Source of the DNA: Candidatus Heimdallarchaeota archaeon | Lineage (GTDB): Archaea; Asgardarchaeota; Heimdallarchaeia; Hodarchaeales; Hodarchaeaceae | Assembly (NCBI GenBank): GCA_020353515.1 | Contig: CP070695.1 | Coordinates: 3,774,277-3,838,276 of the forward strand | Length of the DNA stretch: 64,000 bases | Direction of reading: 5' to 3' | Shown here: piece after piece, positions 1-64,000 of the stretch | Layout of the letters: the number at the start of each line of letters is the position of its first letter | Position numbering within the stretch: position 1 is the first letter of the stretch | The notes under the pieces: model-generated | Databases searched by the model: none | Told to the model about the DNA's origin: nothing | The model's input: only the letters and a program-made list of their open reading frames with translations | Made by a program: the position numbers and the translations under genes

Positions 1-1470
1 ACTGGAGAAAGTTCCAGCGTTGACAAAAACAGTTTCTTCCACCTGCATTGTGGTAGCATAATGATCCAGTCCAGATAATACTAAGGGGACTCTATGGCTA
101 GTGACAAAATCAATGACGTCACCTGCGTCTGTGACAGCTCGTTTAAAACGGGCACGGGGTATTGGCAAGACACTGTGGTGCATTACAACTAAGAAAAATT
201 TATACGATCCGTATGTATCAAATTCATGGTCGATCATCGTTAACCGACTTCGTCCAACATGGCCAGATGCCTCTGGTCCAGTATCAATACCAAGAACCCT
301 AAGATTTGGGTCCTCATAAATAGGATCTAATGGGCCTACCTGTTGAACCCACATCTCACGGCCAAACGGTTGTAAGTCTCGAGAACCAGGCACAATTAGA
401 TATGGAATATTAAAATCTCTAAGCTCTTTCAATTTTATTTTAGCAACTGCAAAATCCTCTGGATAAGCATCGTTTGTTAGATCCCCACAATGGATAAGTA
501 AGTTAGGTTTCTCTCGGATCATCATTTTAATTCCAAGATTATAGACTTCAGCAAGGAAATGGCTCCCTGGGCTGAAATGAGTATCTGAAAACTGACAAAT
601 CCTTGATATGATTTTATCACCTGGAACAATATACCCAGCCTGGGGTTTGAGTTCCCCTTTCAATATTGATACGGATTCTTCAACAGGTTCTTGGAATTTC
701 GAGTAGGATTCTATCCCATGAATATTGATATCCAATCTTTCATTGGCAAAATTAAGATCTACAAAAGTATGTCCTGCCTTTCCACGTGTTTTAAAACTAC
801 TAAAAGTACCAGAATTCACTAGCAAACAACTTCTAATGCCATTTGATAGGGAAAAGATATTTGGGTAATGTCTATGAGCAGTAATTATCACATCAATCCC
901 TGCATCCCAAATGACCTGCATTACATCTCCTGCATCTAATATCATCGATCTTTCTCTCCCCGTATTTGGAATAGGTAATAGATGATGGTGAAAACATAAT
1001 ATCTTTACTAAATCATCACCATAACTCTGGAGTTCATGAATTGCTTCAAGTCCACGATCTCCGATTCTCCCAATATTTTCATCAGGTTCGGAACTGTCAA
1101 TTCCTAGGATGACCATATTCCCTCCATTCTTTGTAGTATCTATGAAAAACTGCCGTTCACCGAAGAAATCTTTCCAAAGTTTATCTCCGATGTTACGCAT
1201 ATCGTGATTCCCCGTTAAAGTAAAGAAATTATCAACATCTGAAAAATTTGCATCTAGAAGCTTTTTGGCGTACACAAAATCCTCATACGTGCCTGAATCT
1301 GTAATGTCTCCAAGGTGAAGAAGATAAGCAGTAGGATTAGCTTTTATTAAGCCCTTGATCAGTTTAACACCTGTTGTAAAAGCTTTTTTATTGAAAAGAC
1401 CAGTAAATTTAGAGATATGGCTATCAGAAAAAATTATCACTTCTTCTTTTTGCGAAGAATCATTTGACAC
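1..1470 (-). CDS. Tandem two-domain calcineurin-like metallophosphoesterase (CpdA/Icc-like), 3' end beyond window edge
   Basis: Absent from the ORF track. Manual translation from GTG at 1470 is open to position 1. Domain 1 has SDSH, HLGDITD, GNHD, FHHH, AHRH; domain 2 has SDTH, HCGDLTND, GSRD, MHH, GLDH. Confidence 0.88.
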   Translation of the reverse strand, partial: MSNDSSQKEEVIIFSDSHISKFTGLFNKKAFTTGVKLIKGLIKANPTAYLLHLGDITDSGTYEDFVYAKKLLDANFSDVDNFFTLTGNHDMRNIGDKLWKDFFGERQFFIDTTKNGGNMVILGIDSSEPDENIGRIGDRGLEAIHELQSYGDDLVKILCFHHHLLPIPNTGRERSMILDAGDVMQVIWDAGIDVIITAHRHYPNIFSLSNGIRSCLLVNSGTFSSFKTRGKAGHTFVDLNFANERLDINIHGIESYSKFQEPVEESVSILKGELKPQAGYIVPGDKIISRICQFSDTHFSPGSHFLAEVYNLGIKMMIREKPNLLIHCGDLTNDAYPEDFAVAKIKLKELRDFNIPYLIVPGSRDLQPFGREMWVQQVGPLDPIYEDPNLRVLGIDTGPEASGHVGRSRLTMIDHEFDTYGSYKFFLVVMHHSVLPIPRARFKRAVTDAGDVIDFVTSHRVPLVLSGLDHYATTMQVEETVFVNAGTFSS

Positions 1471-1785
1471 TTTGTTTTCACCCTTTAGGGATTTTATTTA
1501 ACCTTGGTAAGATAAAAATTCTTCCATTTTCGAGATTTAGTTACACATTCTCGAATAATAGTCATCTCATCAATCTATCGATTATTAAACTGTAAAGGAA
1601 GTAGCGTTCTTCTTGTAGAATAACTTATGAAAAAAGAAATATTCATAAGAAATTAAGTAAGATTGGAATACCCGAAAGATCGTTGTATTAAATCTGTTAT
1701 CATCTGAAATATCCCTTTTTTTGCTAATCTATCATGGTATGGGAAGATAATTTTTCTTTTTTGAATATTAAACTGGTGTAAGAGT

Positions 1786-3918
1786 ATGTCTTCACTCATT
1801 AAATGTCCTAAATGTTTAGGGGAAGGTAAAGTACTTGTTATACAGAAGAATAAATGCCCTACTTGCCGAGGAATGGGCTCGACAAAAATAATAATCGGTT
1901 CTAAACCAAAAGGTAAAGATAAATGTAACGATTGCTCAGGTACTGGTCAGATTGAGAAAGAAGTTACAAAAATTTGTCCCCTATGCAAAGGGAAAGGATC
2001 AAAAGATAATCTATGTATTCTCTGCGATAAATCGGCACCAATGGGTCAGCAAATGTGCTCAGATTGTATAAAAAAGCCACTGATCTATGAGCTTGTACCA
2101 CCAGCATCCTTTGAAGCAGTTGAATTCATGAAAATATATTCTGCCAAGATTGTCAAAAAAACTAATTTTGGGTTCTTTGTGCAACTAACACCAAAAGTAG
2201 AGGGATTGATTCGTGATAAAAGGTTTAAAGGGAAAGAAGGTGACAAGTTATACGTTAAATTGAAAAATAAAAAGGGAGAGAAATTAGAATTCCAAAACAT
2301 GAAAATCAACAATATTTCTCAATTTTCAATCAAACGGGTACATGATCCTGTACCCTTACAAAAGATCAATGTGAATCGAGAGATTGGATCTTTTTTCTCG
2401 ATTCATGCACGTGTTGAGAATATTCGTCAAATCCCTCGGGGGCCAAAAGTATTCACATTAGTGGATGAAACAGGTGTAATTGAAGCTGCTGCATTCCAAC
2501 TTGAACATGCTGAAGAAATCGAAGTTGGAAAAATTGTTGAAGTCATGGGAGAATATACCCGTCATCGAGGCACTGATCAAATCGAAATCTCGGATATTTT
2601 CATCGTTGAAGAGGCTTATGCAAATGCTTTTACTCAGAAAATGGAAAATGTGCTCGATAAACGGAGTGAGCCACAAATAATCGAATTTTTAGTTAAATCT
2701 GAAACTTTAGAGTTATTAAAGGCCAAATTTGTCTCTATTGCCAAACGAATTCGTCGAGCATTACTCGACTTTCAACCTGTGGTAATTAGGCACCATAATG
2801 ATTGCGATGGGATCGTTGCGGGAATTGCACTGGAGATTGCTTGCCGTGAATTGTGGTTTCAATTGTTCGGACTTTCTGATGAGGAAAAGCTAAGGCATCT
2901 TCTCAAAAGAACCCCAAATAAACCCCCTTTTTATGATCCTCTAGATGCAGTGAGAGATCTTGACTTTGCTTTATCAGATCAGGATAGATTTGGTGATAAA
3001 ATGCCTCTTCTAGTATTCTTGGATACTGGAAGTAGTGATGAAAGCCTATTTTCGTATAAACTCTTGAAATCTTATGGAATCGAAATTATAGTAGTAGATC
3101 ATCATTTCCCCTCCAGTTCCATCCAAGATACCATTGATACTCATCTCAATGTATATTTTGTTGGGAGTGACTATAACATATGTGCTGGTATGTTAGGTTG
3201 TGAAATGGCTAGATGGATTCATCCCGACATTTCTGAGCGTATTTGTCATCTCCCTGCTATTGCAGGAAAAGGTGATCGAGTTGAAGGAGAAGAATTTAAC
3301 CAATATCTCGCGTTATCGATAAAAAAGGATTATTCAGAGAGCTTTTTAGAAGACATTGCCGTGGCTGTTGATTATCAAGCCTATTTCTTGAAATTTTCTC
3401 CTGGCCGCCTTCTTTTAAGTGATTTACTAGGATTGCAAGGAAAACAAGAGAAACAAATTAATTATGTCAAATTATTATCAACAGAGGCCCGAATGCATTT
3501 AGAAAACCAACTTCAGATCTCTTTAGAATATGTACAAGAAGAAACACTTGTTAATGGTATTTTTTTGACAATTTTAGATGTAGAAAATTATGCAAGTCGG
3601 TTTGATTATCCTCCACCTGGAAAGATTACAGGGTCTCTATTTGATCATTTTGCTAAAAAGAATCCAAAATCTGCACTTGTAACTATTGGCTTAGGTCCTG
3701 ATTTTGCGATTTTTCGCTCCCAGAATTTTAAACTTAATTTTCCTAGGTTGGTAAAGAATTGTGCAAAAAAAATCCCTCATGCAGGTGTCGAAGGTGGAGG
3801 ACATGAAGTTGTGGGAAGTATGAAGTTCATTACAGGCGCTAGAGAAGAGATAATAGAACAAATCCGTGAATTACTTACATTAATTGAAATCCCTTCCCAT
3901 CCAAAAAAGGTGGATTGA
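1786..3918 (+). CDS. Archaeal RecJ-like DHH phosphoesterase with DnaJ-type Zn finger, S1 and OB domains
   Basis: Four CxxCxGxG repeats, S1-like FGFFVQL, OB-like TLVDETG, HHNDCDG, LDTGS, VVDHH, GGGH. Confidence 0.88.
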   Translation: MSSLIKCPKCLGEGKVLVIQKNKCPTCRGMGSTKIIIGSKPKGKDKCNDCSGTGQIEKEVTKICPLCKGKGSKDNLCILCDKSAPMGQQMCSDCIKKPLIYELVPPASFEAVEFMKIYSAKIVKKTNFGFFVQLTPKVEGLIRDKRFKGKEGDKLYVKLKNKKGEKLEFQNMKINNISQFSIKRVHDPVPLQKINVNREIGSFFSIHARVENIRQIPRGPKVFTLVDETGVIEAAAFQLEHAEEIEVGKIVEVMGEYTRHRGTDQIEISDIFIVEEAYANAFTQKMENVLDKRSEPQIIEFLVKSETLELLKAKFVSIAKRIRRALLDFQPVVIRHHNDCDGIVAGIALEIACRELWFQLFGLSDEEKLRHLLKRTPNKPPFYDPLDAVRDLDFALSDQDRFGDKMPLLVFLDTGSSDESLFSYKLLKSYGIEIIVVDHHFPSSSIQDTIDTHLNVYFVGSDYNICAGMLGCEMARWIHPDISERICHLPAIAGKGDRVEGEEFNQYLALSIKKDYSESFLEDIAVAVDYQAYFLKFSPGRLLLSDLLGLQGKQEKQINYVKLLSTEARMHLENQLQISLEYVQEETLVNGIFLTILDVENYASRFDYPPPGKITGSLFDHFAKKNPKSALVTIGLGPDFAIFRSQNFKLNFPRLVKNCAKKIPHAGVEGGGHEVVGSMKFITGAREEIIEQIRELLTLIEIPSHPKKVD

Positions 3919-4529
3919 CTCAGAGAGTAATGGTTATGGTAATAATACGTGATTACTCTTCTTCGGACGAGGATAATTGGATTCAATGCCAGCTTCAATC
4001 TTACTTAGAATCACCTTATTATGATGTCTTGAATAAATTCAAACCGCGATATGAAAATCCAGCCATTGAGTTGATTGCGTTAGTGAAAGGCAATCTAGTG
4101 GGGATTTTAGACATTGAAATTGAACAAAAGAAAGGTCAATTCTGTTTTGATGAAACTGAACGGAGCGGGATGATCTCTGTCATTGGGGTACTTTTACAAT
4201 ATAGAAGGAAGAGTATAGGTTCAAAATTAATTGAAAAGGGAATTGAATTAGTTCGAGATAATTTTGATGTTCATCGAATCGAAATTTGGATTCGTGAAGA
4301 TCCTGTAACAATTTTATGGTTGAAAAAAAACCAGTTTCAAAAGATCCATAAATTTTATGAAGTGATTCTAACAACTGATTTCTTCGATAAATATCAAGTT
4401 GAATTGCCATTTGGAATAATACCATCATTTCTTACAGGAAATGTGGAATCAGAAGGATTTTTTCAATTAACGCAACAACATCCTCCTGAAAGGACATTTC
4501 CCATTCTTATTTATGAAAGATGGTTTTAA
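3915..4529 (+). CDS. GNAT family N-acetyltransferase
   Basis: Motif A-like IGVLLQYRRKSIGSKLI; abuts the upstream gene; true start may be slightly downstream. Confidence 0.8.
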   Translation: MTQRVMVMVIIRDYSSSDEDNWIQCQLQSYLESPYYDVLNKFKPRYENPAIELIALVKGNLVGILDIEIEQKKGQFCFDETERSGMISVIGVLLQYRRKSIGSKLIEKGIELVRDNFDVHRIEIWIREDPVTILWLKKNQFQKIHKFYEVILTTDFFDKYQVELPFGIIPSFLTGNVESEGFFQLTQQHPPERTFPILIYERWF

Positions 4530-4548
4530 GTGATCTTTACAGGAAAAA

Positions 4549-5649
4549 TCAGAAGAGCTCATCAATTGGATCGAAGAGTATGAATTTTTCAGCTTGCTCA
4601 CTTTGACTGATTGTTTCCATAATCTTCCTCACAAGGCTGGATGCCTTATCAAGTCCTTCTTCTTCGAAAATTGAGATGTGTTCCCATCCCACATGCCGCC
4701 AACCTGTGAGATGCGACATCTTATTGAGTTCTTCCTCAAAATTAATGATATCAGTCTCATTTGCGAGTAATTTTTCAAGAATTATGTCATTAATTTGATC
4801 AGCAGAGATATCAGCTGGAATTATTGGTTCCGATCCAGCTTTAGGATACTTTCTAACTAAATCAGTCCAATTCGTGTCTAATTCTAACATAGTTGGCCTC
4901 ATGTCATTGAGTAATCCAAGAATTGCTAGTTCATCACCAGGTTCCTCTTGTTGACTCAAACCTAATGTTAGAGCTCTGCTGAAGATACGACAATTAACCA
5001 AACTAAACCCTCCGAGCAACATTCTCCCCTTTCGGGCGTTTCCTGGTTCTAATCCTGTGAAATATTTTTGTTCTAATGCATTAGCAATAATCTGTTCCAT
5101 CTGAGTAAAAGGAATCTTTTCGATATTATTCCCTAATTCAAAACTACGTTGAGATATTCTAAAACCCCTTGAATAATAAGTTACACCTTCTCGTTTTGCG
5201 TTAGCTATCCCCTCAACTATTGTTTCACCGAAAGTATCAGCATCACTAGTTATTGAATCATTAAGATCCTTTTTTGTAACTATAAAAGAGATTGGATAAT
5301 TATTATAAGGTAATACGCTTGAAATTGATGAGGCCTGTTGTAGAGAGTTAATCCAGAATTGTTTCGTGCAAGAATCCAGAATTGCAACAATTGCTTCAGC
5401 AGTTGAGCCAAATCTTTCTCTTAGTTTTGCCCATTTCTCCTGTCCTCCGATTGGTAATAATAAGCTATAGAAATTTCCTTCATCAAATGAAACTTTTAGA
5501 TATTCGGTTTCTATAGTCCCAGCAAAATCTTCTAGGTATTCCATAGAACTATCAGTTCGGGCAGCTAATTTCGTTACAGTTGCAGTTTTACCGCCTCCTT
5601 GTGTCCCAACCACTAGAATTCTGCCCGCATTGATTATTTTTTTCTGCAT
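4549..5649 (-). CDS. Atypical Ras-superfamily (MglA/Arf/Rag-like) small GTPase with a large G4-G5 insertion
   Basis: G1 GTQGGGKT, G2 Thr in AGTIET, G3-like PIGGQEKW, G4 TKKD (aa125-128), G5-like HISIF..EGL (from aa324). Confidence 0.75.
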   Translation of the reverse strand: MQKKIINAGRILVVGTQGGGKTATVTKLAARTDSSMEYLEDFAGTIETEYLKVSFDEGNFYSLLLPIGGQEKWAKLRERFGSTAEAIVAILDSCTKQFWINSLQQASSISSVLPYNNYPISFIVTKKDLNDSITSDADTFGETIVEGIANAKREGVTYYSRGFRISQRSFELGNNIEKIPFTQMEQIIANALEQKYFTGLEPGNARKGRMLLGGFSLVNCRIFSRALTLGLSQQEEPGDELAILGLLNDMRPTMLELDTNWTDLVRKYPKAGSEPIIPADISADQINDIILEKLLANETDIINFEEELNKMSHLTGWRHVGWEHISIFEEEGLDKASSLVRKIMETISQSEQAEKFILFDPIDELF

Positions 5650-5670
5650 AATGATTTCTCCTTTTTTATA

Positions 5671-7602
5671 TCAAAGACCTGCAATGATTGTCCTCAAATC
5701 TTTTGGATCATTTGCCCTAGCTTGATCCAAAATTAATCGCAGATTATTTTTTTCAGGACCCATTTTTAGAAATTTATGGGGACGAAAAATTACCTCAACA
5801 GGATCAATTCCTTCTTCTGATAAGATATCTATTTCTTTGAATACCAATGCTTGAAGCCTATCTCCTTCCACACCATAATAAACGATGAAAGTTTCTTCAT
5901 CAATTGTGTAAACCGTTTGTCTTAGTTTCACATTTTCTCTCAATTGACTTACTTTATGTGTGGGCATGTTGAGAGCTTCTACAAGTAATGCTTCTAGCAA
6001 TTCATTAATATCAAAATACCAGGGATACCCTCCTAATTGAGCAAAACGATATTGAAACAAGAAATCATCCCGACTCCAGACACTCATAGTCTGAGGAAGA
6101 AGCCCTTTATCTCGTGTGAGGTAATCTATACCTTTCTTGAAATCTGTTTGAACAAGAGAGACTGGGATGAACTTCTTCGATGTAACTAGTCTTGACCGAT
6201 CTTCATCTTTAAAAAGACTCTTGATCAAGGATACTGCTAGTGATTCTTCTTTTACTAAAGCTTCTTCTAAGATAGTTAACAAGCTACTACCTATATAGTT
6301 CCACATTCTATGGGGAAGTTGGTCAGTAACAATGTAATTCCCCTCTCGGGTATCATTTCGGTCAACACGTCCAGAAAGGACAGAGTTTGCTAATCTTTGA
6401 CAAGCCTCTAAAACATCAAATTTAGGCTGCTTGTCCGAGATCAACAATAATGTCGATCGTAGGATTGCTGTCTCCACTCCACTATAATCGTATATCCAAC
6501 ATTGACTCCCTAATTCCATAACATTCTCAATTTCAAATTGAGCACTTTGCATAAATGCATTTTCTTGTTTTAATTCATGAAAGGGGCCTAATATCCGCTC
6601 AAAAATGTCTCCTAGATCACTGATGTTTCCCAAAATCTCCTTACGTCTATGTTTATCCATGAAGGAAAGCCCTATAAGATGTCTTTCTGTAGTAGAATCT
6701 CCACCTCTGATTTCTTCGTCATCACTTACAGTTTTGCGACGAAGGGCAAATTTTAACCAGTCAAGAAATTTACTGATTGGGTATCTGTCAGTTGCATCAT
6801 CATATACCTGATATAGACTGCTTTTCTCAGAAACAGGTAAACCAGGTAAAAGAGTTCTTATAATCTCATTAACTTGCATTTCTGTGAAATGACCGTCATT
6901 TGGATCCCTTTTGTATTTACTCCATTCAAATTGCTCTTCAACACGTCTGAACGAGAGTCTTGTTTCAATCAAATTCTCAATCTGACGATCTGCTGTAGAA
7001 CTGTGTTTCTTTTGTTGTAAACAGTCTTCAGCCACCGCGGAAAGAATTATTGAATCACAGAGAGTATTATTTTTATTATAAAAGTAATTTGGCCCAAAAT
7101 ATGACGACTTAACTTCGTTCAACACTTCAAGTACTTCTAAGTGCTCTGTATAAGGCCATAAAACTAGTCCAAACAATTGTGGCAGTTCTGCACGGTGTGC
7201 AGCGAATAATAACTTGTTTCTTTGGCTTAGGATGTAACCCCGCAACTGTTTGATTTCCGAGAATAATGATTGAATAACTGGATTCTTACTTTCCTCAATC
7301 TCACGCCAATATTTGAGGCCTTCCTGTTTTAGTTGAAACTTGATCTTGTACTGTAATTCTTGTAACTGGGCTTCTAATTCAGTTAATTCTTCTGTTATTG
7401 GGACAATCACTGGCGCAAGCCATTGCGAAATCATTTGGTAAGATGAATGCATCCGCTGGGTCATGAGCCTAAAATCATCTAATTTTGAAGGCAAATTCCG
7501 CGCTAAACGAATGACTTCCAGCTGAGGAGCTAAATATTCTACTCCAGTAGATCCAACTTTAACTTTCAGCATCTCTTCAACATTTGCTAAATCAGTAACC
7601 AT
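5671..7602 (-). CDS. Hypothetical protein (N-terminal coiled coil, central EF-hand-like pair), GTPase operon
   Basis: 643-aa ORF, 3-nt and 21-nt gaps to its neighbours; heptads TEELTELEAQLQELQYKIK. Confidence 0.8.
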   Translation of the reverse strand: MVTDLANVEEMLKVKVGSTGVEYLAPQLEVIRLARNLPSKLDDFRLMTQRMHSSYQMISQWLAPVIVPITEELTELEAQLQELQYKIKFQLKQEGLKYWREIEESKNPVIQSLFSEIKQLRGYILSQRNKLLFAAHRAELPQLFGLVLWPYTEHLEVLEVLNEVKSSYFGPNYFYNKNNTLCDSIILSAVAEDCLQQKKHSSTADRQIENLIETRLSFRRVEEQFEWSKYKRDPNDGHFTEMQVNEIIRTLLPGLPVSEKSSLYQVYDDATDRYPISKFLDWLKFALRRKTVSDDEEIRGGDSTTERHLIGLSFMDKHRRKEILGNISDLGDIFERILGPFHELKQENAFMQSAQFEIENVMELGSQCWIYDYSGVETAILRSTLLLISDKQPKFDVLEACQRLANSVLSGRVDRNDTREGNYIVTDQLPHRMWNYIGSSLLTILEEALVKEESLAVSLIKSLFKDEDRSRLVTSKKFIPVSLVQTDFKKGIDYLTRDKGLLPQTMSVWSRDDFLFQYRFAQLGGYPWYFDINELLEALLVEALNMPTHKVSQLRENVKLRQTVYTIDEETFIVYYGVEGDRLQALVFKEIDILSEEGIDPVEVIFRPHKFLKMGPEKNNLRLILDQARANDPKDLRTIIAGL

Positions 7603-7605
7603 TAG

Positions 7606-9315
7606 TTAGTCCTCCTTGCTTTCCTCTCTTTCCTCTTCCTTCTTGATTAAGCTCAAAAAATTGAATTGAGGATGAATGACATCGTTAATTAGTGAATTAG
7701 TCACTTTCTGTCTTTTCATTGGTGTCAACGTGGTAGAACCAGAGAATATAATCTCAGCACTTTTCAATCCGAGAATAGTGGAGTAAAGATACGTAATCTC
7801 GGCATCTCTTCCGACCATACCAACAGCTTGAGTTCCATATTGTTTCACGAGAGTTTGAGGATCATCGGTACTTGCTGCCAACTCCTTTCTCAAATCCTGA
7901 TCTCCCATCTCTCGCATTACAGTTTCCACTTCAGTTTTCATTTCATCAAAATAGTGTTCACCACGGGGTAGAAGGCGCTTATGCGGTTCTCGTATCGCAT
8001 CCTCTACTAGATGCTCTTTATCTGTTCCAATGTTTTCATGCATTATCGAAACAGTTTGAAGTATTTCATCTCTGATTTCTTCTGTTAAAACGTATTTCTT
8101 CATGTTGTTTATACGCTTATTCATAATAAGTCGGGATTGTATTCTCCCACCAACCCCCTCTGGTTCGGGGATTTGATTTGATAAATACTCTAAAACTGAT
8201 TCCATCATTTCAAGACCAAGATCATGACAAATTTTTGTAGAATCATAATTTGACAAAGTTATTGGCAATAAGAAGCTCTCATCTGTGAGCTCTGAAAAAA
8301 GATCATTCCTAGAATTTATTAGATGAATCACTTCACTAGTAAATCCTTTAAAATCTAATTTAGAGGCATAATCAGTCTTTAATGTTGCAGAGAAACGTTC
8401 TTTATGCGATTCCCATCTATACAGTTTAATTGCTTGGAATAAGGTCCTTTTAATGGCTTCTTCATCAGAGAAGCCCTTGAATAGATCACTTTTTAGATTC
8501 TCAATGTGCGATGAGGCCTGTTTATCAAAATCTAATAGATTACGAAGCCAAAGTTGGAATACACGGAATTTATAATACTCTGAATCCCCTCCAGCCACGT
8601 ACTTGAGAGGGAAATTCAATTTTAGCTTTACTTCTGGATTATCCTTACCAATGAAAGGCCGCATATCTTCCTCCCTCATGTTGGGTTCAATAAATCTCTT
8701 AACCAAGAATTTATCAGATTGTTCAATATCTAACACTAAATCTATAATTTCTTTAATCTCATCATCGGATAAAACAAACATCTTGGTCTTTATAACGTTT
8801 AATAAGCCATAGAGTTCTATTTGGACATGTGAAAATCTCTTAGCCATGACTTCAGGACTTGATGTTTGTATGAATATTCGTCGTTCCTCCTGTTCCTGAT
8901 CAAGATCAGGATCAAGATGTTTAAGCAGCTCTTCTCGTGCCGCTTTAAATTGAGTAAATTTCTCATCTTTCGATTGGAGAGAGGTACGGAGAATAAAATC
9001 TAGTTCAGACTCGGGAAGTGGGGGCAACAGCTTCGTTTGATCAGCAAAGAAGGATATTTCTCCATACCATGGTCTGATCGTCCTCTCTTGGGTTTCAATT
9101 ATTCTTTGGATAATTTTTTGGCGTACTCCTCTTGCATCCCATGCATGGACGGAGTCATCGCCTTTATAGATAGACGCTTTATAAGTTACAGCTTCTGCTG
9201 TTCCTGCTTCAAGAGGATATCTTGCAAAATACGTCTCGCCGAAAACTGAAGAAGCCCATTTATTTTTTGTTGAAATTCGACTCCATTCGGTTCTTGCTTC
9301 ATCAAATACTGACAC
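7606..9315 (-). CDS. Hypothetical alpha-helical protein, GTPase operon
   Basis: 569-aa charged helical ORF with GTG start after a GAGG-like element; no recognisable motif. Confidence 0.8.
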   Translation of the reverse strand: MSVFDEARTEWSRISTKNKWASSVFGETYFARYPLEAGTAEAVTYKASIYKGDDSVHAWDARGVRQKIIQRIIETQERTIRPWYGEISFFADQTKLLPPLPESELDFILRTSLQSKDEKFTQFKAAREELLKHLDPDLDQEQEERRIFIQTSSPEVMAKRFSHVQIELYGLLNVIKTKMFVLSDDEIKEIIDLVLDIEQSDKFLVKRFIEPNMREEDMRPFIGKDNPEVKLKLNFPLKYVAGGDSEYYKFRVFQLWLRNLLDFDKQASSHIENLKSDLFKGFSDEEAIKRTLFQAIKLYRWESHKERFSATLKTDYASKLDFKGFTSEVIHLINSRNDLFSELTDESFLLPITLSNYDSTKICHDLGLEMMESVLEYLSNQIPEPEGVGGRIQSRLIMNKRINNMKKYVLTEEIRDEILQTVSIMHENIGTDKEHLVEDAIREPHKRLLPRGEHYFDEMKTEVETVMREMGDQDLRKELAASTDDPQTLVKQYGTQAVGMVGRDAEITYLYSTILGLKSAEIIFSGSTTLTPMKRQKVTNSLINDVIHPQFNFLSLIKKEEEREESKED

Positions 9316-9485
9316 TTATAGCCCTCATCATTAAACTAATGCGACTAAGTTCTTTAAAGGATTTGCTTATGGATCTTAAATATCAATAATGTTAATGTAC
9401 CGTGAAATTATATTACTCTGTAGATATTTTCATATAACAAGTACAAAGGGTAATGAGAGCTTAAAATTCTAGTGTATCTAGAAAA

Positions 9486-9918
9486 TTAGAATAGTGCCTC
9501 AACTGGGTCAAAGAGTGTAAATTTAGCTGCAGGTTCATTGTCTTTTATTGATACCATAACATGTTTTATTAAATCTGCTGCTCTATCTAATCCTCCCTCT
9601 TCAAATATTGAGATGTGTTCCCATCCAATATTTCGCCATCCAGTCAAATCAGCCTTCATATCTATATCCCTTTCAAAATTCTTAATGTCTTCAGGATTTG
9701 CCAATAATTTATCAAGAATTACTGATTTGATCTCTTCACTGGTGATAGAATCTCGAATAGTTGGTTCAACTCCTGCTGCAGGATATTTCTTCAGAAGATT
9801 AGTCCAATTACTATCTAGTTCCAGCATTGTTGGTCGCATGTCATTTAAAAGTGTAAGGATTGCCATCGAATCACCAGTAGGATCACTTAACGCTAATGTT
9901 AATCCATTAGAATATTCT
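9486..9918 (-). pseudogene. 5'-truncated paralog of the 4549-5649 GTPase (C-terminal third only)
   Basis: The 126 aa (9486-9866) align without gaps to the GTPase C-terminus, about 74/126 identical by manual count. Similarity extends upstream to LTLAL and a frameshifted RIF at ~9918. G1-G4 are absent. Confidence 0.8.
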
Positions 9919-10059
9919 AAGAATAGAACATATTATTTACATTTAAGATATAGTTAATTATTTTTATTCCTTCCCTTTTTCCATTATTACTGTACCCAAT
10001 AGTAAGCATGGCTTTTTTGTAAATATATAATGCGGAGTTTCTGATTATAAAATTCCATA

Positions 10060-11496
10060 TTAATTGGAATCAGAAGACTGGGTAGAAGTTTCTTTTCTCA
10101 AAATGAAACAATACTGGTGACACCTGTTCCCTACCCATGCATAATTGACTCCTAATGCAACTAAAGATTTATCATCTTGTAACCAAATCTTCTCATCTTT
10201 TAAGATCCATGGATGTTCTTTATTTTGGATTAGACTCTGTACTGTGTCATAAGCTAGTGGATAGACTCTTCCATTTGCAAAAACATTATTTGTGATTATA
10301 ACCATGTAACCATTAGGTCGTAAAAGCTTGTAAACATTGCTTAAAATCTTCTGTTGTTCTTTAATAAATTCTTTATAGTCTACGAGGTTACCAAGGTCTC
10401 TTGGATCTTCTTTACTATATCTCGTGTCTAATCCCATTTCTTTTCGTTTTTTTTGCCGAATTGAATTACGCTCGAGTTGACTCCAATATGGAGGACTTGT
10501 TATACAAAAATCAATCGTTAATAGGTTAACGTCTTCCCAATAGGTCATAAGATCCCTTGAATCCCCGCAGATTACGCGCCAAGAACTTGGCTCATCAGTT
10601 TGGTATAATGGAGGGTAAGCTGGTATGTTTATCTTATCTAAACGGTTCCTGCTAATCTCAGCATACTCAGGGGAGAGTTCAACTCCTATACCATTTCGAT
10701 TACATTGTTTAGCAGCAACAAGAGTACTTCCAGTCCCGAGAAATGGATCAAGGACAGTTTCACCTGGTTTTGAAAAAAAGGTAATAAATTGCCTAATCAT
10801 TGTTTCTGGGAATTTTGCAGGATGTAATAATTCCTCTGACTTTCGTGATGGAGGACGATGAATAAACCATGTTTTTGTAAACTTTATCCACTCCCTTCCA
10901 GTCAATAGATTTAATCGATTTTTGGAACTTCTTTGACCAACTGGAAACTTTTTTTTACCATTTTTGAGAGTAATTATTCTCTCATATTCTCCTGTTTTAA
11001 ATGGTGTGTTCTGTCTTCGTAGTGATTTTATTTCTTGGTCCTCAAGTTTGTATGTGTAATAAGAAGCTTTGTCTTGGTTTATATCAGCTTCAATCCGAAC
11101 AAATAGGCTTTCTATCTCTTGATTATAATAGGTCATTAAATTTGATTTGATGGTTTTTACAATAAAAGAGAACTTTTGAGCAATTTCTAATGAGATAGAG
11201 TTTGTAAGTAAAGGTTGAAATAGCACTGGAGTCTCGAGATCAATATAAAAGACATCTATTGGAGCTCCACGCTCTTCACATACCAATTGGAAACACCTAA
11301 GGTTCTTTTCCAAAAGAGCTTTCCAAAAATCCTTTAGATTTTCATCTTGGGAAAGTTCTACTAAATCTTTTATAAACAAAATTTTTTTTAGTTTGGCAGG
11401 TCGAGTAATAAAGGTAAAAAATGTCTTATCTTCTCTATTAATTGCCATCTCGTTCTTAATTGGAGATTTCATGTAATGAAAAAACTCCTTTATCAA
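10060..11496 (-). CDS. Solitary amino-DNA methyltransferase (probably N4-cytosine) with N-terminal extension
   Basis: HPAKFP, motif I LDPFLGTGST, motif IV ITSPPY. Confidence 0.85.
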   Translation of the reverse strand: MIKEFFHYMKSPIKNEMAINREDKTFFTFITRPAKLKKILFIKDLVELSQDENLKDFWKALLEKNLRCFQLVCEERGAPIDVFYIDLETPVLFQPLLTNSISLEIAQKFSFIVKTIKSNLMTYYNQEIESLFVRIEADINQDKASYYTYKLEDQEIKSLRRQNTPFKTGEYERIITLKNGKKKFPVGQRSSKNRLNLLTGREWIKFTKTWFIHRPPSRKSEELLHPAKFPETMIRQFITFFSKPGETVLDPFLGTGSTLVAAKQCNRNGIGVELSPEYAEISRNRLDKINIPAYPPLYQTDEPSSWRVICGDSRDLMTYWEDVNLLTIDFCITSPPYWSQLERNSIRQKKRKEMGLDTRYSKEDPRDLGNLVDYKEFIKEQQKILSNVYKLLRPNGYMVIITNNVFANGRVYPLAYDTVQSLIQNKEHPWILKDEKIWLQDDKSLVALGVNYAWVGNRCHQYCFILRKETSTQSSDSN

Positions 11497-11659
11497 TATA
11501 ATTAAATTAGACCTATCATTAAGAGATTTTTTCTCTTTTAATTTGATAATTTAACTTGTAGAAATTTAATTGAGTTAGGAAAGCTCACGAGAACTAAATG
11601 TATAAATATTAGTCAGTTCAAACGAATAATTAGACTCGATATTTCCTTATTTTAGAAAG

Positions 11660-12067
11660 ATGATTATCATGGCGAAATTTTGTGATAAATGTGGTGAAGA
11701 GGTTAGTCCAGACGATCTATTTTGCAACAATTGTGGATCCCAATTAGACCGTTCAAAAACATGGGCTGTCCCAGGGGCAAAAATGGAAACTCCAAAGACG
11801 GAAACAACAACTGAGCAAAGGACACAGGTCTCAAGTCGTCCTAAGAGATTCTATAGAAGTAGAGAGGATCGTTGGATAGCTGGTGTCTGTGGTGGGTTGG
11901 GGGAATACTTTAATATTGATCCCATTCTCGTTAGACTGGGGTTTATCTTCATCACGGCTGTTTATGGAGTAGGAATTCTTGTCTACATCCTATTAGCAAT
12001 TTTTGTAGAAGAAAATCCTCATCAAAGTCCTAGACAATATCAAACCCAAAATACGGGAAGATATTGA
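11660..12067 (+). CDS. Zinc-ribbon + PspC domain membrane protein
   Basis: FCDKCG..FCNNCG; PspC signature RSREDRWIAGVCGGLGEYFNIDPILVRL followed by a TM segment. Confidence 0.9.
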   Translation: MIIMAKFCDKCGEEVSPDDLFCNNCGSQLDRSKTWAVPGAKMETPKTETTTEQRTQVSSRPKRFYRSREDRWIAGVCGGLGEYFNIDPILVRLGFIFITAVYGVGILVYILLAIFVEENPHQSPRQYQTQNTGRY

Positions 12068-12077
12068 GAGTTCATTG

Positions 12078-12251
12078 TTATTCTTCAACGGTGAATTCGA
12101 TTTCTAGATTGATTTTTTCTATAGAGGGATCCTTTAGATGGAGACTTTCAACCATTCCTACTAATGAATTTCCGATAAATTGTTGAACAAATTTCTTTAC
12201 AGCGATTTTCTTCCCATTAACTTGTAAATTAAATGATTGAATCTTTTGCAG
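12078..12251 (-). CDS. Small protein resembling the C-terminal extension of archaeal MobB proteins
   Basis: Manual translation (L)QKIQSFNLQVNGKKIAVKKFVQQFIGNSLVGMVESLHLKDPSIEKINLEIEFTVEE*; AGGTGA element 6 nt before a CTG; below the ORF-track cutoff. Confidence 0.55.
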   Translation of the reverse strand: MQKIQSFNLQVNGKKIAVKKFVQQFIGNSLVGMVESLHLKDPSIEKINLEIEFTVEE

Positions 12252-12358
12252 AAGTATTCACCTTAAGCAGTTCATTAAAAGTTAAAAATAATATAGTTTT
12301 TAAATGTCTTAGAAGTTATCCCGTTTCACAAGATTGAAATAATCAGGACTGGTAATCT

Positions 12359-13099
12359 TTGCATCATATCTCGTTTCAAGAAGTTTCTAAAAATTATCAA
12401 ATGGGAGAAGTAACAGTCGATGCTCTCCATGAAATAACATTAGATATTGAACCTGGATTATTTGTAGTTTTACTTGGACCGTCTGGTTCTGGAAAAACAA
12501 CTTTGTTAAATCTAATTTCAGCGATTGACTATCCTTCCTCAGGAAAAATTCAGGTTGAAAATGTCGATATCAGTTTTCTCAACCGAAAACAGAGAGCACA
12601 GTTTCGTAGACATAAAATTGGATTCATTTTCCAGTTTTTTAATCTCATACCTACATTAACTGCTTTAGAAAATATTGAATTTGCACTTGACCTGATTGGT
12701 GTATCTACTCCAAATGGCTCACGATCATTCAATAAGAAAAAGATACGAGATGTAGCCTTAAATTGGCTAGATAAGGTTGGCTTAAAAGATCGAGCTAATC
12801 ATTTCCCCTCACAATTGAGTGGAGGACAACAACAACGGGTGGCAATCGCACGAGCACTATCAAAAGACCCCCCAATTGTTGTTGCTGATGAACCTACAGG
12901 AAACCTCGACTATCGTGCTGGAGTTTCGATCCTCAAATTAATGAAAGAACTCAACGTACAAACTGAGAAAACGTTTATTCTGGCAACACACAATCAACAA
13001 ATTTCTAAAATTGCTGATCTCGTACTAACCATGCAGATGGGGCAGGTAAGCCACTTTGAACAGCGAGAACCAATCAACGTGGAAAATCTCGTTTGGTAA
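12359..13099 (+). CDS. ABC transporter ATP-binding protein (LolD/MacB/SalX family)
   Basis: [45 protein letters not shown]. Confidence 0.95.
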
Positions 13100-15801
13100 A
13101 GCTAGAAGTAAGGATGCCCAATATGAAATTCTTAACACGTATTTGGTTTAAGAAGCTTGTGAGAGATCTTGCACGTCATAAACTTTTAACTTTTGCTTTA
13201 ATTTTGCTGTGTTTTTTTGGGACTGGATCTTTTTTAGCTTTGAGTATGGGTTATGAAAACCTCTATTCGTCATATAAGCGCATTTACCGACAGACAAATT
13301 TTGCTGATGCAGAATTTTTTACACTTAGTGATAACTGTTTCAACACAATTGAACTTGATGACACATTGACGAATTTTACAATAAGGTACGAAAAGGAAAT
13401 CCAAGCCATTAATTTTCGATTGATAACAGGGACTGGTTATAACGTAACCAGTTCAATTGGAGGTATAGAGAGACAATTTTTAGCAGGAGGTCGTGCGATT
13501 GGAATCGAATGGCCACAACAAGAAGAAAATCGAATTAATGATTTGATATTTACCAGTAGTTCATACTCTAATTGCTTTTCTCAAGAGAATTCTGTTTTAT
13601 TGGAATCACATTTTGCTCAAAAATTCGATATTGAGAGGGGAGATACTCTGACGACAAGGATATTTAACCAAACTTTCGATCTTATCGTCCAAGGAGTTGT
13701 TTTTAGCCCAGAATATCTAGTTATCATTCCATCAAAACACGATTTTCTCCCTACAAGTGTTTTCGGAATAATATACTTACCTATTGAAAGATTACAAGCC
13801 TACACAAACCTTACAGGACTCGCAAATAATCTACTTGTAAAAATGTCTTCAGGAGTGAATATTTCCACCCGTAACCATATAATAGAAGAACTAGCTGAAG
13901 TACTTGATGAGTCCGCTAAAGGTGTTTTCGCTCCTCCTGTAATGCAAGAAGACCAGATTTCAAATATGGCACTCCGATTAGATTTAGAGACATTTGAAGA
14001 AGTAGCTTTAACCTTACCAATAGTCGTCTTGGGGGTTGCAGCAGTCTCAATTTACATTACTTTAGGTCGAACTGTTCAAAGTCAAAGACGGAATATTGGT
14101 ATTGCTTCAAGTTTAGGTTATTTCCCCAACGATATCCTTTTTCACTTTACTTGTTTTAGTTTACTTATTGGTGGGATAGGCAGTATTCTAGGTGTTGGTT
14201 TTGGAATCATTGTTTCTGGTGTGGTTACTTGGGTTTATTCTTACTTTATGCGATTTCCCCAAATAATTGAGATTCAATTGCAACCTCATCTTATATTCAT
14301 AGCCTTAGTAACTAGTTTAGGGATAAGTTTGCTAAGTGGAGCTATTCCTGCATGGAATGCAAGTCGAATGACCCCCAGAAAAGCTCTTCAAACCATGTTT
14401 GTTACTGAAAAAGGTTCATATTCCATTTTTGAGAAAATTCTCTTCGTTAAATCAATTGGATTACGCTTAGCAATACCTCTAAGAAACCTCTCTCGGAAAA
14501 AAGGACACACTATAGCTACAATGACTGCAATTGCAGCTGCAGTTATGATCATCATAGTTTCTTTTGCTTTTATTGATTCAGTAACAGCGGGAGTAAATCG
14601 TCAGTTCAATGAAACCTCCCAGTATGATCTGATAGTAAAGTATGAAGGATTAAATTATTTCGATTTGGGAGTAAAGAATGATGTGACTTATATTCAGAGT
14701 TTACCAGGAGTAGTAGCTGTTGAACCTGTATTACAAATACCTTCATCAATTAAAACTGGAGGAAGATCACAAGGAGTGTTAATAACAGCTTGGAATAATT
14801 CAAATCCTACTACTCATAGATTTCACTGGTCTTCGTCTCAAGATACGTTATTACCAAACAATAGTATTGTTGTTTGTTCTGCTTTGGCCCATCAGTTCAA
14901 TATTAAGGTTGGTAACGAGATAGAGTATAATTTACCTTTTATCAAATCTTATATGGAATACGCTTACGATAAAGCTGAAGAGATATGGAACGAAACCTCT
15001 TTTTTGCATGGAATCGAGTTCGCAAGAAATGAAACGCTAGATTACATAAAAGATCTAATAAAACGAAATACAGAAAGTATCTCTTTCTCAAAAAGTGTAA
15101 GTGAAGACATTATTATTACTCATGAATCTATTAGAGTTTCTGGAATTTCAAAGGAAATTTGGGGAAGCATGGTATATACTACCCTTCAAACTATAACTAG
15201 TAATCTTGGTATAGATATGTTTAAGTCAGGATTAGACATTGACTTAACCCCCACCTCACAATTGATTTTGAAAGTCAGCCAAGCTTCAAATGTAACTCTG
15301 TTAGAAGAAATTAAAACATCAATTAGTCAGTTAGAGGGAATTAGATCAATTGAATTCAGTTATGATTTTCATCAGGCGGTAGATATACTGATGGCAGCTT
15401 TTAATGCAGTTATTCTAGTGTTCTTAATATTTGCATGCTTATTAGCGGGAGCTGCTATCTTCACGACTATCTATCTGAGTTTTCAGGAACGACAACGAGA
15501 AATTGCAACAATGTTAACTCTTGGACTCTCCGATAGAGAGTTTTTATCCATCTTAACTGTAGAAAATCTCAGTCAGGGCATATTAGGCATACTACTTGGA
15601 ATCCCACCAGGCCTTTGGATTGCTAGTTGGATTTTAGATAATGTTCTACGTCTTTTCTACTTTGAAATCATCATACTCCCTACAACTTGGATATTGATAT
15701 GGGTCGGAGTCATTGGTGTTATCCTGATTTCCCAGATCCCAGCGTATTATTACGGTGTAAGACTCGACCTAACTGTTGTAACAAAAGAACTATCATCTTA
15801 G
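13093..15801 (+). CDS. ABC transporter permease (FtsX/MacB-like, duplicated)
   Basis: Two FtsX-like halves (QRRNIGIASSLG; RQREIATMLTLG) with large extracellular loops; overlaps the ATPase gene. Confidence 0.9.
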   Translation: MVKLEVRMPNMKFLTRIWFKKLVRDLARHKLLTFALILLCFFGTGSFLALSMGYENLYSSYKRIYRQTNFADAEFFTLSDNCFNTIELDDTLTNFTIRYEKEIQAINFRLITGTGYNVTSSIGGIERQFLAGGRAIGIEWPQQEENRINDLIFTSSSYSNCFSQENSVLLESHFAQKFDIERGDTLTTRIFNQTFDLIVQGVVFSPEYLVIIPSKHDFLPTSVFGIIYLPIERLQAYTNLTGLANNLLVKMSSGVNISTRNHIIEELAEVLDESAKGVFAPPVMQEDQISNMALRLDLETFEEVALTLPIVVLGVAAVSIYITLGRTVQSQRRNIGIASSLGYFPNDILFHFTCFSLLIGGIGSILGVGFGIIVSGVVTWVYSYFMRFPQIIEIQLQPHLIFIALVTSLGISLLSGAIPAWNASRMTPRKALQTMFVTEKGSYSIFEKILFVKSIGLRLAIPLRNLSRKKGHTIATMTAIAAAVMIIIVSFAFIDSVTAGVNRQFNETSQYDLIVKYEGLNYFDLGVKNDVTYIQSLPGVVAVEPVLQIPSSIKTGGRSQGVLITAWNNSNPTTHRFHWSSSQDTLLPNNSIVVCSALAHQFNIKVGNEIEYNLPFIKSYMEYAYDKAEEIWNETSFLHGIEFARNETLDYIKDLIKRNTESISFSKSVSEDIIITHESIRVSGISKEIWGSMVYTTLQTITSNLGIDMFKSGLDIDLTPTSQLILKVSQASNVTLLEEIKTSISQLEGIRSIEFSYDFHQAVDILMAAFNAVILVFLIFACLLAGAAIFTTIYLSFQERQREIATMLTLGLSDREFLSILTVENLSQGILGILLGIPPGLWIASWILDNVLRLFYFEIIILPTTWILIWVGVIGVILISQIPAYYYGVRLDLTVVTKELSS

Positions 15802-15821
15802 AATATTAAGGCGTTGAATAT

Positions 15822-16634
15822 TCATAAAATACTATTAATGTCTATTTCGTCTGGTTCAAAGAGTTTTCTACCCTCCATTCCACCAGCCACAGTGATAATT
15901 TGGCCTGAAATATGACCTGCGAGCTTATCTGAAGAGAGAAACACAACGGTTCGCGCTATATCAATTGGGCGTGCTATTTTCCTCAGTGGCATGGTTTGGA
16001 GGGCTTTTCGTACCGCTTCGTGATCTTCCAAAGATTTTTCTGCCATAGGAGTAATAGTCCAGCCAGGGGCCACTATATTAACTCTTCCACGAGACGCGAT
16101 GCGAATTATTTCATTTTTCAACGAAAGCATAAGCCCCTGAAGTCCTGATTTTGAAACAGAATAGTCTACATGGCCAGCTTCCCCAAATATCCCAGCAGTA
16201 CTACCAATATAGACAATACTAGCTGTTTCTTTTGGAAAAGCAAGTAAATTCAACAGGAACTGCCTGCTACAGATGAAAGCTGCACGAAGATTGATTGTTA
16301 GTGTTTGATCCCATTGATCTAATGTCATTTCATGAGCGGGGATATATTGTTCTGGCCAAATACCATGATTTACTACAAGGTGGTCTATCCGTCCAAAAGT
16401 GTTGGTACTGTCTTGAATTAACTCTTTAGTTTGTTCCTCAGAAGACAAATCGGCTTGAAGTAAGCAATAATCACCATTTAGCTCTTTACTGAATTGTGAA
16501 ATTTGCTCTTGATTTTTATTATAGTGAAGTGAAAGACTACAGCCTTCTTTGTCAAAAAGCTTTGCAGTTGCTTGTCCAATACCTCCACTTGCTCCCGTTA
16601 TTAAAACATGCTCTCCATTAAGTCCTGATTCCAC
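15822..16634 (-). CDS. SDR family oxidoreductase
   Basis: TGASGGIG, YSVSK, NIVAPG. Confidence 0.93.
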   Translation of the reverse strand: MESGLNGEHVLITGASGGIGQATAKLFDKEGCSLSLHYNKNQEQISQFSKELNGDYCLLQADLSSEEQTKELIQDSTNTFGRIDHLVVNHGIWPEQYIPAHEMTLDQWDQTLTINLRAAFICSRQFLLNLLAFPKETASIVYIGSTAGIFGEAGHVDYSVSKSGLQGLMLSLKNEIIRIASRGRVNIVAPGWTITPMAEKSLEDHEAVRKALQTMPLRKIARPIDIARTVVFLSSDKLAGHISGQIITVAGGMEGRKLFEPDEIDINSIL

Positions 16635-16909
16635 TGTGAATCGCCTTATAATTCTTTATTTCATCATTCTAATAAGTTTAGTTAATTTTCTCAATTTTAG
16701 TTTAAATTCTTCTTATTTGAGATTATAGAGAGTGAGATCAGTTATAACAGGCCAATGATCTGAAGGGAAGATTGAAGGATCTTTTCCAGGATTATCATAA
16801 ACTATCCGAGTATCTCGAACTTCAGAAATTCTGAAATTTTAAGAAAGAGTAATTTGAAAGCACCAGTAAGAGTTCAAATGCTCGAGATTGTCCAAAAATC
16901 GTTATCGGC

Positions 16910-19489
16910 CTAGGATATCTCGAAAAATGATTGGAGGTCAGTGATTAGAGAATACGCATGTTTTACTGCATCCCTAGTTTCATTACAAGTAATTTTGATA
17001 TGGATCTCACCCTTTACTGGCGAGGTAATGTTAACAAGCGCTGTACCCAAAGAATTTAGACTGTTTGAAATCACACTGCGTATCTTAATTTTAGTAATAA
17101 CCTCTTTGTCTCCAGTCATTGTTATGTCTCGCCATGGATCACCCCATGATGGACCTCTAGGTTCGCCATGAGTTTTCATCTCAAGGGTAACTTTAGGAAA
17201 GTCATCACGTTTTGAATGGCCACTCATTATAATCTGCTTGTTTTCAAACTCAATTTTGATTTTCTTCATCAATCCCGAGTAAGGAATAAGATAAACAATA
17301 AGACCAGTATCACTTGGTTCGTAAATCAGATCTTGGACACGATATTGGACAGAAGAAAGCAGGGACATTTTCTCCTCGTCCACGAGGTTCTTTCCTTTTT
17401 GAAAAGGTTCTTTTTTAGGCAAAGCAGCAGACACAAAATCTACTGGTTTCTCTATTACTGGTTTCAATGTGGGAAGATCTTTAGATGGTTCAATACGTTC
17501 ATGAGAAACAGCTACTTTTTCCAATTCGTGATCTGGTGGTATATATCTTTCCTGAATTGTTGTCTCTCTAATTAAAGGTACCTTCCTTTGCCTATTGCGA
17601 TAATAACCAAAATAAGCAAACAAGACAATCATTGCTAGCAAAATAAACAATCCCAGTACAATAAAAGAGATAAGAATAAGATCTATAAGAAAATAGAATC
17701 CATTATAAGTAGTCTTATAATGAGAGATAATCTCAACGGTAAATCCCTCGGAACAGGTTGCTACAATTTTGATAGCATAAATAGAATCAGTTGATTCTAT
17801 ATTTGCAGTATCCCAATTATATGTTGTATTAGTAAGATTAGAAGCAAGGGGTATCCAAGTATCTCCATCTAGTGAATAATAGATTGAATATGTGGTCTGG
17901 TGACCCAGTGAATCTAAAGCAGCTGTCCAGCAAATAGTAACAACACCTGATGACATACTTAATTCCTTTGGATGAACAATGGTCGGTGGAAATAGCAGGT
18001 GTGTGTTTGGACTAGCAAGAGGAGAATTATCGTATGAATAGGTATAACCAGGGATACTGTAAGAATTATCAAGAATTCCATCCCTATTGTTATCAGGGCT
18101 AGTTAAATCGCTCCAATAATTATAAGTAAATGTGTTGTTGTCCCCATAGTTAAACACATGACGATTTCCACTATTGCTTATAAAATAGTTGAAGATAAAG
18201 TAGTTGTTGAGCGAGTCTTCAAGGTAAACACCATCACGACTATTATTACTCACCTTATTACGGGTAAAAACACTATTATTAGTATGTTCCATGTAAATCC
18301 CCCAATAATTACCATCCATTGAATTATTAATAATCCTCAAGTCAGTACAGTAGTGAGCAATCAGACCGACAGCTGAATTATCTAATTTTTGATCCCTGAC
18401 TTCAATTTCAGTACAATTGATTAAAATCACTTGTCCTACCCCCACAGGAACAATTTGATCCTCAATATTTTGCCAAAAAAGTAGTGACTTGCCATTTACA
18501 ATATTATTAGATACATTGGTTTGTAATATCTCTTCAAAACGACCGCCATAAATATAAAGACCATCTTTGACAAATGTATTGTTAATGATTGTATTATCGC
18601 TAGAATCACTTAAGAAGAGACCCCGTTCATTATCATTGAAGGAATTGTTAACAACGGTAATATTCTCAGATAATCGGAGATAGGCTCCTCGAAAATTGTT
18701 GGAAATGGTATTATTATAAATATTGATGTCTGAACTAAAAGCTGTTACTAAACCAACGGAAAAGCCAGCTAAGTTTTGACCTGTAACTTCAATAGAGGCA
18801 CAATTTATTAGGAAAATTTGCCCCGCACCCATGGGGATAGTTCTTCCCGAAACACCTTGCCAGAAAACTATAGGGGCACCATTTACGGTGTTTTCAGATA
18901 CTTCAGACTGTATAAATTCACTGAATTCTTCACCAAAAAGATATAACCCGCCAGTTATTAATGTGTTTGATGTTATAATGTTATTTCCAGAATAATAAAG
19001 TGAAATTCCGTAAATATTATCTGAGAGCGTATTTTCAGTCACTTCAATATTCTCACTGTAACATAGACGAATTCCTTCCTCGCTATTAGTTATATCATTG
19101 TTGGAAACTTCCCCATTTGTAACATTATGAAGATGTATTCCGTAATATCCATTATCCAATCTACAATTACTGATTCTGAAATAGATATTAGTTCCCCGAA
19201 TATCAATCAAATTTTCAGAACCAGAACCAGTAATTTCGTAACCAGAAATCACATAGGGATTTAGTGCTGTACCTTCTCCAGGCCAGCCTTCTGTATTCGC
19301 TTGATTGCTAAAATCGTTATTTCCATTTATATAAATGGTTGCATGTTCTACATGTGTTGTTGATATTTCTTTATAGGAATTAATTGCAAAAAATCCTTGG
19401 GTACAGTTAAAATTAGATAGAGGGTGGAACCAAAGATGTACTAAGACTAAAAGAAGGAAAGCCTTCTTCATCGTCACACCTGATCCCAA
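16910..19489 (-). CDS. Single-pass surface protein: signal peptide, NosD/CASH beta-helix, Fn3-like domain, TM, cytoplasmic domain
   Basis: MKKAFLLL signal; GI.L..S.N..I..N repeats; W..A.DS.GH...YS Fn3-like unit; TM LIDLILISFIVLGLFILLAMIVLF followed by a basic stop-transfer segment. Real start probably 19471 or 19477. Confidence 0.85.
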   Translation of the reverse strand: MGSGVTMKKAFLLLVLVHLWFHPLSNFNCTQGFFAINSYKEISTTHVEHATIYINGNNDFSNQANTEGWPGEGTALNPYVISGYEITGSGSENLIDIRGTNIYFRISNCRLDNGYYGIHLHNVTNGEVSNNDITNSEEGIRLCYSENIEVTENTLSDNIYGISLYYSGNNIITSNTLITGGLYLFGEEFSEFIQSEVSENTVNGAPIVFWQGVSGRTIPMGAGQIFLINCASIEVTGQNLAGFSVGLVTAFSSDINIYNNTISNNFRGAYLRLSENITVVNNSFNDNERGLFLSDSSDNTIINNTFVKDGLYIYGGRFEEILQTNVSNNIVNGKSLLFWQNIEDQIVPVGVGQVILINCTEIEVRDQKLDNSAVGLIAHYCTDLRIINNSMDGNYWGIYMEHTNNSVFTRNKVSNNSRDGVYLEDSLNNYFIFNYFISNSGNRHVFNYGDNNTFTYNYWSDLTSPDNNRDGILDNSYSIPGYTYSYDNSPLASPNTHLLFPPTIVHPKELSMSSGVVTICWTAALDSLGHQTTYSIYYSLDGDTWIPLASNLTNTTYNWDTANIESTDSIYAIKIVATCSEGFTVEIISHYKTTYNGFYFLIDLILISFIVLGLFILLAMIVLFAYFGYYRNRQRKVPLIRETTIQERYIPPDHELEKVAVSHERIEPSKDLPTLKPVIEKPVDFVSAALPKKEPFQKGKNLVDEEKMSLLSSVQYRVQDLIYEPSDTGLIVYLIPYSGLMKKIKIEFENKQIIMSGHSKRDDFPKVTLEMKTHGEPRGPSWGDPWRDITMTGDKEVITKIKIRSVISNSLNSLGTALVNITSPVKGEIHIKITCNETRDAVKHAYSLITDLQSFFEIS

Positions 19490-22215
19490 GGTTTTGGTAT
19501 CTCAAGAATGGTTGTAATCAAAGTAATTGTTTCTTGAAGAACTCTTTTCTCTTCATCAAAGAATCTGTCTACATCAAAATCAACTAAAAACTTCAAAGTT
19601 CTTTTTAACATATTGCGAAAAACGTTTTCATACAATTTAGAGTTCAAAAATAAATTGATCTGTGAAGCTAACCAATCACCCCACTCTTTCAGTTCCTTAT
19701 TTACAGCACCTAACCTTTGACTTGCCTTTAATAGCTCATTTAATAAATCTGGAAGCTCTGGTCGTTGAGGTTCAACCATCTGAAAACTTTCTTCTGGAAT
19801 TCTGAATGTGGTACGAAGATCCTCAGTCAGTCTCTTCATCTTGTTATAGAACATTCCAGCAGAGACGCTTCCTACCAGGTATCTCTTTTTCTGTGTAGAG
19901 AACCAGGATTTCTTTTTATTCCATGCTAATAGTTCTTGATTGTTTTTTGGTTGAAAGGATTGATTAGAAAAGATATAATCAAAAACTTCAATGGCTTGTT
20001 TTAACGACTCACGATCCTCAGTTAACTCAAATGGTTCTCTACGGAGCTGCTTACCCATAAGAGGAACTTCAGCTTCTTGTATAACCTTTGGAACAGGTTC
20101 AATCTCTATATCAGTAGATTCATTCACCAATTTTGAAGATTTCACGCCTTTAATCTCTTCCGTGACCACTACCTGCGTACCTGTTCCAACATCATTTTTA
20201 GTCACGACCTCTTTGGTCATAAATTGTAGTTCAGAATACGTTCGTGCTCCTAAGTCTTGCGCTCGCTGATATGATTTGTAATCAGGAAATCTATTTTTTT
20301 CTACTATTTTTGCAGTAGCTAAATCAGGGGCTCCCAGATGACGTATTAATTTTAGATCAGAATAATTCTTTACTCCTAGATCCTGACCTTGTTTATAGGT
20401 TTGATAATCAGGAAATCTCCCTTGTCGAATTTTTTCCGCAGTAGCTAAATCTGGGGCATCAAATTCTTCAACTAAACGCAACTCTGATATATTAGTAGCT
20501 CCAAATGATTTAGCTTTTTCATATTCTTTAAAATTGCGAAATCCTCTAATTCTTATTTTTTCAGCGGTTTCGAAGTCAGGAGCTTCATATTTATCGATAT
20601 ATTGTAAGTCTGAGTAATCTTTAACTTCTAACTCTTGTGCCCGTTTATATGACTCGTAATCAGGAAATTGGCCCTTTTGAATTGCATTCGCAGTCGTTAG
20701 ATCAGGGGCCTGGAATTCTTCAACTAAAAATAATTCAGAAACAGAGGAAGCACCAACAGTCAGAGCTTTTTGGTAAGTTTCAAAATGAGTAAATCCACCC
20801 TCTTTAATTTTCTCAGCTGTTATTAGATTTGGAGCTCCAAGACGATCGATAAACTCTAATTGGGAATATGTTTTAGCTCCTAGATTTTGTGCTCGATGAT
20901 AGGTTTCAAAATTTGGAAATCTTCCTCTCTTCATTGCTTTTTGATCACTAGTAGTCATCTCAGAAACAGGTTTGTCTTTTATAGGAGATTCCTGAGAAAC
21001 AGAAACTTCAATTTTTTCCTTGAGTTCGAGCTTATCTATGGGAATTTTAGCGTGTTCGGATCCAATCCAGCTCTTATATCCGCAAAACGGGCAGGGAGGG
21101 TCTATCATCCCTTTAATTACCATAAGAGATTCAAATTCTCTTATTTCAACCCCTCGCAGACAACGGGAACAAAATACAGATTGGTCAGTTATTATCTTAG
21201 TCCCTGACAGCATACTATACGCACTAATCACTCCTGTTAAAACGGTGTTTCTCATGTTCTTTGCGATATGGACAACACGAACTCTCTGCGGATAAAGAAC
21301 TCCAAGGCAGAAGAAAAAGAAAATGATGATCAAAAGCTCTGCTTTTAGTATAAGGGGATCTACATTGGGAACGGGAATATCAATTATAATGAGATAGAGA
21401 ATTATTGCCATTAACCCAAGCCAATGGAGATTATTCCAAAGTCCAATTAATGATCGCGCTATTAACTTGGGTAATGTTTCTATAAAGAAAATCCCAATAC
21501 GTTCTAAAACGAATCTAGAGGATTTTGTTATCCAACCACCAAATCTTCGAATACGAGTTCCTAATTCCTTAATTCCTAGTCCGAGATATCTGAAAAATCC
21601 TCTACCAATGGTTCCTATCAGCTGTCCGAGAGCAGAGAGAGCCTGTCGAATTCCACCAGCCTTTATCCATTCTTTGAAAATAAAAAACTGGTCTACTATT
21701 TTTTGGTCAAGTTCTGTGGCGCGAGTTGTAAAACCAATAATCATGGTGAATACGCCAGCTATGATCATGATTATGTAAATAAACTCAGCATCAGATCCAT
21801 ACCAGATTATATTAAGAAGAAATGTTATAAAAATAAGTACAACACCAACATATGCGATAATTGCCCCAAGTGCACCCCATTCGGTATATTCTCTCCAACT
21901 TAACACATCAATGACTAAACCACCAAACAAGATAAGCAGAGTAATCCCCATAACCGCGGTTACCAATCTTGATCTCACAGGATCAGGAATGGGAAGTGCA
22001 GGATTTTGAATCATAAACTGTACAAACAGACCTATGAAGAAGATTATAACTCCAATAATTGTGAACTTTGAAAAGGATATCAATTCTGTAACTGATGCTT
22101 CTTTAAGCTTTCTGGCTTTTGGTAATTCTTGCTGTGTAGATAGTTCTGATTCTTTTAAGGTGGCCTTGTTCTCTTTAGTAATTTTATTTTGTAACTTTTT
22201 ATCATCTATAGCCAT
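19474..22215 (-). CDS. Multi-pass membrane protein with C4 Zn finger and 42-aa tandem repeats
   Basis: About 6 TMs, amphipathic helix, CSRC..CPFC, ~5.7 repeats. Confidence 0.8.
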   Translation of the reverse strand: MAIDDKKLQNKITKENKATLKESELSTQQELPKARKLKEASVTELISFSKFTIIGVIIFFIGLFVQFMIQNPALPIPDPVRSRLVTAVMGITLLILFGGLVIDVLSWREYTEWGALGAIIAYVGVVLIFITFLLNIIWYGSDAEFIYIIMIIAGVFTMIIGFTTRATELDQKIVDQFFIFKEWIKAGGIRQALSALGQLIGTIGRGFFRYLGLGIKELGTRIRRFGGWITKSSRFVLERIGIFFIETLPKLIARSLIGLWNNLHWLGLMAIILYLIIIDIPVPNVDPLILKAELLIIIFFFFCLGVLYPQRVRVVHIAKNMRNTVLTGVISAYSMLSGTKIITDQSVFCSRCLRGVEIREFESLMVIKGMIDPPCPFCGYKSWIGSEHAKIPIDKLELKEKIEVSVSQESPIKDKPVSEMTTSDQKAMKRGRFPNFETYHRAQNLGAKTYSQLEFIDRLGAPNLITAEKIKEGGFTHFETYQKALTVGASSVSELFLVEEFQAPDLTTANAIQKGQFPDYESYKRAQELEVKDYSDLQYIDKYEAPDFETAEKIRIRGFRNFKEYEKAKSFGATNISELRLVEEFDAPDLATAEKIRQGRFPDYQTYKQGQDLGVKNYSDLKLIRHLGAPDLATAKIVEKNRFPDYKSYQRAQDLGARTYSELQFMTKEVVTKNDVGTGTQVVVTEEIKGVKSSKLVNESTDIEIEPVPKVIQEAEVPLMGKQLRREPFELTEDRESLKQAIEVFDYIFSNQSFQPKNNQELLAWNKKKSWFSTQKKRYLVGSVSAGMFYNKMKRLTEDLRTTFRIPEESFQMVEPQRPELPDLLNELLKASQRLGAVNKELKEWGDWLASQINLFLNSKLYENVFRNMLKRTLKFLVDFDVDRFFDEEKRVLQETITLITTILEIPKPWDQV
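20209..20925 (-). repeat. Intragenic 42-aa (126-nt) tandem repeat, ~5.7 copies
   Basis: Units start GRFPNF, GGFTHF, GQFPDY, RGFRNF, GRFPDY, NRFPDY; the five complete units end in GAPNL/APD[LF].TA..[IV]. Confidence 0.9.
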
Positions 22216-25200
22216 TATTTACCACCTCTGTCAGATTCAATGCTGTCTGTACTACTTAAGAGAGATTTAAGCCGCATATTTTCTTTCTTAAGGGCAACAA
22301 ACAAAAAGATCACTATACCCACAACAATGAGTGCTGCCCCAAGTGGAATCAAGAAAGGAGAATTAGCAAAAAAACCAAGTAAATTCCTTTCGTAGGTTCC
22401 CCATTGAATTATGCTTGCAAGAAAGGCCAAGACTCCTAAGATATCAATTCTGAGGAAGAATTCACTTATTTCAACACCAGATGGATCCACAAAGCCAGAA
22501 AGTAATACGATAACTCCATAGAAAGACACCGAAATAGCTAGTAAGATAAGAATTATGGGGATTGTCAAATCTATTGTTGTACGGAATAGCAAGATCAGTT
22601 GGTTTCCTAGCTTTCTCATAAAATCTCCGAGGGCATAAAAGGCTCGTTTAAATGCATCCTTGATTGCATGAACAGTACGAAGGAGAGCATCCCAAATCGC
22701 CTGTAGAGTATGAATAATGAAGTGATTAACTTTATGGAACCAAGTAGCATAAAGAATGACTAAACCACTTCCTATCAATAACCATCCAAGTGGCTCTTGT
22801 AGCCAGACTAGCCCTACAATAAGGGATAGAATACCAAGACACGTTGTGGAGAAGCGGATAATCTCGATATAGTATGTTTGGAAGAATTGGACTATCGTAT
22901 TATAAGTATCCTTGAGAAATTGGAAAAATGCTCTTAGTGCTTGACCAATAGCGTGCATCAGTTGTTGAAATGCATTTCGTAAAGTGATAGCTGATTGTAA
23001 GACAAATTGATTGACCTGATGGAACCACGCAAGGTAAAGAAGAAGAATACCACCAAGAATCAGCACTAATCGAAAATCAAAAAGCTCCCTTGAGGGAGGT
23101 AATAATCCAGCTAGAATCAGAATACTAGCGGTAATCGTTGTGACAGCTCTTAGAATATAAATACGGTGATCCCAAGCATATTGGAAAAAAGCAGCAATCG
23201 AATTCGTAACTGCAACGAGGAATTTATGAACTGCATTAGCTGTCTGGACCAAAGCGTTGCGAATTGCAATACTCAATTGTTTGAAAGCTAGGTTGACCTG
23301 ATGGAACCAGGCTACATAGAGAAGAAGAACACCAGCCAATATCAAAAACAGTTCAAGTCCACTTATCAAAGACATATCGTACATTCTATAGAAGAGTAAT
23401 AACAGACCAATAGAAGTCATGATTGAGCCAGAAATCGTCATTATTGCTCGGATTATGGCAATACGGTGTTCCCAAATAGAATGACCAGCCTGAATAAGAG
23501 CATTTATAGCTGTAACAAAGAAGTTTTTGATATCATGTGCAGTGTTCACAATAGCGTTGCGAATAGCCAAGAGGGATTGTTTAACAAAATGATTGACTTG
23601 ATAAAACCAAGCAGCGTAAAGAACACTTAGTCCAGCAATCAATAGAACTAGCTGAATTCCAAACTGAAGCTGTTCAGGAGAAATCTCTAGAAAAGGAACA
23701 ACTACAAAACTTACAAGGATCATTAGTGGGCCAAGAATGGTGGCAAAAGCCCGTAGAATCACAATACGATAAAACCAAATGGTGTGAAGAGCTTCAATTA
23801 CTGCCTCCTTAACTTTTATGAGAAAGTTATATAGCGCATGTCCTGTGAGCACAAGTGTATTCCAAATAGTAATTGCTGACTCTTTAACGAAGTGATTGAC
23901 CTGATTAAACCAAGCTATATAAAGAATAACGATACCAAACAATAAAAATAATAGTTCAAGGGTCTCAGACATCCATGGTACGAATGCAATGGTAAATCCA
24001 AGCATTGATATAAAACTGGTAACTGTTACAATAAATCCAGCGGTCGTTAGAATAGCTCTGGTGATAATAATATGATGATACCATATCATATGAATAGTTT
24101 GGATAAATGCATCTTTTACAGCAATGAAGAAGTTTTTGATGGCCTGACCAGTAAAGATGAATGCATTCTTGATAGCTATAGCTGTTTTGATCACTAGTTG
24201 TTTGAGCTCGTTTCTCCAGACGGTTCCATTGACAACAATGCCAATAACTATTAATCCTCCAGAAAGCCAAAGAATAAGAAGAAGATCCTGTGAAAGTAAC
24301 AGAAGGATTCCATAAAGTATCAGCACAGTGCTGAGAGTCGTTGTAACTCCACGGGAATTACTATGACGATCAGGAATATACCAAATCGCGACGCTAACAA
24401 TATAACCTGATAATAGAAAGAAGAATGGGCCATAAGGAAAGGCACTGATAGTGTTCCACGTAACAACAAGGCCATATACCGTGAAGCTCAAAGCACCTAT
24501 CGTGATTAACTGTCGGTAATAAGTTGTGAGAAACTGGGCAGTTGTGTTGATGGTGTACCCGATCGCATTTTTCAACGCAATAAGGATGCTTTTAAACGAC
24601 TGATAGATCTCTATTCGCCAGATCCATCCATTAATTGATATTCCCATAACAATCAAGAAACTTGAAATCACATAGGAAAGTTCATCAGGCGAAACAGGGG
24701 GCGTTAAAAGTAATCCTAAGAGTAAGATCCCCCACAGTACCACAGTAATACTTAGTGTGGTGGTTACCCCCCGAAAATAGGCATGACGATCAGGAATATG
24801 CCATATCGCAACACTTATCGCAAAACCTCCTAGAAAGAAACCTAAAGGTAATGGATCAAAGAAGCTATCTATTACTAATACATCCATGAGGAGAGGATTG
24901 AACAACTTTGTAAATTCAAATAAAAAAGATCCTAATGTAAGGAAGCTTACGCCAACAGTTGTAGTTATTTCTCTGTAATAAGTACGGAAGAACCAAACAA
25001 CTGTTTGAATTGTTCGTTTGACAGTATAATTAATGTTATCAAACCAAACTCGATAGAAAAGTAGTAATCCAGTCATAGGAAAAGAAATTGAAAAGAAAAA
25101 CCAATCAGGAATAGATTGTGTCAGTGCTTGAATTAAACCAATAATTATCAATAATACACCTATTAAAGACGCAAAAACTTGACCTAATGTTACAAAACCC

Positions 25201-26072
25201 TTGCTAAAATGGCTTGTAACCTTCATCTTGAATATATATAAATCTAGATAAACTATTGCTAATCCTATGACCCCAGATATGAAACTGAGTAAGAAAAAGT
25301 TTGAATCAATAAATGGTGCAAGTATAATTAGTATGAATCCCAGTCCTAAACTTAATTCAAAGATTCTAATGATTTCAATCCTGTATCTCCAAACTGTGTG
25401 ATTAATTTGACGGAACCAGGAACCCCACACGAGTCCCAATCCAATTCCTCCAATTATTAAGCCTCCAAATGGATCGCCTGGGAAAACAAAGATTGTTAAT
25501 ACACCCCATTCAACAAAGAACAATACAAGAATTGATAAAAAACTCCAATTAACTAAGAAAACTCCGACAACAGAAATTGTATAGCGAATAATAACCTCAA
25601 AATTTATTCTGAACCAAAATACCAGAGGTTCATCTATTCGAGTTGTCTCTGCAAAGAAACCAATAAATGTTAGAAGCAGTCCTAAAACCAGTAGAGGGAT
25701 AAGAATTACTAGCTGAAGAGCAACAAGTGACGAAACACTGCATAAGAATACAACAAACAATCCAAAGAAGCCCATATTCCCGCCTAAATTAGTTGATTTG
25801 TTTCGTTTTTCATTAACCCAACGTAACTGGAAAAAACCAAGGAAAATACCTGCTAAAAAAACAAGTATGAAGACGAAAATCAACATAGGAGATAATATAT
25901 TAGTGTAAACTTCGAAATCTGGTAGATATATTTGTACAACGTTTACTCCTAGGAGTCCGATTACTATCACGGATGCAAGCCGAACTAGATGGCGAATCAC
26001 ATTCTCCTGATAAATAGGTTCAGTTGGACTAAATTCTTCTACATCTGGTGCTCTTTTTTCTGTTTCAATCAT
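22215..26072 (-). CDS. Giant polytopic membrane protein of repeated TM-hairpin + amphipathic-helix units
   Basis: 1285 aa, hydrophobic throughout; recurring LY..WF.[QK]VN and duplicated AIW[HY]IPDRH...RGVTTTLS. Confidence 0.82.
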   Translation of the reverse strand: MIETEKRAPDVEEFSPTEPIYQENVIRHLVRLASVIVIGLLGVNVVQIYLPDFEVYTNILSPMLIFVFILVFLAGIFLGFFQLRWVNEKRNKSTNLGGNMGFFGLFVVFLCSVSSLVALQLVILIPLLVLGLLLTFIGFFAETTRIDEPLVFWFRINFEVIIRYTISVVGVFLVNWSFLSILVLFFVEWGVLTIFVFPGDPFGGLIIGGIGLGLVWGSWFRQINHTVWRYRIEIIRIFELSLGLGFILIILAPFIDSNFFLLSFISGVIGLAIVYLDLYIFKMKVTSHFSKGFVTLGQVFASLIGVLLIIIGLIQALTQSIPDWFFFSISFPMTGLLLFYRVWFDNINYTVKRTIQTVVWFFRTYYREITTTVGVSFLTLGSFLFEFTKLFNPLLMDVLVIDSFFDPLPLGFFLGGFAISVAIWHIPDRHAYFRGVTTTLSITVVLWGILLLGLLLTPPVSPDELSYVISSFLIVMGISINGWIWRIEIYQSFKSILIALKNAIGYTINTTAQFLTTYYRQLITIGALSFTVYGLVVTWNTISAFPYGPFFFLLSGYIVSVAIWYIPDRHSNSRGVTTTLSTVLILYGILLLLSQDLLLILWLSGGLIVIGIVVNGTVWRNELKQLVIKTAIAIKNAFIFTGQAIKNFFIAVKDAFIQTIHMIWYHHIIITRAILTTAGFIVTVTSFISMLGFTIAFVPWMSETLELLFLLFGIVILYIAWFNQVNHFVKESAITIWNTLVLTGHALYNFLIKVKEAVIEALHTIWFYRIVILRAFATILGPLMILVSFVVVPFLEISPEQLQFGIQLVLLIAGLSVLYAAWFYQVNHFVKQSLLAIRNAIVNTAHDIKNFFVTAINALIQAGHSIWEHRIAIIRAIMTISGSIMTSIGLLLLFYRMYDMSLISGLELFLILAGVLLLYVAWFHQVNLAFKQLSIAIRNALVQTANAVHKFLVAVTNSIAAFFQYAWDHRIYILRAVTTITASILILAGLLPPSRELFDFRLVLILGGILLLYLAWFHQVNQFVLQSAITLRNAFQQLMHAIGQALRAFFQFLKDTYNTIVQFFQTYYIEIIRFSTTCLGILSLIVGLVWLQEPLGWLLIGSGLVILYATWFHKVNHFIIHTLQAIWDALLRTVHAIKDAFKRAFYALGDFMRKLGNQLILLFRTTIDLTIPIILILLAISVSFYGVIVLLSGFVDPSGVEISEFFLRIDILGVLAFLASIIQWGTYERNLLGFFANSPFLIPLGAALIVVGIVIFLFVALKKENMRLKSLLSSTDSIESDRGGK
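22564..24236 (-). repeat. Intragenic ~94-101-aa repeats (WF.QVN units)
   Basis: DNA anchor TT[GA]AC.T[GT]AT..AACCA at 23896, 23593, 23293, 23011, 22726 (spacing 303/300/282/285 nt). Confidence 0.85.
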
Positions 26073-28996
26073 ATCTGACTTACTCCTTCTTCACTTTTTC
26101 GACTCAGTGCCTTACTGAGTCTCCTCCCGAAGTATACTTCAGGAATAATCGGTATTAATGCTAATCCAACAATGAATAATGAGAAATCTGGTGGAGGAGG
26201 TGGAGTATTGTGTACGGAAAATACTTCCCCAAGGATATTCTCAGAAGTTAATCCATCTGAACTGGTTGTTACAACTTTTATTTTATAATTAGCCCCATCG
26301 GGGACAGTGGTGGTGTTCCAAGTATAAGTGGTTGTAGTTAAGTCTGAGACTATCGGAATCCAAGTTGAACCATCATCTGGGGAATAATAGAGTGAATAGG
26401 TGACCTCTTGACCCAATGAATCAGTAGAGGCCGCCCATTGAATTGTAACCATTCCTTTAAGGGATTCTTCCCCAAAAGAAGTTGAAATTATCGGAGCTGT
26501 AATGTAATGTATCATAAATGAGCCATCAGAAAGATCCACAGCGGTTAATCCCTCAGAACAAGTTGCTATAACTTTGATTGTGAAATTGGTTCCTGTTGCG
26601 AGAACTGAAGTGTCCCAATCATAGCTACTTACATCTAAACTTGAAACTAGACTATTCCAAGTATTTCCACCATCAGACGAATAATACACAGTATAGGTAA
26701 CATCGTGGTTTAGTGAATCAGATGAGACCGACCATTGAATGGGAATAGTTCCATTAAGAATTTCCCCGCCATTAGGAGATAAAATGATCGGTTTAGAAAG
26801 CTCATTATGGACAGAAAACGTCGAACTGTAGATATCCTCAGAAATTAAACCTGCAGAACAACTTGCAGTAATTTTGATTAAAGAGGATGCACTATCGGGG
26901 ACATTGGTTGTGTTCCAAACATAATTTGTCATGTTCAAACCAGAAACAACTGGGATCCAAGATGAACCATTATTTGAGGAGTAAAATACTGAATAGGTGA
27001 CATCTTGACCCAAAGAATCAGTAGAGAGCGCCCATTGAAGAGAAACTGTACCTTTTAGGGGATCACTCCCAAAGGAAGTCAAAATGGTAGGTGGGGTAAT
27101 GTAATGTACCATAAATAAGCCATCAGAGACATCATCAGCTGTTAATCCCTCTGTACAAGTAGCTACAACTTTTATCGTGAAATTTTCCCCTACTCTAAGA
27201 CCTGATGTGTCCCAATTTAGACTAGGTGTATTCAAACTTGAATCAATTAAAATCCATGTGTTCCCATCGTCGATTGAATAATATACAGTATATGTAACAT
27301 CATGGCCAACTGAATCAGGCGAGGCTGACCACTGAATGGGAATAGTTCCATTGATAATTTCCCCACCATTAGGAGACAAGATAGTCGGTGAGGAAAGATA
27401 ATTATGAATAGTAAATATTCCATTAGATGTATCCTCGGCTGTCTCTCCCTCTGAACAGTTAGTAATAACTTTGATCAAGTAAGTTGACCCATCTGCAACG
27501 CTAGAAGTGTTCCATAAGTAATTGGTTGTGTTTAATCCAGAAGCCAAAAGCTCCCAAGTGAGTCCATTGTCCGCTGAAATGCTTATTGAATAAGTCACTA
27601 CATGTCCTTTTGAGTCAATGGCTGGCAACCACTGTATATCTTCGGTCAAGGTGTAGACCTCGCCCCCATTAGGTGTTAGAAGAGCAGGACTCGTAAGAAT
27701 ATCCACTACAGCACTAGGATATTGAGAAGTTAATGGATACGAGTCTTCGCCTCCCCCAATCCCATAGGGGTTATCTACAATACCATCAACATCAATGTCT
27801 GGACCTGTCCAGTCACTCCAGTGATTAAACGCAAAGATATTATTAATATACCCCTCATTTAATGCTTGAGAATCACCTCCACTGTTTTCAACGAAATTGT
27901 TCCAAATAATTGTATTAAAACTTGTAAGTGAACTTAAAACAAGACCATAATAGGAACTGTTGGTTAAATTGTTACTTGAAATGTTATTATAATTCGAAGA
28001 ATATTCTAAAGAAATTCCGCTCCCAAAATTATCATAAATATCGTTCCCAGCTAATATACTATTTGATCCACCAAAGTCGATACCATACCCTCCATTGTTA
28101 TATATGACATTTCGTTTGAAAACACAAGAATCAGAACGAGCTCGAATACCCCATCCGTTGTCATGAACAAAGTTTCCGATACATACGATATTCGGAGAAC
28201 CAACAATACTCATTCCAGATCCCATGTTTTCAAATACTCGATTATAACCAATAACAGTTTTTTGTGTTGATCCAATGAACAATCCTTGATCGGTGTTAAA
28301 CTTCACTGTATTGTTGTAAACATAAACCTCTTTTGTTTCCCCAATGCCCAATGCCCCATGTCCACCACACCCAGAAACCGTATTATTGATAATTGTGTTA
28401 TTCTGCGAATATCCTGTCGAAATTCCCCCGTCATTACAATTAGAAACAGTATTATTCCCAATAAGGATTTGATTAGAGGAGTCTACCGTAATCCCACCAC
28501 CGTCAATATTATAAACTGTATTATTTGAAATAATTCCATTTGACACATTATAGAAGTGAATTCCTTCAGGTGCAAAATTTAATCCGTTAAGAATATTACT
28601 TCGAACACAAAAATAAGCTGTCGTACCGCTGATGCTGATCAAACTCTCACTTGAAGCAGTAATACTAAAACCTTCAATTAAGTAAGGATCATCAATTGTC
28701 CCTGATCCTGGAAATCCTTGTATAATAAACTGGTTGTTCGAGGATATAGAAATAGGATCGTGCTCTATAAGATTAGAATGATAAGTTTTTAATCTCATAG
28801 ATTGAGGAACATCGGTATTCTCTGAAGGAGTACAAATTCTCTCAATACATGAAACAGGCTTATACATTACTTGAACTGGTACATTAAGACTATGGCATAA
28901 TACCATAGTAAATATAATTAGAAATAAATAAAGTAATTTATTTCGGTTAAACAAGATTTTTTTCAATATTATCCCCTTTTTCCTCAAAAACTCCAA
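26069..28996 (-). CDS. Membrane-anchored surface protein: signal, NosD/CASH beta-helix, five Fn3-like repeats, C-terminal TM
   Basis: GSGTIDDPYLIEG, Asn-ladder repeats, NHWSDWTGPDIDVDGIVD, PPPPP linker then TM. Confidence 0.87.
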   Translation of the reverse strand: MEFLRKKGIILKKILFNRNKLLYLFLIIFTMVLCHSLNVPVQVMYKPVSCIERICTPSENTDVPQSMRLKTYHSNLIEHDPISISSNNQFIIQGFPGSGTIDDPYLIEGFSITASSESLISISGTTAYFCVRSNILNGLNFAPEGIHFYNVSNGIISNNTVYNIDGGGITVDSSNQILIGNNTVSNCNDGGISTGYSQNNTIINNTVSGCGGHGALGIGETKEVYVYNNTVKFNTDQGLFIGSTQKTVIGYNRVFENMGSGMSIVGSPNIVCIGNFVHDNGWGIRARSDSCVFKRNVIYNNGGYGIDFGGSNSILAGNDIYDNFGSGISLEYSSNYNNISSNNLTNSSYYGLVLSSLTSFNTIIWNNFVENSGGDSQALNEGYINNIFAFNHWSDWTGPDIDVDGIVDNPYGIGGGEDSYPLTSQYPSAVVDILTSPALLTPNGGEVYTLTEDIQWLPAIDSKGHVVTYSISISADNGLTWELLASGLNTTNYLWNTSSVADGSTYLIKVITNCSEGETAEDTSNGIFTIHNYLSSPTILSPNGGEIINGTIPIQWSASPDSVGHDVTYTVYYSIDDGNTWILIDSSLNTPSLNWDTSGLRVGENFTIKVVATCTEGLTADDVSDGLFMVHYITPPTILTSFGSDPLKGTVSLQWALSTDSLGQDVTYSVFYSSNNGSSWIPVVSGLNMTNYVWNTTNVPDSASSLIKITASCSAGLISEDIYSSTFSVHNELSKPIILSPNGGEILNGTIPIQWSVSSDSLNHDVTYTVYYSSDGGNTWNSLVSSLDVSSYDWDTSVLATGTNFTIKVIATCSEGLTAVDLSDGSFMIHYITAPIISTSFGEESLKGMVTIQWAASTDSLGQEVTYSLYYSPDDGSTWIPIVSDLTTTTYTWNTTTVPDGANYKIKVVTTSSDGLTSENILGEVFSVHNTPPPPPDFSLFIVGLALIPIIPEVYFGRRLSKALSRKSEEGVSQI
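26207..27697 (-). repeat. Five ~100-aa Fn3-like domain repeats
   Basis: Units start PALLTPNGGE, PTILSPNGGE, PTILTSFG, PIILSPNGGE, PIISTSFG; units 2-3 are duplicated as 4-5. Confidence 0.88.
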
Positions 28997-29065
28997 CCTT
29001 CATACAATAAAAGGCAACTTTGTGCGTGAGAGAGAATAATAACACTTATGTGAGAGATGATTTCC

Positions 29066-29083
29066 TTATAAGTGTACTTATAA
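29066..29083. promoter_or_regulatory. Candidate operator, 8-2-8 palindrome in a divergent promoter
   Basis: TTATAAGT-GT-ACTTATAA containing TATA-like TTATAA on both strands; additional ACACTTAT half-site at 29042-29049. Confidence 0.45.
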
Positions 29084-29216
29084 TTCATGAATGAGAAATT
29101 AATTTCTTAACGTAAAAGAACCGCTGTTATTTTTTCCGAGAGAATTCTTTGTCATACAAACTAAAGTTAAATGTCTAATAAACAAACCATATTGGTAAAA
29201 CCAAAAGAGGAATAGA

Positions 29217-29906
29217 GTGATAGGAATGGATTTACTACCTGACTTGGAGCCTACTCTTGAAATTTTAGATAAAATCGTTGCATTCGAAGAAAAAATGGAA
29301 ATTAATAGAATGTTGCTGTTTATAGCACTTGCTGGATTCATTACCATAATTGGAGGCTGGATTGAATATGTTTGTTATCACTTCCTGTCTATAGATTCAA
29401 CTTTCTTCATTCTCGGGTTAGCCTCCAATAGTGATCTAGTTTTACTTCTTGGTTTATGGCTTATCTACCTTTTACCCCTTCTTGGGGTTATTATCTTTAC
29501 TACTGGATTATCTCCTGGTTTTATCAATTGGAATAAGGCCTATCGAAAAGTAGGACTAATCATAATTGGATTATTTGTGCTTACCCATTTATTAGTGATC
29601 ATCTTTGGTAGTACCAATCCTCAATTAATACCTACAATATGGGGAATTACCGTTTCTCTTGGTTTTTTACTCACAAGCAGAATTCTTTATTTAGAAACGA
29701 AAAATAAACAGTTACAATCAGGGTTATTTATATTTGGAATATCTGCCTTGGTTCTTGGATTTTTTTCTTCATTAGTTATCTATCCAGGATCACCAGAATT
29801 GGCAATGTTTCTTTATTGTACAATTTTTGGTCTAATTTTAATTGGGGTGAGTATGACCGCTTATTGGAATGTAAGCAGGTTAACTGCAAAACAAAAGGAA
29901 GCTTAA
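29217..29906 (+). CDS. Hypothetical membrane protein (~6 TM)
   Basis: Hydrophobic segments; directly upstream of a wHTH regulator. Confidence 0.75.
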   Translation: MIGMDLLPDLEPTLEILDKIVAFEEKMEINRMLLFIALAGFITIIGGWIEYVCYHFLSIDSTFFILGLASNSDLVLLLGLWLIYLLPLLGVIIFTTGLSPGFINWNKAYRKVGLIIIGLFVLTHLLVIIFGSTNPQLIPTIWGITVSLGFLLTSRILYLETKNKQLQSGLFIFGISALVLGFFSSLVIYPGSPELAMFLYCTIFGLILIGVSMTAYWNVSRLTAKQKEA

Positions 29907-29926
29907 TTTAAAGACCAGGTGATAGA

Positions 29927-30289
29927 ATGGAAGAGAGTCCAGCATTAATGGAAGACCTCCTTAGTGGTTTGGATTCCAACATTCATGAACCAGTTCGCTT
30001 GGGAATACTAATGTTCCTACATCTTCACTCTTCCCTTGCGTTCAGTGTACTCCAGAAAGGATTGGGTGTAACATCAGGAAACCTGAACAGCCATTTAACA
30101 AAACTGGAATCGATCGGTTTTGTTACCAGAGAAAAAATGTTCGTAAATCTTCGCCCTAGAACTGTTATTCACATCACTACAGAAGGTAGAAGGTCTTTGA
30201 AGGAATATACTAAATCACTCAAATCAATTTTAGTTGGTATAGAGCAGGGAGTCGGTAAAGAATCTCCATTAGAAGTATATTCTCCCTAG
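29927..30289 (+). CDS. Winged-helix transcriptional regulator (HTH_34 / ArsR-MarR-like)
   Basis: IHEPVRLGIL..L, TSGNLNSHLTKLE..G, RPRT...IT.EGR. Confidence 0.9.
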   Translation: MEESPALMEDLLSGLDSNIHEPVRLGILMFLHLHSSLAFSVLQKGLGVTSGNLNSHLTKLESIGFVTREKMFVNLRPRTVIHITTEGRRSLKEYTKSLKSILVGIEQGVGKESPLEVYSP

Positions 30290-30295
30290 ATTCTC

Positions 30296-31447
30296 TTAAT
30301 ACTGTCCATATGTCCGAGTTGTTTTCATCATTGCTTTAAAATTATTTATTGGTGTTTCTGCTGGGCACTGGTCACCCGTGGAAAGAATATATCCACCATT
30401 GTATGCAGCATCATTTATGCATGATATAACAGCAGTTTCTACATTTAAGGGGGTACCAAGTAACATTATATCTATCGTATGTATGTTTCCCTTTAATCCA
30501 AGTCTGTTTCCGTATTCTTCCTTTACCGAGGCTAAGTGACAATCTCCCATTGGAGGCATCTCAAGTGGTTCAACTGAGGTAATTATAGTCTCTTTCGCTA
30601 CAATTTCAATTAATGCTAGTTCTTTACCACAGGCATGAAGATGACATGGAATTCCCTCTTGGTGTGCAAGTAGCGCTATCTCCTTCATTGTCCTTAAACT
30701 AAGCTCACGAATGATTTTTGGGGACTGAAAATGAAGCAAGCCCGAAGCACTAATTTGAATAGCATCAATGTTGAAAGATAGTCCTCTAATAACATATTCA
30801 AGGACATATTCATGAAATAAGTTACAGATCTCTCTAACAACGTCAGGTTGTTCATAATACATTTGTATAGCGCTTTCAAAACCTCCCTCAAGATTTTCAT
30901 GAAGCCAATGTAACCCAGGAACAGGAACGCTCAAACATACTACTCCATCATCTCCCATCTTTTCTTTAATACGATTATAATATACTGCAGTAAAATTTTG
31001 AGTGTCAGATGGGTTAAAGAGTTCCTCTACTTTCAAAAGATCCTCGGTCAAGCTTTTGATTGGCTTTTCAATCAAGATAGGAGGTTGGTTCCTATAATAA
31101 CGAGTTTTATATATTAGATCTCCTTGTTTAGCTTTAAAGACTGTTTGAGTGTCAATAAATTTCCCCTCCTTGTTTTTTTCAATGATCCTTTCTGTGAATT
31201 TTTCCTTATACGTTGGAGATGGATCTAATTTTCCTTGGTCTGAAAAACCATCTATTTCAAGCTGATTTACAGCAAACACCTGAGCTAGACCTAATGATGG
31301 ATCATTTCTAAAATAGATATCCCAGAAAGGTTTTCCAGTGAGTCTCGCAGGGATCATATTTGATATATCTGGGCAACAAGGCACATAATCAGGTTCTTCG
31401 TTAAGTAGAGCTGTGATAATATTTTCCCGTGGTGATCTAATAGACAT
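30296..31447 (-). CDS. Uroporphyrinogen decarboxylase / MtaA-CmuA family protein
   Basis: PDYVP, HLHACG, LKGNI, GGYILSTGDQCP. Confidence 0.85.
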   Translation of the reverse strand: MSIRSPRENIITALLNEEPDYVPCCPDISNMIPARLTGKPFWDIYFRNDPSLGLAQVFAVNQLEIDGFSDQGKLDPSPTYKEKFTERIIEKNKEGKFIDTQTVFKAKQGDLIYKTRYYRNQPPILIEKPIKSLTEDLLKVEELFNPSDTQNFTAVYYNRIKEKMGDDGVVCLSVPVPGLHWLHENLEGGFESAIQMYYEQPDVVREICNLFHEYVLEYVIRGLSFNIDAIQISASGLLHFQSPKIIRELSLRTMKEIALLAHQEGIPCHLHACGKELALIEIVAKETIITSVEPLEMPPMGDCHLASVKEEYGNRLGLKGNIHTIDIMLLGTPLNVETAVISCINDAAYNGGYILSTGDQCPAETPINNFKAMMKTTRTYGQY

Positions 31448-31462
31448 CCCAAACCTTTGTTA

Positions 31463-31771
31463 TTACCTTTCATTAGATATTGCAGCTACCTTATCTTCCA
31501 TTTTCCGGGATTTATCTCTACGATCATCAATTCGCAGCTGAGTAACAATCCTTTGAGCTCCAGTTTTTAAGATAGCTTCATGAGCTCTCTTTGTAACATC
31601 AAAAACTATGTCTAAAGAATCAGCTTCAATCACAGTTCCCATCGGATGGTGAATAACTCGAATTCCTTTGTATATATCTATTTCTTTTGCTGCTTCTTTC
31701 ACAAATTTACTCAAACTGGTCCCTTCTCCAACAGGATATGTTGTTATTTCTGCTATGATTTTAATACTCAT
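31463..31771 (-). CDS. MTH1187/YkoF thiamine-binding family protein
   Basis: PVGEGTSLSKFV, PMGTVIE, RIDDRRDK. Confidence 0.92.
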   Translation of the reverse strand: MSIKIIAEITTYPVGEGTSLSKFVKEAAKEIDIYKGIRVIHHPMGTVIEADSLDIVFDVTKRAHEAILKTGAQRIVTQLRIDDRRDKSRKMEDKVAAISNER

Positions 31772-31794
31772 TTAATCACCGTTCTTTATTCCTA

Positions 31795-32826
31795 TTATTC
31801 ATCTATTTCCTTCCAAATCCCCGCAGTATTACATGGAACTGGAATATCTTTCATTGTATGTAGCCCAGGATTCGCAGAGAAAATTATAGGAACTAAATTA
31901 GCAACCACCGCAGCTGTGCCTAAATCTCCATGAACTCCTCCTTCTATTTTTTGAGAAATTCGTGGAACACCTTCCACGACTACACTATCATATTCCTCAT
32001 GGTCACCAGCATACGCAATGAAATCTAATGTTATCAAATCTTCATCCTTCTTTATTGCCACAGCTTTACTTTGAAGTCCGCATACGAATCCTTTGGGTAT
32101 GGTACAATAAGAAGTTGTGATTTCTTTTTCTGCCAAGACTGCACTTGGAGGATATTCAATTATTTCTTCACATGTCATACCTAATGCAGACAGAATCATT
32201 TGGATAGACTGTGTTAAACCAACGTGGCCTGTTATTATCCGCTCGTCAATTTTCTCTCGAAACTCCTCAGTGGAAAGCCCAGTTCCAATTTTCTCTTGGA
32301 AAGGTCCTCTTCTCTTCGCAGAATTCATCATTCGTGTTATAGTGATCTTCTGAACAGTTTGACAGGGAGCTGTTAATACAATGGGCAATAGATCCATTAA
32401 ATAACCAGGATTTATGCCTGTACCAACCACAGACACATTGTGCGTTTTAGCAAGTTCATCAATTTCATCAGAAAGATCTGGAAAGTACTCAAATGGATAA
32501 GATAATTCTTCACAAATTGAAATAATGTTACAATCTGTCTTAATCGCCTCTATGATGAGTGGTGTAACCTTTTCAAGGGAGGAGGAAGTCGAAATTATCA
32601 CCACATCAGCTTGTTTCTCATGGAGAAGTTTTTCTAGATTCGATTCGATCGTTATTGCTGGTACGTTTGAAACTCCTATAATTTCACCTAATTCCTTACC
32701 TTCGAGAGTTGGGTCTATATCAACAGCGCCAATTAGATCAATATTCTCACGTTCAACTAATAGCTTCGTTATTCGCTGCCCCATCGGCCCTAATCCTACT
32801 TGAAGCACATTAAATTTGGTTTTCAT
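31795..32826 (-). CDS. 2,4-diaminopentanoate dehydrogenase / native amine dehydrogenase-like (DapB_N Rossmann fold)
   Basis: GLGPMG, ISICEEL, GTGINPG, KIGTG, GHVGL, GGVHGD. Confidence 0.8.
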   Translation of the reverse strand: MKTKFNVLQVGLGPMGQRITKLLVERENIDLIGAVDIDPTLEGKELGEIIGVSNVPAITIESNLEKLLHEKQADVVIISTSSSLEKVTPLIIEAIKTDCNIISICEELSYPFEYFPDLSDEIDELAKTHNVSVVGTGINPGYLMDLLPIVLTAPCQTVQKITITRMMNSAKRRGPFQEKIGTGLSTEEFREKIDERIITGHVGLTQSIQMILSALGMTCEEIIEYPPSAVLAEKEITTSYCTIPKGFVCGLQSKAVAIKKDEDLITLDFIAYAGDHEEYDSVVVEGVPRISQKIEGGVHGDLGTAAVVANLVPIIFSANPGLHTMKDIPVPCNTAGIWKEIDE

Positions 32827-32895
32827 CAGAATCAGACCCCTTAATTCAATTAAAGATAGTGATTAAGCAATTTTTCTAGTTGTACCTTTAGAATT

Positions 32896-33852
32896 TTACT
32901 TAAAAAACTTTTCAGCATTCTGCCAGTAAAACCTATCGAGTACGGATTGGGGGAGATTTAATCCATTTATAAAGGTAGGAGGATTCAGATTGTCCTCATC
33001 TGAAAAGGGTAACTTCACTTTCCGGACGTTAGTCTCCCAGAATATACGCTGTGCCCAGTATCGAGTAGGGAAATATTTCTCAGAACGATCAGCCCATCCG
33101 ACTGACAAATCAGTTGCAAAAAGAATTCTATCCTGATTACGGATTATAAAATCACGAGCTTGTTGAGGATCTTTCCCCAATTCGCGCACAATCCATTTTG
33201 TAGAAGCTGTATCAATATAAAAATTAGTAAATTTCTTAAAAATCTCTTCTAGTTTAATTAAATTATGAATTTCAGGTAAGGACCCGAAATGAACACTAAT
33301 TACCTTAAGAGACGGATGTCGTTCAAGTACTTCGTTAAATTCGTTGATCGCTTGAGTTTTTGTACGATAACGTTCAGAATCTTGGTACTTAGTAGAGTAC
33401 CAAATATCAGGATCAGCAACATGAATATCTAATGGCAGACCATAATCTTCAATTCGACTAAAAACGGGTTCAAAGATAGGGTCTGCAATGGATACCAGCT
33501 TCTCTGTGTTATAGAAATCGATCTGACGTGGGCCAAACCAAGTTTTGGTGAGCGAATAGTTTAAGCTATGAGCTTCGTCAACAGCTTCCACGATTCTTTC
33601 AGGTTTTTTTTCAGCGAAAGCTTGCATAGGTAAGTAGTACGCAAAAACAATATCAGAGGCTTTTCCATTCTGCTCCAGAGTTTTTTTAACATCGGGTTGA
33701 GCAATACCCATAAAACGTTTAACACCAAACATATGACCCCACTTCTCAAGATCACTAAACGCGTCAGCATCCCAGATATGGACATGAGAATCGCATATAT
33801 CTGTCTTAAGAGGGGGTAATCCTTCTAGTGGGTCTTTAAAATCGAAATTCAA
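32896..33852 (-). CDS. Amidohydrolase family protein (Amidohydro_2)
   Basis: DSHVH, IHVADP, VHFG, ILFATD. Confidence 0.85.
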   Translation of the reverse strand: MNFDFKDPLEGLPPLKTDICDSHVHIWDADAFSDLEKWGHMFGVKRFMGIAQPDVKKTLEQNGKASDIVFAYYLPMQAFAEKKPERIVEAVDEAHSLNYSLTKTWFGPRQIDFYNTEKLVSIADPIFEPVFSRIEDYGLPLDIHVADPDIWYSTKYQDSERYRTKTQAINEFNEVLERHPSLKVISVHFGSLPEIHNLIKLEEIFKKFTNFYIDTASTKWIVRELGKDPQQARDFIIRNQDRILFATDLSVGWADRSEKYFPTRYWAQRIFWETNVRKVKLPFSDEDNLNPPTFINGLNLPQSVLDRFYWQNAEKFFK

Positions 33853-34015
33853 TAAAATGCCTCTATATGATCAGACGAATTCGGAATATATTTGTGAATA
33901 CTCCAAAACTTTAACAGATAATAAAAAATTGCTTTAAGGTAGACACAAGAAATATGCCAAAGTGTTTTTATTTTAGTAAGATAGTCAACCTAGTAATCCT
34001 TGGGATAGTTATCTC

Positions 34016-34741
34016 ATGCCCCAATTAGTTTACATACCAATAAAAGCGATAATATTTGATTTTGATGGAACATTGGTTGATACAAAACATTATTACTTTG
34101 GATTATTAGCACAATATTTACAAGTTGATCTTACTCTCGTAATCTCGAAAGCAGATGAGATAACTTTCTCTAAGCTTACCTCACAAGAAAGAAATGTGAA
34201 ATGGAAAATCGTTAAGGCCCTGTATAAAGTTTCACGGGCTTTAGAATTTGGATATTTCAAATCATTAAGAGCCTTGTTTTATGTCATAAGAAATCAATCA
34301 AAACAGTTTTCTTTGGCTCAACCAACGAAGGACGCTGTAATTGCCTTAAAGCGATTACATTCTTCTGGAATTAAATTAGCCATCGTGAGTGATTCTCCCA
34401 GAAAAAAAATTGAAATCTTTATTACCAACCATCTCAAGGACACAAGTTATTTTTCCCCTGATCGAATTCTAGCCTCTGGGGAGTTTGGAAAACACAAAGA
34501 GGAAGGATTTGTTCACTTTATGCGAAAATTTCAATTAACAAACACTCCAAGAAGCTGTGCAATTATCGGAGACTTAGGTGGGGACATTATTGCGGGGAAA
34601 ACTGTAAGAGTCACAACATTTGGATTTGCAGCGGGCTATTCTTCTCCTGATACCTTAATGGAAACTGGACCAGATGGTATTTACGAGACTTTACTTGAAA
34701 TGGAAGGGGCAGTGCATCTGTTTTTAGCAGAGGAGAAGTAG
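34016..34741 (+). CDS. HAD family hydrolase
   Basis: FDFDGTLVD, IGDLGGD. Confidence 0.9.
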   Translation: MPQLVYIPIKAIIFDFDGTLVDTKHYYFGLLAQYLQVDLTLVISKADEITFSKLTSQERNVKWKIVKALYKVSRALEFGYFKSLRALFYVIRNQSKQFSLAQPTKDAVIALKRLHSSGIKLAIVSDSPRKKIEIFITNHLKDTSYFSPDRILASGEFGKHKEEGFVHFMRKFQLTNTPRSCAIIGDLGGDIIAGKTVRVTTFGFAAGYSSPDTLMETGPDGIYETLLEMEGAVHLFLAEEK

Positions 34742-34936
34742 CAATAATTAAAGAAAAAGGTTTAATTTTGATTAGCAATTTCCTGCTCTTCTAATAGCCT
34801 CCAACCATTTTCTCTTTTCTGTTTCTTCTGAGAATTTAACTCGACAATATTCTTTTAATGGATCAATATACTTTGAGGCATCCCACGCTCCTTGAAGAAG
34901 ATTGATGAGAAGAAATGAGACTTAATAAGCCTCCTA

Positions 34937-35131
34937 TTGCTAGACTTGAACCATAATCAGTTAGTTTCTCTTCCCAAAGAAATTCTAGAGCTAAAAAACC
35001 TACAATATTTGGATTTATCAAATAATATGCCCTTGAAAGAATTTGTTCGAGAATCTGGTTCCCCTCACAACGAAGAAAAAGGTTATTTAGCTGTACAAAC
35101 TTTTTTACAGGAGTTTCTTTCGAAAGAATAG
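34937..35131 (+). pseudogene. Leucine-rich-repeat protein remnant
   Basis: LDLNHNQLVSLPKEILELKNLQYLDLSNN (~1.5 LRR) plus a cap; in-frame stops immediately upstream. Confidence 0.65.
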
Positions 35132-35156
35132 TGATATTTACTCATATAAACATGCA

Positions 35157-36677
35157 TTAGTTCTCTACCCATCCTTTTGCTTTTTCAATGGCTTTATTCC
35201 AATGGTAGGTCATCCCTTGTCGCTTAGCATCATCCATTTGTGGTTTAAAGACACGATCTACTATCCATTTCTCACGCAACTCATTAAGATCCCAGAGTCC
35301 CACAGCAAGTCCAGCAGAATAAGCTGCTCCAAGAGCGGTGGTTTCTTCGATTTTTGGCCGAATACATTCGATATTTAATAAATCAGCTTGAATCTGCATT
35401 AGAAGATCATTCTTGGAAGCGCCGCCGTCTACTCGTAAACTCTGAAGTTTAATTCCACTATCTTTCTCCATAGCCTTGAAAACATCAAGTGATTGGAAAG
35501 CGATGGATTCCAGTACAGCACGAGTAATATGAGCACGATTACTTCCTCTTGTAAGTCCCACTAAGGTGCCTCGCGCAGTAGTATCCCAATGTGGGGCAAA
35601 TAGACCTACAAATGCTGGTACAAAATACACCCCACCATTATCAACGACGGAATTAGCCAGTTCTTCTGATTTAGAAGCAGAAGAGAAGAATTTTAATTGG
35701 TCTCGGAGCCATTGAATTGCTGCACCACTTATAGCAATACTTCCCTCAAGTGCATAGATTGTTTTTTTCCCGATTCCATACGCCACAGTCGTAAGAAGTC
35801 CCGAATCAGAGTGTACAATTTTATCACCTGTATTTAATAAAAGAAAATTTCCAGTACCGTAAGTATTTTTAGCCATACCTGGATTAAAACATGTTTGACC
35901 AAATAGGGCTGCTTGTTGATCTCCGAGATCTCCAGAGATAGGTGGATTACCATCTATCCCTTTGATTATTGTACGACCATAAAGATTTGGATCACTTGAC
36001 GGTCTAATTTCAGGTAACAATGACTTAGGAATTTTTAATTGTTCTACTAATTCATCATCCCAATCAAGCGTTCTAAGATCCATTAGCATTGTACGGGAAG
36101 CATTAGAAACGTCAGTAACATGTGTTCCCCCTTTGACACCTCCAGTTAGATTCCAAATCAACCACGTGTCGATGTTCCCAAAAATTAATTCTCCTTTTTC
36201 AGCTTTTGATTGAGCTCCTGGGACATTTTCTAGTAACCATCGGATTTTTGGGCCAGAAAAATAAGTAGCTATGACTAAACCAGTACGTTCTTTTACAAGA
36301 GGTTCTAAATCTTCTTTCCTGAGGTTTTCACAGATTTCAGCTGTACGAACACACTGCCAGACCACAGCATTATGAATAGGAAGCCCAGTCTTTCGATCCC
36401 AGACAATAGTTGTCTCACGCTGATTGGTTATACCAATAGCTACAAGATCTTTTAGTGAGATCTGAGCTTGATTAAGAGTTTCACGTATAACCAATTGAGT
36501 GTTTGTCCAGATGGTTAAAGGATCATGTTCAACCCATCCTGGATGAGGAAAAATCTGTTCATGTTCTCTATATTGAGAACCAGCTAAGTTACTATTCCTA
36601 TCAAAGACCATGAATCGTGTACCTGTAGTTCCCTGATCAACAGCCCCTATATACTCTTCTTTTGACATTTTTTTCAC
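35157..36677 (-). CDS. glpK: Glycerol kinase
   Basis: DQGTTGTR, GITNQRETT, TDVSNASRT, GDQQAALFGQ, KNTYGTG. Confidence 0.97.
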   Translation of the reverse strand: MKKMSKEEYIGAVDQGTTGTRFMVFDRNSNLAGSQYREHEQIFPHPGWVEHDPLTIWTNTQLVIRETLNQAQISLKDLVAIGITNQRETTIVWDRKTGLPIHNAVVWQCVRTAEICENLRKEDLEPLVKERTGLVIATYFSGPKIRWLLENVPGAQSKAEKGELIFGNIDTWLIWNLTGGVKGGTHVTDVSNASRTMLMDLRTLDWDDELVEQLKIPKSLLPEIRPSSDPNLYGRTIIKGIDGNPPISGDLGDQQAALFGQTCFNPGMAKNTYGTGNFLLLNTGDKIVHSDSGLLTTVAYGIGKKTIYALEGSIAISGAAIQWLRDQLKFFSSASKSEELANSVVDNGGVYFVPAFVGLFAPHWDTTARGTLVGLTRGSNRAHITRAVLESIAFQSLDVFKAMEKDSGIKLQSLRVDGGASKNDLLMQIQADLLNIECIRPKIEETTALGAAYSAGLAVGLWDLNELREKWIVDRVFKPQMDDAKRQGMTYHWNKAIEKAKGWVEN

Positions 36678-36749
36678 TTCAATGTGAAAATTGCTTGATC
36701 ACTACCCTATTTTCTTCAAATGATCTATCAAATTCTCAAATATCTCAAA

Positions 36750-37286
36750 TTATGTCTTGAAATGTTGATTAATTTGTTCTTTGATAATCTTAAAGGGAGA
36801 TGATATCTCGTGATTTTTTACCCGAATAATAGTGTAAGCCTTTGCTTGGGGGTATTGAGAGAAAAAATCATTTAAGAGGCTTTCTCTCACCACTAGAATA
36901 TTTCCCTGTTTTCGCTTTAGTACTGCATTGAGTATAGGATAATAACCACTCCCTTGAAGTTCTAAAGGACCGATTTCATCAAGGAAAATAAACTTACTAT
37001 CTAAACCTGCGTGGATACTATTGAGTACTCGCGTTAGATTGTTCTTATGAATACGAAATTGACCTATTGGTATAAATGTGTCTGTCTCTTGAGCCTCAAA
37101 TGGAATTTTTACCTTTTCAGTTATTATATAGAACCACTTCTTTTCATTTTGTAAGGTTATTACCCCGCTTGATAACACCTGCTTTTGATTTAGGTATTTT
37201 AATACCTCCCAACATAAGGTGGATTTTCCTGCCTCTATTGACCCTGTAATTATGAAAGAATAGTCATTCATGCTTATGATCAACAA
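36750..37286 (-). CDS. Nucleoside-triphosphatase (NTPase_1/THEP1-like)
   Basis: ITGSIEAGKST, FLDEIGPLEL.G.G. Confidence 0.8.
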   Translation of the reverse strand: MLIISMNDYSFIITGSIEAGKSTLCWEVLKYLNQKQVLSSGVITLQNEKKWFYIITEKVKIPFEAQETDTFIPIGQFRIHKNNLTRVLNSIHAGLDSKFIFLDEIGPLELQGSGYYPILNAVLKRKQGNILVVRESLLNDFFSQYPQAKAYTIIRVKNHEISSPFKIIKEQINQHFKT

Positions 37287-37385
37287 TCCAAATCAGGTAG
37301 TTTTGGTACAGAATTCATTATTATCTAAAAATTTTTTGCTACATAGATTTTATGGCTGATTCATAAATATTAAAATCACGCTAGA

Positions 37386-37994
37386 CTATTTTTTCCAAAA
37401 CTTAGGAATCAATGCTCCAGTTTGATGACGGTACTCAAGGTAAGGAGCCCCAAATCGCTTAATCAAATCCTTTTCTTCAAAATAAATATATATTGGAACA
37501 TAAATGACGATATAAAGTGTAATCCAAATAACAAGAAATAATGAATTGACAAATAAAGCGATAACGATGTATAAAGGCATCTCCCCCAGGACACCAGGAT
37601 GACGAATATGTTTATATATACCGCCATGGAGCTCAGTTTCTTTTGATGGTTTCATATGCTCCTCACCTCCATCCTGTATGGCTTTAATCAATATAATAAT
37701 ACATGGAATAGCGATAATAACTCCAACGAGAAATCCAAAGAATGGATCGGGATGGATATGCCAATTAAATTCGGGTACAGGAAACCAGATCCAAAGAATT
37801 ATATTTATGACCATGATACTGGCAAAAATACTCAGTATGATTCGAAACCAGTAGCACTCTTTCCACGCTTTCTCTCCTCGTTTTTCTTCCCTAGTCACAG
37901 GCATCACACTAATTATGCTAAAATAAGCAAACATTATTGCACTGACGTGTAATGAGCACAAATTCACCCATGGGATTAAATCAGAGCCATTCAT
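37386..37994 (-). CDS. Isoprenylcysteine carboxyl methyltransferase / PEMT family membrane protein
   Basis: GIYKHIRHP, EEKDLIKRFG.PY..Y. Confidence 0.85.
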   Translation of the reverse strand: MNGSDLIPWVNLCSLHVSAIMFAYFSIISVMPVTREEKRGEKAWKECYWFRIILSIFASIMVINIILWIWFPVPEFNWHIHPDPFFGFLVGVIIAIPCIIILIKAIQDGGEEHMKPSKETELHGGIYKHIRHPGVLGEMPLYIVIALFVNSLFLVIWITLYIVIYVPIYIYFEEKDLIKRFGAPYLEYRHQTGALIPKFWKK

Positions 37995-38110
37995 GAAAAT
38001 CCCTTAAAATCTAGTAGCCTGATTCTATCCCCAATTTGTCCCTTTATATATGAAAGCGTATCTGATGTACACCACGTATACTGAGAAGAAAAAGAATTGG
38101 ATGGTGGAAT

Positions 38111-39220
38111 TTATCCTACATCGGTTATTCCATCACTAGTTATTGCAAATACGGTTTCATTTTCAGGAAGTAACGGAGAGTCAGCGATTCTAGCGATCCT
38201 ACGCTCACCTTTAGACTTTCGAAGATATACACGAGTATGACTTGCATGAGCTACGATATTCCCACCAACAGGAGCCGTGGGATCACCAAAAAACATATCA
38301 GGTTTGGAATGAACCTGATTAGTAACTATTATAGCTAAATTCCCGACCTCAGCGACTTTGAGAAGAGTGTGAATATGCTGATTCAGTTTTTGCTGCCGTC
38401 CAGCTAGCGTTCCACGTCCAACATATTCAGCACGAAAATGAGAAATGAGGGAGTCAACAATTAGAAGCCCGATTCTTTCTGTTTGACTATCTTTGGCAAC
38501 TTTTTCTGCTAAAACCATTTGATGATCACTATTGTACGCTCTCCCATGCATGATATTTTTTAGGGTTTTTTTGATATTTAGATCCCCTTCCCAACGTTTA
38601 CTCATATCGAGGATTCTTTCAGGACGAAAAGTACCCTCAGTATCAATATAGACTACTTTTACAGGCTCATTATCATCCACATTCAATCCACCCATCTCAC
38701 GAGGAAGTTGAGCTGTAATACAGAGCTGATGAGCGATCTGGGTCTTACCTGTCCGGTATTCACCATAAAATTCTGTCATAGATCCTGTTTCGATCCCACC
38801 TCCAAAAAGATCATCAAGGGAAGCAGAGCCTGTGGTGATTTTTAACATATTTCTACGGCGTTCTAAGACTTCCTCAGCCGTAATGAAGCCAAAATCTAAA
38901 GCATCCCGAGCAGCTTGGATAATCTTCCTAGATGTCGCTTCTCCTAGATTACCAACTGCGACTAGTTCCCCGATACTTACTGTTGCAAGGGATTCCAATG
39001 TTCCAAAGCCAGAATCTTGAAGTTTCTTCGCAGTAGCAGGACCAATGCCTGGAAGATCTCCAATATCATTTATTCCTGCTTTATTATCCTTCAGTGTTGT
39101 GGGAGAGGTGCTTAATGCATCATTATTCAGAGGTTGTGAAACTACTTTAGATTCTTTAGAGTTTTTGTCCTCTTCCCCCTTTTTATTGCGCGATATTGTC
39201 TTTCTTTTCCGTGGTGGCAA
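38111..39220 (-). CDS. radA: DNA repair and recombination protein RadA
   Basis: HhH LPGIGP, GEYRTGKTQ, YIDTEGTFRPER, FRAEYVGRG, RQQKLN; no intein. Confidence 0.97.
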   Translation of the reverse strand: MPPRKRKTISRNKKGEEDKNSKESKVVSQPLNNDALSTSPTTLKDNKAGINDIGDLPGIGPATAKKLQDSGFGTLESLATVSIGELVAVGNLGEATSRKIIQAARDALDFGFITAEEVLERRRNMLKITTGSASLDDLFGGGIETGSMTEFYGEYRTGKTQIAHQLCITAQLPREMGGLNVDDNEPVKVVYIDTEGTFRPERILDMSKRWEGDLNIKKTLKNIMHGRAYNSDHQMVLAEKVAKDSQTERIGLLIVDSLISHFRAEYVGRGTLAGRQQKLNQHIHTLLKVAEVGNLAIIVTNQVHSKPDMFFGDPTAPVGGNIVAHASHTRVYLRKSKGERRIARIADSPLLPENETVFAITSDGITDVG

Positions 39221-39565
39221 TATTAATCAAACCTTGTATCTGATTTATGATAGATAATGTAAAACTAGACGTATTTTTAACTAAACAGAGTGTAAAATCA
39301 ATATGAAACTGGGTTAATTTGACAATTACTAATGTCACTGAGGAAAATGTAGATCCATAATATAGTAACTACGATGAGAAAGCCGATTCAAGAAGCTGAT
39401 AGAAATTTTAATCCTGCTTGGTATGGACTTGTATCATTTAGACAAAATTTTTTCACACTGATAGCGAAATAATCTGTTCGATCCATTTTCGTCATTTTCG
39501 ATGATCTCACTCTATGATCTGACACTTTGGGTAAAGAATGCTATGAGTTGTTCATTATTCTTCTT

Positions 39566-40399
39566 TCAGCCCCTCCAAATAATAGAAACAGGATTTCGAA
39601 TAGGAATCTTGGAGTATTCATAAATAGGATAGCCCATGGATAAGACTGCAAAAACCTCGTATTTTTCCGGTGAGACCCCCAATTCTTCCGCTATTTTTGG
39701 TCTTCGGCGAATCGCTTCAATAGCGTAGCCAATGTTTAAGGTTCCTAATCCATTCACATGTGCTGCTAACATCAAATAAGCAACAGCAAAACCAACGTTT
39801 AATGCCACCATTGAATCATCTTTAGGTGCGTACACAACGAGAATCGCTGGAGGGTCATAAAAAATCGCATCTCTACCTTTATCAGCTTCCATCAACCAAT
39901 AGTTCCATTTTCGTATACGTCGTAACGTATTAGGATCCTCTGATTCTGATGATTCGAAGATTTTCAACACAGAGGCATAGAAATTCCTGAGATTTTCCAC
40001 AAATGGAGGTATAGCTTGGTTTTTCATAATGAGATATTTAACATTCTGCAAATTACTTGCCGTTGGAGCATATCGTGCTTCAGATATGAGTCGTTCTAGT
40101 AAATCTTTAGGGATCGGCTTTTCTTTGAAATTTCTAATCGATCTTCTGGTTTGAAATAATGTATACAGATCTTGAGGATCGATTTTAGAGGTAGTTGGAA
40201 TTTTTCTAGATAATGTGTAATCTAGCTTAGCGTGTCTGATGGCATCTTCAGGACAAATAGCTATACAGTGGCCACATAATATACAATACTCTTCAAACTC
40301 AACTTTTATGCTGTCTTGATCCAATGCAAAAATAATTGAGGGGCAAGTATTAACACAATAACCACATTTGATACATAATTCTGGTAAAACTTCAATCAT
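39566..40399 (-). CDS. Nitroreductase with N-terminal 2x[4Fe-4S] ferredoxin domain
   Basis: CIKCGYCVNTCP, CILCGHCIAICP, RRSIRNF, APTASNLQ. Confidence 0.92.
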   Translation of the reverse strand: MIEVLPELCIKCGYCVNTCPSIIFALDQDSIKVEFEEYCILCGHCIAICPEDAIRHAKLDYTLSRKIPTTSKIDPQDLYTLFQTRRSIRNFKEKPIPKDLLERLISEARYAPTASNLQNVKYLIMKNQAIPPFVENLRNFYASVLKIFESSESEDPNTLRRIRKWNYWLMEADKGRDAIFYDPPAILVVYAPKDDSMVALNVGFAVAYLMLAAHVNGLGTLNIGYAIEAIRRRPKIAEELGVSPEKYEVFAVLSMGYPIYEYSKIPIRNPVSIIWRG

Positions 40400-40590
40400 T
40401 TAATTCGTGCCACTCCTAAAGTCTAAGTAAGTCCGTTTTATTCTAGTTTTTATTTAATTCTTTTCCTGATATAATGATTACTCTTGTTTAATCTTGATTG
40501 GAGAAATTTTAAAGATAAATTTAGACTAATGGTACTGGAAAAACTCAATGTTTAAATTAGAGAACTCCAATATTTTCACTAGTGTAAAAG

Positions 40591-43500
40591 ATGACTCTCA
40601 ATTCCCTTTTACTAAGAGACGACATCCCTGACGATGTAATAAGAGAAATCAAATTAGCAATTACTGATCAAAGAAAAATAGAAGAAAACTCTCTAAAAAC
40701 AGAAACAAGACTCCAATTTCTACTTAAATCCAGTCCAGCAGTAATTTTTTCTTGTGAACCTCGAGATAACTTCCCAACAACCTTTATGAGCGAGAACGTA
40801 AAGGAAATCCTTGGCCATGATGTTCATGAGTTTATTAGCAATCCGAGTTTCTGGACTAACGGAATCCATCCTGATGATAGACAACATTCAGTGGAAATAT
40901 TTCAGGGAATAGTTCAAAGTGAACATTATAGTGTAACTTACCGCTTTAAACACAAAAATGGTTCTTATCTTTGGATGATGGATGAAGCTACTCTTATTCG
41001 AGACAACCAGGGGAACCCCATTGAGATTGTGGGCTATTGGACTGATATTACAAAACAGAAAGAAGCAGAGGAAAGGTTACGTAAAAGTGAAGAAGACTAC
41101 AGATCGCTCTTTGAAAACATACCAATTGGCTTATATCGTAGCACACCTGATCATGAATTTGTTGCAGCTAATCCAACCTTTATCAAACAGGTAGGACTTT
41201 CTTCGTTTGAAGAATTAGCATTGATTGAGCCTAATAAGCTAGCGACAAGACGAAATTATCCAAGGGATCGTTTTCTAAAGGAAATCCATACGAAGGGGGA
41301 AGTCAAAGGATTGGAGTTTGAACTTAAAAAATCCGATGGAACATCAATATATATCAGAGAAAATGCAAGAGCAATCAAAGATTCAAAAGGAACAATCAGA
41401 TATTATGAAGGGAGTGTTGAAGATATTACTGACCGAGTTCTAATGGAAGAAGCTTTACGTGAAAGTGAGACAAAATATCGGACTTTAGTTGAACGAGCAA
41501 ACGATGGAATTGCAATTGTTCAGGGTGGTAAGTTAGGTGACAAGTTTCTATTCATCAACCAGCGATTTGCGCAAATGCTTGGATACAGACCTGATGAACT
41601 CCTGAATATGTCTTATGCACAGGTTGTTCATCCTGACGCTTTTCCTGAAATTAATGAGCGTCGTAAAGCCAGATTAGCGGGTAATGAAGTTTCTCTTACC
41701 TATGATTCAAAACTAATAAAGAAAAATGGCAATTCATTAGAAGTGGGGTTAAATCTGGGAATAATTGATTATCAGGGGGAAGAAGCAGTTCTAGCGATAG
41801 TCAGGGACATAACAAAACGTAAGCAAGCAGAAGAACAACTCCAATACCAAGCGAATCTGCTAACATATGTTTCTGATGCTGTGATTGCAAGCGATTTGGA
41901 CTTCCGAATAACAAGTTGGAATAAGGCAGCAGAAAAAATCTACGGATGGCAAGAAGAAGAAGTTCTGGGAAAAGAAGTAGGAATATTACTGCATCAGGAA
42001 TTCCCCTATCACATAAGAGATGATGTATTAGGCGATTTCATGAGGGAGGGGATCTGGCAAGGTGAAGTTATACAGAAAAGAAAAGATGGAACGCCAATTA
42101 ACATCCTCATGTCAGTAGCTTTGGTCAAAGACAGGACAGGCAAACCCATAGCTGCACTAGCAGTAAATCGGGACATTACGGAACGAAAACAGGCAGAACA
42201 AGCGATAAAAGAAAATAAGGAAAAATATCGATCTTTTATTGAGAATTTTCAAGGGATTGCATTTGAGGGTTATGCAGATTATACTCAAGACTTTTTCCTT
42301 GGGAATGTGGAAGAGATAACAGGTTATACTGAGACCGATTTTCTTTCTGGAAGAATTATGTTTAAAGAATTAATCCATCCAGAAGATGCACAACGAATAA
42401 CAAATGATGTTGTTAAGTTCTATTCTTCATCTAAAGAATTGACTCGAAGAGAATATCGTATTTTCGACCGATATGGTACCATTCACTGGCTTCAAGAAGA
42501 TATTAAGAAGTTTTATAATAAAGAAAAAGACAAAATTGGCGTATATGGTACAATTCAAGATATTACCAAGAGAAAACAGGCAGAGGAAGCATTAAGGGAA
42601 AATGAGGAGAAATATCGATCACTCGTTGAGCTAGCCAATGATGGGATTGTTATTATTCGTGATATGAAGTTTAATTTCCTTAATAGACAAGCAGTAGAAA
42701 TGCTGGGTTATACTGTTGAAGAGTTAATTGATGTTCCATTCGCTAAAGTAGTTCATCCTGATGGATTTAACGATGCTCTTAAGATGTATCAGGATAGGAT
42801 GGCGGGGCACGATGTACCATCGAAATATGAAATGAAATTATCACGTAAAGATGGAACCCCATTAGACGTGGAAATTAATGTAAGAATGATCACTTATCAA
42901 GATGGTACAGCAGAACTTGCAATGGCTCGTGATATCACTGAGCGAAAGAAGGCTGAAATAGCTTTACGTGAAAGTGAGGAGAGATTACGAAAGTTTATGG
43001 AGTCAGCTACCGATGGATTTACCCTTCTGGATTTAAATTTAAACTTCATTGATATTAACAAAGCAGGATTAATAGGACTCAACCTAGCAGAAGAGGAAGT
43101 AGTGGGAAAGAATTTCCTAGAAATTTTCCCCAAACTAAAGGATTCAAGTACATACGATAACTATCTCGAAGTTTTAAAGACTGGAAAACCATATTATAGT
43201 GATGATATTGATTCTGCTCCAAGAATCAGAAATAAGTACTATTCAGTGAGGGCCTTCAAAGTGGGTGATGGACTTGGTATTATTACCACGGATATTACTG
43301 ATCGGGTAAAAGCAGAAAAAACTAGAGAAGAGCTAGAACAGCGACGTGATAGCTTTGTTTGGATGACCAGTCATGAACTTAGAACTCCCCTGACCGTTCT
43401 TACAGGATACTGTGACTTTCTAATCGAGCATATAAATGATCTAGCCCAACAACGCATAACAAACATCTTAAGTGTTATGAAAAACAATTTAGATAGATTA

Positions 43501-44031
43501 GAACGTTTAACCAGCAAAGTGAGTACAATCGGACAAATTGAACGAGGTATTTTTGAAATTGAAAAAACCTCAATGAATTTATGTGATTTTCTGCAGAATA
43601 CACTAGAACCTTACCATCAGCTATTAGGAAACCAGTTTGAATTTCAAGGATGCTTAGAGGAATCTGCAATAATCATCGATGGGGATCCGCACAGGCTGCA
43701 ACAGGTATTAGATAATATCATTGGTAACGCTATTAAGCAAACGGATAAAGATAGCAGGAGAATAAGCGTCACATCGAAGATTTTTCCCTTAGAAATAAAA
43801 ATTGAAGTTTCAGATAACGGCGCAGGGATTAGATCAGAGGATTTGAATCTGATTTTTGATCAATTCGTAAGTATTCCAACAGAATTTTCTGCCACTGGCA
43901 CAGGTATCGGGCTGTATTTATGTCGAAAGACACTGGAAGCACATGGAGGAAAAATTACAGCAGAGAGTAAAGGACCAGGTCTTGGAGCAACCTTTATTAT
44001 CGAACTTCCAAGGAAAAGTAACTTCAAATAG
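40591..44031 (+). CDS. Cytoplasmic sensor histidine kinase with seven PAS/PAC domains
   Basis: Seven DIT.[RQ] PAC ends; H-box SHELRTPL; N-box NIIGNAIK; DNGAGI; GTGIGL. Confidence 0.93.
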   Translation: MTLNSLLLRDDIPDDVIREIKLAITDQRKIEENSLKTETRLQFLLKSSPAVIFSCEPRDNFPTTFMSENVKEILGHDVHEFISNPSFWTNGIHPDDRQHSVEIFQGIVQSEHYSVTYRFKHKNGSYLWMMDEATLIRDNQGNPIEIVGYWTDITKQKEAEERLRKSEEDYRSLFENIPIGLYRSTPDHEFVAANPTFIKQVGLSSFEELALIEPNKLATRRNYPRDRFLKEIHTKGEVKGLEFELKKSDGTSIYIRENARAIKDSKGTIRYYEGSVEDITDRVLMEEALRESETKYRTLVERANDGIAIVQGGKLGDKFLFINQRFAQMLGYRPDELLNMSYAQVVHPDAFPEINERRKARLAGNEVSLTYDSKLIKKNGNSLEVGLNLGIIDYQGEEAVLAIVRDITKRKQAEEQLQYQANLLTYVSDAVIASDLDFRITSWNKAAEKIYGWQEEEVLGKEVGILLHQEFPYHIRDDVLGDFMREGIWQGEVIQKRKDGTPINILMSVALVKDRTGKPIAALAVNRDITERKQAEQAIKENKEKYRSFIENFQGIAFEGYADYTQDFFLGNVEEITGYTETDFLSGRIMFKELIHPEDAQRITNDVVKFYSSSKELTRREYRIFDRYGTIHWLQEDIKKFYNKEKDKIGVYGTIQDITKRKQAEEALRENEEKYRSLVELANDGIVIIRDMKFNFLNRQAVEMLGYTVEELIDVPFAKVVHPDGFNDALKMYQDRMAGHDVPSKYEMKLSRKDGTPLDVEINVRMITYQDGTAELAMARDITERKKAEIALRESEERLRKFMESATDGFTLLDLNLNFIDINKAGLIGLNLAEEEVVGKNFLEIFPKLKDSSTYDNYLEVLKTGKPYYSDDIDSAPRIRNKYYSVRAFKVGDGLGIITTDITDRVKAEKTREELEQRRDSFVWMTSHELRTPLTVLTGYCDFLIEHINDLAQQRITNILSVMKNNLDRLERLTSKVSTIGQIERGIFEIEKTSMNLCDFLQNTLEPYHQLLGNQFEFQGCLEESAIIIDGDPHRLQQVLDNIIGNAIKQTDKDSRRISVTSKIFPLEIKIEVSDNGAGIRSEDLNLIFDQFVSIPTEFSATGTGIGLYLCRKTLEAHGGKITAESKGPGLGATFIIELPRKSNFK

Positions 44032-44425
44032 AGAGATTTCTGAAAAGGGAGACAATATTCACTGAAAAGACACTTAGCATTCACTTTCAATGAACCCTCC
44101 CTCTCTAAGATTTTGACTAACTAAAGGGAATAAGGATGTTTAATGTTATAAAGAGAGTAATTACATTATTTGATTTAAAAATATTCTATCAAAACCAGTC
44201 TATTATATGAGTTTAAGCCCTAGCATTCTAATTTTCCCTTATCAAGCGCATCTCTTCCTGAAAATGTCATGATAAAAAGATTACAACAGTTGAAAAGCAT
44301 AAACCAAGATCACACACAACCATTATTACTTGGAAATTACTGTCCTTAACGTTTAAAGTATCCCAATGTATTTCTAGAATATATAGATACGTACGCGAAA
44401 GTGACGAAAAAAATCCGACAGAAAT

Positions 44426-45703
44426 GTGAACTCTATGTCTAGTACTAATTTTTCTGCTCTTTTTACAAACTTTCAATCAGTGTTCATAGAGGCTGGAGAA
44501 AAGGTGTTTGCATCTAATTACATTCCAAATCACCTTTGGCACCGGGAGGAAGAAATGAAAAGCTTAGTTAATTACTTTAGGTCTATTATTACTGAACCTA
44601 CTGGGAGTAGCAGAAAGGTTGTGCTCTATGGGCCAGTTGGTACCGGAAAAACAGTCATTTCGAGGGCATTCGGAGCAGATCTAACCAGGTATTTAAGGTC
44701 AGAACATAAACCAGGAGACCCAAGTTTTCGATTCTTCCATGTGAATTGTCGAAAGACCAAGACCCCACATTTGATTTTAACAACGGTCTTAAGACAGCTT
44801 GTTCCTGGTTTTCCTTTGCGAGGTTTTTCAGTCGATGAACTGTTGAGAATGTTTTCCCTATTGCTTTATGAGCAAAATTTGGTATCTCTACTTGTATTAG
44901 ATGAGATTGATTACTTAATATCTGATGAGCGAACAGATTTTCTTTACGCTTTGTCACGTATAGAGGAAGGAGAGTCTAAAATCCGAAATGACCATTTCTC
45001 TACGTTTCCTGGTAATCACACGGAATCTCGTTTCAACCTATTATGTTGCACCCGAGACAAGAATTTTCGCTATCATCTTGACTCCTCCACCATCTCCTCC
45101 CTTGGTAGAAACTTCATTACTTTCCCTCCTTACACTAGAAATCAGCTTTTCGATATTGTGAGCTCTCGTGCTGAGCTAGGACTCCGAGAAGAGAGTTACA
45201 ATAATGATCTCATTGAAGTCATTGCAAGTCTCGCAGAAGAATATGGAGACGCACGATTTGCCATTGAATTGTTATGGCGAGCTGCGAAACTAGCAGACCG
45301 AGAAAAGAAGGATCAGATCACAGCTGAGCATGTACGTAAAGCAGTCGTATCTGTACTCCCCATTGAAAAATCAGTTCTTGAAGACTTGAATACCCATCAA
45401 AAATTATTATTATTAAGCATTGCTAGACTTCTTTGCGACAATAGACCATTTGTAACTACTCCAGAGGTCAAACATTCCTATATGAGCGTTTGTGAGGAGG
45501 CAGGTGTTCGTGCGAGGCGCCAAACACAAATGTGGGCCTATCTGAAGGATCTAGGCCGACTAGGACTCATTCAACAAGAGGTAGAGAATCGTCATAAAAA
45601 CGGACGGTCGATGGGAAGGGTCACGACAATACGGGTCCGTGATATCCCTGTCAACGAGATCATTCAGTCCTTAAATCACTTAATCGAAGATTCACAATCC
45701 TAA
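44426..45703 (+). CDS. cdc6: Orc1/Cdc6 replication initiation protein
   Basis: P..LWHREEE, GPVGTGKT, VNC, LDEID, GDARFAIELL, C-terminal wHTH. Confidence 0.93.
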   Translation: MNSMSSTNFSALFTNFQSVFIEAGEKVFASNYIPNHLWHREEEMKSLVNYFRSIITEPTGSSRKVVLYGPVGTGKTVISRAFGADLTRYLRSEHKPGDPSFRFFHVNCRKTKTPHLILTTVLRQLVPGFPLRGFSVDELLRMFSLLLYEQNLVSLLVLDEIDYLISDERTDFLYALSRIEEGESKIRNDHFSTFPGNHTESRFNLLCCTRDKNFRYHLDSSTISSLGRNFITFPPYTRNQLFDIVSSRAELGLREESYNNDLIEVIASLAEEYGDARFAIELLWRAAKLADREKKDQITAEHVRKAVVSVLPIEKSVLEDLNTHQKLLLLSIARLLCDNRPFVTTPEVKHSYMSVCEEAGVRARRQTQMWAYLKDLGRLGLIQQEVENRHKNGRSMGRVTTIRVRDIPVNEIIQSLNHLIEDSQS

Positions 45704-46398
45704 TCCAATAAAAAGCCAATTTACGCCAAACCACAACACTCCCCCAAGTCCAGCTGCGATAGGCACAGTCCTATCCATGAGATTACTATCATCTTCACCA
45801 TCTGCTTCTGAATGGGTGACTTTTCAGCCCACCCAACTGCAATCATAGCAGCAATAAGAACATGAGTTCCACTTAAGGGGAATCCTAAGAGTGTGCCTAT
45901 TGTCATTATAAGCGTAACTGAAATCATTGAAGAAAGCCCAGAAGTAGGATTCATTTCAACAAGCTCTTTTGTCACGACTCGAATTACGACCTTTCCTATA
46001 ATTATTAGGCCTAAGGCCATGCCAAAACCACCTATCAACATCATTAGTCATAAGTTTATCGTTATAGCTTCTGCTTCGAGTATTTTTAAACCCAAAACTG
46101 GTGCAATAGAGTTTGCAACGTCACGGTGACGATCCTCAGTAGCTTGTGGTAAATAGGCTCCTTTAGAAAAGATACTATTGATTAACTCTTCTTTAATGTC
46201 ATCACATCGTCTTTCAGCTTCAATAATTTCTTCTTTTAACTGACTAATTTTATCTCGAGCTTCAGGATTGTTTTCATGGTCAGACCATATTTTAATCGCT
46301 GCTGCTAATTTTGCTGAACAAACTTGTAGCTCTTATGCATGCTGATCCTAGACAATAATAATATTAATTTTATCTCCCCTTAGTGTTTCTCGTAGCAT
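45700..46398 (-). pseudogene. Collapsed DUF47 (phosphate transport regulator) - PiT phosphate transporter pseudogene
   Basis: One frame from ATG 46398 runs from DUF47-like ERRCDDIK..AYLPQATEDR into PiT DVANSIAP and GFPLSGTH; three in-frame stops (TAG, TAA, TGA) and a frameshift near the 3' end. Confidence 0.8.
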
Positions 46399-46614
46399 AT
46401 TTAAGTACTTGTTTTTGAATGTCTTCAGTTTAAACCATGAAATTAATAGTAATTACTTAAGCAGGAATTTAGAATCAATCAAAGAAAGGAAGAAAAAAAA
46501 AATCCCGATTAGCTATTTTCTAGTTATTAGGTTCTGCAAGGTTAAAATTTAAATCATTTATTTTTGAGGTACTCCATTCAAGTAGTTTACCATGATCGGA
46601 GGTTTTAATGTACT

Positions 46615-47604
46615 TTGGCGAAAGATAAAGAATTTTATGTTCGTGATTTAGCAATCGATGATGAATATGACACTATCACAGCCAATAAATCAGTTAAAGA
46701 TGCAGCTCTAAAAATGAAAGAGCTAGGGATTCCTGATTTAGTTGTAGTTAATAAAGAAGATAAGAAGAAAGTTTTAGGTGTTATAGCAGACTTTGATATT
46801 GTAACAGGACTTGTTGCTGAAGGGTTGTCTGCAGAAACATCTAAAGTGACAGAAATCATGTATACAATTGATCCTGTGACCAAGGATACCCCAGTATCAA
46901 CTGCTTTCTCTCGGATGCGTGATTTAGATGTCTCGATTATTCCAGTCATCGAAAAAGATGAATTAGTCGGTGTTGCGACTATTACTGACTGTTGGGGTTT
47001 TTTACCCGAGAAATATGAAGACCAAAGAGGATTAATTGCCGTTAATAATCCTCGATTCGCAAATTATGGCTTCACAATTTTAATGACTTTACTCTACTTT
47101 TGTTTTGGGATTTTAGCACCTTTTGCGGGTTTTACTGGATTTATAAAGGCACCAACTGCTGGCTCAGCTATTGGATCCCAAATTACTACTTATGGCCTCT
47201 TTGATGCACGAGGAGGAGGTTTTTATATTGGTTACTTAGAATTTCAGGGCACGTACAGTCTCATGTGGCTAGCAATGTTTCTTTATGGGATTATATTCTT
47301 GATTCTAGGAATATTTAGTACTTGGTGCATAATCCACTGGTCGAACGCAGATTATCATTTAGTTAAGACGGATAGAAATTGGCAAGCATTAGGCCTCGGT
47401 GTAGGCATAGTAAATCTCCTTATAGAGTGGGGCCTGTTCGTTATTGTAATTATACTCGGAATCCTACGTATCTCAGATGGTCAAATAACACTCGATATCT
47501 TTGGACTCCTGTTTTCTGGATTGGCGATTATCTTCCTTATTGCAGCTGTTTCTCGGGATATTCTCTTCCGTGAGAGTACACCAACCACTTCAGAGGAGGG
47601 GTGA
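46615..47604 (+). CDS. CBS-pair domain protein with C-terminal four-TM domain
   Basis: Two CBS motifs (VLGVIADFDI; PVIEKDELVGVATITD) followed by 4 TMs. Confidence 0.85.
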   Translation: MAKDKEFYVRDLAIDDEYDTITANKSVKDAALKMKELGIPDLVVVNKEDKKKVLGVIADFDIVTGLVAEGLSAETSKVTEIMYTIDPVTKDTPVSTAFSRMRDLDVSIIPVIEKDELVGVATITDCWGFLPEKYEDQRGLIAVNNPRFANYGFTILMTLLYFCFGILAPFAGFTGFIKAPTAGSAIGSQITTYGLFDARGGGFYIGYLEFQGTYSLMWLAMFLYGIIFLILGIFSTWCIIHWSNADYHLVKTDRNWQALGLGVGIVNLLIEWGLFVIVIILGILRISDGQITLDIFGLLFSGLAIIFLIAAVSRDILFRESTPTTSEEG

Positions 47605-49292
47605 GTTGTATGCCTCGTGGTGGTGGTGGCTTCCGAGGTGGGGGTTTAGGTGGTGGTGGTTTTCGTGGAGGAGGTTTCCGAGGTGGGAGTCGAAGCTTTC
47701 GAGTAGGAAGTGTCAGATCTTCAGGGCGACCTTTCGGTCGTACTGGCTCACGTAGAACAGTTTCACGAGCGCCTCGTGGTAGAAGTTATCACAGACCCCA
47801 TCATAGACGACATTGGGGGGGATATTATCGACCATGGTATCGTCGATGGTGGCACTGGCATTGGTGGTGGGGATATCCTTATCGGCCTTGGTATTATGCC
47901 CCAGTTTACTGGGGAGGTGGGGCAATTCTCGCGATCATTGCCTTACTAGTGATTCTTCCCCTCATTGGAGTAGCTTTCTGGTACCCCTTCTCAAATACTT
48001 CGCCAAGTGGTGTAGTAACTTACTCCGACACCCAGACTTTATTCTACAACGAATATTGGTATGAGAAAGAGTACTTATCGCAAGGGCAAAGTATTGACTA
48101 CCGTGTGGAAGCTCAGAGTGAAGTGACTTTTCTTATTTGGAACCAACCATTTGAAAATTTCCCCCTCTCAGATAGCCCTCTTACAGGAAGTTATAGTGAG
48201 AATGATATGACTGTTTTAGGAAATCATGATTATCAATATGTTGGTTATTTTTTAAAACCAGGATCCCGACTCGATTATCAATTCAATGTTACTTTAGGCG
48301 GTCCCATTGAATTTTTCGTCACAGATGCTAACGATTTATACCGTTGGAACAATTGGGAGACAATTATCTTCAAAGATTCTTACATAGGATCCGCAGGCTA
48401 TAGTGGAGGAATTGACATCAATTATGCTCAAGATTATTATCTAGTATGGTATAACAGCGGAACTAATCCCGTCTCCATCGATTTTACGGTCGATTATTCA
48501 GCAGCGGGCGCTTTCGATTTTAGTGATGCGGAAGATAATGGTGTTCTTGAACGAGATGTCGTAGATCCTGTATCTGGTTCTCTATCTGTTCCTTCAAGTG
48601 GTGACTGGTACTTCTTTGTATATTTTGATCCTTTTGTTAACCCGGCAGAATCAGTTGATATTACATTTGATGTCTCGTACAATACAGAAGTCACTTATGA
48701 CCAACAGTGGAAAAAAGTTACACCAATTTTTCTCCTTATTGGCTTCATTATTGTAATTTTACTTATTGTAGCTATTATCCAAAGAAGAACATCCAAGGAA
48801 ACTCCTTCACCCACCGACACAACCACAACAACAACACCAGTCTCTACAACTCCACCAACAACAACAGAAACGGTGCAGGTTGAGACATCTAAGACCTGTC
48901 ATCGGTGTAATTCACTCTCTAAACTTGGTGATGTTTATTGTGTCAATTGTGGTGCAAAACTATCTGGTCGAGATTATGGCGTATCCACAATAACAACGCC
49001 AGCCTCTGCAAAGAATTGTCGTAGCTGTGGAAAAGCTCTAATCCCCGAAAGTAGGTATTGTAAATATTGCGGAGCTAAGATCGAACAGGAAGCTAAACCT
49101 TACAAATATTTCCCTGATGAACGAGAAGCATTCTTCTGTCAATTAGACAATGAAAAACATCCCTCAACCGACTCTGCTTATGAATGTGAACAGTGTTCAC
49201 GTAAGATCTGTGGAGATTGTTATAACACAATCACTCAGACTGGAGTGACACGATGTCCATATTGTAAGGGAGAATTACGCCAAATTCAATGA
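47601..49292 (+). CDS. Two-TM protein: RGG and W/R-rich N-terminus, extracellular beta domains, Thr-rich linker, two Zn ribbons, C-terminal RING-like finger
   Basis: GGGFRGG repeats; TMs; CHRC..CVNC, CRSC..CKYC; C-x2-D-x12-C-x2-C-x4-C-x2-C-x11-C-x2-C. Likely start is ATG 47610. Confidence 0.8.
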   Translation: MSCMPRGGGGFRGGGLGGGGFRGGGFRGGSRSFRVGSVRSSGRPFGRTGSRRTVSRAPRGRSYHRPHHRRHWGGYYRPWYRRWWHWHWWWGYPYRPWYYAPVYWGGGAILAIIALLVILPLIGVAFWYPFSNTSPSGVVTYSDTQTLFYNEYWYEKEYLSQGQSIDYRVEAQSEVTFLIWNQPFENFPLSDSPLTGSYSENDMTVLGNHDYQYVGYFLKPGSRLDYQFNVTLGGPIEFFVTDANDLYRWNNWETIIFKDSYIGSAGYSGGIDINYAQDYYLVWYNSGTNPVSIDFTVDYSAAGAFDFSDAEDNGVLERDVVDPVSGSLSVPSSGDWYFFVYFDPFVNPAESVDITFDVSYNTEVTYDQQWKKVTPIFLLIGFIIVILLIVAIIQRRTSKETPSPTDTTTTTTPVSTTPPTTTETVQVETSKTCHRCNSLSKLGDVYCVNCGAKLSGRDYGVSTITTPASAKNCRSCGKALIPESRYCKYCGAKIEQEAKPYKYFPDEREAFFCQLDNEKHPSTDSAYECEQCSRKICGDCYNTITQTGVTRCPYCKGELRQIQ

Positions 49293-49367
49293 CTTTCTTT
49301 AGCTTTCCTTCTCCTTTTTCCCCTCTAAACCAATTTAAGGTCTCACAAATAGAGAGGATCGATATTT

Positions 49368-50183
49368 TTGGTAATAAAACATAACAATAAAGATTCGGTC
49401 TTATTAGGGAAGATTTTTATTAGTATATTCATTGTATTGACTATAGGAGTTATTTTTGCGGTATTATATTTTGGAATCAATATTGGAATGGAATTATATC
49501 AGTTTGTATATCGATTTTATGATGAATTTGGCATTCTTGGGATAAATATTGGAGTTTTCATTATCAGTATTTTTGGTAATTTTACAATTATTTTCCCTGT
49601 TCCATACCTCTTCGCCCTTATTCTCATTAGTCTTCTACCAGATATTCACAATAATCCATTAATGCTTCTGCTTCTTGGTTTTTCTGCGGGTTTAGGAGCA
49701 TCAATTGGTGAACTTACAGCATGGATCCTGGGTAGAGCAGGAGAAAAGACACTAAAGGAATCATCAAAATTAGAGAAAATGAATCAATGGGTAGAAAAAG
49801 GATATGCCCCTTTTCTGATTTTTCTCTTTGCAGCAACACCGCTACCTGATGATGCCTTCATGGTGGTATTAGGTCTGGCAAATTATACGTTGTGGAAAGT
49901 ATTATTATTCTGTTTCATAGGAAAAGTAACTTTGACATGTACAACCGCTTTTATAGCTTCTACAGCCAGCGAAACAACTCTGGGCCAGTTCTTTTTCAAA
50001 CTTTATGGCATCGATTTGAAGATGATAGAAACAGGCGTGATTCAACCAACTTCCTTCATCGAGATAGTGCTTAGCACTGTAACTTGGATTCTCACGACAT
50101 TATTAATCGCTGGATTTATTCTTATAGATTGGAATGAAACGTATAACAAAATAACAAAATTTCTGAAACGAGAACATGTTTAA
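49368..50183 (+). CDS. DedA/VTT (SNARE-associated) family membrane protein
   Basis: FPVPY, GASIGELTAWILGR, FAATPLPDD. Confidence 0.88.
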   Translation: MVIKHNNKDSVLLGKIFISIFIVLTIGVIFAVLYFGINIGMELYQFVYRFYDEFGILGINIGVFIISIFGNFTIIFPVPYLFALILISLLPDIHNNPLMLLLLGFSAGLGASIGELTAWILGRAGEKTLKESSKLEKMNQWVEKGYAPFLIFLFAATPLPDDAFMVVLGLANYTLWKVLLFCFIGKVTLTCTTAFIASTASETTLGQFFFKLYGIDLKMIETGVIQPTSFIEIVLSTVTWILTTLLIAGFILIDWNETYNKITKFLKREHV

Positions 50184-50193
50184 GTGTTAAAAA

Positions 50194-51174
50194 TTATTTT
50201 AATTCTGGAATAAGATTGGGAGGTTGGTCTCCTCGTTCTATTGCTAGAATATTATCTGCTACCATTTTGGCCATTGCATTACGTGCTTGAGTCGTTGCAG
50301 ACCCAATATGTGGAGTCAAAACAACGTTCTTCAATTCTCTTAGCTCAGTAGGAATAGAGGGTTCGTCATAAAATACATCTAATGCCGCTCCTGCAATTAC
50401 TTTGTTTTTTAAAGCATTAATGAGTACTTTTTCATTAATCACTTTCCCACGAGCAGTGTTAATTAGATATGCAGAGGGTTTCATAATCTCGAATTCACGT
50501 TCAGAAATTAAGTGGTGAGTTTCTGATGTATAAGGAACATTTATACTTATTATATCTGCTTCCTTAAGAACATCTTTAAGGTTTTCCTTGAAGACTAAGT
50601 TATATTCAGCTTCAATACTATGTTTCCGAGTTCGGGAATGATAGAGAACTCTCATATCAAAACCATAAGCTCTTTTCGCCACCGCAGTTCCGATACGTCC
50701 GAGACCGATAATCCCAAGAGTTTTTCCAGTGATTTCAAATCCAAGTAAATATTTGGGTAACCATCCTGGGAATTTGTTATCACGACAAATAGTATCTCCC
50801 TCAACAATCCTACGTGTTACTGTGAGGATCAATCCCCAAACAAGATCAGCAGTCGCGTTTGTTAACACGTCAGGAGTATTAGTTACAAGAATGTTTCTTT
50901 TTTTTGCAGAATTAATATCAATATTATTATATCCAACTGCATAGTTTGCAATTCCCCGAAGTGATGGAGCTAAATCCATCAAATCTTCAGTTATATCTAC
51001 AGAGAGAAGTGGTATAAGAAAATCGGCAGTTGGGAGTAGCTCTTGCAATTGAGATTTAATCGAAATGGTTTCATCTAAAATCTTTATATCCATAGATTTC
51101 TTTAAGATATTTAGACCTGTTTCAGGGATTGAATGTGTGCATAGCACTAGTGGACGTGAATTCATCATAATCAC
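50194..51174 (-). CDS. gyaR: D-2-hydroxyacid dehydrogenase (glyoxylate reductase / D-glycerate dehydrogenase)
   Basis: AVGYNNID, NTPDVLT, GLGRIG, INTARG, TPHIGSAT. Confidence 0.88.
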   Translation of the reverse strand: MIMMNSRPLVLCTHSIPETGLNILKKSMDIKILDETISIKSQLQELLPTADFLIPLLSVDITEDLMDLAPSLRGIANYAVGYNNIDINSAKKRNILVTNTPDVLTNATADLVWGLILTVTRRIVEGDTICRDNKFPGWLPKYLLGFEITGKTLGIIGLGRIGTAVAKRAYGFDMRVLYHSRTRKHSIEAEYNLVFKENLKDVLKEADIISINVPYTSETHHLISEREFEIMKPSAYLINTARGKVINEKVLINALKNKVIAGAALDVFYDEPSIPTELRELKNVVLTPHIGSATTQARNAMAKMVADNILAIERGDQPPNLIPELK

Positions 51175-52292
51175 TCATCATTCAGATATTTCTGTACTTC
51201 TCCAATATCATCAAATCTTAAAATCTCCATATCACGGTTTTTACAGAATTCCTGCAACATAAAATTAAGTTTAGTAGCGTTTTTTTCAATTTTTTGGAAA
51301 TCTTTTTTGGATATTCCCTCCATAAGATTAGGCAGCATTAATTTAAGGTAAAATGTTTTGATTTCCTCAAAGAAGTTGAAATTATCAACATCTACAATTT
51401 GGTTTCCTTCATAATGAGCAAGCTCCTCAGCAATCCATATTTGGAGTTCCGTTGCAGCATAACTAACTGCGAGTATATCTTTTTTATTACAAGCTGATAG
51501 GATCTTATTGACGTATGCTTTCATGCTGATATAATTGTTACAGGTTTTATCTTCTGTAGTTTCATCTATAACAATATTCTGCTGTTTTTTCAATATCATT
51601 TCTCGCATTCCCATCATCAATTCCCGTCCTAAATCCACCATTTCAACAAAGTTATCCGTAGTGCTGAGAGCTGTGACTAGATTTTGATAATTATCGGGTA
51701 ATGATGAGAAATGGAAAGCCTCATGTAGATTAGACCCCCAATTTTTCATCAAAAAGGAATTGTTAGCAAGAGAAAGGTTCCTAACCGTTTTATTTATGAG
51801 TTGCCATGCAGCCCAACGTGCGGAGAGTAGATCAGAATTTTTTTGTGCAATCTTTATTTCTTCAAGGTGAGAATATCCTGAATTAAAATCTGCCATTATT
51901 TGTTTAAGATTATCTTCTTCCTTTCGTTGGGTTTCTATGATTAATAAGTTAAAACGAATTTTATCAGAATTAGATCTAGAATATAAAATCTTACCTTTAG
52001 TAAATAATGCAGCTGATACAGCCCATGGACTCCTATTCTCTTTTCCTAAAGCCATCGTTTCAGCTTGTTTCCAATCCATTTTCCAAAAATCTACTGTATG
52101 GCCTTGGAAGATAAATTCCCAAGGAAGATCAGTATCTTCATTATCATCAACAATTGCGTACATGTCGAGATCAGAGAATTTATTATCCTTTTCTCGAGCA
52201 GTTGAACCGTATAGAACAATTATAGCGATTTTATCAGGATTTCGTCTCACAGCTTGGTTTTTAAGACATTCAGATAATTCTAATAGTGTCAT
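51171..52292 (-). CDS. Kanamycin nucleotidyltransferase-like Pol-beta nucleotidyltransferase
   Basis: YGSTAREKDNKFSDLDM (GS..DxD) followed by helical C-terminal domains. Confidence 0.72.
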   Translation of the reverse strand: MTLLELSECLKNQAVRRNPDKIAIIVLYGSTAREKDNKFSDLDMYAIVDDNEDTDLPWEFIFQGHTVDFWKMDWKQAETMALGKENRSPWAVSAALFTKGKILYSRSNSDKIRFNLLIIETQRKEEDNLKQIMADFNSGYSHLEEIKIAQKNSDLLSARWAAWQLINKTVRNLSLANNSFLMKNWGSNLHEAFHFSSLPDNYQNLVTALSTTDNFVEMVDLGRELMMGMREMILKKQQNIVIDETTEDKTCNNYISMKAYVNKILSACNKKDILAVSYAATELQIWIAEELAHYEGNQIVDVDNFNFFEEIKTFYLKLMLPNLMEGISKKDFQKIEKNATKLNFMLQEFCKNRDMEILRFDDIGEVQKYLNDE

Positions 52293-52310
52293 TTTACTTC
52301 CACGTAGACA

Positions 52311-53867
52311 TTACACTTTTGAATAGACCTCTTCTCCTCCAACAATTGTACTTTCTATCAAACTATCATTTAACTTTTCTGGATCTAAATTAAAGGGTGA
52401 ATCTGATAAAATTACAAAATCTGCATATTTTCCAATAGCAATACTTCCGAGTTTGGATTCCATAAATAATGCTTGGGCATTACTGAGAGTATAAGCCTGA
52501 AGTGCTTCCTTGACTGAAATTTTTACATCGGTCTTAGGAAAAGTTATAGCTTTTTGGATTCCATAGAAAGGAGAGAGAGGCATATTATCTGAACCAAAAT
52601 GAAGGGATAAACCATGTTGTAGAATGGTTGAGTATCGATTTAAGGTCATAAAACGTGCTTCTCCTAATCGTGTCTCGTAAAGTTCACCAGGGTACTCCCA
52701 TTTGAGGAAATTAGGCTGCATTGAAAGAAGAATCCCTAACTCTTTTGCCTTCTGAATTTGCACGTCAGTTATCATTTCAGCATGTTCAATCCGGTGTCTG
52801 CGAGACGATGAATTCTTCCCAGATTTCTTGATTCCCTTTTCATAACAATTAAGAAGCTTCTCTATAGCAAGATCCCCAATTGCGTGGATACAGAGAGTAT
52901 AATCATTTTCTTCTGCAAAGACAATCTGAGAAATAAGTTCATCTTCGTCCAAGAATTGGTCTCCTTTCCCTTCTGCATCTTGATACGAAAGACTGATCAA
53001 AGCCGTATGTGCCCCAAGAGCACCATCAAAAAAGCCTTTAAACCCTGAAAATCTCACTTTTGAGGAACCCCAATTTTGATTCATACCCAAAACTGAGAAC
53101 TCATTCATTAATTCCCGTGTTGGATTAAGAAAGATTCGGATTGGTAACTTATCTTCCAAATCTAGTCTGAAATAAGCATGCATCAAATTTTGTTGTCCTG
53201 ATGGCATAATTGTTAGATTATCAACTGCTGCTGTTATACCTTTTGTAGCTGCAATATAACAGGATTCATCTATGCTCTTAGGAATTTTTTCCTTATAATA
53301 CGAGGATAAATCTAACCAAACATCTTTCAAAATTCCTGTCAATTCTCCTGAAGGATCTTTTTCAAGACCAGGATGAGATTCAGGGATAGAAAGCTTTTCT
53401 AGAGCAAGAGAGTTTGCAACAACTAAATGACCATCTTCTCTATGTGTGTATAAAGGATTTTGAGGACTAATTTCATCGAGTGCCCTTTTTGTGAGAAATT
53501 CTTGACGATCCTTCCATTTAGATTCATCCCAGTTTGAAGCAAAAATCCATTCCCCAGGTTTCTTGGTTTTTGCCTCCTTCTCTAGGCGCTTAATAACTTC
53601 TTCATATGTCTGATAAGAACCTAAATCAATCGAAATAATATGAGCTTCTTTCCAGAGATGTGTATGAAGATCGATAAATCCTGGAATAATTGTCTTTCCT
53701 TCAACATCAAGCACAGAAATCGCTTTATCAATTATTTTTGATTTATCTTCACCTACATAGGTAAATTTATCAGCCTTAATCCCTATCATTTCTGCTGATT
53801 CTCTATTTGGATCCATTGTAACAATATTTGCATTGTATAGTACCCAATCATAGGACTGATCAGTCAT
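52311..53867 (-). CDS. Amidohydrolase (YtcJ-like, Amidohydro_3)
   Basis: PGFIDLHTH, KGFFDGALG, HAIGD, RIEHA, GSD. Confidence 0.92.
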   Translation of the reverse strand: MTDQSYDWVLYNANIVTMDPNRESAEMIGIKADKFTYVGEDKSKIIDKAISVLDVEGKTIIPGFIDLHTHLWKEAHIISIDLGSYQTYEEVIKRLEKEAKTKKPGEWIFASNWDESKWKDRQEFLTKRALDEISPQNPLYTHREDGHLVVANSLALEKLSIPESHPGLEKDPSGELTGILKDVWLDLSSYYKEKIPKSIDESCYIAATKGITAAVDNLTIMPSGQQNLMHAYFRLDLEDKLPIRIFLNPTRELMNEFSVLGMNQNWGSSKVRFSGFKGFFDGALGAHTALISLSYQDAEGKGDQFLDEDELISQIVFAEENDYTLCIHAIGDLAIEKLLNCYEKGIKKSGKNSSSRRHRIEHAEMITDVQIQKAKELGILLSMQPNFLKWEYPGELYETRLGEARFMTLNRYSTILQHGLSLHFGSDNMPLSPFYGIQKAITFPKTDVKISVKEALQAYTLSNAQALFMESKLGSIAIGKYADFVILSDSPFNLDPEKLNDSLIESTIVGGEEVYSKV

Positions 53868-54003
53868 TTGGTCTCACTTTCCTTTTTTTTTGACTTTAAG
53901 TGTTCTATTAAAAGTGGTTTTCTTTTTATCGAAGATTAGATGATTATACCTAAGTGGCTAAATGTAGAGAATTAATTCCTATTTCACCTCACAATCAATA
54001 GGC

Positions 54004-55062
54004 GTGAAGATAATCATGGCTAAAAAAGAAATTGATGACAGAATTGTTGAATTGGATATGGGACAGGGTGGGAAAAAAATGGATATTCTGTTAGATTTTA
54101 TTACAGAACGAATAAAGATTAAAAAGATCTTAGAAGGTGTTGGGGTTGAATCTTACGATGATGGTGCAATCATTCCATTTGAGGTTTCATCGAAGGATCT
54201 AGTTGTAACCACAGATTCATACACAGTTTCTCCTCTCTTCTTTCGAGGAGGTAATATCGGAACATTGGCAGCGGCAGGCACAATAAATGATCTATTAATG
54301 ATGGGAGCAAAACCCATTGCCATTACCTTAGCCTTAATCATTAAAGAGGGTTTTAAGTTTTCAGATTTAGGAACTATTATTGATACAATATCTGAAATTA
54401 CAGCAGAACATAATATTGCTATCGTAGCGGGTGATACAAAAGTATTACCTCAAAGTACAATGGTTGAGGCTGGAATGTTCATTAATACAACTGGGGTTGG
54501 AATTATCCCTGCAGGAAAACGAATCATGGATCGATTAATACACCCTGGTGACAAAATAATCGCTTCTGGCACGTTAGGAGATCATGGATTTGCTATGTTG
54601 GTAAGTCGGGAAGGAATTGAGCTTGAGACTACTCTCGGATCCGATGTGGCAGCATTAAGCTCGTTGATACTACCAATCCTCAAATATCGTGTTCATGCTA
54701 TGAAAGATCCAACAAGAGGAGGATTGACCGCGGTATTAGCAGAATGGGCTGTGAAATCATCAGTTTCTCTTTGGATTGAGGAGAGTGAAATACCGATTTC
54801 TGAAGAAGTCAGAGTTGTATCAGAAATCTTTGGTATTGATCCATTAAATGTTTCCTGTGAAGGAAAAGCAATAATTGCAATACATCCCGAGGATGCAGAT
54901 GTTGTCCTTCAAATCCTTAAATCCTCCCCGTTAGGTCAAGATGCAGCAATTATTGGTGAAGCTCGAGAAGAAAGACCTGGGAAAGTCCTTATGAAAACCA
55001 TCATTGGGGGTCATCGGATTCTAGATAAGCCAGTTGGGGAACCTATCCCCCGAGTCTGTTGA
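54004..55062 (+). CDS. hypE: Hydrogenase maturation protein HypE
   Basis: TTDSYTVSPLFF.GG.IG, GDTKV, KDPTRGG, C-terminal PRVC. Confidence 0.96.
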   Translation: MKIIMAKKEIDDRIVELDMGQGGKKMDILLDFITERIKIKKILEGVGVESYDDGAIIPFEVSSKDLVVTTDSYTVSPLFFRGGNIGTLAAAGTINDLLMMGAKPIAITLALIIKEGFKFSDLGTIIDTISEITAEHNIAIVAGDTKVLPQSTMVEAGMFINTTGVGIIPAGKRIMDRLIHPGDKIIASGTLGDHGFAMLVSREGIELETTLGSDVAALSSLILPILKYRVHAMKDPTRGGLTAVLAEWAVKSSVSLWIEESEIPISEEVRVVSEIFGIDPLNVSCEGKAIIAIHPEDADVVLQILKSSPLGQDAAIIGEAREERPGKVLMKTIIGGHRILDKPVGEPIPRVC

Positions 55063-55074
55063 TTAATTTCATCA

Positions 55075-55341
55075 TCAGCCTGTTGATGTTTTCTCCTCTT
55101 CTTGAAGTTTCCAAATTTCCTCCCACATCGCTAACGTTTCTTTAGCTTCTTCTGGCTCCATTTTAGAAACAGCATATCCTGTATGAATTAAAATCCAATC
55201 CCCAATTTTTATCTCTTCAGGCATCAAAGCTATACTAACTTCACGAGTAACTCCTTTTCCAAAATCAGCAATGATGACATCGTCACTAATAAATTTCTTA
55301 ACTTGCGCAGGAATTGCTAAACACATCTTAAACTTATACAA
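55075..55341 (-). CDS. hypC: Hydrogenase maturation chaperone HypC
   Basis: MCLAIPA, GDWILIHTGYA; true start at the MC dipeptide. Confidence 0.95.
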   Translation of the reverse strand: MYKFKMCLAIPAQVKKFISDDVIIADFGKGVTREVSIALMPEEIKIGDWILIHTGYAVSKMEPEEAKETLAMWEEIWKLQEEEKTSTG

Positions 55342-55431
55342 CCCTTCATTTGATCATATTAATGTTCATCTTCTTGTGGTTTAAATTTTCTGTTTTTCTT
55401 TCATAAATCCAGTAAGAAGTATATAATTAAA

Positions 55432-56211
55432 TTACTCTTGAGGTGAGTCTAATTCGTTGAGAATTGTTGTCACATCAATCTGTTCAAAATTAATTCTTAA
55501 AGAACGAAGTAAAGCCCCAAGCAATATTCCTGCGTACATTGGTAAATTCAGATATGTTATCCAGTCTATCAATTCCCATGTTACTACATCTAAAGATAGA
55601 TTATGTACTCCCTTGATCACAATCCATGAGAAACATGTTATAAATGTAAAGGCAGCACAACACGTTCCTAAGAGAAATATTAATTGCGTTAATTCTAGTA
55701 ATTTGAGTTCTTCTCCTTCAAATTGATCAAGAACGGAATTTATTCGTATAATTGCCCTGATAAAAATGTATAGAAGAGAAATAATGGCCAGAAAGTATAC
55801 TAATAGCTCTACGGTCAGAGAAATTTCTAATAAATAAATATCTGGTTTGATAGCAACTAGTGCAGCTGATCCAATGGCCGCACCAAAAACAGGTAACAAA
55901 TATCGTTCAATTTCTCGTGACCGATTGAGAAATGCTGATAGATAAGAATTTCCTACTTCAAGAAAAAGAAGCCAAATGACTATATTTGTGATTAGAAAGA
56001 GCTGGAGTTGAAACGATTGTGGAAGAAGAACTGCAATGAATAAAAGTACAAAAATCAATGTTCCCAGAAGAAAAGTAAAGGCAATATGAAGCATCGTTTT
56101 TTCTCCTTTCTGGCGATAATTTTTAAAAAATACCAGAAAATTCAGGAAAGCGAGTCCAGCTGTAAGGAGTAAAGGTAAAGCTAGGATTAATATTTCTAGT
56201 AAGCCACTCAT
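55432..56211 (-). CDS. Hypothetical ~7-TM membrane protein
   Basis: Seven hydrophobic segments; 4-nt overlap with the upstream gene. Confidence 0.75.
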   Translation of the reverse strand: MSGLLEILILALPLLLTAGLAFLNFLVFFKNYRQKGEKTMLHIAFTFLLGTLIFVLLFIAVLLPQSFQLQLFLITNIVIWLLFLEVGNSYLSAFLNRSREIERYLLPVFGAAIGSAALVAIKPDIYLLEISLTVELLVYFLAIISLLYIFIRAIIRINSVLDQFEGEELKLLELTQLIFLLGTCCAAFTFITCFSWIVIKGVHNLSLDVVTWELIDWITYLNLPMYAGILLGALLRSLRINFEQIDVTTILNELDSPQE

Positions 56212-56417
56212 TGATAATACTCCTCATGATTATTTTCATCAAGTCCTAATTCGTGGAATATCCTAGCAGCATAATCTTTTGCCCATAGTTCTGTTCTCTC
56301 CTCTAGAACCCTTGCGGCTAAAACACTAATTTTCAGATTCAAAATTTTGGCGTTTTTTTCAAGAATTTCTCTAGTTTTTTTATTGATTCTGATGGATAAT
56401 ACCGTAGTTCGTGACAT
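56208..56417 (-). CDS. Ribbon-helix-helix DNA-binding protein
   Basis: From ATG 56417: MSRTTVLSIRINKKTREILEKNAKILNLKISVLAARVLEE (strand-helix-helix). Confidence 0.7.
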   Translation of the reverse strand: MSRTTVLSIRINKKTREILEKNAKILNLKISVLAARVLEERTELWAKDYAARIFHELGLDENNHEEYYQ

Positions 56418-56494
56418 TTGAAAATCTCTCTTTATAAGTAAACTTTGTAAACGATGCAAACGGGGAGTTATCAAGTCATCTCTTAAATCTCTGC

Positions 56495-57499
56495 ATGGAA
56501 ATAATTTCTTCAATAATTGGACTAGGAGACTTTGTAAGAATGAGTGACCTTACTCTCAATTTAGAACCCGCACAAACACAGTTAAATCATTCTCTTATAA
56601 GCCGAATTCTTATTTGGATTCAAGCTCTCCGAGCACCCTTTTTCACGGCTTCAATTGTTCCCCTTGTATTGGGAATGGCTATTGCTTGGTATGAAACTAG
56701 GATTTTTGATCCTCTTTTAGGATTTCTAACTCTCCTTGCGGGTGTCGCAATTCACGCAGGAACGAACTTAATTAACGATTATTTTGATCAACCCACAGAT
56801 GATCTGAATCAAAATTTTTCCCCTTTCAATGGTGGCTCCCGAATGATTCAGAATAATGTTCTGGTACCACGTCAGATTCTAATTGCATCTGTAATCTGCT
56901 ATCTCGTAGGGGTTGTTACAGCTCTCTTTATTATCATATATACAGGCGGATTTTTATTGTTGCTCTTCTTAGCTATTGCAGTACTCTTAGGACTCTTCTA
57001 TACAGCTCTTCCTGTTCAACTTAGTTATCGGGGATTAGGTGAGATTGCGGTATTCGTTGGTTTTGGACCTCTTGGAGTTTTAAGTGCATTTTTCATTCAA
57101 TTAGGATATATTAATTGGGGATTATGTTTGATGGCTTCAATCCCGATTGCTTTCTTAATTGCAATGGTTTTGTTTCTTAATGAATTTCAAGATAGGGAAG
57201 CAGATCAAGAAGCTGGTAAAAAAACTCTTGTTGTCGTTTTAGGGAAGAGTTCAGGAATTAAAATCTATTTAACAGGCATGATCATTGCATATATCTTCCT
57301 TCTCGTTGGTATATTCTTTACAATATTTCCCTTATCATTATTATTACCTTTTATCACTCTTCCATTGGCAATTAAAGCAATATTGACTGCAACAGAAAAT
57401 TATCAACTGATCAAAGAGCTACAACCTGCCAATGCTATGACAATTCTCACTCATTTTATTTTTGGTATCATGATGGCATTGGCGTTCTTACTAGCATAG
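56495..57499 (+). CDS. menA: 1,4-dihydroxy-2-naphthoate prenyltransferase (UbiA family)
   Basis: LRAPFFTAS, NLINDYFD, GGSR, YRGLGE, NEFQDREAD..AGKKTL; likely start ATG 56540. Confidence 0.88.
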   Translation: MEIISSIIGLGDFVRMSDLTLNLEPAQTQLNHSLISRILIWIQALRAPFFTASIVPLVLGMAIAWYETRIFDPLLGFLTLLAGVAIHAGTNLINDYFDQPTDDLNQNFSPFNGGSRMIQNNVLVPRQILIASVICYLVGVVTALFIIIYTGGFLLLLFLAIAVLLGLFYTALPVQLSYRGLGEIAVFVGFGPLGVLSAFFIQLGYINWGLCLMASIPIAFLIAMVLFLNEFQDREADQEAGKKTLVVVLGKSSGIKIYLTGMIIAYIFLLVGIFFTIFPLSLLLPFITLPLAIKAILTATENYQLIKELQPANAMTILTHFIFGIMMALAFLLA

Positions 57500-57507
57500 A
57501 TCTTTCT

Positions 57508-59430
57508 TCATTCGAATAAATATCTAATGGTTTTTTGCTTTATATGGTCAGGAAACTCAGGAACCTCCCAATTAAGAATTGTTACTTCATCAGCTCTCTC
57601 GATTGAAGCATTTTTTGCCAATCCACTTTGAGCAAAGGACTTGAGAAGGTGAATTGCTGCACGATTCCCCATAATTAACTCAGTTACGAAACGTGTAACA
57701 CCTCGTTCAAGAGCTCTCTTTGTAAGGTACTCCAAAAAATATCTAGCTAGTCCCTTATTTCGGTATTTTTCATGAACTAGGAGAGAAATTTCGGCAGTTT
57801 GATTATCATAGAGGATGTAAAAATGGCCAGTTCCGATTATTTGTTCCGATGATATTGGCCCAAGAAAAGCTGCAATCCCCATATCACGAGAAAAATCAAT
57901 ATTTGCTTCTTTTTGTGCTTTTTCATGAGGTAGGGCTCTAATTGCGCTAAAATATCTGGAATATCTACTTTGATCGGATAGAGAATAAAAGAATGTTCGT
58001 AGTTTATCTTCATCGCTGGTTAAAATTGGTCTGATCCTAACCATGGGTCCATGTTTTAATGTAAAGTATTCTTGACAATCTAACGGGTACAACATGATAT
58101 CTGGGGGATCATTGTAGATTTGATCTTGATAACAATACCCATAATCCTTTGCTTTTTCCAATAGTTCTTTTCTAAATTTCGGATGTGCCAGTTCAATCAT
58201 GGCAAGAACCCGCTCTCTAAGAGTGGCACCGTGAAGATAAGCAATTCCGTATTCAGAAACTACATATTCAATGTCAGCTCGTGTGATGGCAACACCTGCC
58301 CCTGGAGATAAATGCGAAACAATTCTGGATTTTCTTCCGTCTCTAGATGTTGAGGGAAGAGCAATAATAACTTTACCACCTTCAGATCTTAAAGCTCCCC
58401 TGTGGAGATCCACTGCTCCTCCTATACCACTATAAAGGTAGTGACCTAAACTATCAGCTGCCACTTGACCTGTAAGATCGATTTCCAATGCAGAATTGAC
58501 TGTTACCATTCTAGGGTTCTTTGAGACAACCGTTGGGTCTAAAACATAATCTGATGTATAAAATTTGAAATTTGGGTTGTCATTAATTGCACTATATAGT
58601 CGCTGAGTTCCCAAACAAAACGCAGAGATTGTAGCTCCTTTATGAATGACTTTTTCGGAATTTGTTACAATCCTTTTTTCAATCAAATCTAAAACAGAAT
58701 CCGTAATCATCTCGGAATGGATACCCAAGTTTTCTCTATTTAGAAGATATTTTGGAACAGCATTTGGTACGTTACCAATACCAAAATGAAGAGTTGATCC
58801 ATCCTCTATTAATGTGGCGACATTTTTAGCAACACGTTCGATTTGCGGGGTTGTTAGCGGGGGAATCCACTCTTGTATTGGTGCTCGATTCTCTACCATG
58901 TAATCAATATCAGAGACATGAATTAGGCTATCTCCATGTGTCACAGGCATTTCAGGATTAATTTCTGCGATTACCAATTTGGCATTTTCAACTGCAGACT
59001 TAGTAATATCAACACTGATTCCTAGACTAATATATCCTGAATCATCTGGCATAGAAGTTTGAATTAACGCAACATCAATAGGAAGTAGTTGTTTTCGAAA
59101 TAACTCTGGGAGTTTTCTTGAGGAGACAGGAGTGTAATCCGCTCTTCCTGTTCTTACTGCATTTCTAATATTGTCAGTAATAAAGAAACTATTATAGCGG
59201 AATCGTTTTACATACTGTTCCTTGACGTAAGGAGCGGAACCAAAGGAGATTACATGATAAATCTCATTATCCTCGGTCCGAGTCTCCATGTTTGAGAGAT
59301 GAAGTATCAGCAACCGAGGTTGGGCACATCCTGTTCCAACGAAGATTCGATCTCCAGGTTTTATATGGGATAGTGCTGAATCAGGTGTAGTTATTTTGGC
59401 TTCATCTGCTTCAACTGGTTGATACAGCAA
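57508..59430 (-). CDS. Acetyl-CoA hydrolase/transferase fused to a GNAT domain
   Basis: GSTLHFGIG, LGIHSEM, SGIGGAVD, VVSEYGIA, AHPKFR; C-terminal GNAT YRNKGLA. Confidence 0.92.
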   Translation of the reverse strand: MLYQPVEADEAKITTPDSALSHIKPGDRIFVGTGCAQPRLLILHLSNMETRTEDNEIYHVISFGSAPYVKEQYVKRFRYNSFFITDNIRNAVRTGRADYTPVSSRKLPELFRKQLLPIDVALIQTSMPDDSGYISLGISVDITKSAVENAKLVIAEINPEMPVTHGDSLIHVSDIDYMVENRAPIQEWIPPLTTPQIERVAKNVATLIEDGSTLHFGIGNVPNAVPKYLLNRENLGIHSEMITDSVLDLIEKRIVTNSEKVIHKGATISAFCLGTQRLYSAINDNPNFKFYTSDYVLDPTVVSKNPRMVTVNSALEIDLTGQVAADSLGHYLYSGIGGAVDLHRGALRSEGGKVIIALPSTSRDGRKSRIVSHLSPGAGVAITRADIEYVVSEYGIAYLHGATLRERVLAMIELAHPKFRKELLEKAKDYGYCYQDQIYNDPPDIMLYPLDCQEYFTLKHGPMVRIRPILTSDEDKLRTFFYSLSDQSRYSRYFSAIRALPHEKAQKEANIDFSRDMGIAAFLGPISSEQIIGTGHFYILYDNQTAEISLLVHEKYRNKGLARYFLEYLTKRALERGVTRFVTELIMGNRAAIHLLKSFAQSGLAKNASIERADEVTILNWEVPEFPDHIKQKTIRYLFE

Positions 59431-59711
59431 AAACCACCTTGATGGAATATTTCAACTCGGTTTATATCTTATAATGTTAGTTTGAACAAGAATTTATTTG
59501 GGCTTTCTTATTCTTTTTTCGGATATAATTCAATTATTTCATAACTACTTCTTTTTTCAATTGTCATTTTAGGATAAGGTATTTTTTAACAATAGTTAAT
59601 GGCGAACTCCTTTATTCTGAGCGTTAGAGTTTTATACTTCGCATACCTATTTTTACAAAACCAATGATAAGATGTCTATGACTATTTCCAAAGGAAAGAA
59701 AGTGGTAAAGT

Positions 59712-62678
59712 ATGCTAAAGAGCGTTTTCGATCCAAAATCTATTGAGAGGGATTTAAAACCTAGGATCCAAGGGGATATTGCCATTGATGACATCAGTCG
59801 TAATTTCTTCAGCACTGATGCAAGTGTATATAGGATTGTGCCTTCCTGCGCCGTTTATCCCAAAAATAAAGAAGATGTGAAAACTGTAATAAAATACGCA
59901 AGTAGTAAGGGAATTCCTATCCATGCCAGAGGAGCTGGATCTGGATTAACGGGCTCAAGTCTAGGACCAGGAATTGTACTCGCTTTTAGAAGATATATGA
60001 ACCAGATTATCGAGATAAACGAAGATGAGGCATATACGATTGTGCAACCTGGAGTCATCTGTGGGAATTTGAACCACGAACTAGCTAAGATAGGAAAGAT
60101 TGTCTACGTCGATAATTCATCTGAAAATTATGCCTCTATTGGAGGAATGATAGGAACAAACTCATCAGGGGCACATGCAGCAAAGTACGGATATATGGCT
60201 GATTTTGTTGAAGAACTAACGGTTATTTTAAGTAATGGTGAAGAAATCAAGACTTATCCCATCGAAATTGATTCTGAAGAATATAATAGCAAAGTTACAG
60301 CGGATACATTAGAAGGAAATCTTTACAAATCAGTAGTAGACATGATTAACAATCCAGAGATTCAAGGTCTTATTTCAGAAAAATGGCCCAAGGTTAAAAT
60401 GAATGTTAGTGGCTATAACATAAGAGATATGGTAAAAGACAATATGGTTGACTTATCAAAAGCATTTTTGGGGTCTGAAGCAACTTTAGGAGTTGTTGTA
60501 GAGGCTAAACTTAAATATATTGACAAACCAATAGACAAAACCTTAGTAGTCATGGATTTCGACTCTCTTGCTAATTCAGGAAGAGCTGTAGACTTAATGG
60601 TAAATCAGATAGGAGTTGCTGCTATTGAAATGCTTGGCAAGGGTGTTATTGAATTTGGTATCGAAATGAACCCCGATTTGAAACAATTTATCCCCAAAAT
60701 TGTTGATAATATCCTTTACATTGAATTCGACGAACAAGATCCGAAAATCCGATCTGAAAAAGTCGAAAAAACGAGAAAATTAATTATTGAGCAAGAAAAA
60801 TTAGCCACAGATATGAGATTTTCTGATGATCCAGTTGAACAAACAAACCTTTGGAAAGTTAGAAAAGATGCAGTACCTTTACTTCAGAAAGTTCGTGAAC
60901 CTCGTCGTATTATGGCATTCGTAGAAGATCAAACAGTTCCCTTAGAACATTTAGGGCATTATATGACAAAGTTAAGAGAGGAAGTATTTCCTAAACATGG
61001 AATACGAGCAGCAATCTATGGACATGCATCGAAAGGACTTGTTCACACACGACCATTTGTTAATACAAAGGATCCAAAGGACTTACAAATTATAAAGGAT
61101 GTCGCGGATGAAATCAATTCCTATGTTATCAGTATAGGAGGAGCTGTCTCTGGTGAACACAATGATGGCCTTGATCGTGTAAATTTCATTATAGATATGT
61201 ATGGGGAAGACCTGTACGAAGTATTCAGGAAATTAAAAGCACAATTTGATCCAAATGGAATTTTAAATCCTGGGAAAAAGATTACAGATGAACAAGACCT
61301 AATAATAAAGAACTTACGCTTTGGTGCTGAGTATTCAACTTTAGATATGGACACAAATCTCGTTTGGGATGATAAGTGGGGATTTACAGACGTTATTGAA
61401 TCCTGTCACGGTTGTGGAAAATGTACTGTAGAATTGATTCCCCAAAGAGATTGTCCAATTTATAGAGCAAAAAGAGCAAGTACAGGAGAACTAGCCTCAC
61501 CAAGGGCTCGAGCAAATTTAATGCGTGGTATTATCTCTGGACAGTTAGATTACAAGATATTCCACTCAAAAGAAGCCAGAGAGGTATTAGAAGACTGTGC
61601 AGGATGCATGATGTGCATTGTCGACTGTCCCTCTTCAGTAAACATACCCAAAGCAATGTTTGACGCAAAAATCATGCACTATAAAAAATCAAAGTGGCCT
61701 TTTATCGGAAAAATTCCGAGAGGGCATTATTTCGCAGGTAACTATGAACTTATCGCTCGATTAGGAAGTACATTCGCGCCTCTATCAAATATAGGGTTGT
61801 GGGGACCAAACAAGTACATGATGCAACTCTTTGGAGGGGTTCACCACAAGGCAAACTTCCCAAAGTTTCGTAGAAAAACTTTCCAAAAATGGTTCAAGAA
61901 TTATCGTAAATCAAACCCACCTCCCAGTAATCCTACAAAGAAAGTAGCAATTTTCCATGGTTGTTTTGCTAACTACACCGAAAATACAGATATTGCTATT
62001 GCAGAAGTCCAAGTTCTGGAAAAAAATAACATCGAAGTAGTTGTTCCTGATAAACAATATTGCTGTGGAATTCCACTTCTCTCTAATGGTCTCGGTCATG
62101 TGGCGATTAAGAAAGGTGAGAAAAACGCAAAAATTTTTGCAGAATATGTAAAGCAAGGATACGATGTTGTAACCCAATGTAGTTCCTGTTTCGCCACACT
62201 TAAGGATGAATTACACGATACACTAGTTGGGAACGATGACTCGAAGGTAGTCAAAGATAAAACCTATTTCTTCTCTGATTATATCCTAAAACTTAAAGAA
62301 GAGGGAAATTTAAACACTGATTTCAATGGTTCAACAGGAAAGAAACTTCGTTTTGGCTACCACGAACCATGTCATCTTCTTAGTACTGGTAGTAAAGGAA
62401 TATCTGTAAATTTACTAAAAAATGTAGATAGTATAGACCTAATCCCTCTTAAAACTGAATGTTGTGGTCAGCTAGGATCTTGGGCTTTTAAATCAAAGAA
62501 TTACAAGTATGGGCAAATCATTGCTGAAAGAAGTTTATACCCAGAGGCAAAGAGAGAGGATATTGATGTTCTCGTCACTGATTGTCCTACATGTAAACTC
62601 CAGCTCCTAAATGTTGATAAAGAGATCTATCACCCCACCCAAGTTCTTCGAGACGCTTATGGTTTAGAAAAACCTTAA
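59712..62678 (+). CDS. FAD-binding/Fe-S oxidoreductase (GlcD + GlcF/GlpC-like fusion)
   Basis: RGAGSGLTG, GSEATLG, GEHNDG, CHGCGKC, CAGCMMC...CP, CCG domains. Confidence 0.92.
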   Translation: MLKSVFDPKSIERDLKPRIQGDIAIDDISRNFFSTDASVYRIVPSCAVYPKNKEDVKTVIKYASSKGIPIHARGAGSGLTGSSLGPGIVLAFRRYMNQIIEINEDEAYTIVQPGVICGNLNHELAKIGKIVYVDNSSENYASIGGMIGTNSSGAHAAKYGYMADFVEELTVILSNGEEIKTYPIEIDSEEYNSKVTADTLEGNLYKSVVDMINNPEIQGLISEKWPKVKMNVSGYNIRDMVKDNMVDLSKAFLGSEATLGVVVEAKLKYIDKPIDKTLVVMDFDSLANSGRAVDLMVNQIGVAAIEMLGKGVIEFGIEMNPDLKQFIPKIVDNILYIEFDEQDPKIRSEKVEKTRKLIIEQEKLATDMRFSDDPVEQTNLWKVRKDAVPLLQKVREPRRIMAFVEDQTVPLEHLGHYMTKLREEVFPKHGIRAAIYGHASKGLVHTRPFVNTKDPKDLQIIKDVADEINSYVISIGGAVSGEHNDGLDRVNFIIDMYGEDLYEVFRKLKAQFDPNGILNPGKKITDEQDLIIKNLRFGAEYSTLDMDTNLVWDDKWGFTDVIESCHGCGKCTVELIPQRDCPIYRAKRASTGELASPRARANLMRGIISGQLDYKIFHSKEAREVLEDCAGCMMCIVDCPSSVNIPKAMFDAKIMHYKKSKWPFIGKIPRGHYFAGNYELIARLGSTFAPLSNIGLWGPNKYMMQLFGGVHHKANFPKFRRKTFQKWFKNYRKSNPPPSNPTKKVAIFHGCFANYTENTDIAIAEVQVLEKNNIEVVVPDKQYCCGIPLLSNGLGHVAIKKGEKNAKIFAEYVKQGYDVVTQCSSCFATLKDELHDTLVGNDDSKVVKDKTYFFSDYILKLKEEGNLNTDFNGSTGKKLRFGYHEPCHLLSTGSKGISVNLLKNVDSIDLIPLKTECCGQLGSWAFKSKNYKYGQIIAERSLYPEAKREDIDVLVTDCPTCKLQLLNVDKEIYHPTQVLRDAYGLEKP

Positions 62679-62766
62679 ATTCTTATTAAACCGTAAATGT
62701 AAGAGATTTGATTGACAATTCATCTCTCTTCCTTTTTTATTAATATCCCTGAATATATTACAGACA

Positions 62767-63196
62767 ATGTTTGATGAGAGACGGATTGATGCAGAAACCA
62801 GAAAAGGAAAGTTTAACAGTGTTTTTTGCCGAAAATTATATACAGATAAATCTGCGTTTGTTTTGATGAATTTTACTGGAAAGCTAATTGATTTATTTAC
62901 CCTTTCACATGAGCTCGGACATGCTCTCCATGCATACCTTGAAACAAGAAATTACGGATATTTCCTTTCAAATAAGTCTGCAATCTTTGCGTTAAATTTC
63001 GTGTACAAAATTGATGGAAACTAATCGTGAGGGAGGGACCCGAAAATTTAAGCATCTTATGGGAGCAGGAATGTCTTCTATGAAAGAAAAAGGTAGATTT
63101 CTGGGAATTGATTTTGATGATCCAACTTGCTGGGATAAAAGCCTTCAGGAATATAAGAAATATCTTGATGAATATGAAAAATTAATTAATTCATAA
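62767..63196 (+). pseudogene. Oligoendopeptidase F (M3B) remnant
   Basis: RIDAETRKGK, VLMNFTG, TLSHELGHALH; a separate frame carries a C-terminal-like fragment; most of the gene is missing. Confidence 0.78.
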
Positions 63197-64000
63197 CAAT
63201 CTCCCTAAAAAGTACCTTTCTGGATCGAAAGATCTAAGAAAACATAACCAGTCAGCAGAAGGCGACTTAAATTGAGTTAGGGGTCTTTTTATTTGTAGAT
63301 CCCAACTAATAGTATCTCTAATCTTTTTAAGAATTTGATCTTCATTTGAACCTTCTCCAATATATCCAGTTAATACAAATGTTCCATCCTCATTTTTTTC
63401 AAATAGCGCTTCTGTAGTCACACATGCAGCAACTTTTACACCTGGTACTGTGATATAGGGTACTTTAGGAGGAAATCTTCCAGATTTAAGAGGAATGAGT
63501 ACGATGATTTCATGGGCGTTTGATCCCACATCATTGGCACCCCCAGACCCAAATAAGACAAATGAGTTAACCCTGGTTGAATTAATATTACCAAATTGAT
63601 CGATTTGTCCTGCTCCAAGTATACCAAGACTCTTCGTCTTACGCAGCAATACTCCTAGGGAAGTGATAGAATCAAGAATAGCTGTTGAGGAACGAAGGTT
63701 ATTAAATTCAAATATGTAAGGACTTGCTGGTTTAGGTTGATAACCATAAAAACCGACCTCTGCAAGAAGATTAATGTCTTGGCCAGCCTCACTGAGTGAA
63801 TGTGCCGCTAACCATGCAGCAAGATTAGATGCTCCTTGACCAGCCAAAATCGTAGAATATTTTTCCCTTATAACACGATCCTTTATGAGCTCTGTAGCAA
63901 CCCAAATCATATTCTCGACTGGTGTGGCTGGATGGTCTGATTGAATGATGTATTTCTTCTCTGTTACAATCCATTTCCAGTATGATTCATCTAAATGTCC
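63191..64000 (-). CDS. Glutaconate-type CoA-transferase, beta-subunit domain (probably alpha/beta fusion), 5' end beyond window
   Basis: LAGQG, AEVG, GAGQIDQFGNINST, GSGGANDV; frame stays open from 63910 to 64000. Confidence 0.85.
   Translation of the reverse strand, partial: GHLDESYWKWIVTEKKYIIQSDHPATPVENMIWVATELIKDRVIREKYSTILAGQGASNLAAWLAAHSLSEAGQDINLLAEVGFYGYQPKPASPYIFEFNNLRSSTAILDSITSLGVLLRKTKSLGILGAGQIDQFGNINSTRVNSFVLFGSGGANDVGSNAHEIIVLIPLKSGRFPPKVPYITVPGVKVAACVTTEALFEKNEDGTFVLTGYIGEGSNEDQILKKIRDTISWDLQIKRPLTQFKSPSADWLCFLRSFDPERYFLGRLL

Follow-up and report, generated by a model that had tools for sequence, protein, structure and literature searches.

Four large genes lie tightly packed on one strand of a Candidatus Heimdallarchaeota contig, two for surface proteins (A and A') on the outside and two for membrane proteins (B and B') between them. 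The question raised by this locus is whether it encodes one fixed envelope complex, as a preliminary description proposed, or a conserved core with exchangeable partners. The window, i.e., the whole stretch of 64,000 nucleotides that was analysed, comes from the Hodarchaeales, an order that, with its relatives, counts among the archaeal groups placed nearest to eukaryotes.

Gene layout and co-inheritance

The four genes proved to be real minus-strand open reading frames with overlapping or 2-nt junctions: A (26069..28996, 975 aa counted from the TTG at 28996), B (22215..26072, 1285 aa), B' (19474..22215, 913 aa) and A' (16910..19489, 859 aa counted from TTG). Read directly in the sequence, the A/B junction is ATGA, the B/B' junction TAATG and the B'/A' junction TGA-CG-ATG; because of this last reading, A' likely starts at the ATG at 19471 (MKKAF...) rather than at the TTG at 19489, and orthologs suggest that A starts about 10 codons after the TTG at 28996. 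A Shine-Dalgarno-like GGAG is placed within the EEGV codons of A (GAAGAAGGAGTA), 10 nt ahead of the ATG of B. An AT-rich divergent intergenic region of 220 bp (28997..29216) parts gene A from a syntenic plus-strand pair at 29217-30289, which encodes a 229-aa membrane protein without a known family and an HTH_34 winged-helix protein.

Both B and B' were detected in 30 Heimdallarchaeia genomes. In 29 of these they are neighbours by coordinates, with B ahead of B', on one strand and mostly overlapping, and the pairing spans at least three families of the class, although related genomes are non-independent samples. The stop codon of B overlaps the start codon of B' in every locus read (nine of the same genus, five in two other families, and G006, G015 and G086). 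Neither protein was found in the other Asgard classes searched. The outer genes behave differently. Gene A was found upstream of B in six of the 11 same-genus genomes read (source window included), is absent in G007, G008 and G018, and wherever it occurs overlaps B by 4 nt, except for a 3-nt gap in G014. Full-length A' is confined to two of the 11, the source window and its nearest sister species G014, with a tail-only version in one further genome and a 39-aa relic in G007, and no A-like gene exists in the five loci read from the two other families. The complete four-gene set is therefore present in 2 of about 11 related genomes. Checked by synteny, co-conservation is strict for B-B' and does not extend to A and A', and since these occur at the stated frequencies, the fixed stoichiometric A-B-B'-A' complex is unsupported; the distribution supports a B-B' core with optional surface partners. 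An SPFH and zinc-ribbon gene beside B-B' was discarded as evidence, as it is confined to one genus (g8) and absent near the source locus.

Membrane proteins B and B'

The larger membrane protein, B, has about 26 predicted TM helices and about eight repeats of ~100 aa, arranged as an N-terminal module (aa 1-345), the repeats (aa ~345-1150) and a C-terminal module (aa ~1056-1285) that is kept across the Heimdallarchaeia class. Each repeat unit consists of a TM hairpin and a polar helical linker of ~55 aa (WFxQVN...IWxHRIxIIRA); the repeats of both B and B' surfaced by self-BLAST only after the proteins were cut into fragments. The linkers are modestly amphipathic (hydrophobic moment z 0.2-2.6 vs. 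shuffles; weak in four of six repeats), and the charge distribution is consistent with cytoplasmic B linkers and a cytoplasmic B' arm. Comparison by hhalign shows distant B-like proteins to be homologs of B (probability 97.5%, E 5.7e-12). Searches of Pfam and NCBIfam (E<=10, whole protein and pieces) and of PDB matched no family and returned only noise, and the ESM Atlas gave no usable match. The match to a phage/tailocin tape-measure protein (FtbJ, 9j1k_J; E 1.4e-5) was rejected as compositional, caused by hydrophobic helical repeats (score 26.4 with bias 47.1). Since B of G015 has shrunk to ~209 aa and still accompanies B', the long repeat array is dispensable.

The claim that both inner proteins are polytopic holds for B, while B' has six TM helices and then ~570 cytoplasmic residues, in the order 6-TM domain, C4 zinc ribbon, six 42-aa repeats and C-terminal helical domain. 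The TM domain (aa 1-340; 21196..22215, minus strand), in which a long helical hairpin on the cytoplasmic side separates TM4 from TM5, was found in Heimdallarchaeia only (37 of 400 Asgard genomes, all of this one class), and its family has 55 representatives among 1.84 billion proteins. Its AF2 model (pLDDT 83.5) retrieved nothing in Foldseek at E<=0.001, and the best VIA result, Z 8.3, fell on generic helical segments. As regards a known transporter fold in the inner proteins, these searches speak clearly against one in the B' TM domain, whereas the model of B is too poor for such a statement (pLDDT 58, pTM 0.27).

The zinc ribbon (21016..21195, minus strand; C349-x2-C352-x22-C375-x2-C378) is nearly invariant, and its closest sequence likeness in PDB is the zinc ribbon of eS31 (E 0.0019). 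It is not a RING: the source B' has only these four cysteines vs. the eight cross-brace ligands needed, and the genus B' profile gave no RING match in PDB at E<=10, nor in Pfam. The six 42-aa repeats (20206..20940, minus strand) follow the consensus GxFPDYxxYxxAQxLGxxxYSxLxxxxxxxAPDLxTAxKI, and the C-terminal helical domain, B'_C (aa 700-913), occupies 19477..20115 on the same strand. No known family was matched by B', arm included, in Pfam, NCBIfam (E<=10, whole and pieces) or PDB sequences; the reported lack of a transporter ATPase or enzyme motif was confirmed with Pfam and NCBIfam for B, B' and the A' tail. The N-terminal extension of short B' forms (L016) was considered as a relative of the source B' C-terminus and dismissed (BLASTP E 15).

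A shared N-terminal domain of B and B' had also been claimed. BLASTP did not show it (E 0.41) and an initial profile comparison gave little (probability 15%), but better alignments support it: B aa ~54-154 (25611..25913, minus strand) and B' aa 79-177 align over 98 columns with an hhalign probability of 91.8% (E 7.5e-7; LRW...LGG/LGA...IGFxxExTxxDE). These profiles support B and B' being distant paralogs within a three-TM N-terminal module of ~100 aa, detectable by profiles only. The B and B' families were not described in the literature searched, and both appear to be new membrane-protein families, B' with a TM domain of confidently predicted fold and no solved relative.

Surface proteins A and A'

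The view of the outer proteins as single-pass proteins with a beta-helix and Fn3-like units was borne out, as each has a signal-like N-terminus, one late TM helix and matches to Pfam Beta_helix (PF13229) and NosD (PF05048), whose gathering cut-offs served as the test for a right-handed parallel beta-helix. Both proteins exceed them (A: Beta_helix 5.6e-25, 88.2 bits, and NosD 3.9e-20, 72.7 bits; A': Beta_helix 104 bits, and NosD 3.9e-33, 115.1 bits). Assignment to the NosD copper-maturation protein (TIGR04247) was rejected, with 62 and 85.4 bits against the NCBIfam equivalog cut-off of 300. Pfam fn3 matched neither A nor A' and reached 26.8 bits in one of their paralogs; A also gave Tissue_fac (28.3 bits, cut-off 27) and F5_F8_type_C (39.8 bits), with no clean domain. 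The units in question are Fn3-like beta-sandwiches bearing an Asp-box-like motif (SxDxGxTW in the ~100-aa units of A).

Protein A runs from a signal/TM segment through a right-handed beta-helix and five Fn3-like units to a C-terminal TM anchor and a tail of 17 aa, while A' consists of a signal peptide, beta-helix, one Fn3-like unit, a TM helix (aa 594-631) and a cytoplasmic tail of 228 aa, in agreement with the long stalk and short tail described for one protein and the short stalk and ~230-aa cytoplasmic part described for the other. The anchor of A (26072..26221, minus strand) is composed of PPPPPDF, the TM helix, PE(V/L)Y, G(R/K)(R/K)xS(K/R) and then EEGV. It is kept in every A ortholog at 50-77% identity, despite very variable ectodomains and ortholog sizes of 225 to 975 aa, and tblastn against the source genome returned only the self match. 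The tail of A' (16913..17596, minus strand) is a genus-specific C-terminal domain present in five proteins of the source genome; it has no match in Pfam or among PDB sequences (whole and pieces, permissive Pfam/NCBIfam thresholds), and the ESM Atlas offered sub-threshold structural leads only (TM 0.54-0.57 to DUF3156/DUF3137-like clusters).

The source genome holds at least 25 loci of the beta-helix family and at least 23 with Fn3-like units. A and A' are indeed homologous (BLASTP E 3e-35), but among the paralogs of either one the other comes only at about rank 19 to 22, so that 'paralogous pair' is too strong a term. They are best read as changeable add-ons from a large surface-protein family.

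Possible roles and known systems

The B' proteins of sister families carry a true RING-H2 finger at their end, which B' of the source genus lacks. A sister-lineage profile matches RNF165/Arkadia (2.5e-10) and synoviolin (1.4e-4), Pfam zf-RING_2 is over the cut-off at 31.6 bits, and the sixth zinc ligand of the archaeal B' fingers is His, not Cys. The source genome has four E2 (UQ_con) genes. In other genera the 42-aa repeat also occurs on 4-TM proteins, whose RING matches are weak and stay below threshold (zf-RING_2 22-24 bits), and in an FG-GAP surface protein, where it lies on the tail in the cytoplasm. Elsewhere in the source genome, at 3251012-3255743 of G000, a gene for a soluble protein joins a double zinc ribbon, a B'_C-like domain (homologous to B'_C, E 8e-18) and an A'-type tail domain, directly upstream of the gene for a beta-helix/Fn3/TM/tail-domain protein. 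This fusion may represent a Rosetta-stone link between B'_C and the A' tail, seen at one paralogous locus of one genome.

The reading that we prefer, with a little under an even chance of being right, is a B-B' membrane platform with a cytoplasmic arm at which variable surface proteins would dock. The conserved unit would be a two-gene module, the long repeat-built polytopic B and the 6-TM B' with its large cytoplasmic arm, most likely joined in one hetero-oligomeric membrane platform. In the source genus the arm (zinc ribbon, 42-aa repeats and B'_C) is most likely an adaptor, which in A'-type proteins would hold on to the cytoplasmic tail domain; docking of A-type proteins would run via the conserved TM anchor and short tail, and the exchangeable beta-helix/Fn3 ectodomains would point outward and bind glycans or surfaces. 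We infer this physical complex, its docking and topology, and any activity from the order, coupling and distribution of the genes and from the domain architectures and homologies observed. As the B' scaffold of sister families ends in RING-H2, the ancestral platform probably recruited E2~ubiquitin; the source B', which lost or never had the finger, would be a scaffold with no catalytic role. Since roughly half of the related loci do without A and most do without A', docking is excluded as the core function.

Somewhat unlikely, in our estimate, is that B-B' works alone and that A and A' come from a fast-evolving surface family whose genes landed at a hypervariable, permissive site, having neither a physical nor a functional tie to the pair. 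The many beta-helix and Fn3-like loci, the distant relationship of A and A', their absence from several or most genomes and from the loci of the two other families, and the gene turnover witnessed by the 39-aa relic all fit such insertion; the nearly constant spacing of A and B, an anchor specific to the module and absent elsewhere in the genome, and the B'_C-tail fusion adjoining an A'-like gene at a second locus do not. We consider it unlikely that B-B' is a Heimdallarchaeia-specific membrane ubiquitin-ligase platform, marking proteins in the membrane or at the surface so that they are extracted or enter ESCRT-type sorting, in which the RING of the source genus was replaced by the zinc ribbon and adaptor repeats holding A and A'. 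A polytopic RING-H2 protein with an obligate polytopic partner would then be an archaeal counterpart and, by analogy, possibly a forerunner of eukaryotic membrane E3 complexes.

It seems quite improbable that all four proteins form a stoichiometric envelope complex in which B bends or shapes the membrane and surface binding is linked to protrusion or vesicle formation. The tight packing in the source window and G014 and the TM-hairpin array of B, with its polar helical linkers, are in its favour, as is, by analogy only, the non-significant top Foldseek row of the low-confidence B model, PIEZO1 (E 0.098, TM 0.09), but the rarity of the full set, the short B of G015 and the weak linker amphipathicity argue against it. 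Exosortases and archaeosortases recognise a sorting signal, and the Pro-rich motif, TM helix and basic cluster of the A anchor look like one; still, a machine that exports, anchors or processes A-type proteins on the basis of such recognition is very improbable, given that B and B' contain no exosortase, archaeosortase or other Pfam/NCBIfam family even at E<=10, most B-B' loci are without an A gene, and the A tail is conserved 17 residues beyond the basic cluster, unlike a cleaved signal. A variant of this machine, a MotA/ExbB-like ion-driven stator, draws on weak profile matches to the MotA/TolQ/ExbB chain 8vvi_F (E 0.0037, 0.15 and 2.2), while no MotA/ExbB entry appears in the first 50 structural rows for the B' TM model.

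Two class-restricted, strictly paired orphan membrane-protein families are now linked to a RING-H2 finger, cytoplasmic adaptor repeats and surface receptors, and for annotation the conserved B-B' core can be told apart from its changeable surface-protein passengers. If a membrane ubiquitin-ligase or receptor-scaffolding platform is true, early ubiquitin-dependent handling of membrane proteins would become testable with defined archaeal parts.

Among known systems, A and A' resemble NosD/CASH-type beta-helix surface proteins with Fn3-like units in their Beta_helix/NosD matches, their Fn3-like beta-sandwich units and the single C-terminal anchor; they differ in that A' adds a genus-specific cytoplasmic domain without a known family. 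PIEZO1 is a repeat-built curved membrane protein, and B likewise strings together many TM units in tandem, with helices on one face of the membrane, an analogy only, as the low-confidence model and the sequence of B show no significant similarity to PIEZO. Sister-lineage B' resembles E3 ligases of the Hrd1/synoviolin, gp78/AMFR and RNF13/RNF24 type, having 6-8 TM helices and then a cytoplasmic C-terminal RING-H2 that aligns to the RING of RNF165/Arkadia, RLIM, RNF24, RNF38 and synoviolin, and being encoded together with a polytopic partner. Unlike Hrd1-type E3 ligases, the source B' has only a C4 zinc ribbon and no RING match, and neither sequence comparison nor the Foldseek and VIA lists matched its TM domain to Hrd1 or another solved chain; only the RING of the sister-lineage profile touches synoviolin/HRD1. 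The E1/E2/RING cascade of Caldiarchaeum includes a small soluble archaeal RING E3, encoded in a ubiquitin operon and working with eukaryote-like E1/E2, which demonstrates that a RING from archaea can be an active ligase (PMC5654768); the RING of sister-lineage B' is also prokaryotic, but sits on a polytopic protein whose gene is paired with that of B, apart from the ubiquitin genes.

Gene cluster and its outer surface proteins

The window spans 64 kb (positions 3,774,277-3,838,276) of a 4.94-Mb genome that is one contig, and its interval 16910-28996 is filled by four ORFs, all on the minus strand, in the order A-B-B'-A'. The preliminary description had all four genes joined by overlapping stop and start codons; as read from the sequence, this holds for A/B (ATGA) and B/B' (TAATG), while the B'/A' junction reads TGA-CG-ATG, so that the start of A' is most likely the ATG at 19471 (MKKAFLLL...). 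The EEGV codons which end A (GAAGAAGGAGTA) include a GGAG 10 nt ahead of the B start, which would fit translational coupling of A and B, and the EEGV end is kept in all A orthologs. The AT skew on the plus strand is strongly positive across gene B (0.15-0.20, 22001-26000), because the minus-strand coding is rich in Phe, Leu and Ile.

The neighbours of the cluster are unrelated genes, namely a flanking MacB-type ABC pair on the plus strand, a downstream SDR gene on the minus strand and, upstream and divergent (29217-30289, plus strand), genes for a 229-aa membrane protein (5-7 TM helices, no Pfam match) and an HTH_34 winged-helix protein. The divergent pair is syntenic beside the module in three related genomes (G011, G007 and G008), and could be the regulator of the module.

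Both outer proteins, A (975 aa) and A' (859 aa), match Pfam Beta_helix and NosD and score far under the NCBIfam NosD equivalog cut-off. In both, Fn3-like units (about 100 aa, with an Asp-box-like motif) are combined with a single late TM helix; A contains five units and ends in a short tail, and A' has one unit and a 228-aa cytoplasmic domain (the tail domain), for which Pfam, NCBIfam and PDB sequence searches gave no family match. They had been described as paralogs, and BLASTP does align them (E 3e-35), but in whole-genome tblastn searches, which find at least 25 beta-helix and at least 23 Fn3-like loci, each comes no higher than about 19th to 22nd in the list of relatives of the other. A and A' both belong to a large family of surface proteins and are no dedicated pair.

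Architecture of the inner membrane proteins

In B (1285 aa), about 26 hydrophobic helices were counted. The protein contains roughly eight repeats, most of about 100 aa and the first two of about 140 aa, and each is built of a TM hairpin and a polar helical linker of roughly 55 aa. The net charge is basic in the linkers and acidic in the hairpin loops, which suggests that the linkers are cytoplasmic; their hydrophobic moment is clearly above shuffles in only 2/6 repeats. The model of B, which covers aa 1-1200 and used 30 sequences, consists entirely of helices, among them long continuous ones, and is of low confidence (pLDDT 58, pTM 0.27), so the fold search with it was uninformative.

B' (913 aa) has six TM helices, of which TM4 and TM5 are separated by a long helical hairpin. 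It also has an almost invariant zinc ribbon (CxxC-x22-CxxC), six 42-aa repeats and a C-terminal helical domain. Its TM domain and ribbon were modelled from 51 sequences (pLDDT 83.5, pTM 0.60); Foldseek against PDB returned no match at E<=0.001 (best TM 0.26), and the best result of an exhaustive VIA search (Z 8.3) concerned generic helical segments, within the background of helical models. Searches of Pfam and NCBIfam gave no match for B or for B'. In G011 (L011:10685-13384), B' lies in two ORFs, a 394-aa TM/zinc-ribbon part and a 326-aa repeat part with in-frame TAG stops between them, which may reflect a pseudogene, a genuine splitting of the gene or a mistake in the assembly.

The N-terminal domain said to be shared by the inner proteins is real at the profile level. 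BLASTP is blind to it, giving no match between B and B', and the first hhalign comparison reached a probability of 15%; with a focused B alignment and the 51-sequence B' alignment, the value rose to 91.8% (E 7.5e-7, 98 columns), pairing B aa ~54-154 with B' aa 79-177 through common LRW, LGG/LGA and IGFxxExTxxDE motifs.

Distribution of the module and its zinc-binding domains

A search of 5.8 billion clustered proteins yielded 20 B relatives, none with a Pfam domain and all those with a source-given name called "hypothetical protein"; every organism named is an Asgard MAG labelled Hodarchaeota, Heimdallarchaeota or "Promethearchaeota". In a set of 1.84 billion proteins, the B' TM-domain profile found no more than 55 representatives. 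Of 400 Asgard genomes, 37 have the B' domain, all from the window's class, and B is present in 37/83 genomes of that class; 30 have both, adjacent with B upstream in 29 of them by coordinates, and the remaining one is a 710-contig MAG. These are counts and not statistics, as the genomes are related and hence not independent. Genomes with just one of the two hold mostly contig-end fragments or weak matches. B and B' overlap or abut in all loci read (nine same-genus, five from two other families, plus G006, G015 and G086). Through its C-terminal module, B is homologous to the distant B-like proteins of 600-860 aa (hhalign 97.5%, E 5.7e-12). In G015 (CP070760.1; L067:10010-10639), B comprises only about 209 aa of this module and overlaps the start of a full-length B'; it seems that the array of repeats is dispensable, or else that part of the gene is deleted.

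In sister families, B' ends in a zinc ribbon and a RING-H2 finger (Pfam zf-RING_2 up to 31.6 bits) with invariant ligands C-x2-C...C-x2-C-x4-H-x2-H...C-P-x-C, and its profile best matches RNF165/Arkadia (2.5e-10), then EL5, RLIM, listerin, RNF24 and synoviolin. A genus profile search found no RING finger in B' of the window's genus, whose zinc ribbon is closest to the eS31 ribbon (E 0.0019). The 42-aa repeat occurs in other Heimdallarchaeial genera on 4-TM proteins ending in sub-threshold RING-like matches (zf-RING_2 22-24 bits), and in G038 (L078:5473-8598) on the post-TM cytoplasmic tail of a 1041-aa integrin-like FG-GAP beta-propeller/TSP3 surface protein. Elsewhere in the window's genome there are genes for four E2-like proteins and for several RING proteins. 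In a single other genus of Heimdallarchaeia (L062:10359-11348, L063:10077-11060, L064:5179-6168), the next gene downstream of the B-like/RING-B' pair codes for an SPFH (Band 7) protein that has a double zinc ribbon; this gene was seen neither in other genera nor near the window's locus.

Conserved core, accessory proteins and known systems

The preliminary description proposed a symmetric four-protein, membrane-shaping complex. As a conserved entity this is not supported: among 11 same-genus genomes, A lies upstream of B in six, the window's included (G014, G011, G021, G002, G013, G020), and full-length A' is confined to the window and to G014, its nearest sister species. Across orthologs A varies from 225 to 975 aa with its membrane-anchor region kept (50-77% identity). 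Five loci from two other families were read, and none contains an A-like gene. In G008, A' is represented by a tail-only version of 351 aa, while a 39-aa relic of the tail end (64% identity) just downstream of B' in G007 (L013:13403-13519) points to loss of A' there. In the subclade of G002, G013, G020 and G018 (L016:12895-13446 and neighbours), the genes after the short B' form code for a conserved membrane protein of 365 aa, a YjeF_N protein, a small GTPase of the Ras family and another membrane protein, of 625 aa.

The tail domain is genus-specific (16/21 genomes), always C-terminal, and present in five proteins of the window's genome. At a paralogous two-gene locus there (G000:C1:3251012-3255743; L069:7012-11743), a 429-aa soluble protein combines a double zinc ribbon, a region like the C-terminal domain of B' and the tail domain, and directly downstream lies a 1137-aa protein with beta-helix, Fn3, TM helix and tail domain. 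This arrangement is a Rosetta-stone-type link between the B' C-terminal domain and A'-type receptors. The best paralog of A', another beta-helix protein, lies 5 kb from this locus.

These findings support a B-B' membrane platform that is conserved and has an adaptor arm in the cytoplasm, and accessory surface proteins that come and go; the physical complex, docking, topology and activity are putative, and the four-protein membrane-shaping complex is kept as a minority possibility.

A and A' are ordinary new additions to a kind of surface protein that is already known. For the B and B' families, no description was found in the literature searched, and from the negative searches the B-B' module is rated as apparently outside every described family. 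Archaeal RING ligase activity has been demonstrated only for a small soluble protein (PMC5654768). B-B' is possibly a candidate Asgard membrane RING-ligase platform, of which the window's version would be a RING-less derivative.

Follow-up and report, generated by a model that had tools for sequence, protein, structure and literature searches.

The window, a stretch of 64,000 nucleotides of Hodarchaeaceae DNA, carries on its minus strand the gene of a very large polytopic membrane protein (P0001), which overlaps its two neighbours. The genes and the internal features of P0001 are the following (aa, amino acids; TM, transmembrane):

26069..28996, minus strand: P0002, upstream surface protein comprising a beta-helix and Ig-like repeats, anchored by a C-terminal TM helix; overlaps P0001 by ATGA
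22215..26072, minus strand: P0001, whole gene; 1285 aa, ATG start, about 30 predicted TM helices, N-in/C-in
25578..26072, minus strand: conserved N-terminal four-TM module (aa 1–165), with invariant columns in alignments A1, A2 and A5
24282..25577, minus strand: divergent upstream units (aa 166–597), with short linkers of 8, 28 and 39 aa and two IPDRH..RGVTTTLS four-TM units
22503..24281, minus strand: six canonical units (aa 598–1190), from the repeat-unit analysis
24057..24218, minus strand: linker helix 1 (aa 619–672), this and the next five from the periodicity and moment analysis
23751..23912, minus strand: linker helix 2 (aa 721–774)
23448..23609, minus strand: linker helix 3 (aa 822–875)
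23148..23309, minus strand: linker helix 4 (aa 922–975)
22854..23027, minus strand: linker helix 5 (aa 1016–1073; 57 aa between anchors)
22578..22742, minus strand: linker helix 6 (aa 1111–1165), running into the C-terminal module
22215..22502, minus strand: conserved C-terminal module (aa 1191–1285), with an outer loop bearing a hydrophobic segment, the last TM helix and a basic tail
19474..22215, minus strand: P0003, partner gene, 913 aa; its ATG overlaps the P0001 stop (TAATG)
16910..19489, minus strand: P0004, downstream surface protein with a beta-helix, one TM helix and a cytoplasmic tail; overlaps P0003 by 16 nt

Repeat units of P0001

The initial annotation had described a 1285-aa protein encoded at 22215–26072, in which TM hairpins alternate with long amphipathic helices in a tandemly amplified array. 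The open reading frame (minus strand, ATG start) is as claimed, and this anatomy is real, as judged from repeats, topology and hydrophobic moments. The number of units has to be revised, however: the “at least five” units of about 95–100 aa are indeed repeats according to both BLASTP and HMM searches, but the canonical ones are six and measure 95–101 aa. Each runs in the order TM_b, WFxQVN junction, hendecad linker, WxHRIxIxRA junction, TM_a and short acidic outer loop, and pairwise BLASTP comparisons yield identities of 36–48% (E = 3e-23 to 3e-9), while the unit HMM detects nine copies in P0001. The anchor W[FI]xx[VI]N occurs at aa 153, 219, 343, 721, 822, 922, 1016 and 1111, and degenerate WRxE forms at aa 485 and 619. 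The divergent upstream units with shorter helices were likewise recovered, as three or four degenerate units, and so was the duplicated IPDRH..RGVTTTLS unit (aa 405–545 vs. 546–700; E = 2e-18). In the N-terminal module, two near-invariant loops read RW[VI]NExRNKSTNLGG and TRIDEPLV[FY]WF.

No tandem repeat was found at the DNA level in the P0001 gene, which implies that its unit copies are old. Recent unit duplications are found in P0006 (79 exact residues at an offset of 101) and in P0014 (72 exact residues at an offset of 132), and P0006 and P0007 are 99% identical except for one 101-aa unit. More generally, the number of units differs freely among P0001 orthologs.

Topology and linker helices

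Lysine and arginine residues number 68 in the proposed cytoplasmic segments of P0001 vs. 4 in the outer loops, which points to about 30 TM helices, an N-in/C-in orientation and a cytoplasmic location of all linkers. The hairpins are 35–49 aa long, including acidic outer loops of 1–8 residues, several arms having just 14–17 aa by the boundaries chosen; since the loops carry Asp, Glu or Arg, they should reach the outer interface. Covariation recovers the hairpin pairing, both as a TM_a(i) x TM_b(i+1) block (z = +9.5) and as an antiparallel diagonal (z about 6). At the low power of these alignments (Neff 84–151), there is no contact between the TM helices flanking one linker (block TM_b(i) x TM_a(i), z = -6), no fold-back diagonal within linkers (z from -1.2 to +1.3) and no signal between consecutive linkers, all these negatives being also confounded by sequence separation. 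AlphaFold predicts the linkers as uninterrupted helices when run on aa 672–1020, and breaks some of them mid-way in the full-length model; both models have a pLDDT of about 65 and a pTM of 0.26–0.34, which makes their tertiary packing unreliable.

In the canonical units, the linkers measure 53–57 aa between anchors and their hydrophobicity shows a periodicity peaking at 3.64 residues. As the initial annotation had supposed, they are amphipathic: the hydrophobic moment is phase-coherent across the full 54 aa (0.27–0.49), with 18-residue maxima of 0.41–0.65. Their mean hydrophobicity is 0.6–0.7 (Fauchere-Pliska scale) and their net charge +2 to +5, while the hydropathy scan, which bears on the opposite view that the linkers span the membrane, reveals no linker window at TM level. 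A soluble surface would not be as hydrophobic as these long linkers, and both their polarity and their length exceed what a TM span would allow. Both of their ends bear interfacial aromatic/arginine motifs.

The linkers are made of 11-residue repeats (hendecads, three turns each), with occasional steps of 18. When their 11-mers are pooled, the hydrophobic arc comprises positions 5, 9, 2, 6 and 10, and the polar arc positions 4, 8 and 1, chiefly occupied by Asn, Gln and His; small residues are conserved at positions 5, 9 and 2, and Asn at positions 4 and 8. Across the family, linker lengths fall in the series 42/53/64/75, 17/28/39/50 and 24/46/57/68, and the 14 different values share one helical phase at a period of 3.63 residues (R = 0.78, reached by 0 of 5000 random sets). 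Linker length changes in evolution only by whole helical turns. The 11-residue steps can also come from inter-repeat recombination without selection, a point against the scaffold reading preferred below. As to helix breakers, the 89 family linkers (4907 residues) contain 3 Pro and 54 Gly, and 43 of them have neither.

As far as sequences tell, the hendecads of phage tape-measure proteins (PHROG 1272 and 58) are the only detectable resemblance of the family. The match to phrog_1272 has an E-value of 1.1e-7 (31 bits) for P0001 and of 2.4e-14 (53 bits) for P0015, whereas hhalign against a bona fide tape-measure protein (P0081) gives a probability of 74% over only 44 columns (four hendecads), at the repeat level. 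This likeness is direction-specific, with an hhalign score to tape-measure hendecads of 47.8, which drops to 20.4 when the sequence is reversed and does not exceed 18.6 when it is shuffled. Both results would suit linkers lying off the membrane, in a straight cytoplasmic hendecad coiled-coil bundle or sheet, with hairpins that merely anchor a docking platform (e.g., for the repeat region of P0003 or the cytoskeleton). The small residues at positions 5, 9 and 2 and the Asn at positions 4 and 8 suit helix packing as well, and the structural matches are generic long helical hairpins and bundles. Yet covariation is absent both within linkers and between consecutive ones, and a regular bundle fits poorly with linkers as unequal as those of P0008 (64, 53, 64, 42 and 39). 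Moreover, the interfacial motifs at both linker ends also speak against it, and the hydrophobicity of the linkers, combined with few acidic residues, is unlike that of a soluble coiled coil. We retain such a bundle as a tentative alternative.

Distribution, genomic context and partner gene

The family is present in 13 of the 20 genomes of the window's own family (Hodarchaeaceae) and in 0 of 280 other Asgardarchaeota genomes; it is found only in Hodarchaeales. No relatives exist in Pfam, NCBIfam or the PDB: the whole of P0001 has no Pfam match at E 0.1, and four sub-regions and two orthologs yield nothing relevant to Reticulon (RHD, PF02453) or TB2_DP1_HVA22 (REEP/Yop1/DP1, PF03134) even at E 10, in agreement with the initial annotation, which had claimed no homology to these proteins.

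In three distant genomes, the P0001 gene occurs once and in conserved synteny amid housekeeping genes, without capsid, portal, terminase, tube or chaperone genes nearby. This context argues against reading P0001 as a tail tape-measure or pore-forming protein that has been domesticated or is viral to this day, in a region left over from a virus or a tail-like particle, as the PHROG matches of the family might suggest, along with the weak matches of P0002 to a tail-spike family (E = 2.8e-8) and of the partner P0024 to phrog_58 (E = 1.3e-4). Furthermore, neither a search of 2.9 million viral contigs (IMG/VR) nor tblastn against 50,697 phage records found a relative. Thirty TM helices that follow the positive-inside rule indicate a resident membrane protein, and the beta-helix match corresponds to a generic fold. 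We consider a viral origin of this kind very improbable. Just as improbable is a transporter, channel or membrane enzyme, the repeats of which would form a conduit. The many TM helices would be in line with it, as would the ABC/FtsX (MacB-like) pair lying at most 10 kb from the gene in all three genomes examined, but these ABC genes belong to a wider conserved synteny. In addition, P0001 matches no transporter or enzyme family, its orthologs vary freely in unit number, and its conserved residues (glycines aside) are located at interfacial junctions, not within TM helices.

The partner protein P0003 crosses the membrane with six helices and carries a basic amphipathic segment of 100 aa and a zinc ribbon (CSRC...CPFC), besides a cytoplasmic region of 42-aa repeats. 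Its homologue is adjacent, downstream and on the same strand in 12 of the 12 genomes having both genes on one contig, with 50–54% identity over 390 aa within the partner family. Complex prediction for P0001 and P0003 reached a score of 0.47, vs. 0.26 for the best of three controls, the runs sharing at least 51% of contacts and the partner having a pLDDT of at least 60. Of 80 solved complexes, 58 pass the mark used for these predictions, as do 2 of 110 mismatched pairs; those that pass with scores of 0.60 or lower are only 7 of the 80 solved complexes, but both of the mismatches. As modelled, the complex lends weak support to the pairing. P0001 may act jointly with this translationally coupled TM/zinc-ribbon partner, the long cytoplasmic repeat region of which could link it to cytoplasmic components.

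The other neighbours raise the question whether P0001 could be a molecular ruler, or a scaffold on which an envelope structure specific to Hodarchaeales is assembled. Unit number and helix lengths would then set the spacing or size of the surface proteins encoded nearby or of another envelope assembly, much as tape-measure proteins determine length in phages. The translationally coupled operon with beta-helix/Ig-like surface proteins would be in keeping with this idea, as would the C-type lectin protein that takes the operon position of P0002 in L003, the unit and 11-residue indels between near-identical orthologs (e.g., P0006 and P0007), the tape-measure-like repeat grammar with its 11- and 18-residue steps (cf. 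PMC3271669, PMC5099701) and the lineage-specific surface filaments of cultured Hodarchaeales (10.1101/2025.02.26.640444). Nevertheless, the surface-protein neighbours are not conserved, the operon position of P0002 being empty in L002. Considering also that no observed structure is tied to the P0001 gene and that no precedent was found for a ruler within a fluid membrane, such a role appears distinctly unlikely.

A candidate membrane scaffold and its known counterparts

Our preferred reading, to which we assign a probability of about 0.4, is that P0001 is a Hodarchaeales-specific integral scaffold, the cytoplasmic in-plane helices of which load one leaflet. On sequence grounds, its predicted function is probably that of a membrane scaffold or shaper, and curvature generation is plausible but unproven. 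Hairpin pairs are joined on the cytoplasmic side by one basic amphipathic helix of 39–75 residues. Each linker would form a single continuous rigid helix of 6–11 nm that follows the membrane interface on its cytoplasmic side, where the aromatic/arginine junction motifs would staple both of its ends, with the large aliphatic stripe towards the lipid and Lys/Arg at the polar–nonpolar boundary. Altogether, in-plane helix amounting to about 400 residues (about 60 nm) per protein would load the cytoplasmic leaflet, the outer face having just the 1–8-residue loops. All the long helices are cytoplasmic and continuous, which is the geometry required by a leaflet-asymmetric membrane shaper. Leaflet asymmetry and stiff, straight hendecad helices should make the membrane curve with its cytoplasmic leaflet convex, allow its curvature to be sensed, or stiffen and order it. 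Unit number and helix length are evolutionarily tunable, as in the phage tape-measure proteins sharing the repeat grammar. Two points count against in-plane helices: the small-residue stripe (positions 5, 9 and 2) also suits helix–helix packing, and in phage tails the tape-measure hendecads assemble into a coiled-coil rope rather than lying in plane. Moreover, cultured Hodarchaeales lack endomembranes, although they display protrusions and vesicles (10.1101/2025.02.26.640444), so that strong inward tubulation is not evident.

Membrane shaping in Asgard archaea (protrusions, vesicles, internal compartments) is a question that bears on how the eukaryotic endomembrane system arose. Hodarchaeales are the proposed sister group of eukaryotes, and internal compartments have reportedly been seen in one Heimdallarchaeial enrichment. 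This question has so far been approached mainly via homologues of eukaryotic proteins (ESCRT, Arf, actin), and the P0001 family would be a lineage-specific candidate that homology searches would not flag. Newly described here are its hendecad repeat grammar and tape-measure resemblance, its coupled partner gene and its restriction to one Asgard family. The design lends itself to tests (amphipathic mass on one leaflet, rigid whole-turn helices, coupled partner, tunable copy number), and Hodarchaeales strains are now in culture, with proteomes and tomograms (10.1101/2025.02.26.640444). Whatever its function, the architecture may serve membrane-protein structural biology and design, and the link to tape-measure repeats raises the question of virus-to-host exaptation.

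Like tape-measure proteins, P0001 has 11-residue helical repeats, occasional steps of 18 and interspersed hydrophobic segments, and its family shifts in length through repeat duplication or loss (PMC3271669, PMC5099701). It differs from them in its roughly 30 TM helices, with hairpins and linkers strictly alternating and a positive-inside topology, in its more hydrophobic and basic repeats and in its lack of lytic or baseplate-binding end domains, while its gene is cellular, single-copy and chromosomally syntenic, without tail module or viral relatives. The likeness may be due to shared ancestry or to convergence, which are indistinguishable at this level of similarity.

With Plin4, alpha-synuclein and exchangeable apolipoproteins, the linkers share an 11-residue periodic amphipathic helix; in those proteins, the 11/3 periodicity yields a straight hydrophobic stripe and a very long helix on the lipid surface (PMC5889406). 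Also shared with perilipin and synuclein 11-mers are the frequent Ala, Thr and Val on the non-polar face and the basic residues at its boundary (PMC5889406). However, perilipins, synuclein and apolipoproteins are soluble, peripheral, reversible and of low hydrophobicity, whereas the P0001 helices (0.6–0.7) are tethered in a protein of about 30 TM helices, which matches none of these families in Pfam.

Like Piezo, P0001 is a very large polytopic protein of repeated TM units. In Piezo, each unit comes after an in-plane amphipathic helix on the cytoplasmic side, and the membrane is bent by the array. A Piezo unit differs from those of P0001 in comprising four TM helices, with in-plane helices that are short, and P0001 is devoid of a pore module; the Foldseek match of its low-confidence model to Piezo1 (7wlu_A) is not significant (rank 13, E = 0.78, TM 0.08).

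Finally, the combination of TM hairpins with a cytoplasmic amphipathic helix is the known curvature-generating design of reticulons and REEP/Yop1/DP1, which tubulate membranes and need the amphipathic helix to do so, and P0001 pairs the same two elements. Where a reticulon or REEP has two hairpins and one short helix, a P0001 chain comprises about 15 of the former and about 10 of the latter, its helices being 39–75 residues long and stapled at both ends. The two reticulon hairpins are short (30–35 aa), hydrophobic and act as wedges, whereas those of P0001 have charged loops and hence probably span the bilayer. A bolder and rather doubtful extension of this comparison is a two-gene Hodarchaeales membrane-bending machine, in which a chain of hairpins and stapled hendecads, possibly an exapted viral tape-measure repeat, would expand the cytoplasmic leaflet and set curvature or the dimensions of tubules or vesicles, with helix length and unit number as an evolvable ruler. 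If true, the P0001 module would be an archaeal, non-homologous counterpart of the proteins that shape the ER.

Repeat units, topology and distribution

The gene running from 22215 to 26072 on the reverse strand starts with ATG and encodes a 1285-aa membrane protein (P0001), in which Leu, Ile, Phe and Val amount to 46% of the residues and charged residues to only 11%. Copies of its anchor motif, W[FI]xx[VI]N, lie at aa 153, 219, 343, 721, 822, 922, 1016 and 1111, with a degenerate form (WRxE) at aa 485 and 619. When units are compared with each other by BLASTP, E-values range from 3e-23 to 3e-9, the two units bearing IPDRH..RGVTTTLS match one another (E 2e-18), and a unit HMM recovers nine copies in P0001 and 349 across the family. 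These results confirm the repeated unit reported in the initial annotation, the count of which (at least five) holds and can be made precise: six canonical units of 95–101 aa each occupy aa 598–1190 and are preceded by degenerate units with shorter linkers. In a canonical unit, the order is TM_b, junction LYxAWFxQVN, linker, junction WxHRIxIxRA, TM_a and a short acidic loop, the linker being the amphipathic stretch between the two junctions and TM_a and TM_b the TMs flanking it. Tandem Repeats Finder detected no DNA-level tandem repeat, so the unit copies in this genome are old.

TM boundaries were placed manually, with the hydropathy profile and junction motifs as guides, yielding 30 predicted TM helices with the N and C termini both inside. 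Lys and Arg number 68 per 551 residues in the segments assigned to the cytoplasm vs. 4 per 160 in the outer loops, and all long linkers are therefore assigned to the cytoplasmic side, while the outer face only has loops of 1–8 residues, plus two longer ones. This topology agrees with the TM hairpins and long intervening helices that had been perceived in the sequence.

Neither Pfam nor NCBIfam provided a family for P0001 as a whole or for pieces of it searched at E 10, which upholds the choice made in the initial annotation not to claim homology to reticulons or REEP, and the family profile had no match at E 1 among all PDB sequences. Searching 1.84 billion representative proteins with this profile returned 64 clusters only. 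All members that bear a name are Asgard MAG proteins, for the most part with the label Hodarchaeales, Hodarchaeota or Heimdallarchaeota; a few were labelled Hermod or Odin by their submitters. In a survey of 300 other genomes across the phylum and the window's own, the family was present in 13 of the 20 genomes of the window's own GTDB family and genus group and in none of the remaining 280. P0001 is single-copy in its closed 4.94-Mb genome, and we found no published description of its architecture. Among orthologs, unit number and linker length vary, with exact recent unit duplications in two homologs, P0014 (72 residues at offset 132) and P0006 (79 residues at offset 101), the latter being otherwise 99% identical to a third homolog, P0007. 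P0006 and P0007, both from ENA metagenome contigs, differ by exactly one 101-aa unit, present in the longer one as a duplicate with 79 exact residues. The cause is either an assembly collapse/expansion or a very recent change of copy number in a natural population.

Linkers as probable extended amphipathic helices

The linkers are built of 11-residue repeats (hendecads), as established from a profile of 151 non-identical 11-mers cut in register from the C-terminal junction:

Residue preferences along the 11-mer
Positions 5, 9, 2: small residues
Positions 6, 10: large aliphatic residues
Positions 4, 8, 1: Asn, Gln or His
Positions 3, 7, 11: hydrophobic residues together with Lys, Arg or Tyr

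Drawn on an 11/3 helical wheel, the hydrophobic positions make up a single contiguous arc of ~160 degrees. In P0001 itself, linker hydrophobicity has a periodicity peaking at 3.64 residues, with a mean of 0.6–0.7 and a net charge of +2 to +5, and five of the six canonical linkers have a larger hydrophobic moment at 98.2 than at 100 degrees per residue, the sixth showing no difference. The moment remains phase-coherent across all 54 residues, in line with the amphipathic character first attributed to these helices. That they might instead span the membrane, a possibility also raised at the time, is not indicated, no window inside them reaching TM-level hydropathy.

Anchor-to-anchor lengths in 20 homologs fall into three series with a step of 11 (42/53/64/75, 17/28/39/50 and 24/46/57/68), and a period of 3.63 residues fits the 14 distinct lengths coherently (R = 0.78, a value reached by 0 of 5000 random sets). 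Changes in linker length are therefore confined to whole helical turns (by 4, 7, 11, 15 or 18 residues, for example); repeat recombination can explain the 11-residue steps but not the others. Helix breakers are scarce, the 89 linkers of at least 39 aa having 3 Pro and 54 Gly per 4907 residues, and 43 of them neither.

Mean-field DCA was applied to unit windows from the whole family (175 windows, Neff 151). The TM_a(i) × TM_b(i+1) block, which serves as the positive control for the hairpin, is enriched (z +9.5), with an antiparallel diagonal centred on the loop (z about 6). TMs flanking the same linker are depleted (z −6), and the fold-back diagonals of the linkers are flat (z −1.2 to +1.3, at the low power of 175 windows). 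Each linker thus behaves as one extended helix separating its two anchors, the DCA agreeing with the breakers and the helical phase. A perpendicular stalk made of a helical hairpin is disfavoured by the lack of a conserved turn, the 43 linkers free of Gly and Pro, and the missing fold-back covariation; struts bridging two membranes are rejected on the ground that linker lengths differ inside a single protein. Alternatively, the hendecads might assemble into a cytoplasmic bundle anchored by the hairpins. This is the main rival to helices lying in the membrane plane, and one that we consider rather doubtful: 98 two-linker windows (Neff 84) recover the hairpin again (z 7.2) and give no signal between consecutive linkers, bearing in mind that the power of DCA negatives is low and that sequence separation confounds them.

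AlphaFold2 models of full-length P0007 (78% identical to P0001; 53-row alignment; pLDDT 65.8, pTM 0.34) and of P0001 aa 672–1020 (pLDDT 65.4, pTM 0.26) are both all-helical and usable for secondary structure only, their tertiary arrangement being untrustworthy. In the shorter model, each linker is predicted as an unbroken helix that runs into one flanking TM and kinks at the other junction; in the full-length model, some linkers are broken, in low-confidence stretches. Nothing specific was returned by Foldseek against the PDB (best E 0.08, a designed toroid), VIA-align wide (best Z 7.8, generic helical hairpins) or the Atlas shape search (TM at most 0.28), and the ESM Atlas feature search gave no usable match. 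That this polytopic protein acts as a transporter strikes us as highly improbable.

A conserved partner in a variable neighbourhood

The window was compared with two other genome neighbourhoods, L002 and L003:

19474–22215 (−): P0003, the 913-aa partner of P0001; counterparts at L002:13495–16716 and L003:13324–14508
26069–28996 (−): P0002, surface protein with a NosD-like right-handed beta-helix, five or six ~100-aa Ig-like repeats and a C-terminal TM anchor
16910–19489 (−): P0004, surface protein with a NosD-like right-handed beta-helix, one TM and a ~230-aa cytoplasmic tail
29217–29906 (+) and 29927–30289 (+): 229-aa polytopic membrane protein and HTH_34 winged-helix regulator
12359–15801 (+): ABC ATPase and FtsX/MacB-type permease; counterparts at L002:18745–22865 and L003:16945–20321

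P0001 and P0003 overlap at TAATG, the stop of the former and the start of the latter, and P0002 and P0001 overlap likewise at ATGA (stop of P0002, start of P0001). P0003 features a very conserved N-terminal part of 390 aa, with six TM helices, a ~100-aa basic amphipathic stretch and a CSRC...CPFC zinc ribbon, and a cytoplasmic repeat region. In two distant genomes this N-terminal part retains 50–54% identity, against only 34–48% for the P0001 orthologs there, and the partner lies directly downstream on the same strand in all 12 genomes having both genes on one contig. Its C-terminal cytoplasmic part ranges from none (L003, 394 aa total) to ~680 aa of 42-aa repeats. P0001 and P0003 are a real, conserved, lineage-specific gene pair. 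The L002 copy of the partner has a second zinc ribbon at its end and a weak match to a tape-measure PHROG (E 1.3e-4).

Complex prediction with the N- and C-terminal modules of P0001 and P0003 aa 1–400 scored 0.47, vs. 0.26 for the best of three controls. Of 80 solved complexes, 58 reach the mark, as do 2 of 110 mismatched pairs; scores of 0.60 or under that reach it include only 7 of the 80 solved complexes and both passing mismatches. With at least 51% of contacts in agreement between runs and a partner pLDDT of at least 60, this lends weak support to a predicted contact between the two proteins. Homology of their N-terminal four-TM modules is not established by BLASTP (E 0.008 over 82 aa) or hhalign (17% probability, E 1.4e-3, collinear over 132 columns).

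Upstream, the surface protein differs between genomes, being a beta-helix protein in the window, a C-type lectin protein in L003 and absent in L002; P0002 and P0004, translationally coupled to P0001/P0003 in the window, are replaced or absent in other genomes. The divergent pair of the HTH_34 regulator and the 229-aa protein (65% identical between the window and L002) is conserved beside the module in all three genomes examined and may act on the operon as a membrane-linked regulator; a bacterial promoter/terminator scan was set aside, the host being an archaeon. The ABC ATPase and its permease, less than 10 kb from the module in all three genomes, may reflect plain synteny. About 2 kb from the module in L002, whose homolog P0015 is labelled Candidatus Heimdallarchaeota, are genes for an Arf/Ras-like small GTPase and for a 391-aa unknown protein (L002:6414–7971). 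In the L003 lineage, lipid head-group synthesis genes, encoding a CDP-archaeol synthase (CarS-like) and a CDP-alcohol phosphatidyltransferase (L003:6685–8484), stand directly upstream of the module, between it and the regulator pair; they are not taken as functional evidence because they are adjacent only in that lineage.

Comparison with tape-measure and membrane-shaping proteins

The repeat region matches tail length tape-measure families in PHROGs (phrog_1272, E 1.1e-7 for P0001 and 2.4e-14 for P0015), and a bona fide phage tape-measure protein (P0081), whose repeats read like those of P0001, is among the weakest matches of the profile search. Aligned to P0081 by hhalign, the linkers reach 74% probability over four hendecads:

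Hhalign scores of the linker alignment against P0081
Real sequence: 47.8
Reversed: 20.4
Fully shuffled: at most 18.6
11-mer blocks shuffled: 35–48

The two are therefore alike in a direction-specific repeat motif, and not in composition alone. Tape-measure proteins combine 11- and 18-residue repeats with predicted TM segments and evolve through unit duplication and loss (PMC3271669, PMC5099701). A remnant of a virus seems very improbable to us, since all three neighbourhoods are cellular and neither 50,697 phage records, searched by tblastn with the repeat region, nor an IMG/VR scan yielded a match or relative. P0001 and tape-measure proteins are alike in repeat motif only, in a context that is not viral for P0001, and we read this likeness as a shared repeat grammar, which might have arisen by ancient exaptation or by convergence. 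That P0001 serves some envelope structure as a ruler or scaffold, another role that a tape-measure-like repeat brings to mind, appears unlikely.

Our preferred reading, to which we give a probability of about 0.4, is that the linkers would lie in the membrane plane and load the cytoplasmic leaflet. Stapled at both ends, they would act as rigid helices along the cytoplasmic interface, so that ~400 residues, or roughly 60 nm of helix, would be inserted into one leaflet only. Such a load should favour bending in which the cytoplasmic leaflet is convex; alternatively, it might make the membrane stiffer and more ordered along the helix axes. Insertion of amphipathic helices is known to promote curvature, as in reticulons and REEP. 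Helices made of 11-mers, such as Plin4, are a precedent for insertion of this kind (PMC5889406). In the parts consulted of two recent reports, cultured Hodarchaeales display protrusions and vesicles and no endomembranes (10.1101/2025.02.26.640444), a Heimdallarchaeial enrichment displays internal vesicles (10.1101/2025.11.06.686947), and P0001 is not mentioned.

Compared with known systems, P0001 stands outside the reticulon, REEP and perilipin families, and probably outside Piezo as well. The analogy of design with reticulons and REEP proposed in the initial annotation is reasonable and now better grounded, whereas the membrane-shaping function that it suggests remains putative.

Follow-up and report, generated by a model that had tools for sequence, protein, structure and literature searches.

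An Asgard archaeal membrane protein related to eukaryotic APD1-4 proteins and carrying a RING-like C-terminal finger

In the 64,000-nt window (the whole stretch of DNA that was analysed), which comes from a Heimdall-group Asgard archaeon, one gene encodes a protein predicted to cross the membrane twice, with both termini inside (N-in/C-in). By profile comparison, its outer domain is homologous to APD1-4_N/APD1-4_M of eukaryotes, and we refer to it here as the APD-like protein. Its sequence places it in a sister family of the eukaryotic APDs, so that it is not their orthologue or direct counterpart. The likeness to plant APD1-4 in the N-terminal tail, the two transmembrane (TM) helices and the luminal domain is inherited.

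The C-terminal module behaves, in alignments and models, as a RING-class finger with eight ligands (C-D-C6, C4C4-type spacing) and a putative cross-brace fold. As judged from sequence, this finger is a late addition: proteins of this Asgard family normally have two zinc ribbons as their cytoplasmic C-terminus.

Gene structure and membrane topology

The initial annotation had given the gene as 47601-49292. This open reading frame exists on the plus strand and reads as 563 aa from the GTG at 47601, but the true start is probably the ATG at 47610, so that the GTG is 9 nt too early. The later start was favoured by a GGAGG motif (47595-47599) placed 10 nt 5' of this ATG, by the TGA stop of the upstream gene at 47602-47604 and by the N-terminus MPRGGGG of all homologues. 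The database copy of the APD-like protein (P0002) is 560 aa long. The features of the gene and its upstream neighbor are listed in Table 1.

Table 1. Features of the APD-like gene and its upstream partner (positions in the window)
Feature	Position	Strand	Remarks
Upstream partner gene, CBS pair and about four TM helices	46615..47604	+	329 aa; Pfam CBS 45.9 bits; hydropathy
Whole APD-like gene	47610..49292	+	560 aa from ATG 47610
N-terminal low-complexity region, cytoplasmic	47610..47909	+	FRGGG repeats, Arg/Ser tract, then Trp/Tyr/Arg/His-rich segment
Transmembrane helix 1	47910..47984	+	Hydropathy; AF2 helix, model residues 2-23
Extracytoplasmic domain, about 240 aa	47985..48704	+	Beta-sandwich blocks; AF2, profile searches
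Motif YQYVGYFLKPGSRLDYQFNV	48231..48290	+	Weak APD1-4_N Pfam match falls here
Motif INYAQDYYLVWYNSGTNPVSIDF	48417..48485	+	Aligned with D.YYFV..N core of eukaryotic APD proteins
Transmembrane helix 2	48705..48779	+	Hydropathy, AF2; basic QRRTSK next, cytoplasmic side
Cytoplasmic linker, Thr/Pro-rich	48780..48896	+	
Double zinc ribbon	48897..49070	+	Pfam DZR; two C-x2-C-x10-C-x2-C units, 22 residues apart
RING-like module	49113..49289	+	Ligand pattern C-x2-D-x12-C-x2-C-x4-C-x2-C-x11-C-x2-C at 49137-49265

Two strongly hydrophobic segments were located at about aa 104-128 and 369-393 (P0001 numbering). The N-terminal 100 aa carry a net charge of +21, and the outer region of about 240 aa is beta-rich, has a net charge of -27 and contains no Cys. 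The AF2 model of aa 105-400 (pLDDT 91.7) consisted of a helix, beta-sandwich blocks and a second helix. Both AF2 and hydropathy placed the luminal domain between the two TM helices with both termini in the cytoplasm, as in the APD family.

The two ribbons of the cytoplasmic part are located at 48897-48950 and 49017-49070. Pfam DZR (PF12773) matched them at 31-32.4 bits, over the cut-off of 27.3, and this double unit was found in nearly all Asgard family members. Thus, the order proposed in the initial annotation (TM, beta region of about 240 aa, TM, two Zn ribbons) was recovered by hydropathy, AF2 and pattern positions, each element at the place given for it.

Homology of the outer domain to APD1-4

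The APD-like protein itself scored 13-15 bits against Pfam APD1-4_N (PF16040), under the 27-bit gathering threshold. The same model was matched by 48 of the 62 Asgard family members, also below threshold (best E 4.1e-7), and was exceeded in threshold by two distant archaeal relatives, P0204 and P0207 (33.7 and 35.9 bits). A profile made from Asgard sequences only was searched against 1.84 billion proteins and found the amoebozoan APD proteins P0183 (Pellita catalonica, E 3.3e-10) and P0189 (E 1.4e-8). Both of these exceed the Pfam cut-offs for APD1-4_N and APD1-4_M.

Alignment of the Asgard and the eukaryote-type alignments by hhalign gave a probability of 99.7 % and an E of 3e-25 over 232 columns. 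Starting at profile position 35, in the first beta block, the match took in the central GOLD-like block, the last block and TM2. The reciprocal profile, built from eukaryote-type sequences only, gave the Asgard family 73-89 bits (HMM positions ~6-312 of 319) and ranked it directly after APD-type proteins, ahead of generic GOLD proteins. These results bore out the luminal resemblance to APD1-4_N/M proposed in the initial annotation. Both luminal motifs map onto conserved cores of this Asgard-eukaryotic profile-profile alignment, and their resemblance is therefore more than chance.

When the amoebozoan APD protein P0183 was used as query in a word-based homologue search, it found nothing but itself, and a search with the eukaryote-type alignment returned seven matches, with no named plant protein among them. 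A Streptophyta APD cluster took rank 2 in an ESM Atlas shape search. The scores of the ESM Atlas feature search were all below 0.9, and its matches are leads only.

The central luminal block matched the structures 7rrm, 5azw and 5gu5 with a probability of 1.0, a TM by target of 0.68-0.79 and an E of ~1e-6. The best of the GOLD structures were 7rrm and 5azw (TM by target 0.74-0.79). This points to a GOLD-like beta-sandwich as the modelled fold of this block. The EMP24_GP25L sequence signature was touched by only 1 of the 62 family members (E 0.041). Birnavirus VP2 capsids were the top Foldseek matches of the luminal model, and were dismissed as jelly-roll noise (rmsd 15-22 Å, TM 0.2).

The p24/TMED proteins resemble the APD-like protein in that a binding domain on the luminal or extracytoplasmic side is anchored to the membrane, and the GOLD domains of TMED1 and p24beta1 superpose on the central block. 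The p24 proteins span the membrane once (type I), possess a coiled coil and end in a short COP-binding tail. The APD-like protein, on the other hand, has two TM helices, further beta blocks on both sides of the GOLD-like one, and zinc-finger tails.

With the APD family (PF16040 plus PF16041), the APD-like protein shares the homologous luminal domain and the N-in/C-in topology with two TM helices. The style of the N-terminal tail (MP.GGG..., Gly/Arg/His-rich, then aromatic) is common to the APD-like, the amoebozoan and other APD proteins. Plant APDs and the APD-like protein both end in a cytoplasmic RING-class zinc finger. However, a Cys pair conserved in the luminal domain of eukaryotic APDs is absent from the APD-like protein. 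Its tail consists of two zinc ribbons and a C-D-C6 finger, whereas the RING of plant APDs is C3HC4 (Pfam description) and the tails of amoebozoan APDs are PPxY-rich and RING-less. The pairing with a CBS-TM gene in an operon also sets the APD-like gene apart from eukaryotic APDs. Plant APD1-4 have been described as 'transmembrane RING E3s', 'orphan' endomembrane ligases without known substrates (PMC13210498).

The C-terminal finger

The eight-ligand pattern of the finger was confirmed exactly as first read (Table 1). Its spacing and nine Cys/Asp/His positions were invariant in 33 orthologues (57-94 % identity within the module), which makes the pattern more than chance. When 22 paralogous modules were included with these orthologues, the spacing was C-x2-[D/C/H]-x11-12-C-x2-C-x4-C-x2-C-x8-11-C-x2-C. 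Ligand 2 was Asp, which is unusual, in the 33 orthologues of this lineage. In 28 paralogous modules it was D, H or C, and the preceding residue was always I, L or V. His24 was rejected as the second ligand, as it is replaced by Leu or another residue in the paralogues; position 20 is D, H or C.

The APD-like finger has an invariant Leu between ligands 1 and 2, a Pro after ligand 7 and a Lys after ligand 8. I/L/V, Pro and Lys are conserved at these canonical E2-contact positions.

No Pfam RING model was matched above threshold: zf-RING_4 reached 24.6 bits at best (threshold 27), and the best E for zf-UDP was 6.1e-6. All 33 orthologues matched zf-RING_4 and 32 of them zf-UDP, with all scores under the cut-offs. 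A C3HC4 RING like that of plant APD1-4 was not matched (zf-C3HC4_3, only 13.2 bits).

A broad profile matched the RING of cellulose synthase (1weo) at E 1.9e-5, and the alignment paired all eight ligands. Two more cellulose-synthase chains followed, and then p44, TRIM32, TRIM37, BRE1, NOT4 and Ring1B (E 0.001-0.01). The archaeal ribosomal zinc protein aS34 scored about as well as the cellulose-synthase RING. To our knowledge, the latter is not an established E3, and neither aS34, eL43 nor TFIIH p44 is an E3.

In the AF2 model of the module, residues 28-67 (pLDDT ~80) formed a beta-hairpin, a helix and a strand; the first ligand pair sits in a poorly modelled part (pLDDT <55). Foldseek searches with the finger model placed Ring1b, Cbl and Bre1 on top (probability 0.9-0.97), and about 35 of the top 50 VIA matches, with weak scores, were RING or U-box domains. 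The predominance of RING and U-box domains in these searches, together with the 1weo profile match, upheld the earlier description of the C-terminus as RING-like.

The last four Cys might also be read as a third plain zinc ribbon. This was disfavoured because the model has a helix between the knuckles and because RINGs aligned with the unit over its full set of eight ligands. The C4C4 RINGs of 1weo (zf-UDP) and CNOT4 (1e4u, zf-RING_4) have eight ligands at near-equal spacing, and NOT4 was matched at E 0.0069. The APD-like finger differs from these two in the Asp at ligand 2 and in its sub-threshold Pfam scores.

Distribution of the finger and family tree

The finger was found in only one genus (20 of 20 genomes), with one marginal match elsewhere (E 8.9e-7). 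Within this genus it is a locally expanded, mobile module, which is also fused to unrelated CBM96 and PCI proteins. Most Asgard family members and the amoebozoan APD proteins had no RING-like module, and so the core function of the family needs no RING. The near-restriction to one genus also indicated that the RING part of the layout is most likely convergent with plant APDs. Of the TM-lumen-TM-RING layout that the initial annotation took to be shared with plant APDs, the topology and the luminal domain therefore stood, but the RING part most likely did not.

A quick maximum-likelihood tree, unrooted and made without plant APD sequences, joined the eukaryote-type APDs to an archaeal zinc-ribbon 'bridge' group. 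The branch splitting off the Asgard family had an SH-aLRT of 100 %. Within the RING-less proteins, those with a RING formed a single derived clade (SH-aLRT 99), and a RING-less Heimdall LC_3 protein was placed alongside this clade. One relative from metagenomic data, P0231, ends in a RING-H2-like tail (zf-RING_2, 24.4 bits).

The protein had been proposed as a possible unrecognised eukaryotic signature protein. The link to APD had in part been noted before: at NCBI, a divergent relative from Promethearchaeota carries the name 'APD1-4 domain-containing protein'.

Ubiquitin machinery in the genome

The ubiquitin, E1 and E2 genes that a ligase would call for were looked for in the genome and found. 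Above the cut-offs, there were four UQ_con (E2), two ubiquitin-family and five ThiF proteins, and E1-Ub-E2 genes formed three complete clusters, with a further partial one. Clusters lie near 1.38, 3.885 and 3.975 Mb. A PCI protein of 585 aa carries a paralogous finger, and its gene lies directly downstream of the Ub-like and E1 genes and adjoins an E2 gene. In 6 of 6 genomes this PCI-finger gene was 2.4-2.6 kb from the E1 gene and on the same strand. Some 62 kb separate the APD-like gene from the nearest E1-Ub-E2 cluster. A complex prediction for the RING-like module and the best-scoring E2 of the genome (P0284) gave a score of 0.00 in a run without controls, which counts neither for nor against binding.

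Ubiquitylation operons with E1, E2 and a small RING protein occur in archaea (Caldiarchaeum subterraneum, Asgard). The present genome resembles these in having E1-Ub-E2 clusters, one of which includes a module-bearing protein. Unlike the small RING proteins of such operons, the module studied here forms part of a membrane protein that has two TM helices and a large outer domain, and its gene is distant from the clusters.

The CBS-TM partner

A gap of 5 nt separates the stop of the CBS-TM gene from the APD-like start codon (ATG 47610). The Asgard APD-like family is paired with this CBS-domain four-helix membrane protein in all five loci examined. Its gene was immediately upstream in each, with a gap of 0-4 nt or an overlap of 4 nt in L012, L013, L015 and L016. 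The downstream DedA/VTT gene was rejected as part of the unit, being absent from this place in four other loci.

Discussion

Could the similarity to APDs be that of a generic GOLD-type beta-sandwich, convergent or very ancient, with no specific kinship? The match of the central block to p24 GOLD domains, the many archaeal and bacterial GOLD-like proteins that match profile positions ~90-200, and the protein's own APD1-4_N score of only 13-15 bits would suit such a reading. It is largely refuted and very improbable, as the 232 columns aligned by hhalign (E 3e-25) extend from the first beta block into TM2, the reciprocal profile puts the Asgard family, not generic GOLD proteins, right after the APDs, and both have the two-TM topology and the same style of N-terminal tail. 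We also consider it improbable that the common ancestor with plant APD1-4 already had a RING, which was then lost in Loki-type archaea and Amoebozoa. The order of parts is identical to that of the plant 'transmembrane RING E3s' (PMC13210498), and the RING-H2-like tail of P0231 (zf-RING_2, 24.4 bits) would fit an ancestral RING. Such an origin is at odds with the tree, in which the RING-bearers are one derived clade (SH-aLRT 99) among RING-less proteins and the eukaryote-type APDs group with zinc-ribbon, RING-less archaeal proteins. It is also at odds with the one-genus range (20/20) of the module save one marginal match, with its mobility and presence in CBM96/PCI proteins, and with its ligand type (C-D-C6 here, C3HC4 in the Pfam APD description).

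The best explanation of the whole is a receptor-shaped membrane E3 ligase or E3-like adaptor, to which we give about an even chance; the ligase activity we infer. The outer domain would bind an external or envelope ligand or cargo, by analogy with cargo binding by the p24 GOLD domains, and the CBS partner would report the adenine-nucleotide or ion status of the cytoplasm. The RING-like tail would dock a charged E2 of the cell's own ubiquitin-like system at the membrane. With the E2 brought there, modification would fall on the APD-like protein, on the CBS partner or on other membrane proteins close by. A tentative but serious alternative is a non-catalytic receptor or scaffold, an APD/GOLD binder of cargo or ligand with its CBS-TM partner. 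The finger would then be a zinc-stabilised module for interaction (with protein, RNA or ribosome) or oligomerisation that recruits no E2. This would account for its absence from most family members and eukaryote-type APDs, for a best sequence match to the cellulose-synthase RING and others to aS34, eL43 and TFIIH p44, for Pfam RING scores under the cut-offs, and for an APD-like gene that adjoins no Ub cluster. It would not explain why the module family is encoded by E1, Ub-like and E2 genes in 6/6 genomes, why I/L/V, Pro and Lys are kept at the classic E2-contact positions, or why RING E3 domains lead both structure searches.

If the protein is a membrane E3, a broader reading may be offered, which we hold to be rather unlikely: that Heimdall-group Asgard archaea run receptor-shaped transmembrane E3s, that APD is an unlisted eukaryotic signature protein of Asgard origin, and that ubiquitylation at membranes is pre-eukaryotic. 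An outer sensing domain (APD/GOLD-type, or CBM96 in a paralogue) would be wired through the membrane to a RING-type finger. The finger would recruit E2~ubiquitin of the cell and mark membrane proteins in response to external ligands and, via the CBS partner, to the energy state.

No paper linking APD and Asgard was found in the literature searched. The Asgard roots of the luminal domain, the topology and the N-terminal tail give the APD family an evolutionary origin, and the eukaryote-like genes known from Asgard archaea gain one for a membrane/trafficking-type protein. An active RING-like tail would make the protein a prokaryotic transmembrane ubiquitin ligase, and the origin of membrane-protein ubiquitylation, the input of ESCRT sorting and ER quality control, would become testable with a few genes of one genome. 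Through the conserved CBS-TM partner, the function of the whole family, its eukaryotic members included, can be approached.

Gene start and protein layout

The open reading frame occupied 47601-49292, as the initial annotation had it, and lies on the + strand, with a GTG at 47601. The start is most likely the ATG at 47610, giving a product of 560 aa, because the stop codon of the upstream gene lies at 47602-47604, a GGAGG precedes the ATG by 10 nt, and all homologues start with MPRGGGG.

The first 100 residues opened with Gly/Arg repeats and continued as a Trp/Tyr/Arg/His-rich tract; their net charge was +21. Two strongly hydrophobic segments, at about aa 104-128 and 369-393 (P0001, numbered from the GTG), enclosed an acidic, cysteine-free region, and all 15 cysteines were in the C-terminal tail. 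The topology is transmembrane (TM) helix, lumen, TM helix. The two zinc ribbons, two luminal motifs and cysteine pattern C-x2-D-x12-C-x2-C-x4-C-x2-C-x11-C-x2-C reported initially were found exactly where they had been placed.

Features in the window and in contig 1 of the window's own genome (G000:C1)
Feature	Window or locus position	Genome position	Strand	Remark
Histidine kinase	40591-44031		+	1146 aa
Orc1/Cdc6 homologue	44426-45703		+	Cdc6_lid 76 bits, Cdc6_C 66 bits
CBS-TM gene	46615-47604		+	CBS pair, about four TM helices
APD-like gene	47610-49292		+	
C-terminal cysteine pattern	49137-49265			
VTT/DedA-family membrane protein	49368-50183		+	40.1 bits
PCI + RING-like protein	L022 3850-5607	G000:C1:1379849-1381606	-	585 aa, two modules
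CBM96 + RING-like membrane protein	L023 756-1898	G000:C1:1134755-1135897	+	380 aa, CBM96 95.8 bits
PCI protein with two RING-like modules	L025 1131-2393	G000:C1:620130-621392	+	420 aa

Relationship of the outer domain to eukaryotic APD proteins

The luminal region had been likened to the APD1-4_N and APD1-4_M domains. Against the Pfam APD1-4_N model the window protein scored 13-15 bits, below the cut-off of 27, with the match on the previously flagged motif. Across the family the signal was clear, with 48 of 62 members matching this model (best E 4.1e-7). In a search of 1.84 billion proteins, an Asgard-only profile found P0183 of the amoebozoan Pellita (E 3.3e-10) as well as P0189 (E 1.4e-8), and each of these was above the Pfam cut-offs for the two APD1-4 domains. 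Cochliopodium (P0215) and Balamuthia (P0213 and P0274) were further amoebozoan sources.

When the 62 Asgard domains were compared with 20 eukaryote-type proteins by profile-profile alignment, the probability was 99.7 %, with E 3e-25 over 232 columns. The alignment opened with the first beta block and extended through the whole second TM helix, and the two luminal motifs sat on its conserved cores. In the reciprocal search, nearly all of a eukaryote-only profile aligned to the Asgard family, at 73-89 bits, and generic prokaryotic GOLD-like proteins were absent from the top 110 matches.

The AF2 model of the luminal domain (pLDDT 91.7) contained a central block that superposes on p24/TMED GOLD domains. 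In an ESM Atlas shape search, a Streptophyta APD cluster ranked second, behind the protein's own family. The proposed resemblance was thus borne out, and the outer domain is almost certainly homologous to the APD luminal domain.

The eukaryote-type proteins also shared the N-terminal style of the Asgard family (MP.GGG, a G/H/R-rich stretch, then an aromatic one) and its two-TM topology. On the other hand, their tails were Pro-rich with PPxY-like motifs and without a RING, unlike that of the window protein. Such tails were seen in P0183, P0202, P0206 and P0253, which are amoebozoan and related APD proteins. PPxY motifs in eukaryotes typically recruit Nedd4-type HECT ligases, and these tails may represent a different route to ubiquitin.

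In the literature library searched, no paper connected Asgard archaea with APD1-4 or with the Pfam/InterPro identifiers of this family. Papers on APD1-4 all concerned plants, and the sole mention of a GOLD domain in an Asgard-related paper concerned a methanogen system.

Distribution and family tree

The luminal region retrieved 139 relatives, of which all with an organism name were from Asgard archaea (Heimdall, Hodarchaeales, Loki/Promethearchaeota, Thor, Kari and Hermod). Nearly all family members had a luminal region between two TM helices, plus a pair of CxxC-x10-CxxC ribbons; the third C-terminal module occurred only in the closest relatives (about 35, at least 51 % identity), always with identical spacing. 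Sampling of 301 genomes across the phylum showed the luminal domain in 81, chiefly in three families (17/20, 49/68 and 6/7 genomes). The module was found in all 20 genomes of the window's genus, and elsewhere among the 301 as one marginal hit only.

Two domain-shuffled members, P0122 (875 aa) and P0130 (652 aa), were seen. One carried a long TPR-rich N-terminal region followed by the aromatic tract and luminal domain; in the other, beta-propeller-like repeats came after the luminal domain. In P0231 (370 aa, on a 2.2-kb JGI metagenome contig) the luminal domain stood between an RGG-type N-terminus and a zinc ribbon, and the tail was RING-H2-like (24.4 bits to zf-RING_2); this protein may be an independent fusion of a RING onto the scaffold.

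A quick, unrooted maximum-likelihood tree, with SH-aLRT support only, split the proteins into two groups (100 %). One held the eukaryote-type proteins and a bridge group, whose members are archaeal in style and have tails of zinc ribbons. The APD domain in a divergent relative had already been caught by automatic annotation; NCBI names P0204, a Promethearchaeota member of the bridge group, "APD1-4 domain-containing". The other group was the window protein's family, in which the RING-bearing proteins formed a single derived clade (99 %) beside a RING-less Heimdall LC_3 protein. By this placement, the window protein is a sister-family relative of the APDs, and its RING-like module is a late addition that happened once.

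The C-terminal module

In 33 orthologues, C17, D20, H24, C33, C36, C41, C44, C56 and C59 were invariant (numbering of a 67-residue slice), as were L19, P57 and K60. Paralogous copies were numerous in the genus, nine of them in the window's genome, fused to unrelated proteins. Among 28 modules compared, ligands 1, 3, 4, 7 and 8 were invariant Cys and the residue preceding ligand 2 was always Ile, Leu or Val. H24 was rejected as a ligand, being unconserved across these modules, whereas ligand 2 was always Asp, Cys or His; the first ligand pair is therefore C-x2-[D/C/H]. In some paralogues (L033, L035, L038 and L044, from other genomes of the genus and from G000:C1:342186-342392) the sixth ligand Cys gave way to Ala, Ser or Gly, preceded by Asp or Glu (C-x-D-A). 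These may use a carboxylate as an alternative ligand, or their zinc site may be degenerate.

The module profile aligned with 1weo, a solved RING of cellulose synthase, at all eight ligands (E 1.9e-5); two more cellulose-synthase chains matched at 3.8e-4 and 1.1e-3. TFIIH p44, TRIM32, TRIM37, BRE1, NOT4 and Ring1B followed (E 0.001-0.01); the archaeal ribosomal protein aS34 scored 0.0012. The AF2 model was of moderate confidence (pLDDT 66). Confidence rose to about 80 in residues 28-67, which were modelled as a beta-hairpin, a helix and a strand; the placement of the first ligand pair was poor. The best Foldseek neighbours were Ring1b, Cbl and Bre1 (probability 0.9-0.97, E 0.04-0.3).

In our interpretation the module is a C4C4-type finger of the RING superfamily in which Asp serves as ligand 2. 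The RING-like character claimed initially held as an eight-ligand, RING-class finger, though every match to Pfam RING models was below its cut-off. A RING fold is probable, and a cross-brace ligand arrangement is likely.

Ubiquitin genes and module paralogues

A ubiquitin system, expected from the initial annotation, was present: the genome encoded four UQ_con E2s, two ubiquitin-family proteins and five ThiF-type E1s, all above Pfam cut-offs. Their genes formed three complete clusters, near 1.38, 3.885 and 3.975 Mb, and a partial one; the nearest E1-Ub-E2 cluster was about 62 kb from the APD-like gene.

The 585-aa PCI protein carried two copies of the module, one internal with C-x2-D and one C-terminal of the all-Cys C4C4 kind. 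Genes for a Ub-like protein (Rad60-SLD/ubiquitin) and an E1 lay directly before its own gene, which adjoined an E2 gene. The arrangement recurred in all six genus genomes compared, with the equivalent gene 2.4-2.6 kb from a same-strand E1 gene. It is a candidate dedicated E3 of this cluster. The linkage of the module family to ubiquitin genes is guilt by association, and says nothing on the activity of the window protein itself. In the 420-aa PCI protein, the second module had a C-x2-H first ligand pair.

A second RING-like protein with the shape of a receptor is the 380-aa paralogue, which has a CBM96 carbohydrate-binding domain outside the membrane and ends in the same module on the cytoplasmic side. 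Because it shares this arrangement, an outer binding domain, a TM helix and a RING-like finger make up a recurrent design in the genus.

Neighboring genes

The CBS-TM gene ended 5 nt before the APD-like start codon, and is translationally coupled to it; the pairing was seen in 5/5 Heimdall-type and Loki-type loci. In the other four, two of each type, the genes were 0-4 nt apart or overlapped by 4 nt. The pairing is older than the RING-like addition. The TM part of the CBS-TM protein matched no Pfam family. The VTT/DedA gene, just downstream in the window, was not at that position in four related loci examined. Upstream, the Orc1/Cdc6 homologue followed the histidine kinase, which from its translation alone apparently has multiple PAS domains.

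Possible function

The cellulose-synthase RING has been proposed to mediate oligomerization or other interaction. By analogy, the main rival to E3 activity is that the window protein would be a non-catalytic scaffold, its finger an oligomerization or other interaction module. We regard real E3 activity, as proposed initially, as slightly less probable than its absence.

By analogy with GOLD domains, the outer domain is predicted to bind a ligand or cargo. The CBS partner may sense adenine nucleotides or ions, and the RING-like finger would recruit charged E2 to the membrane.
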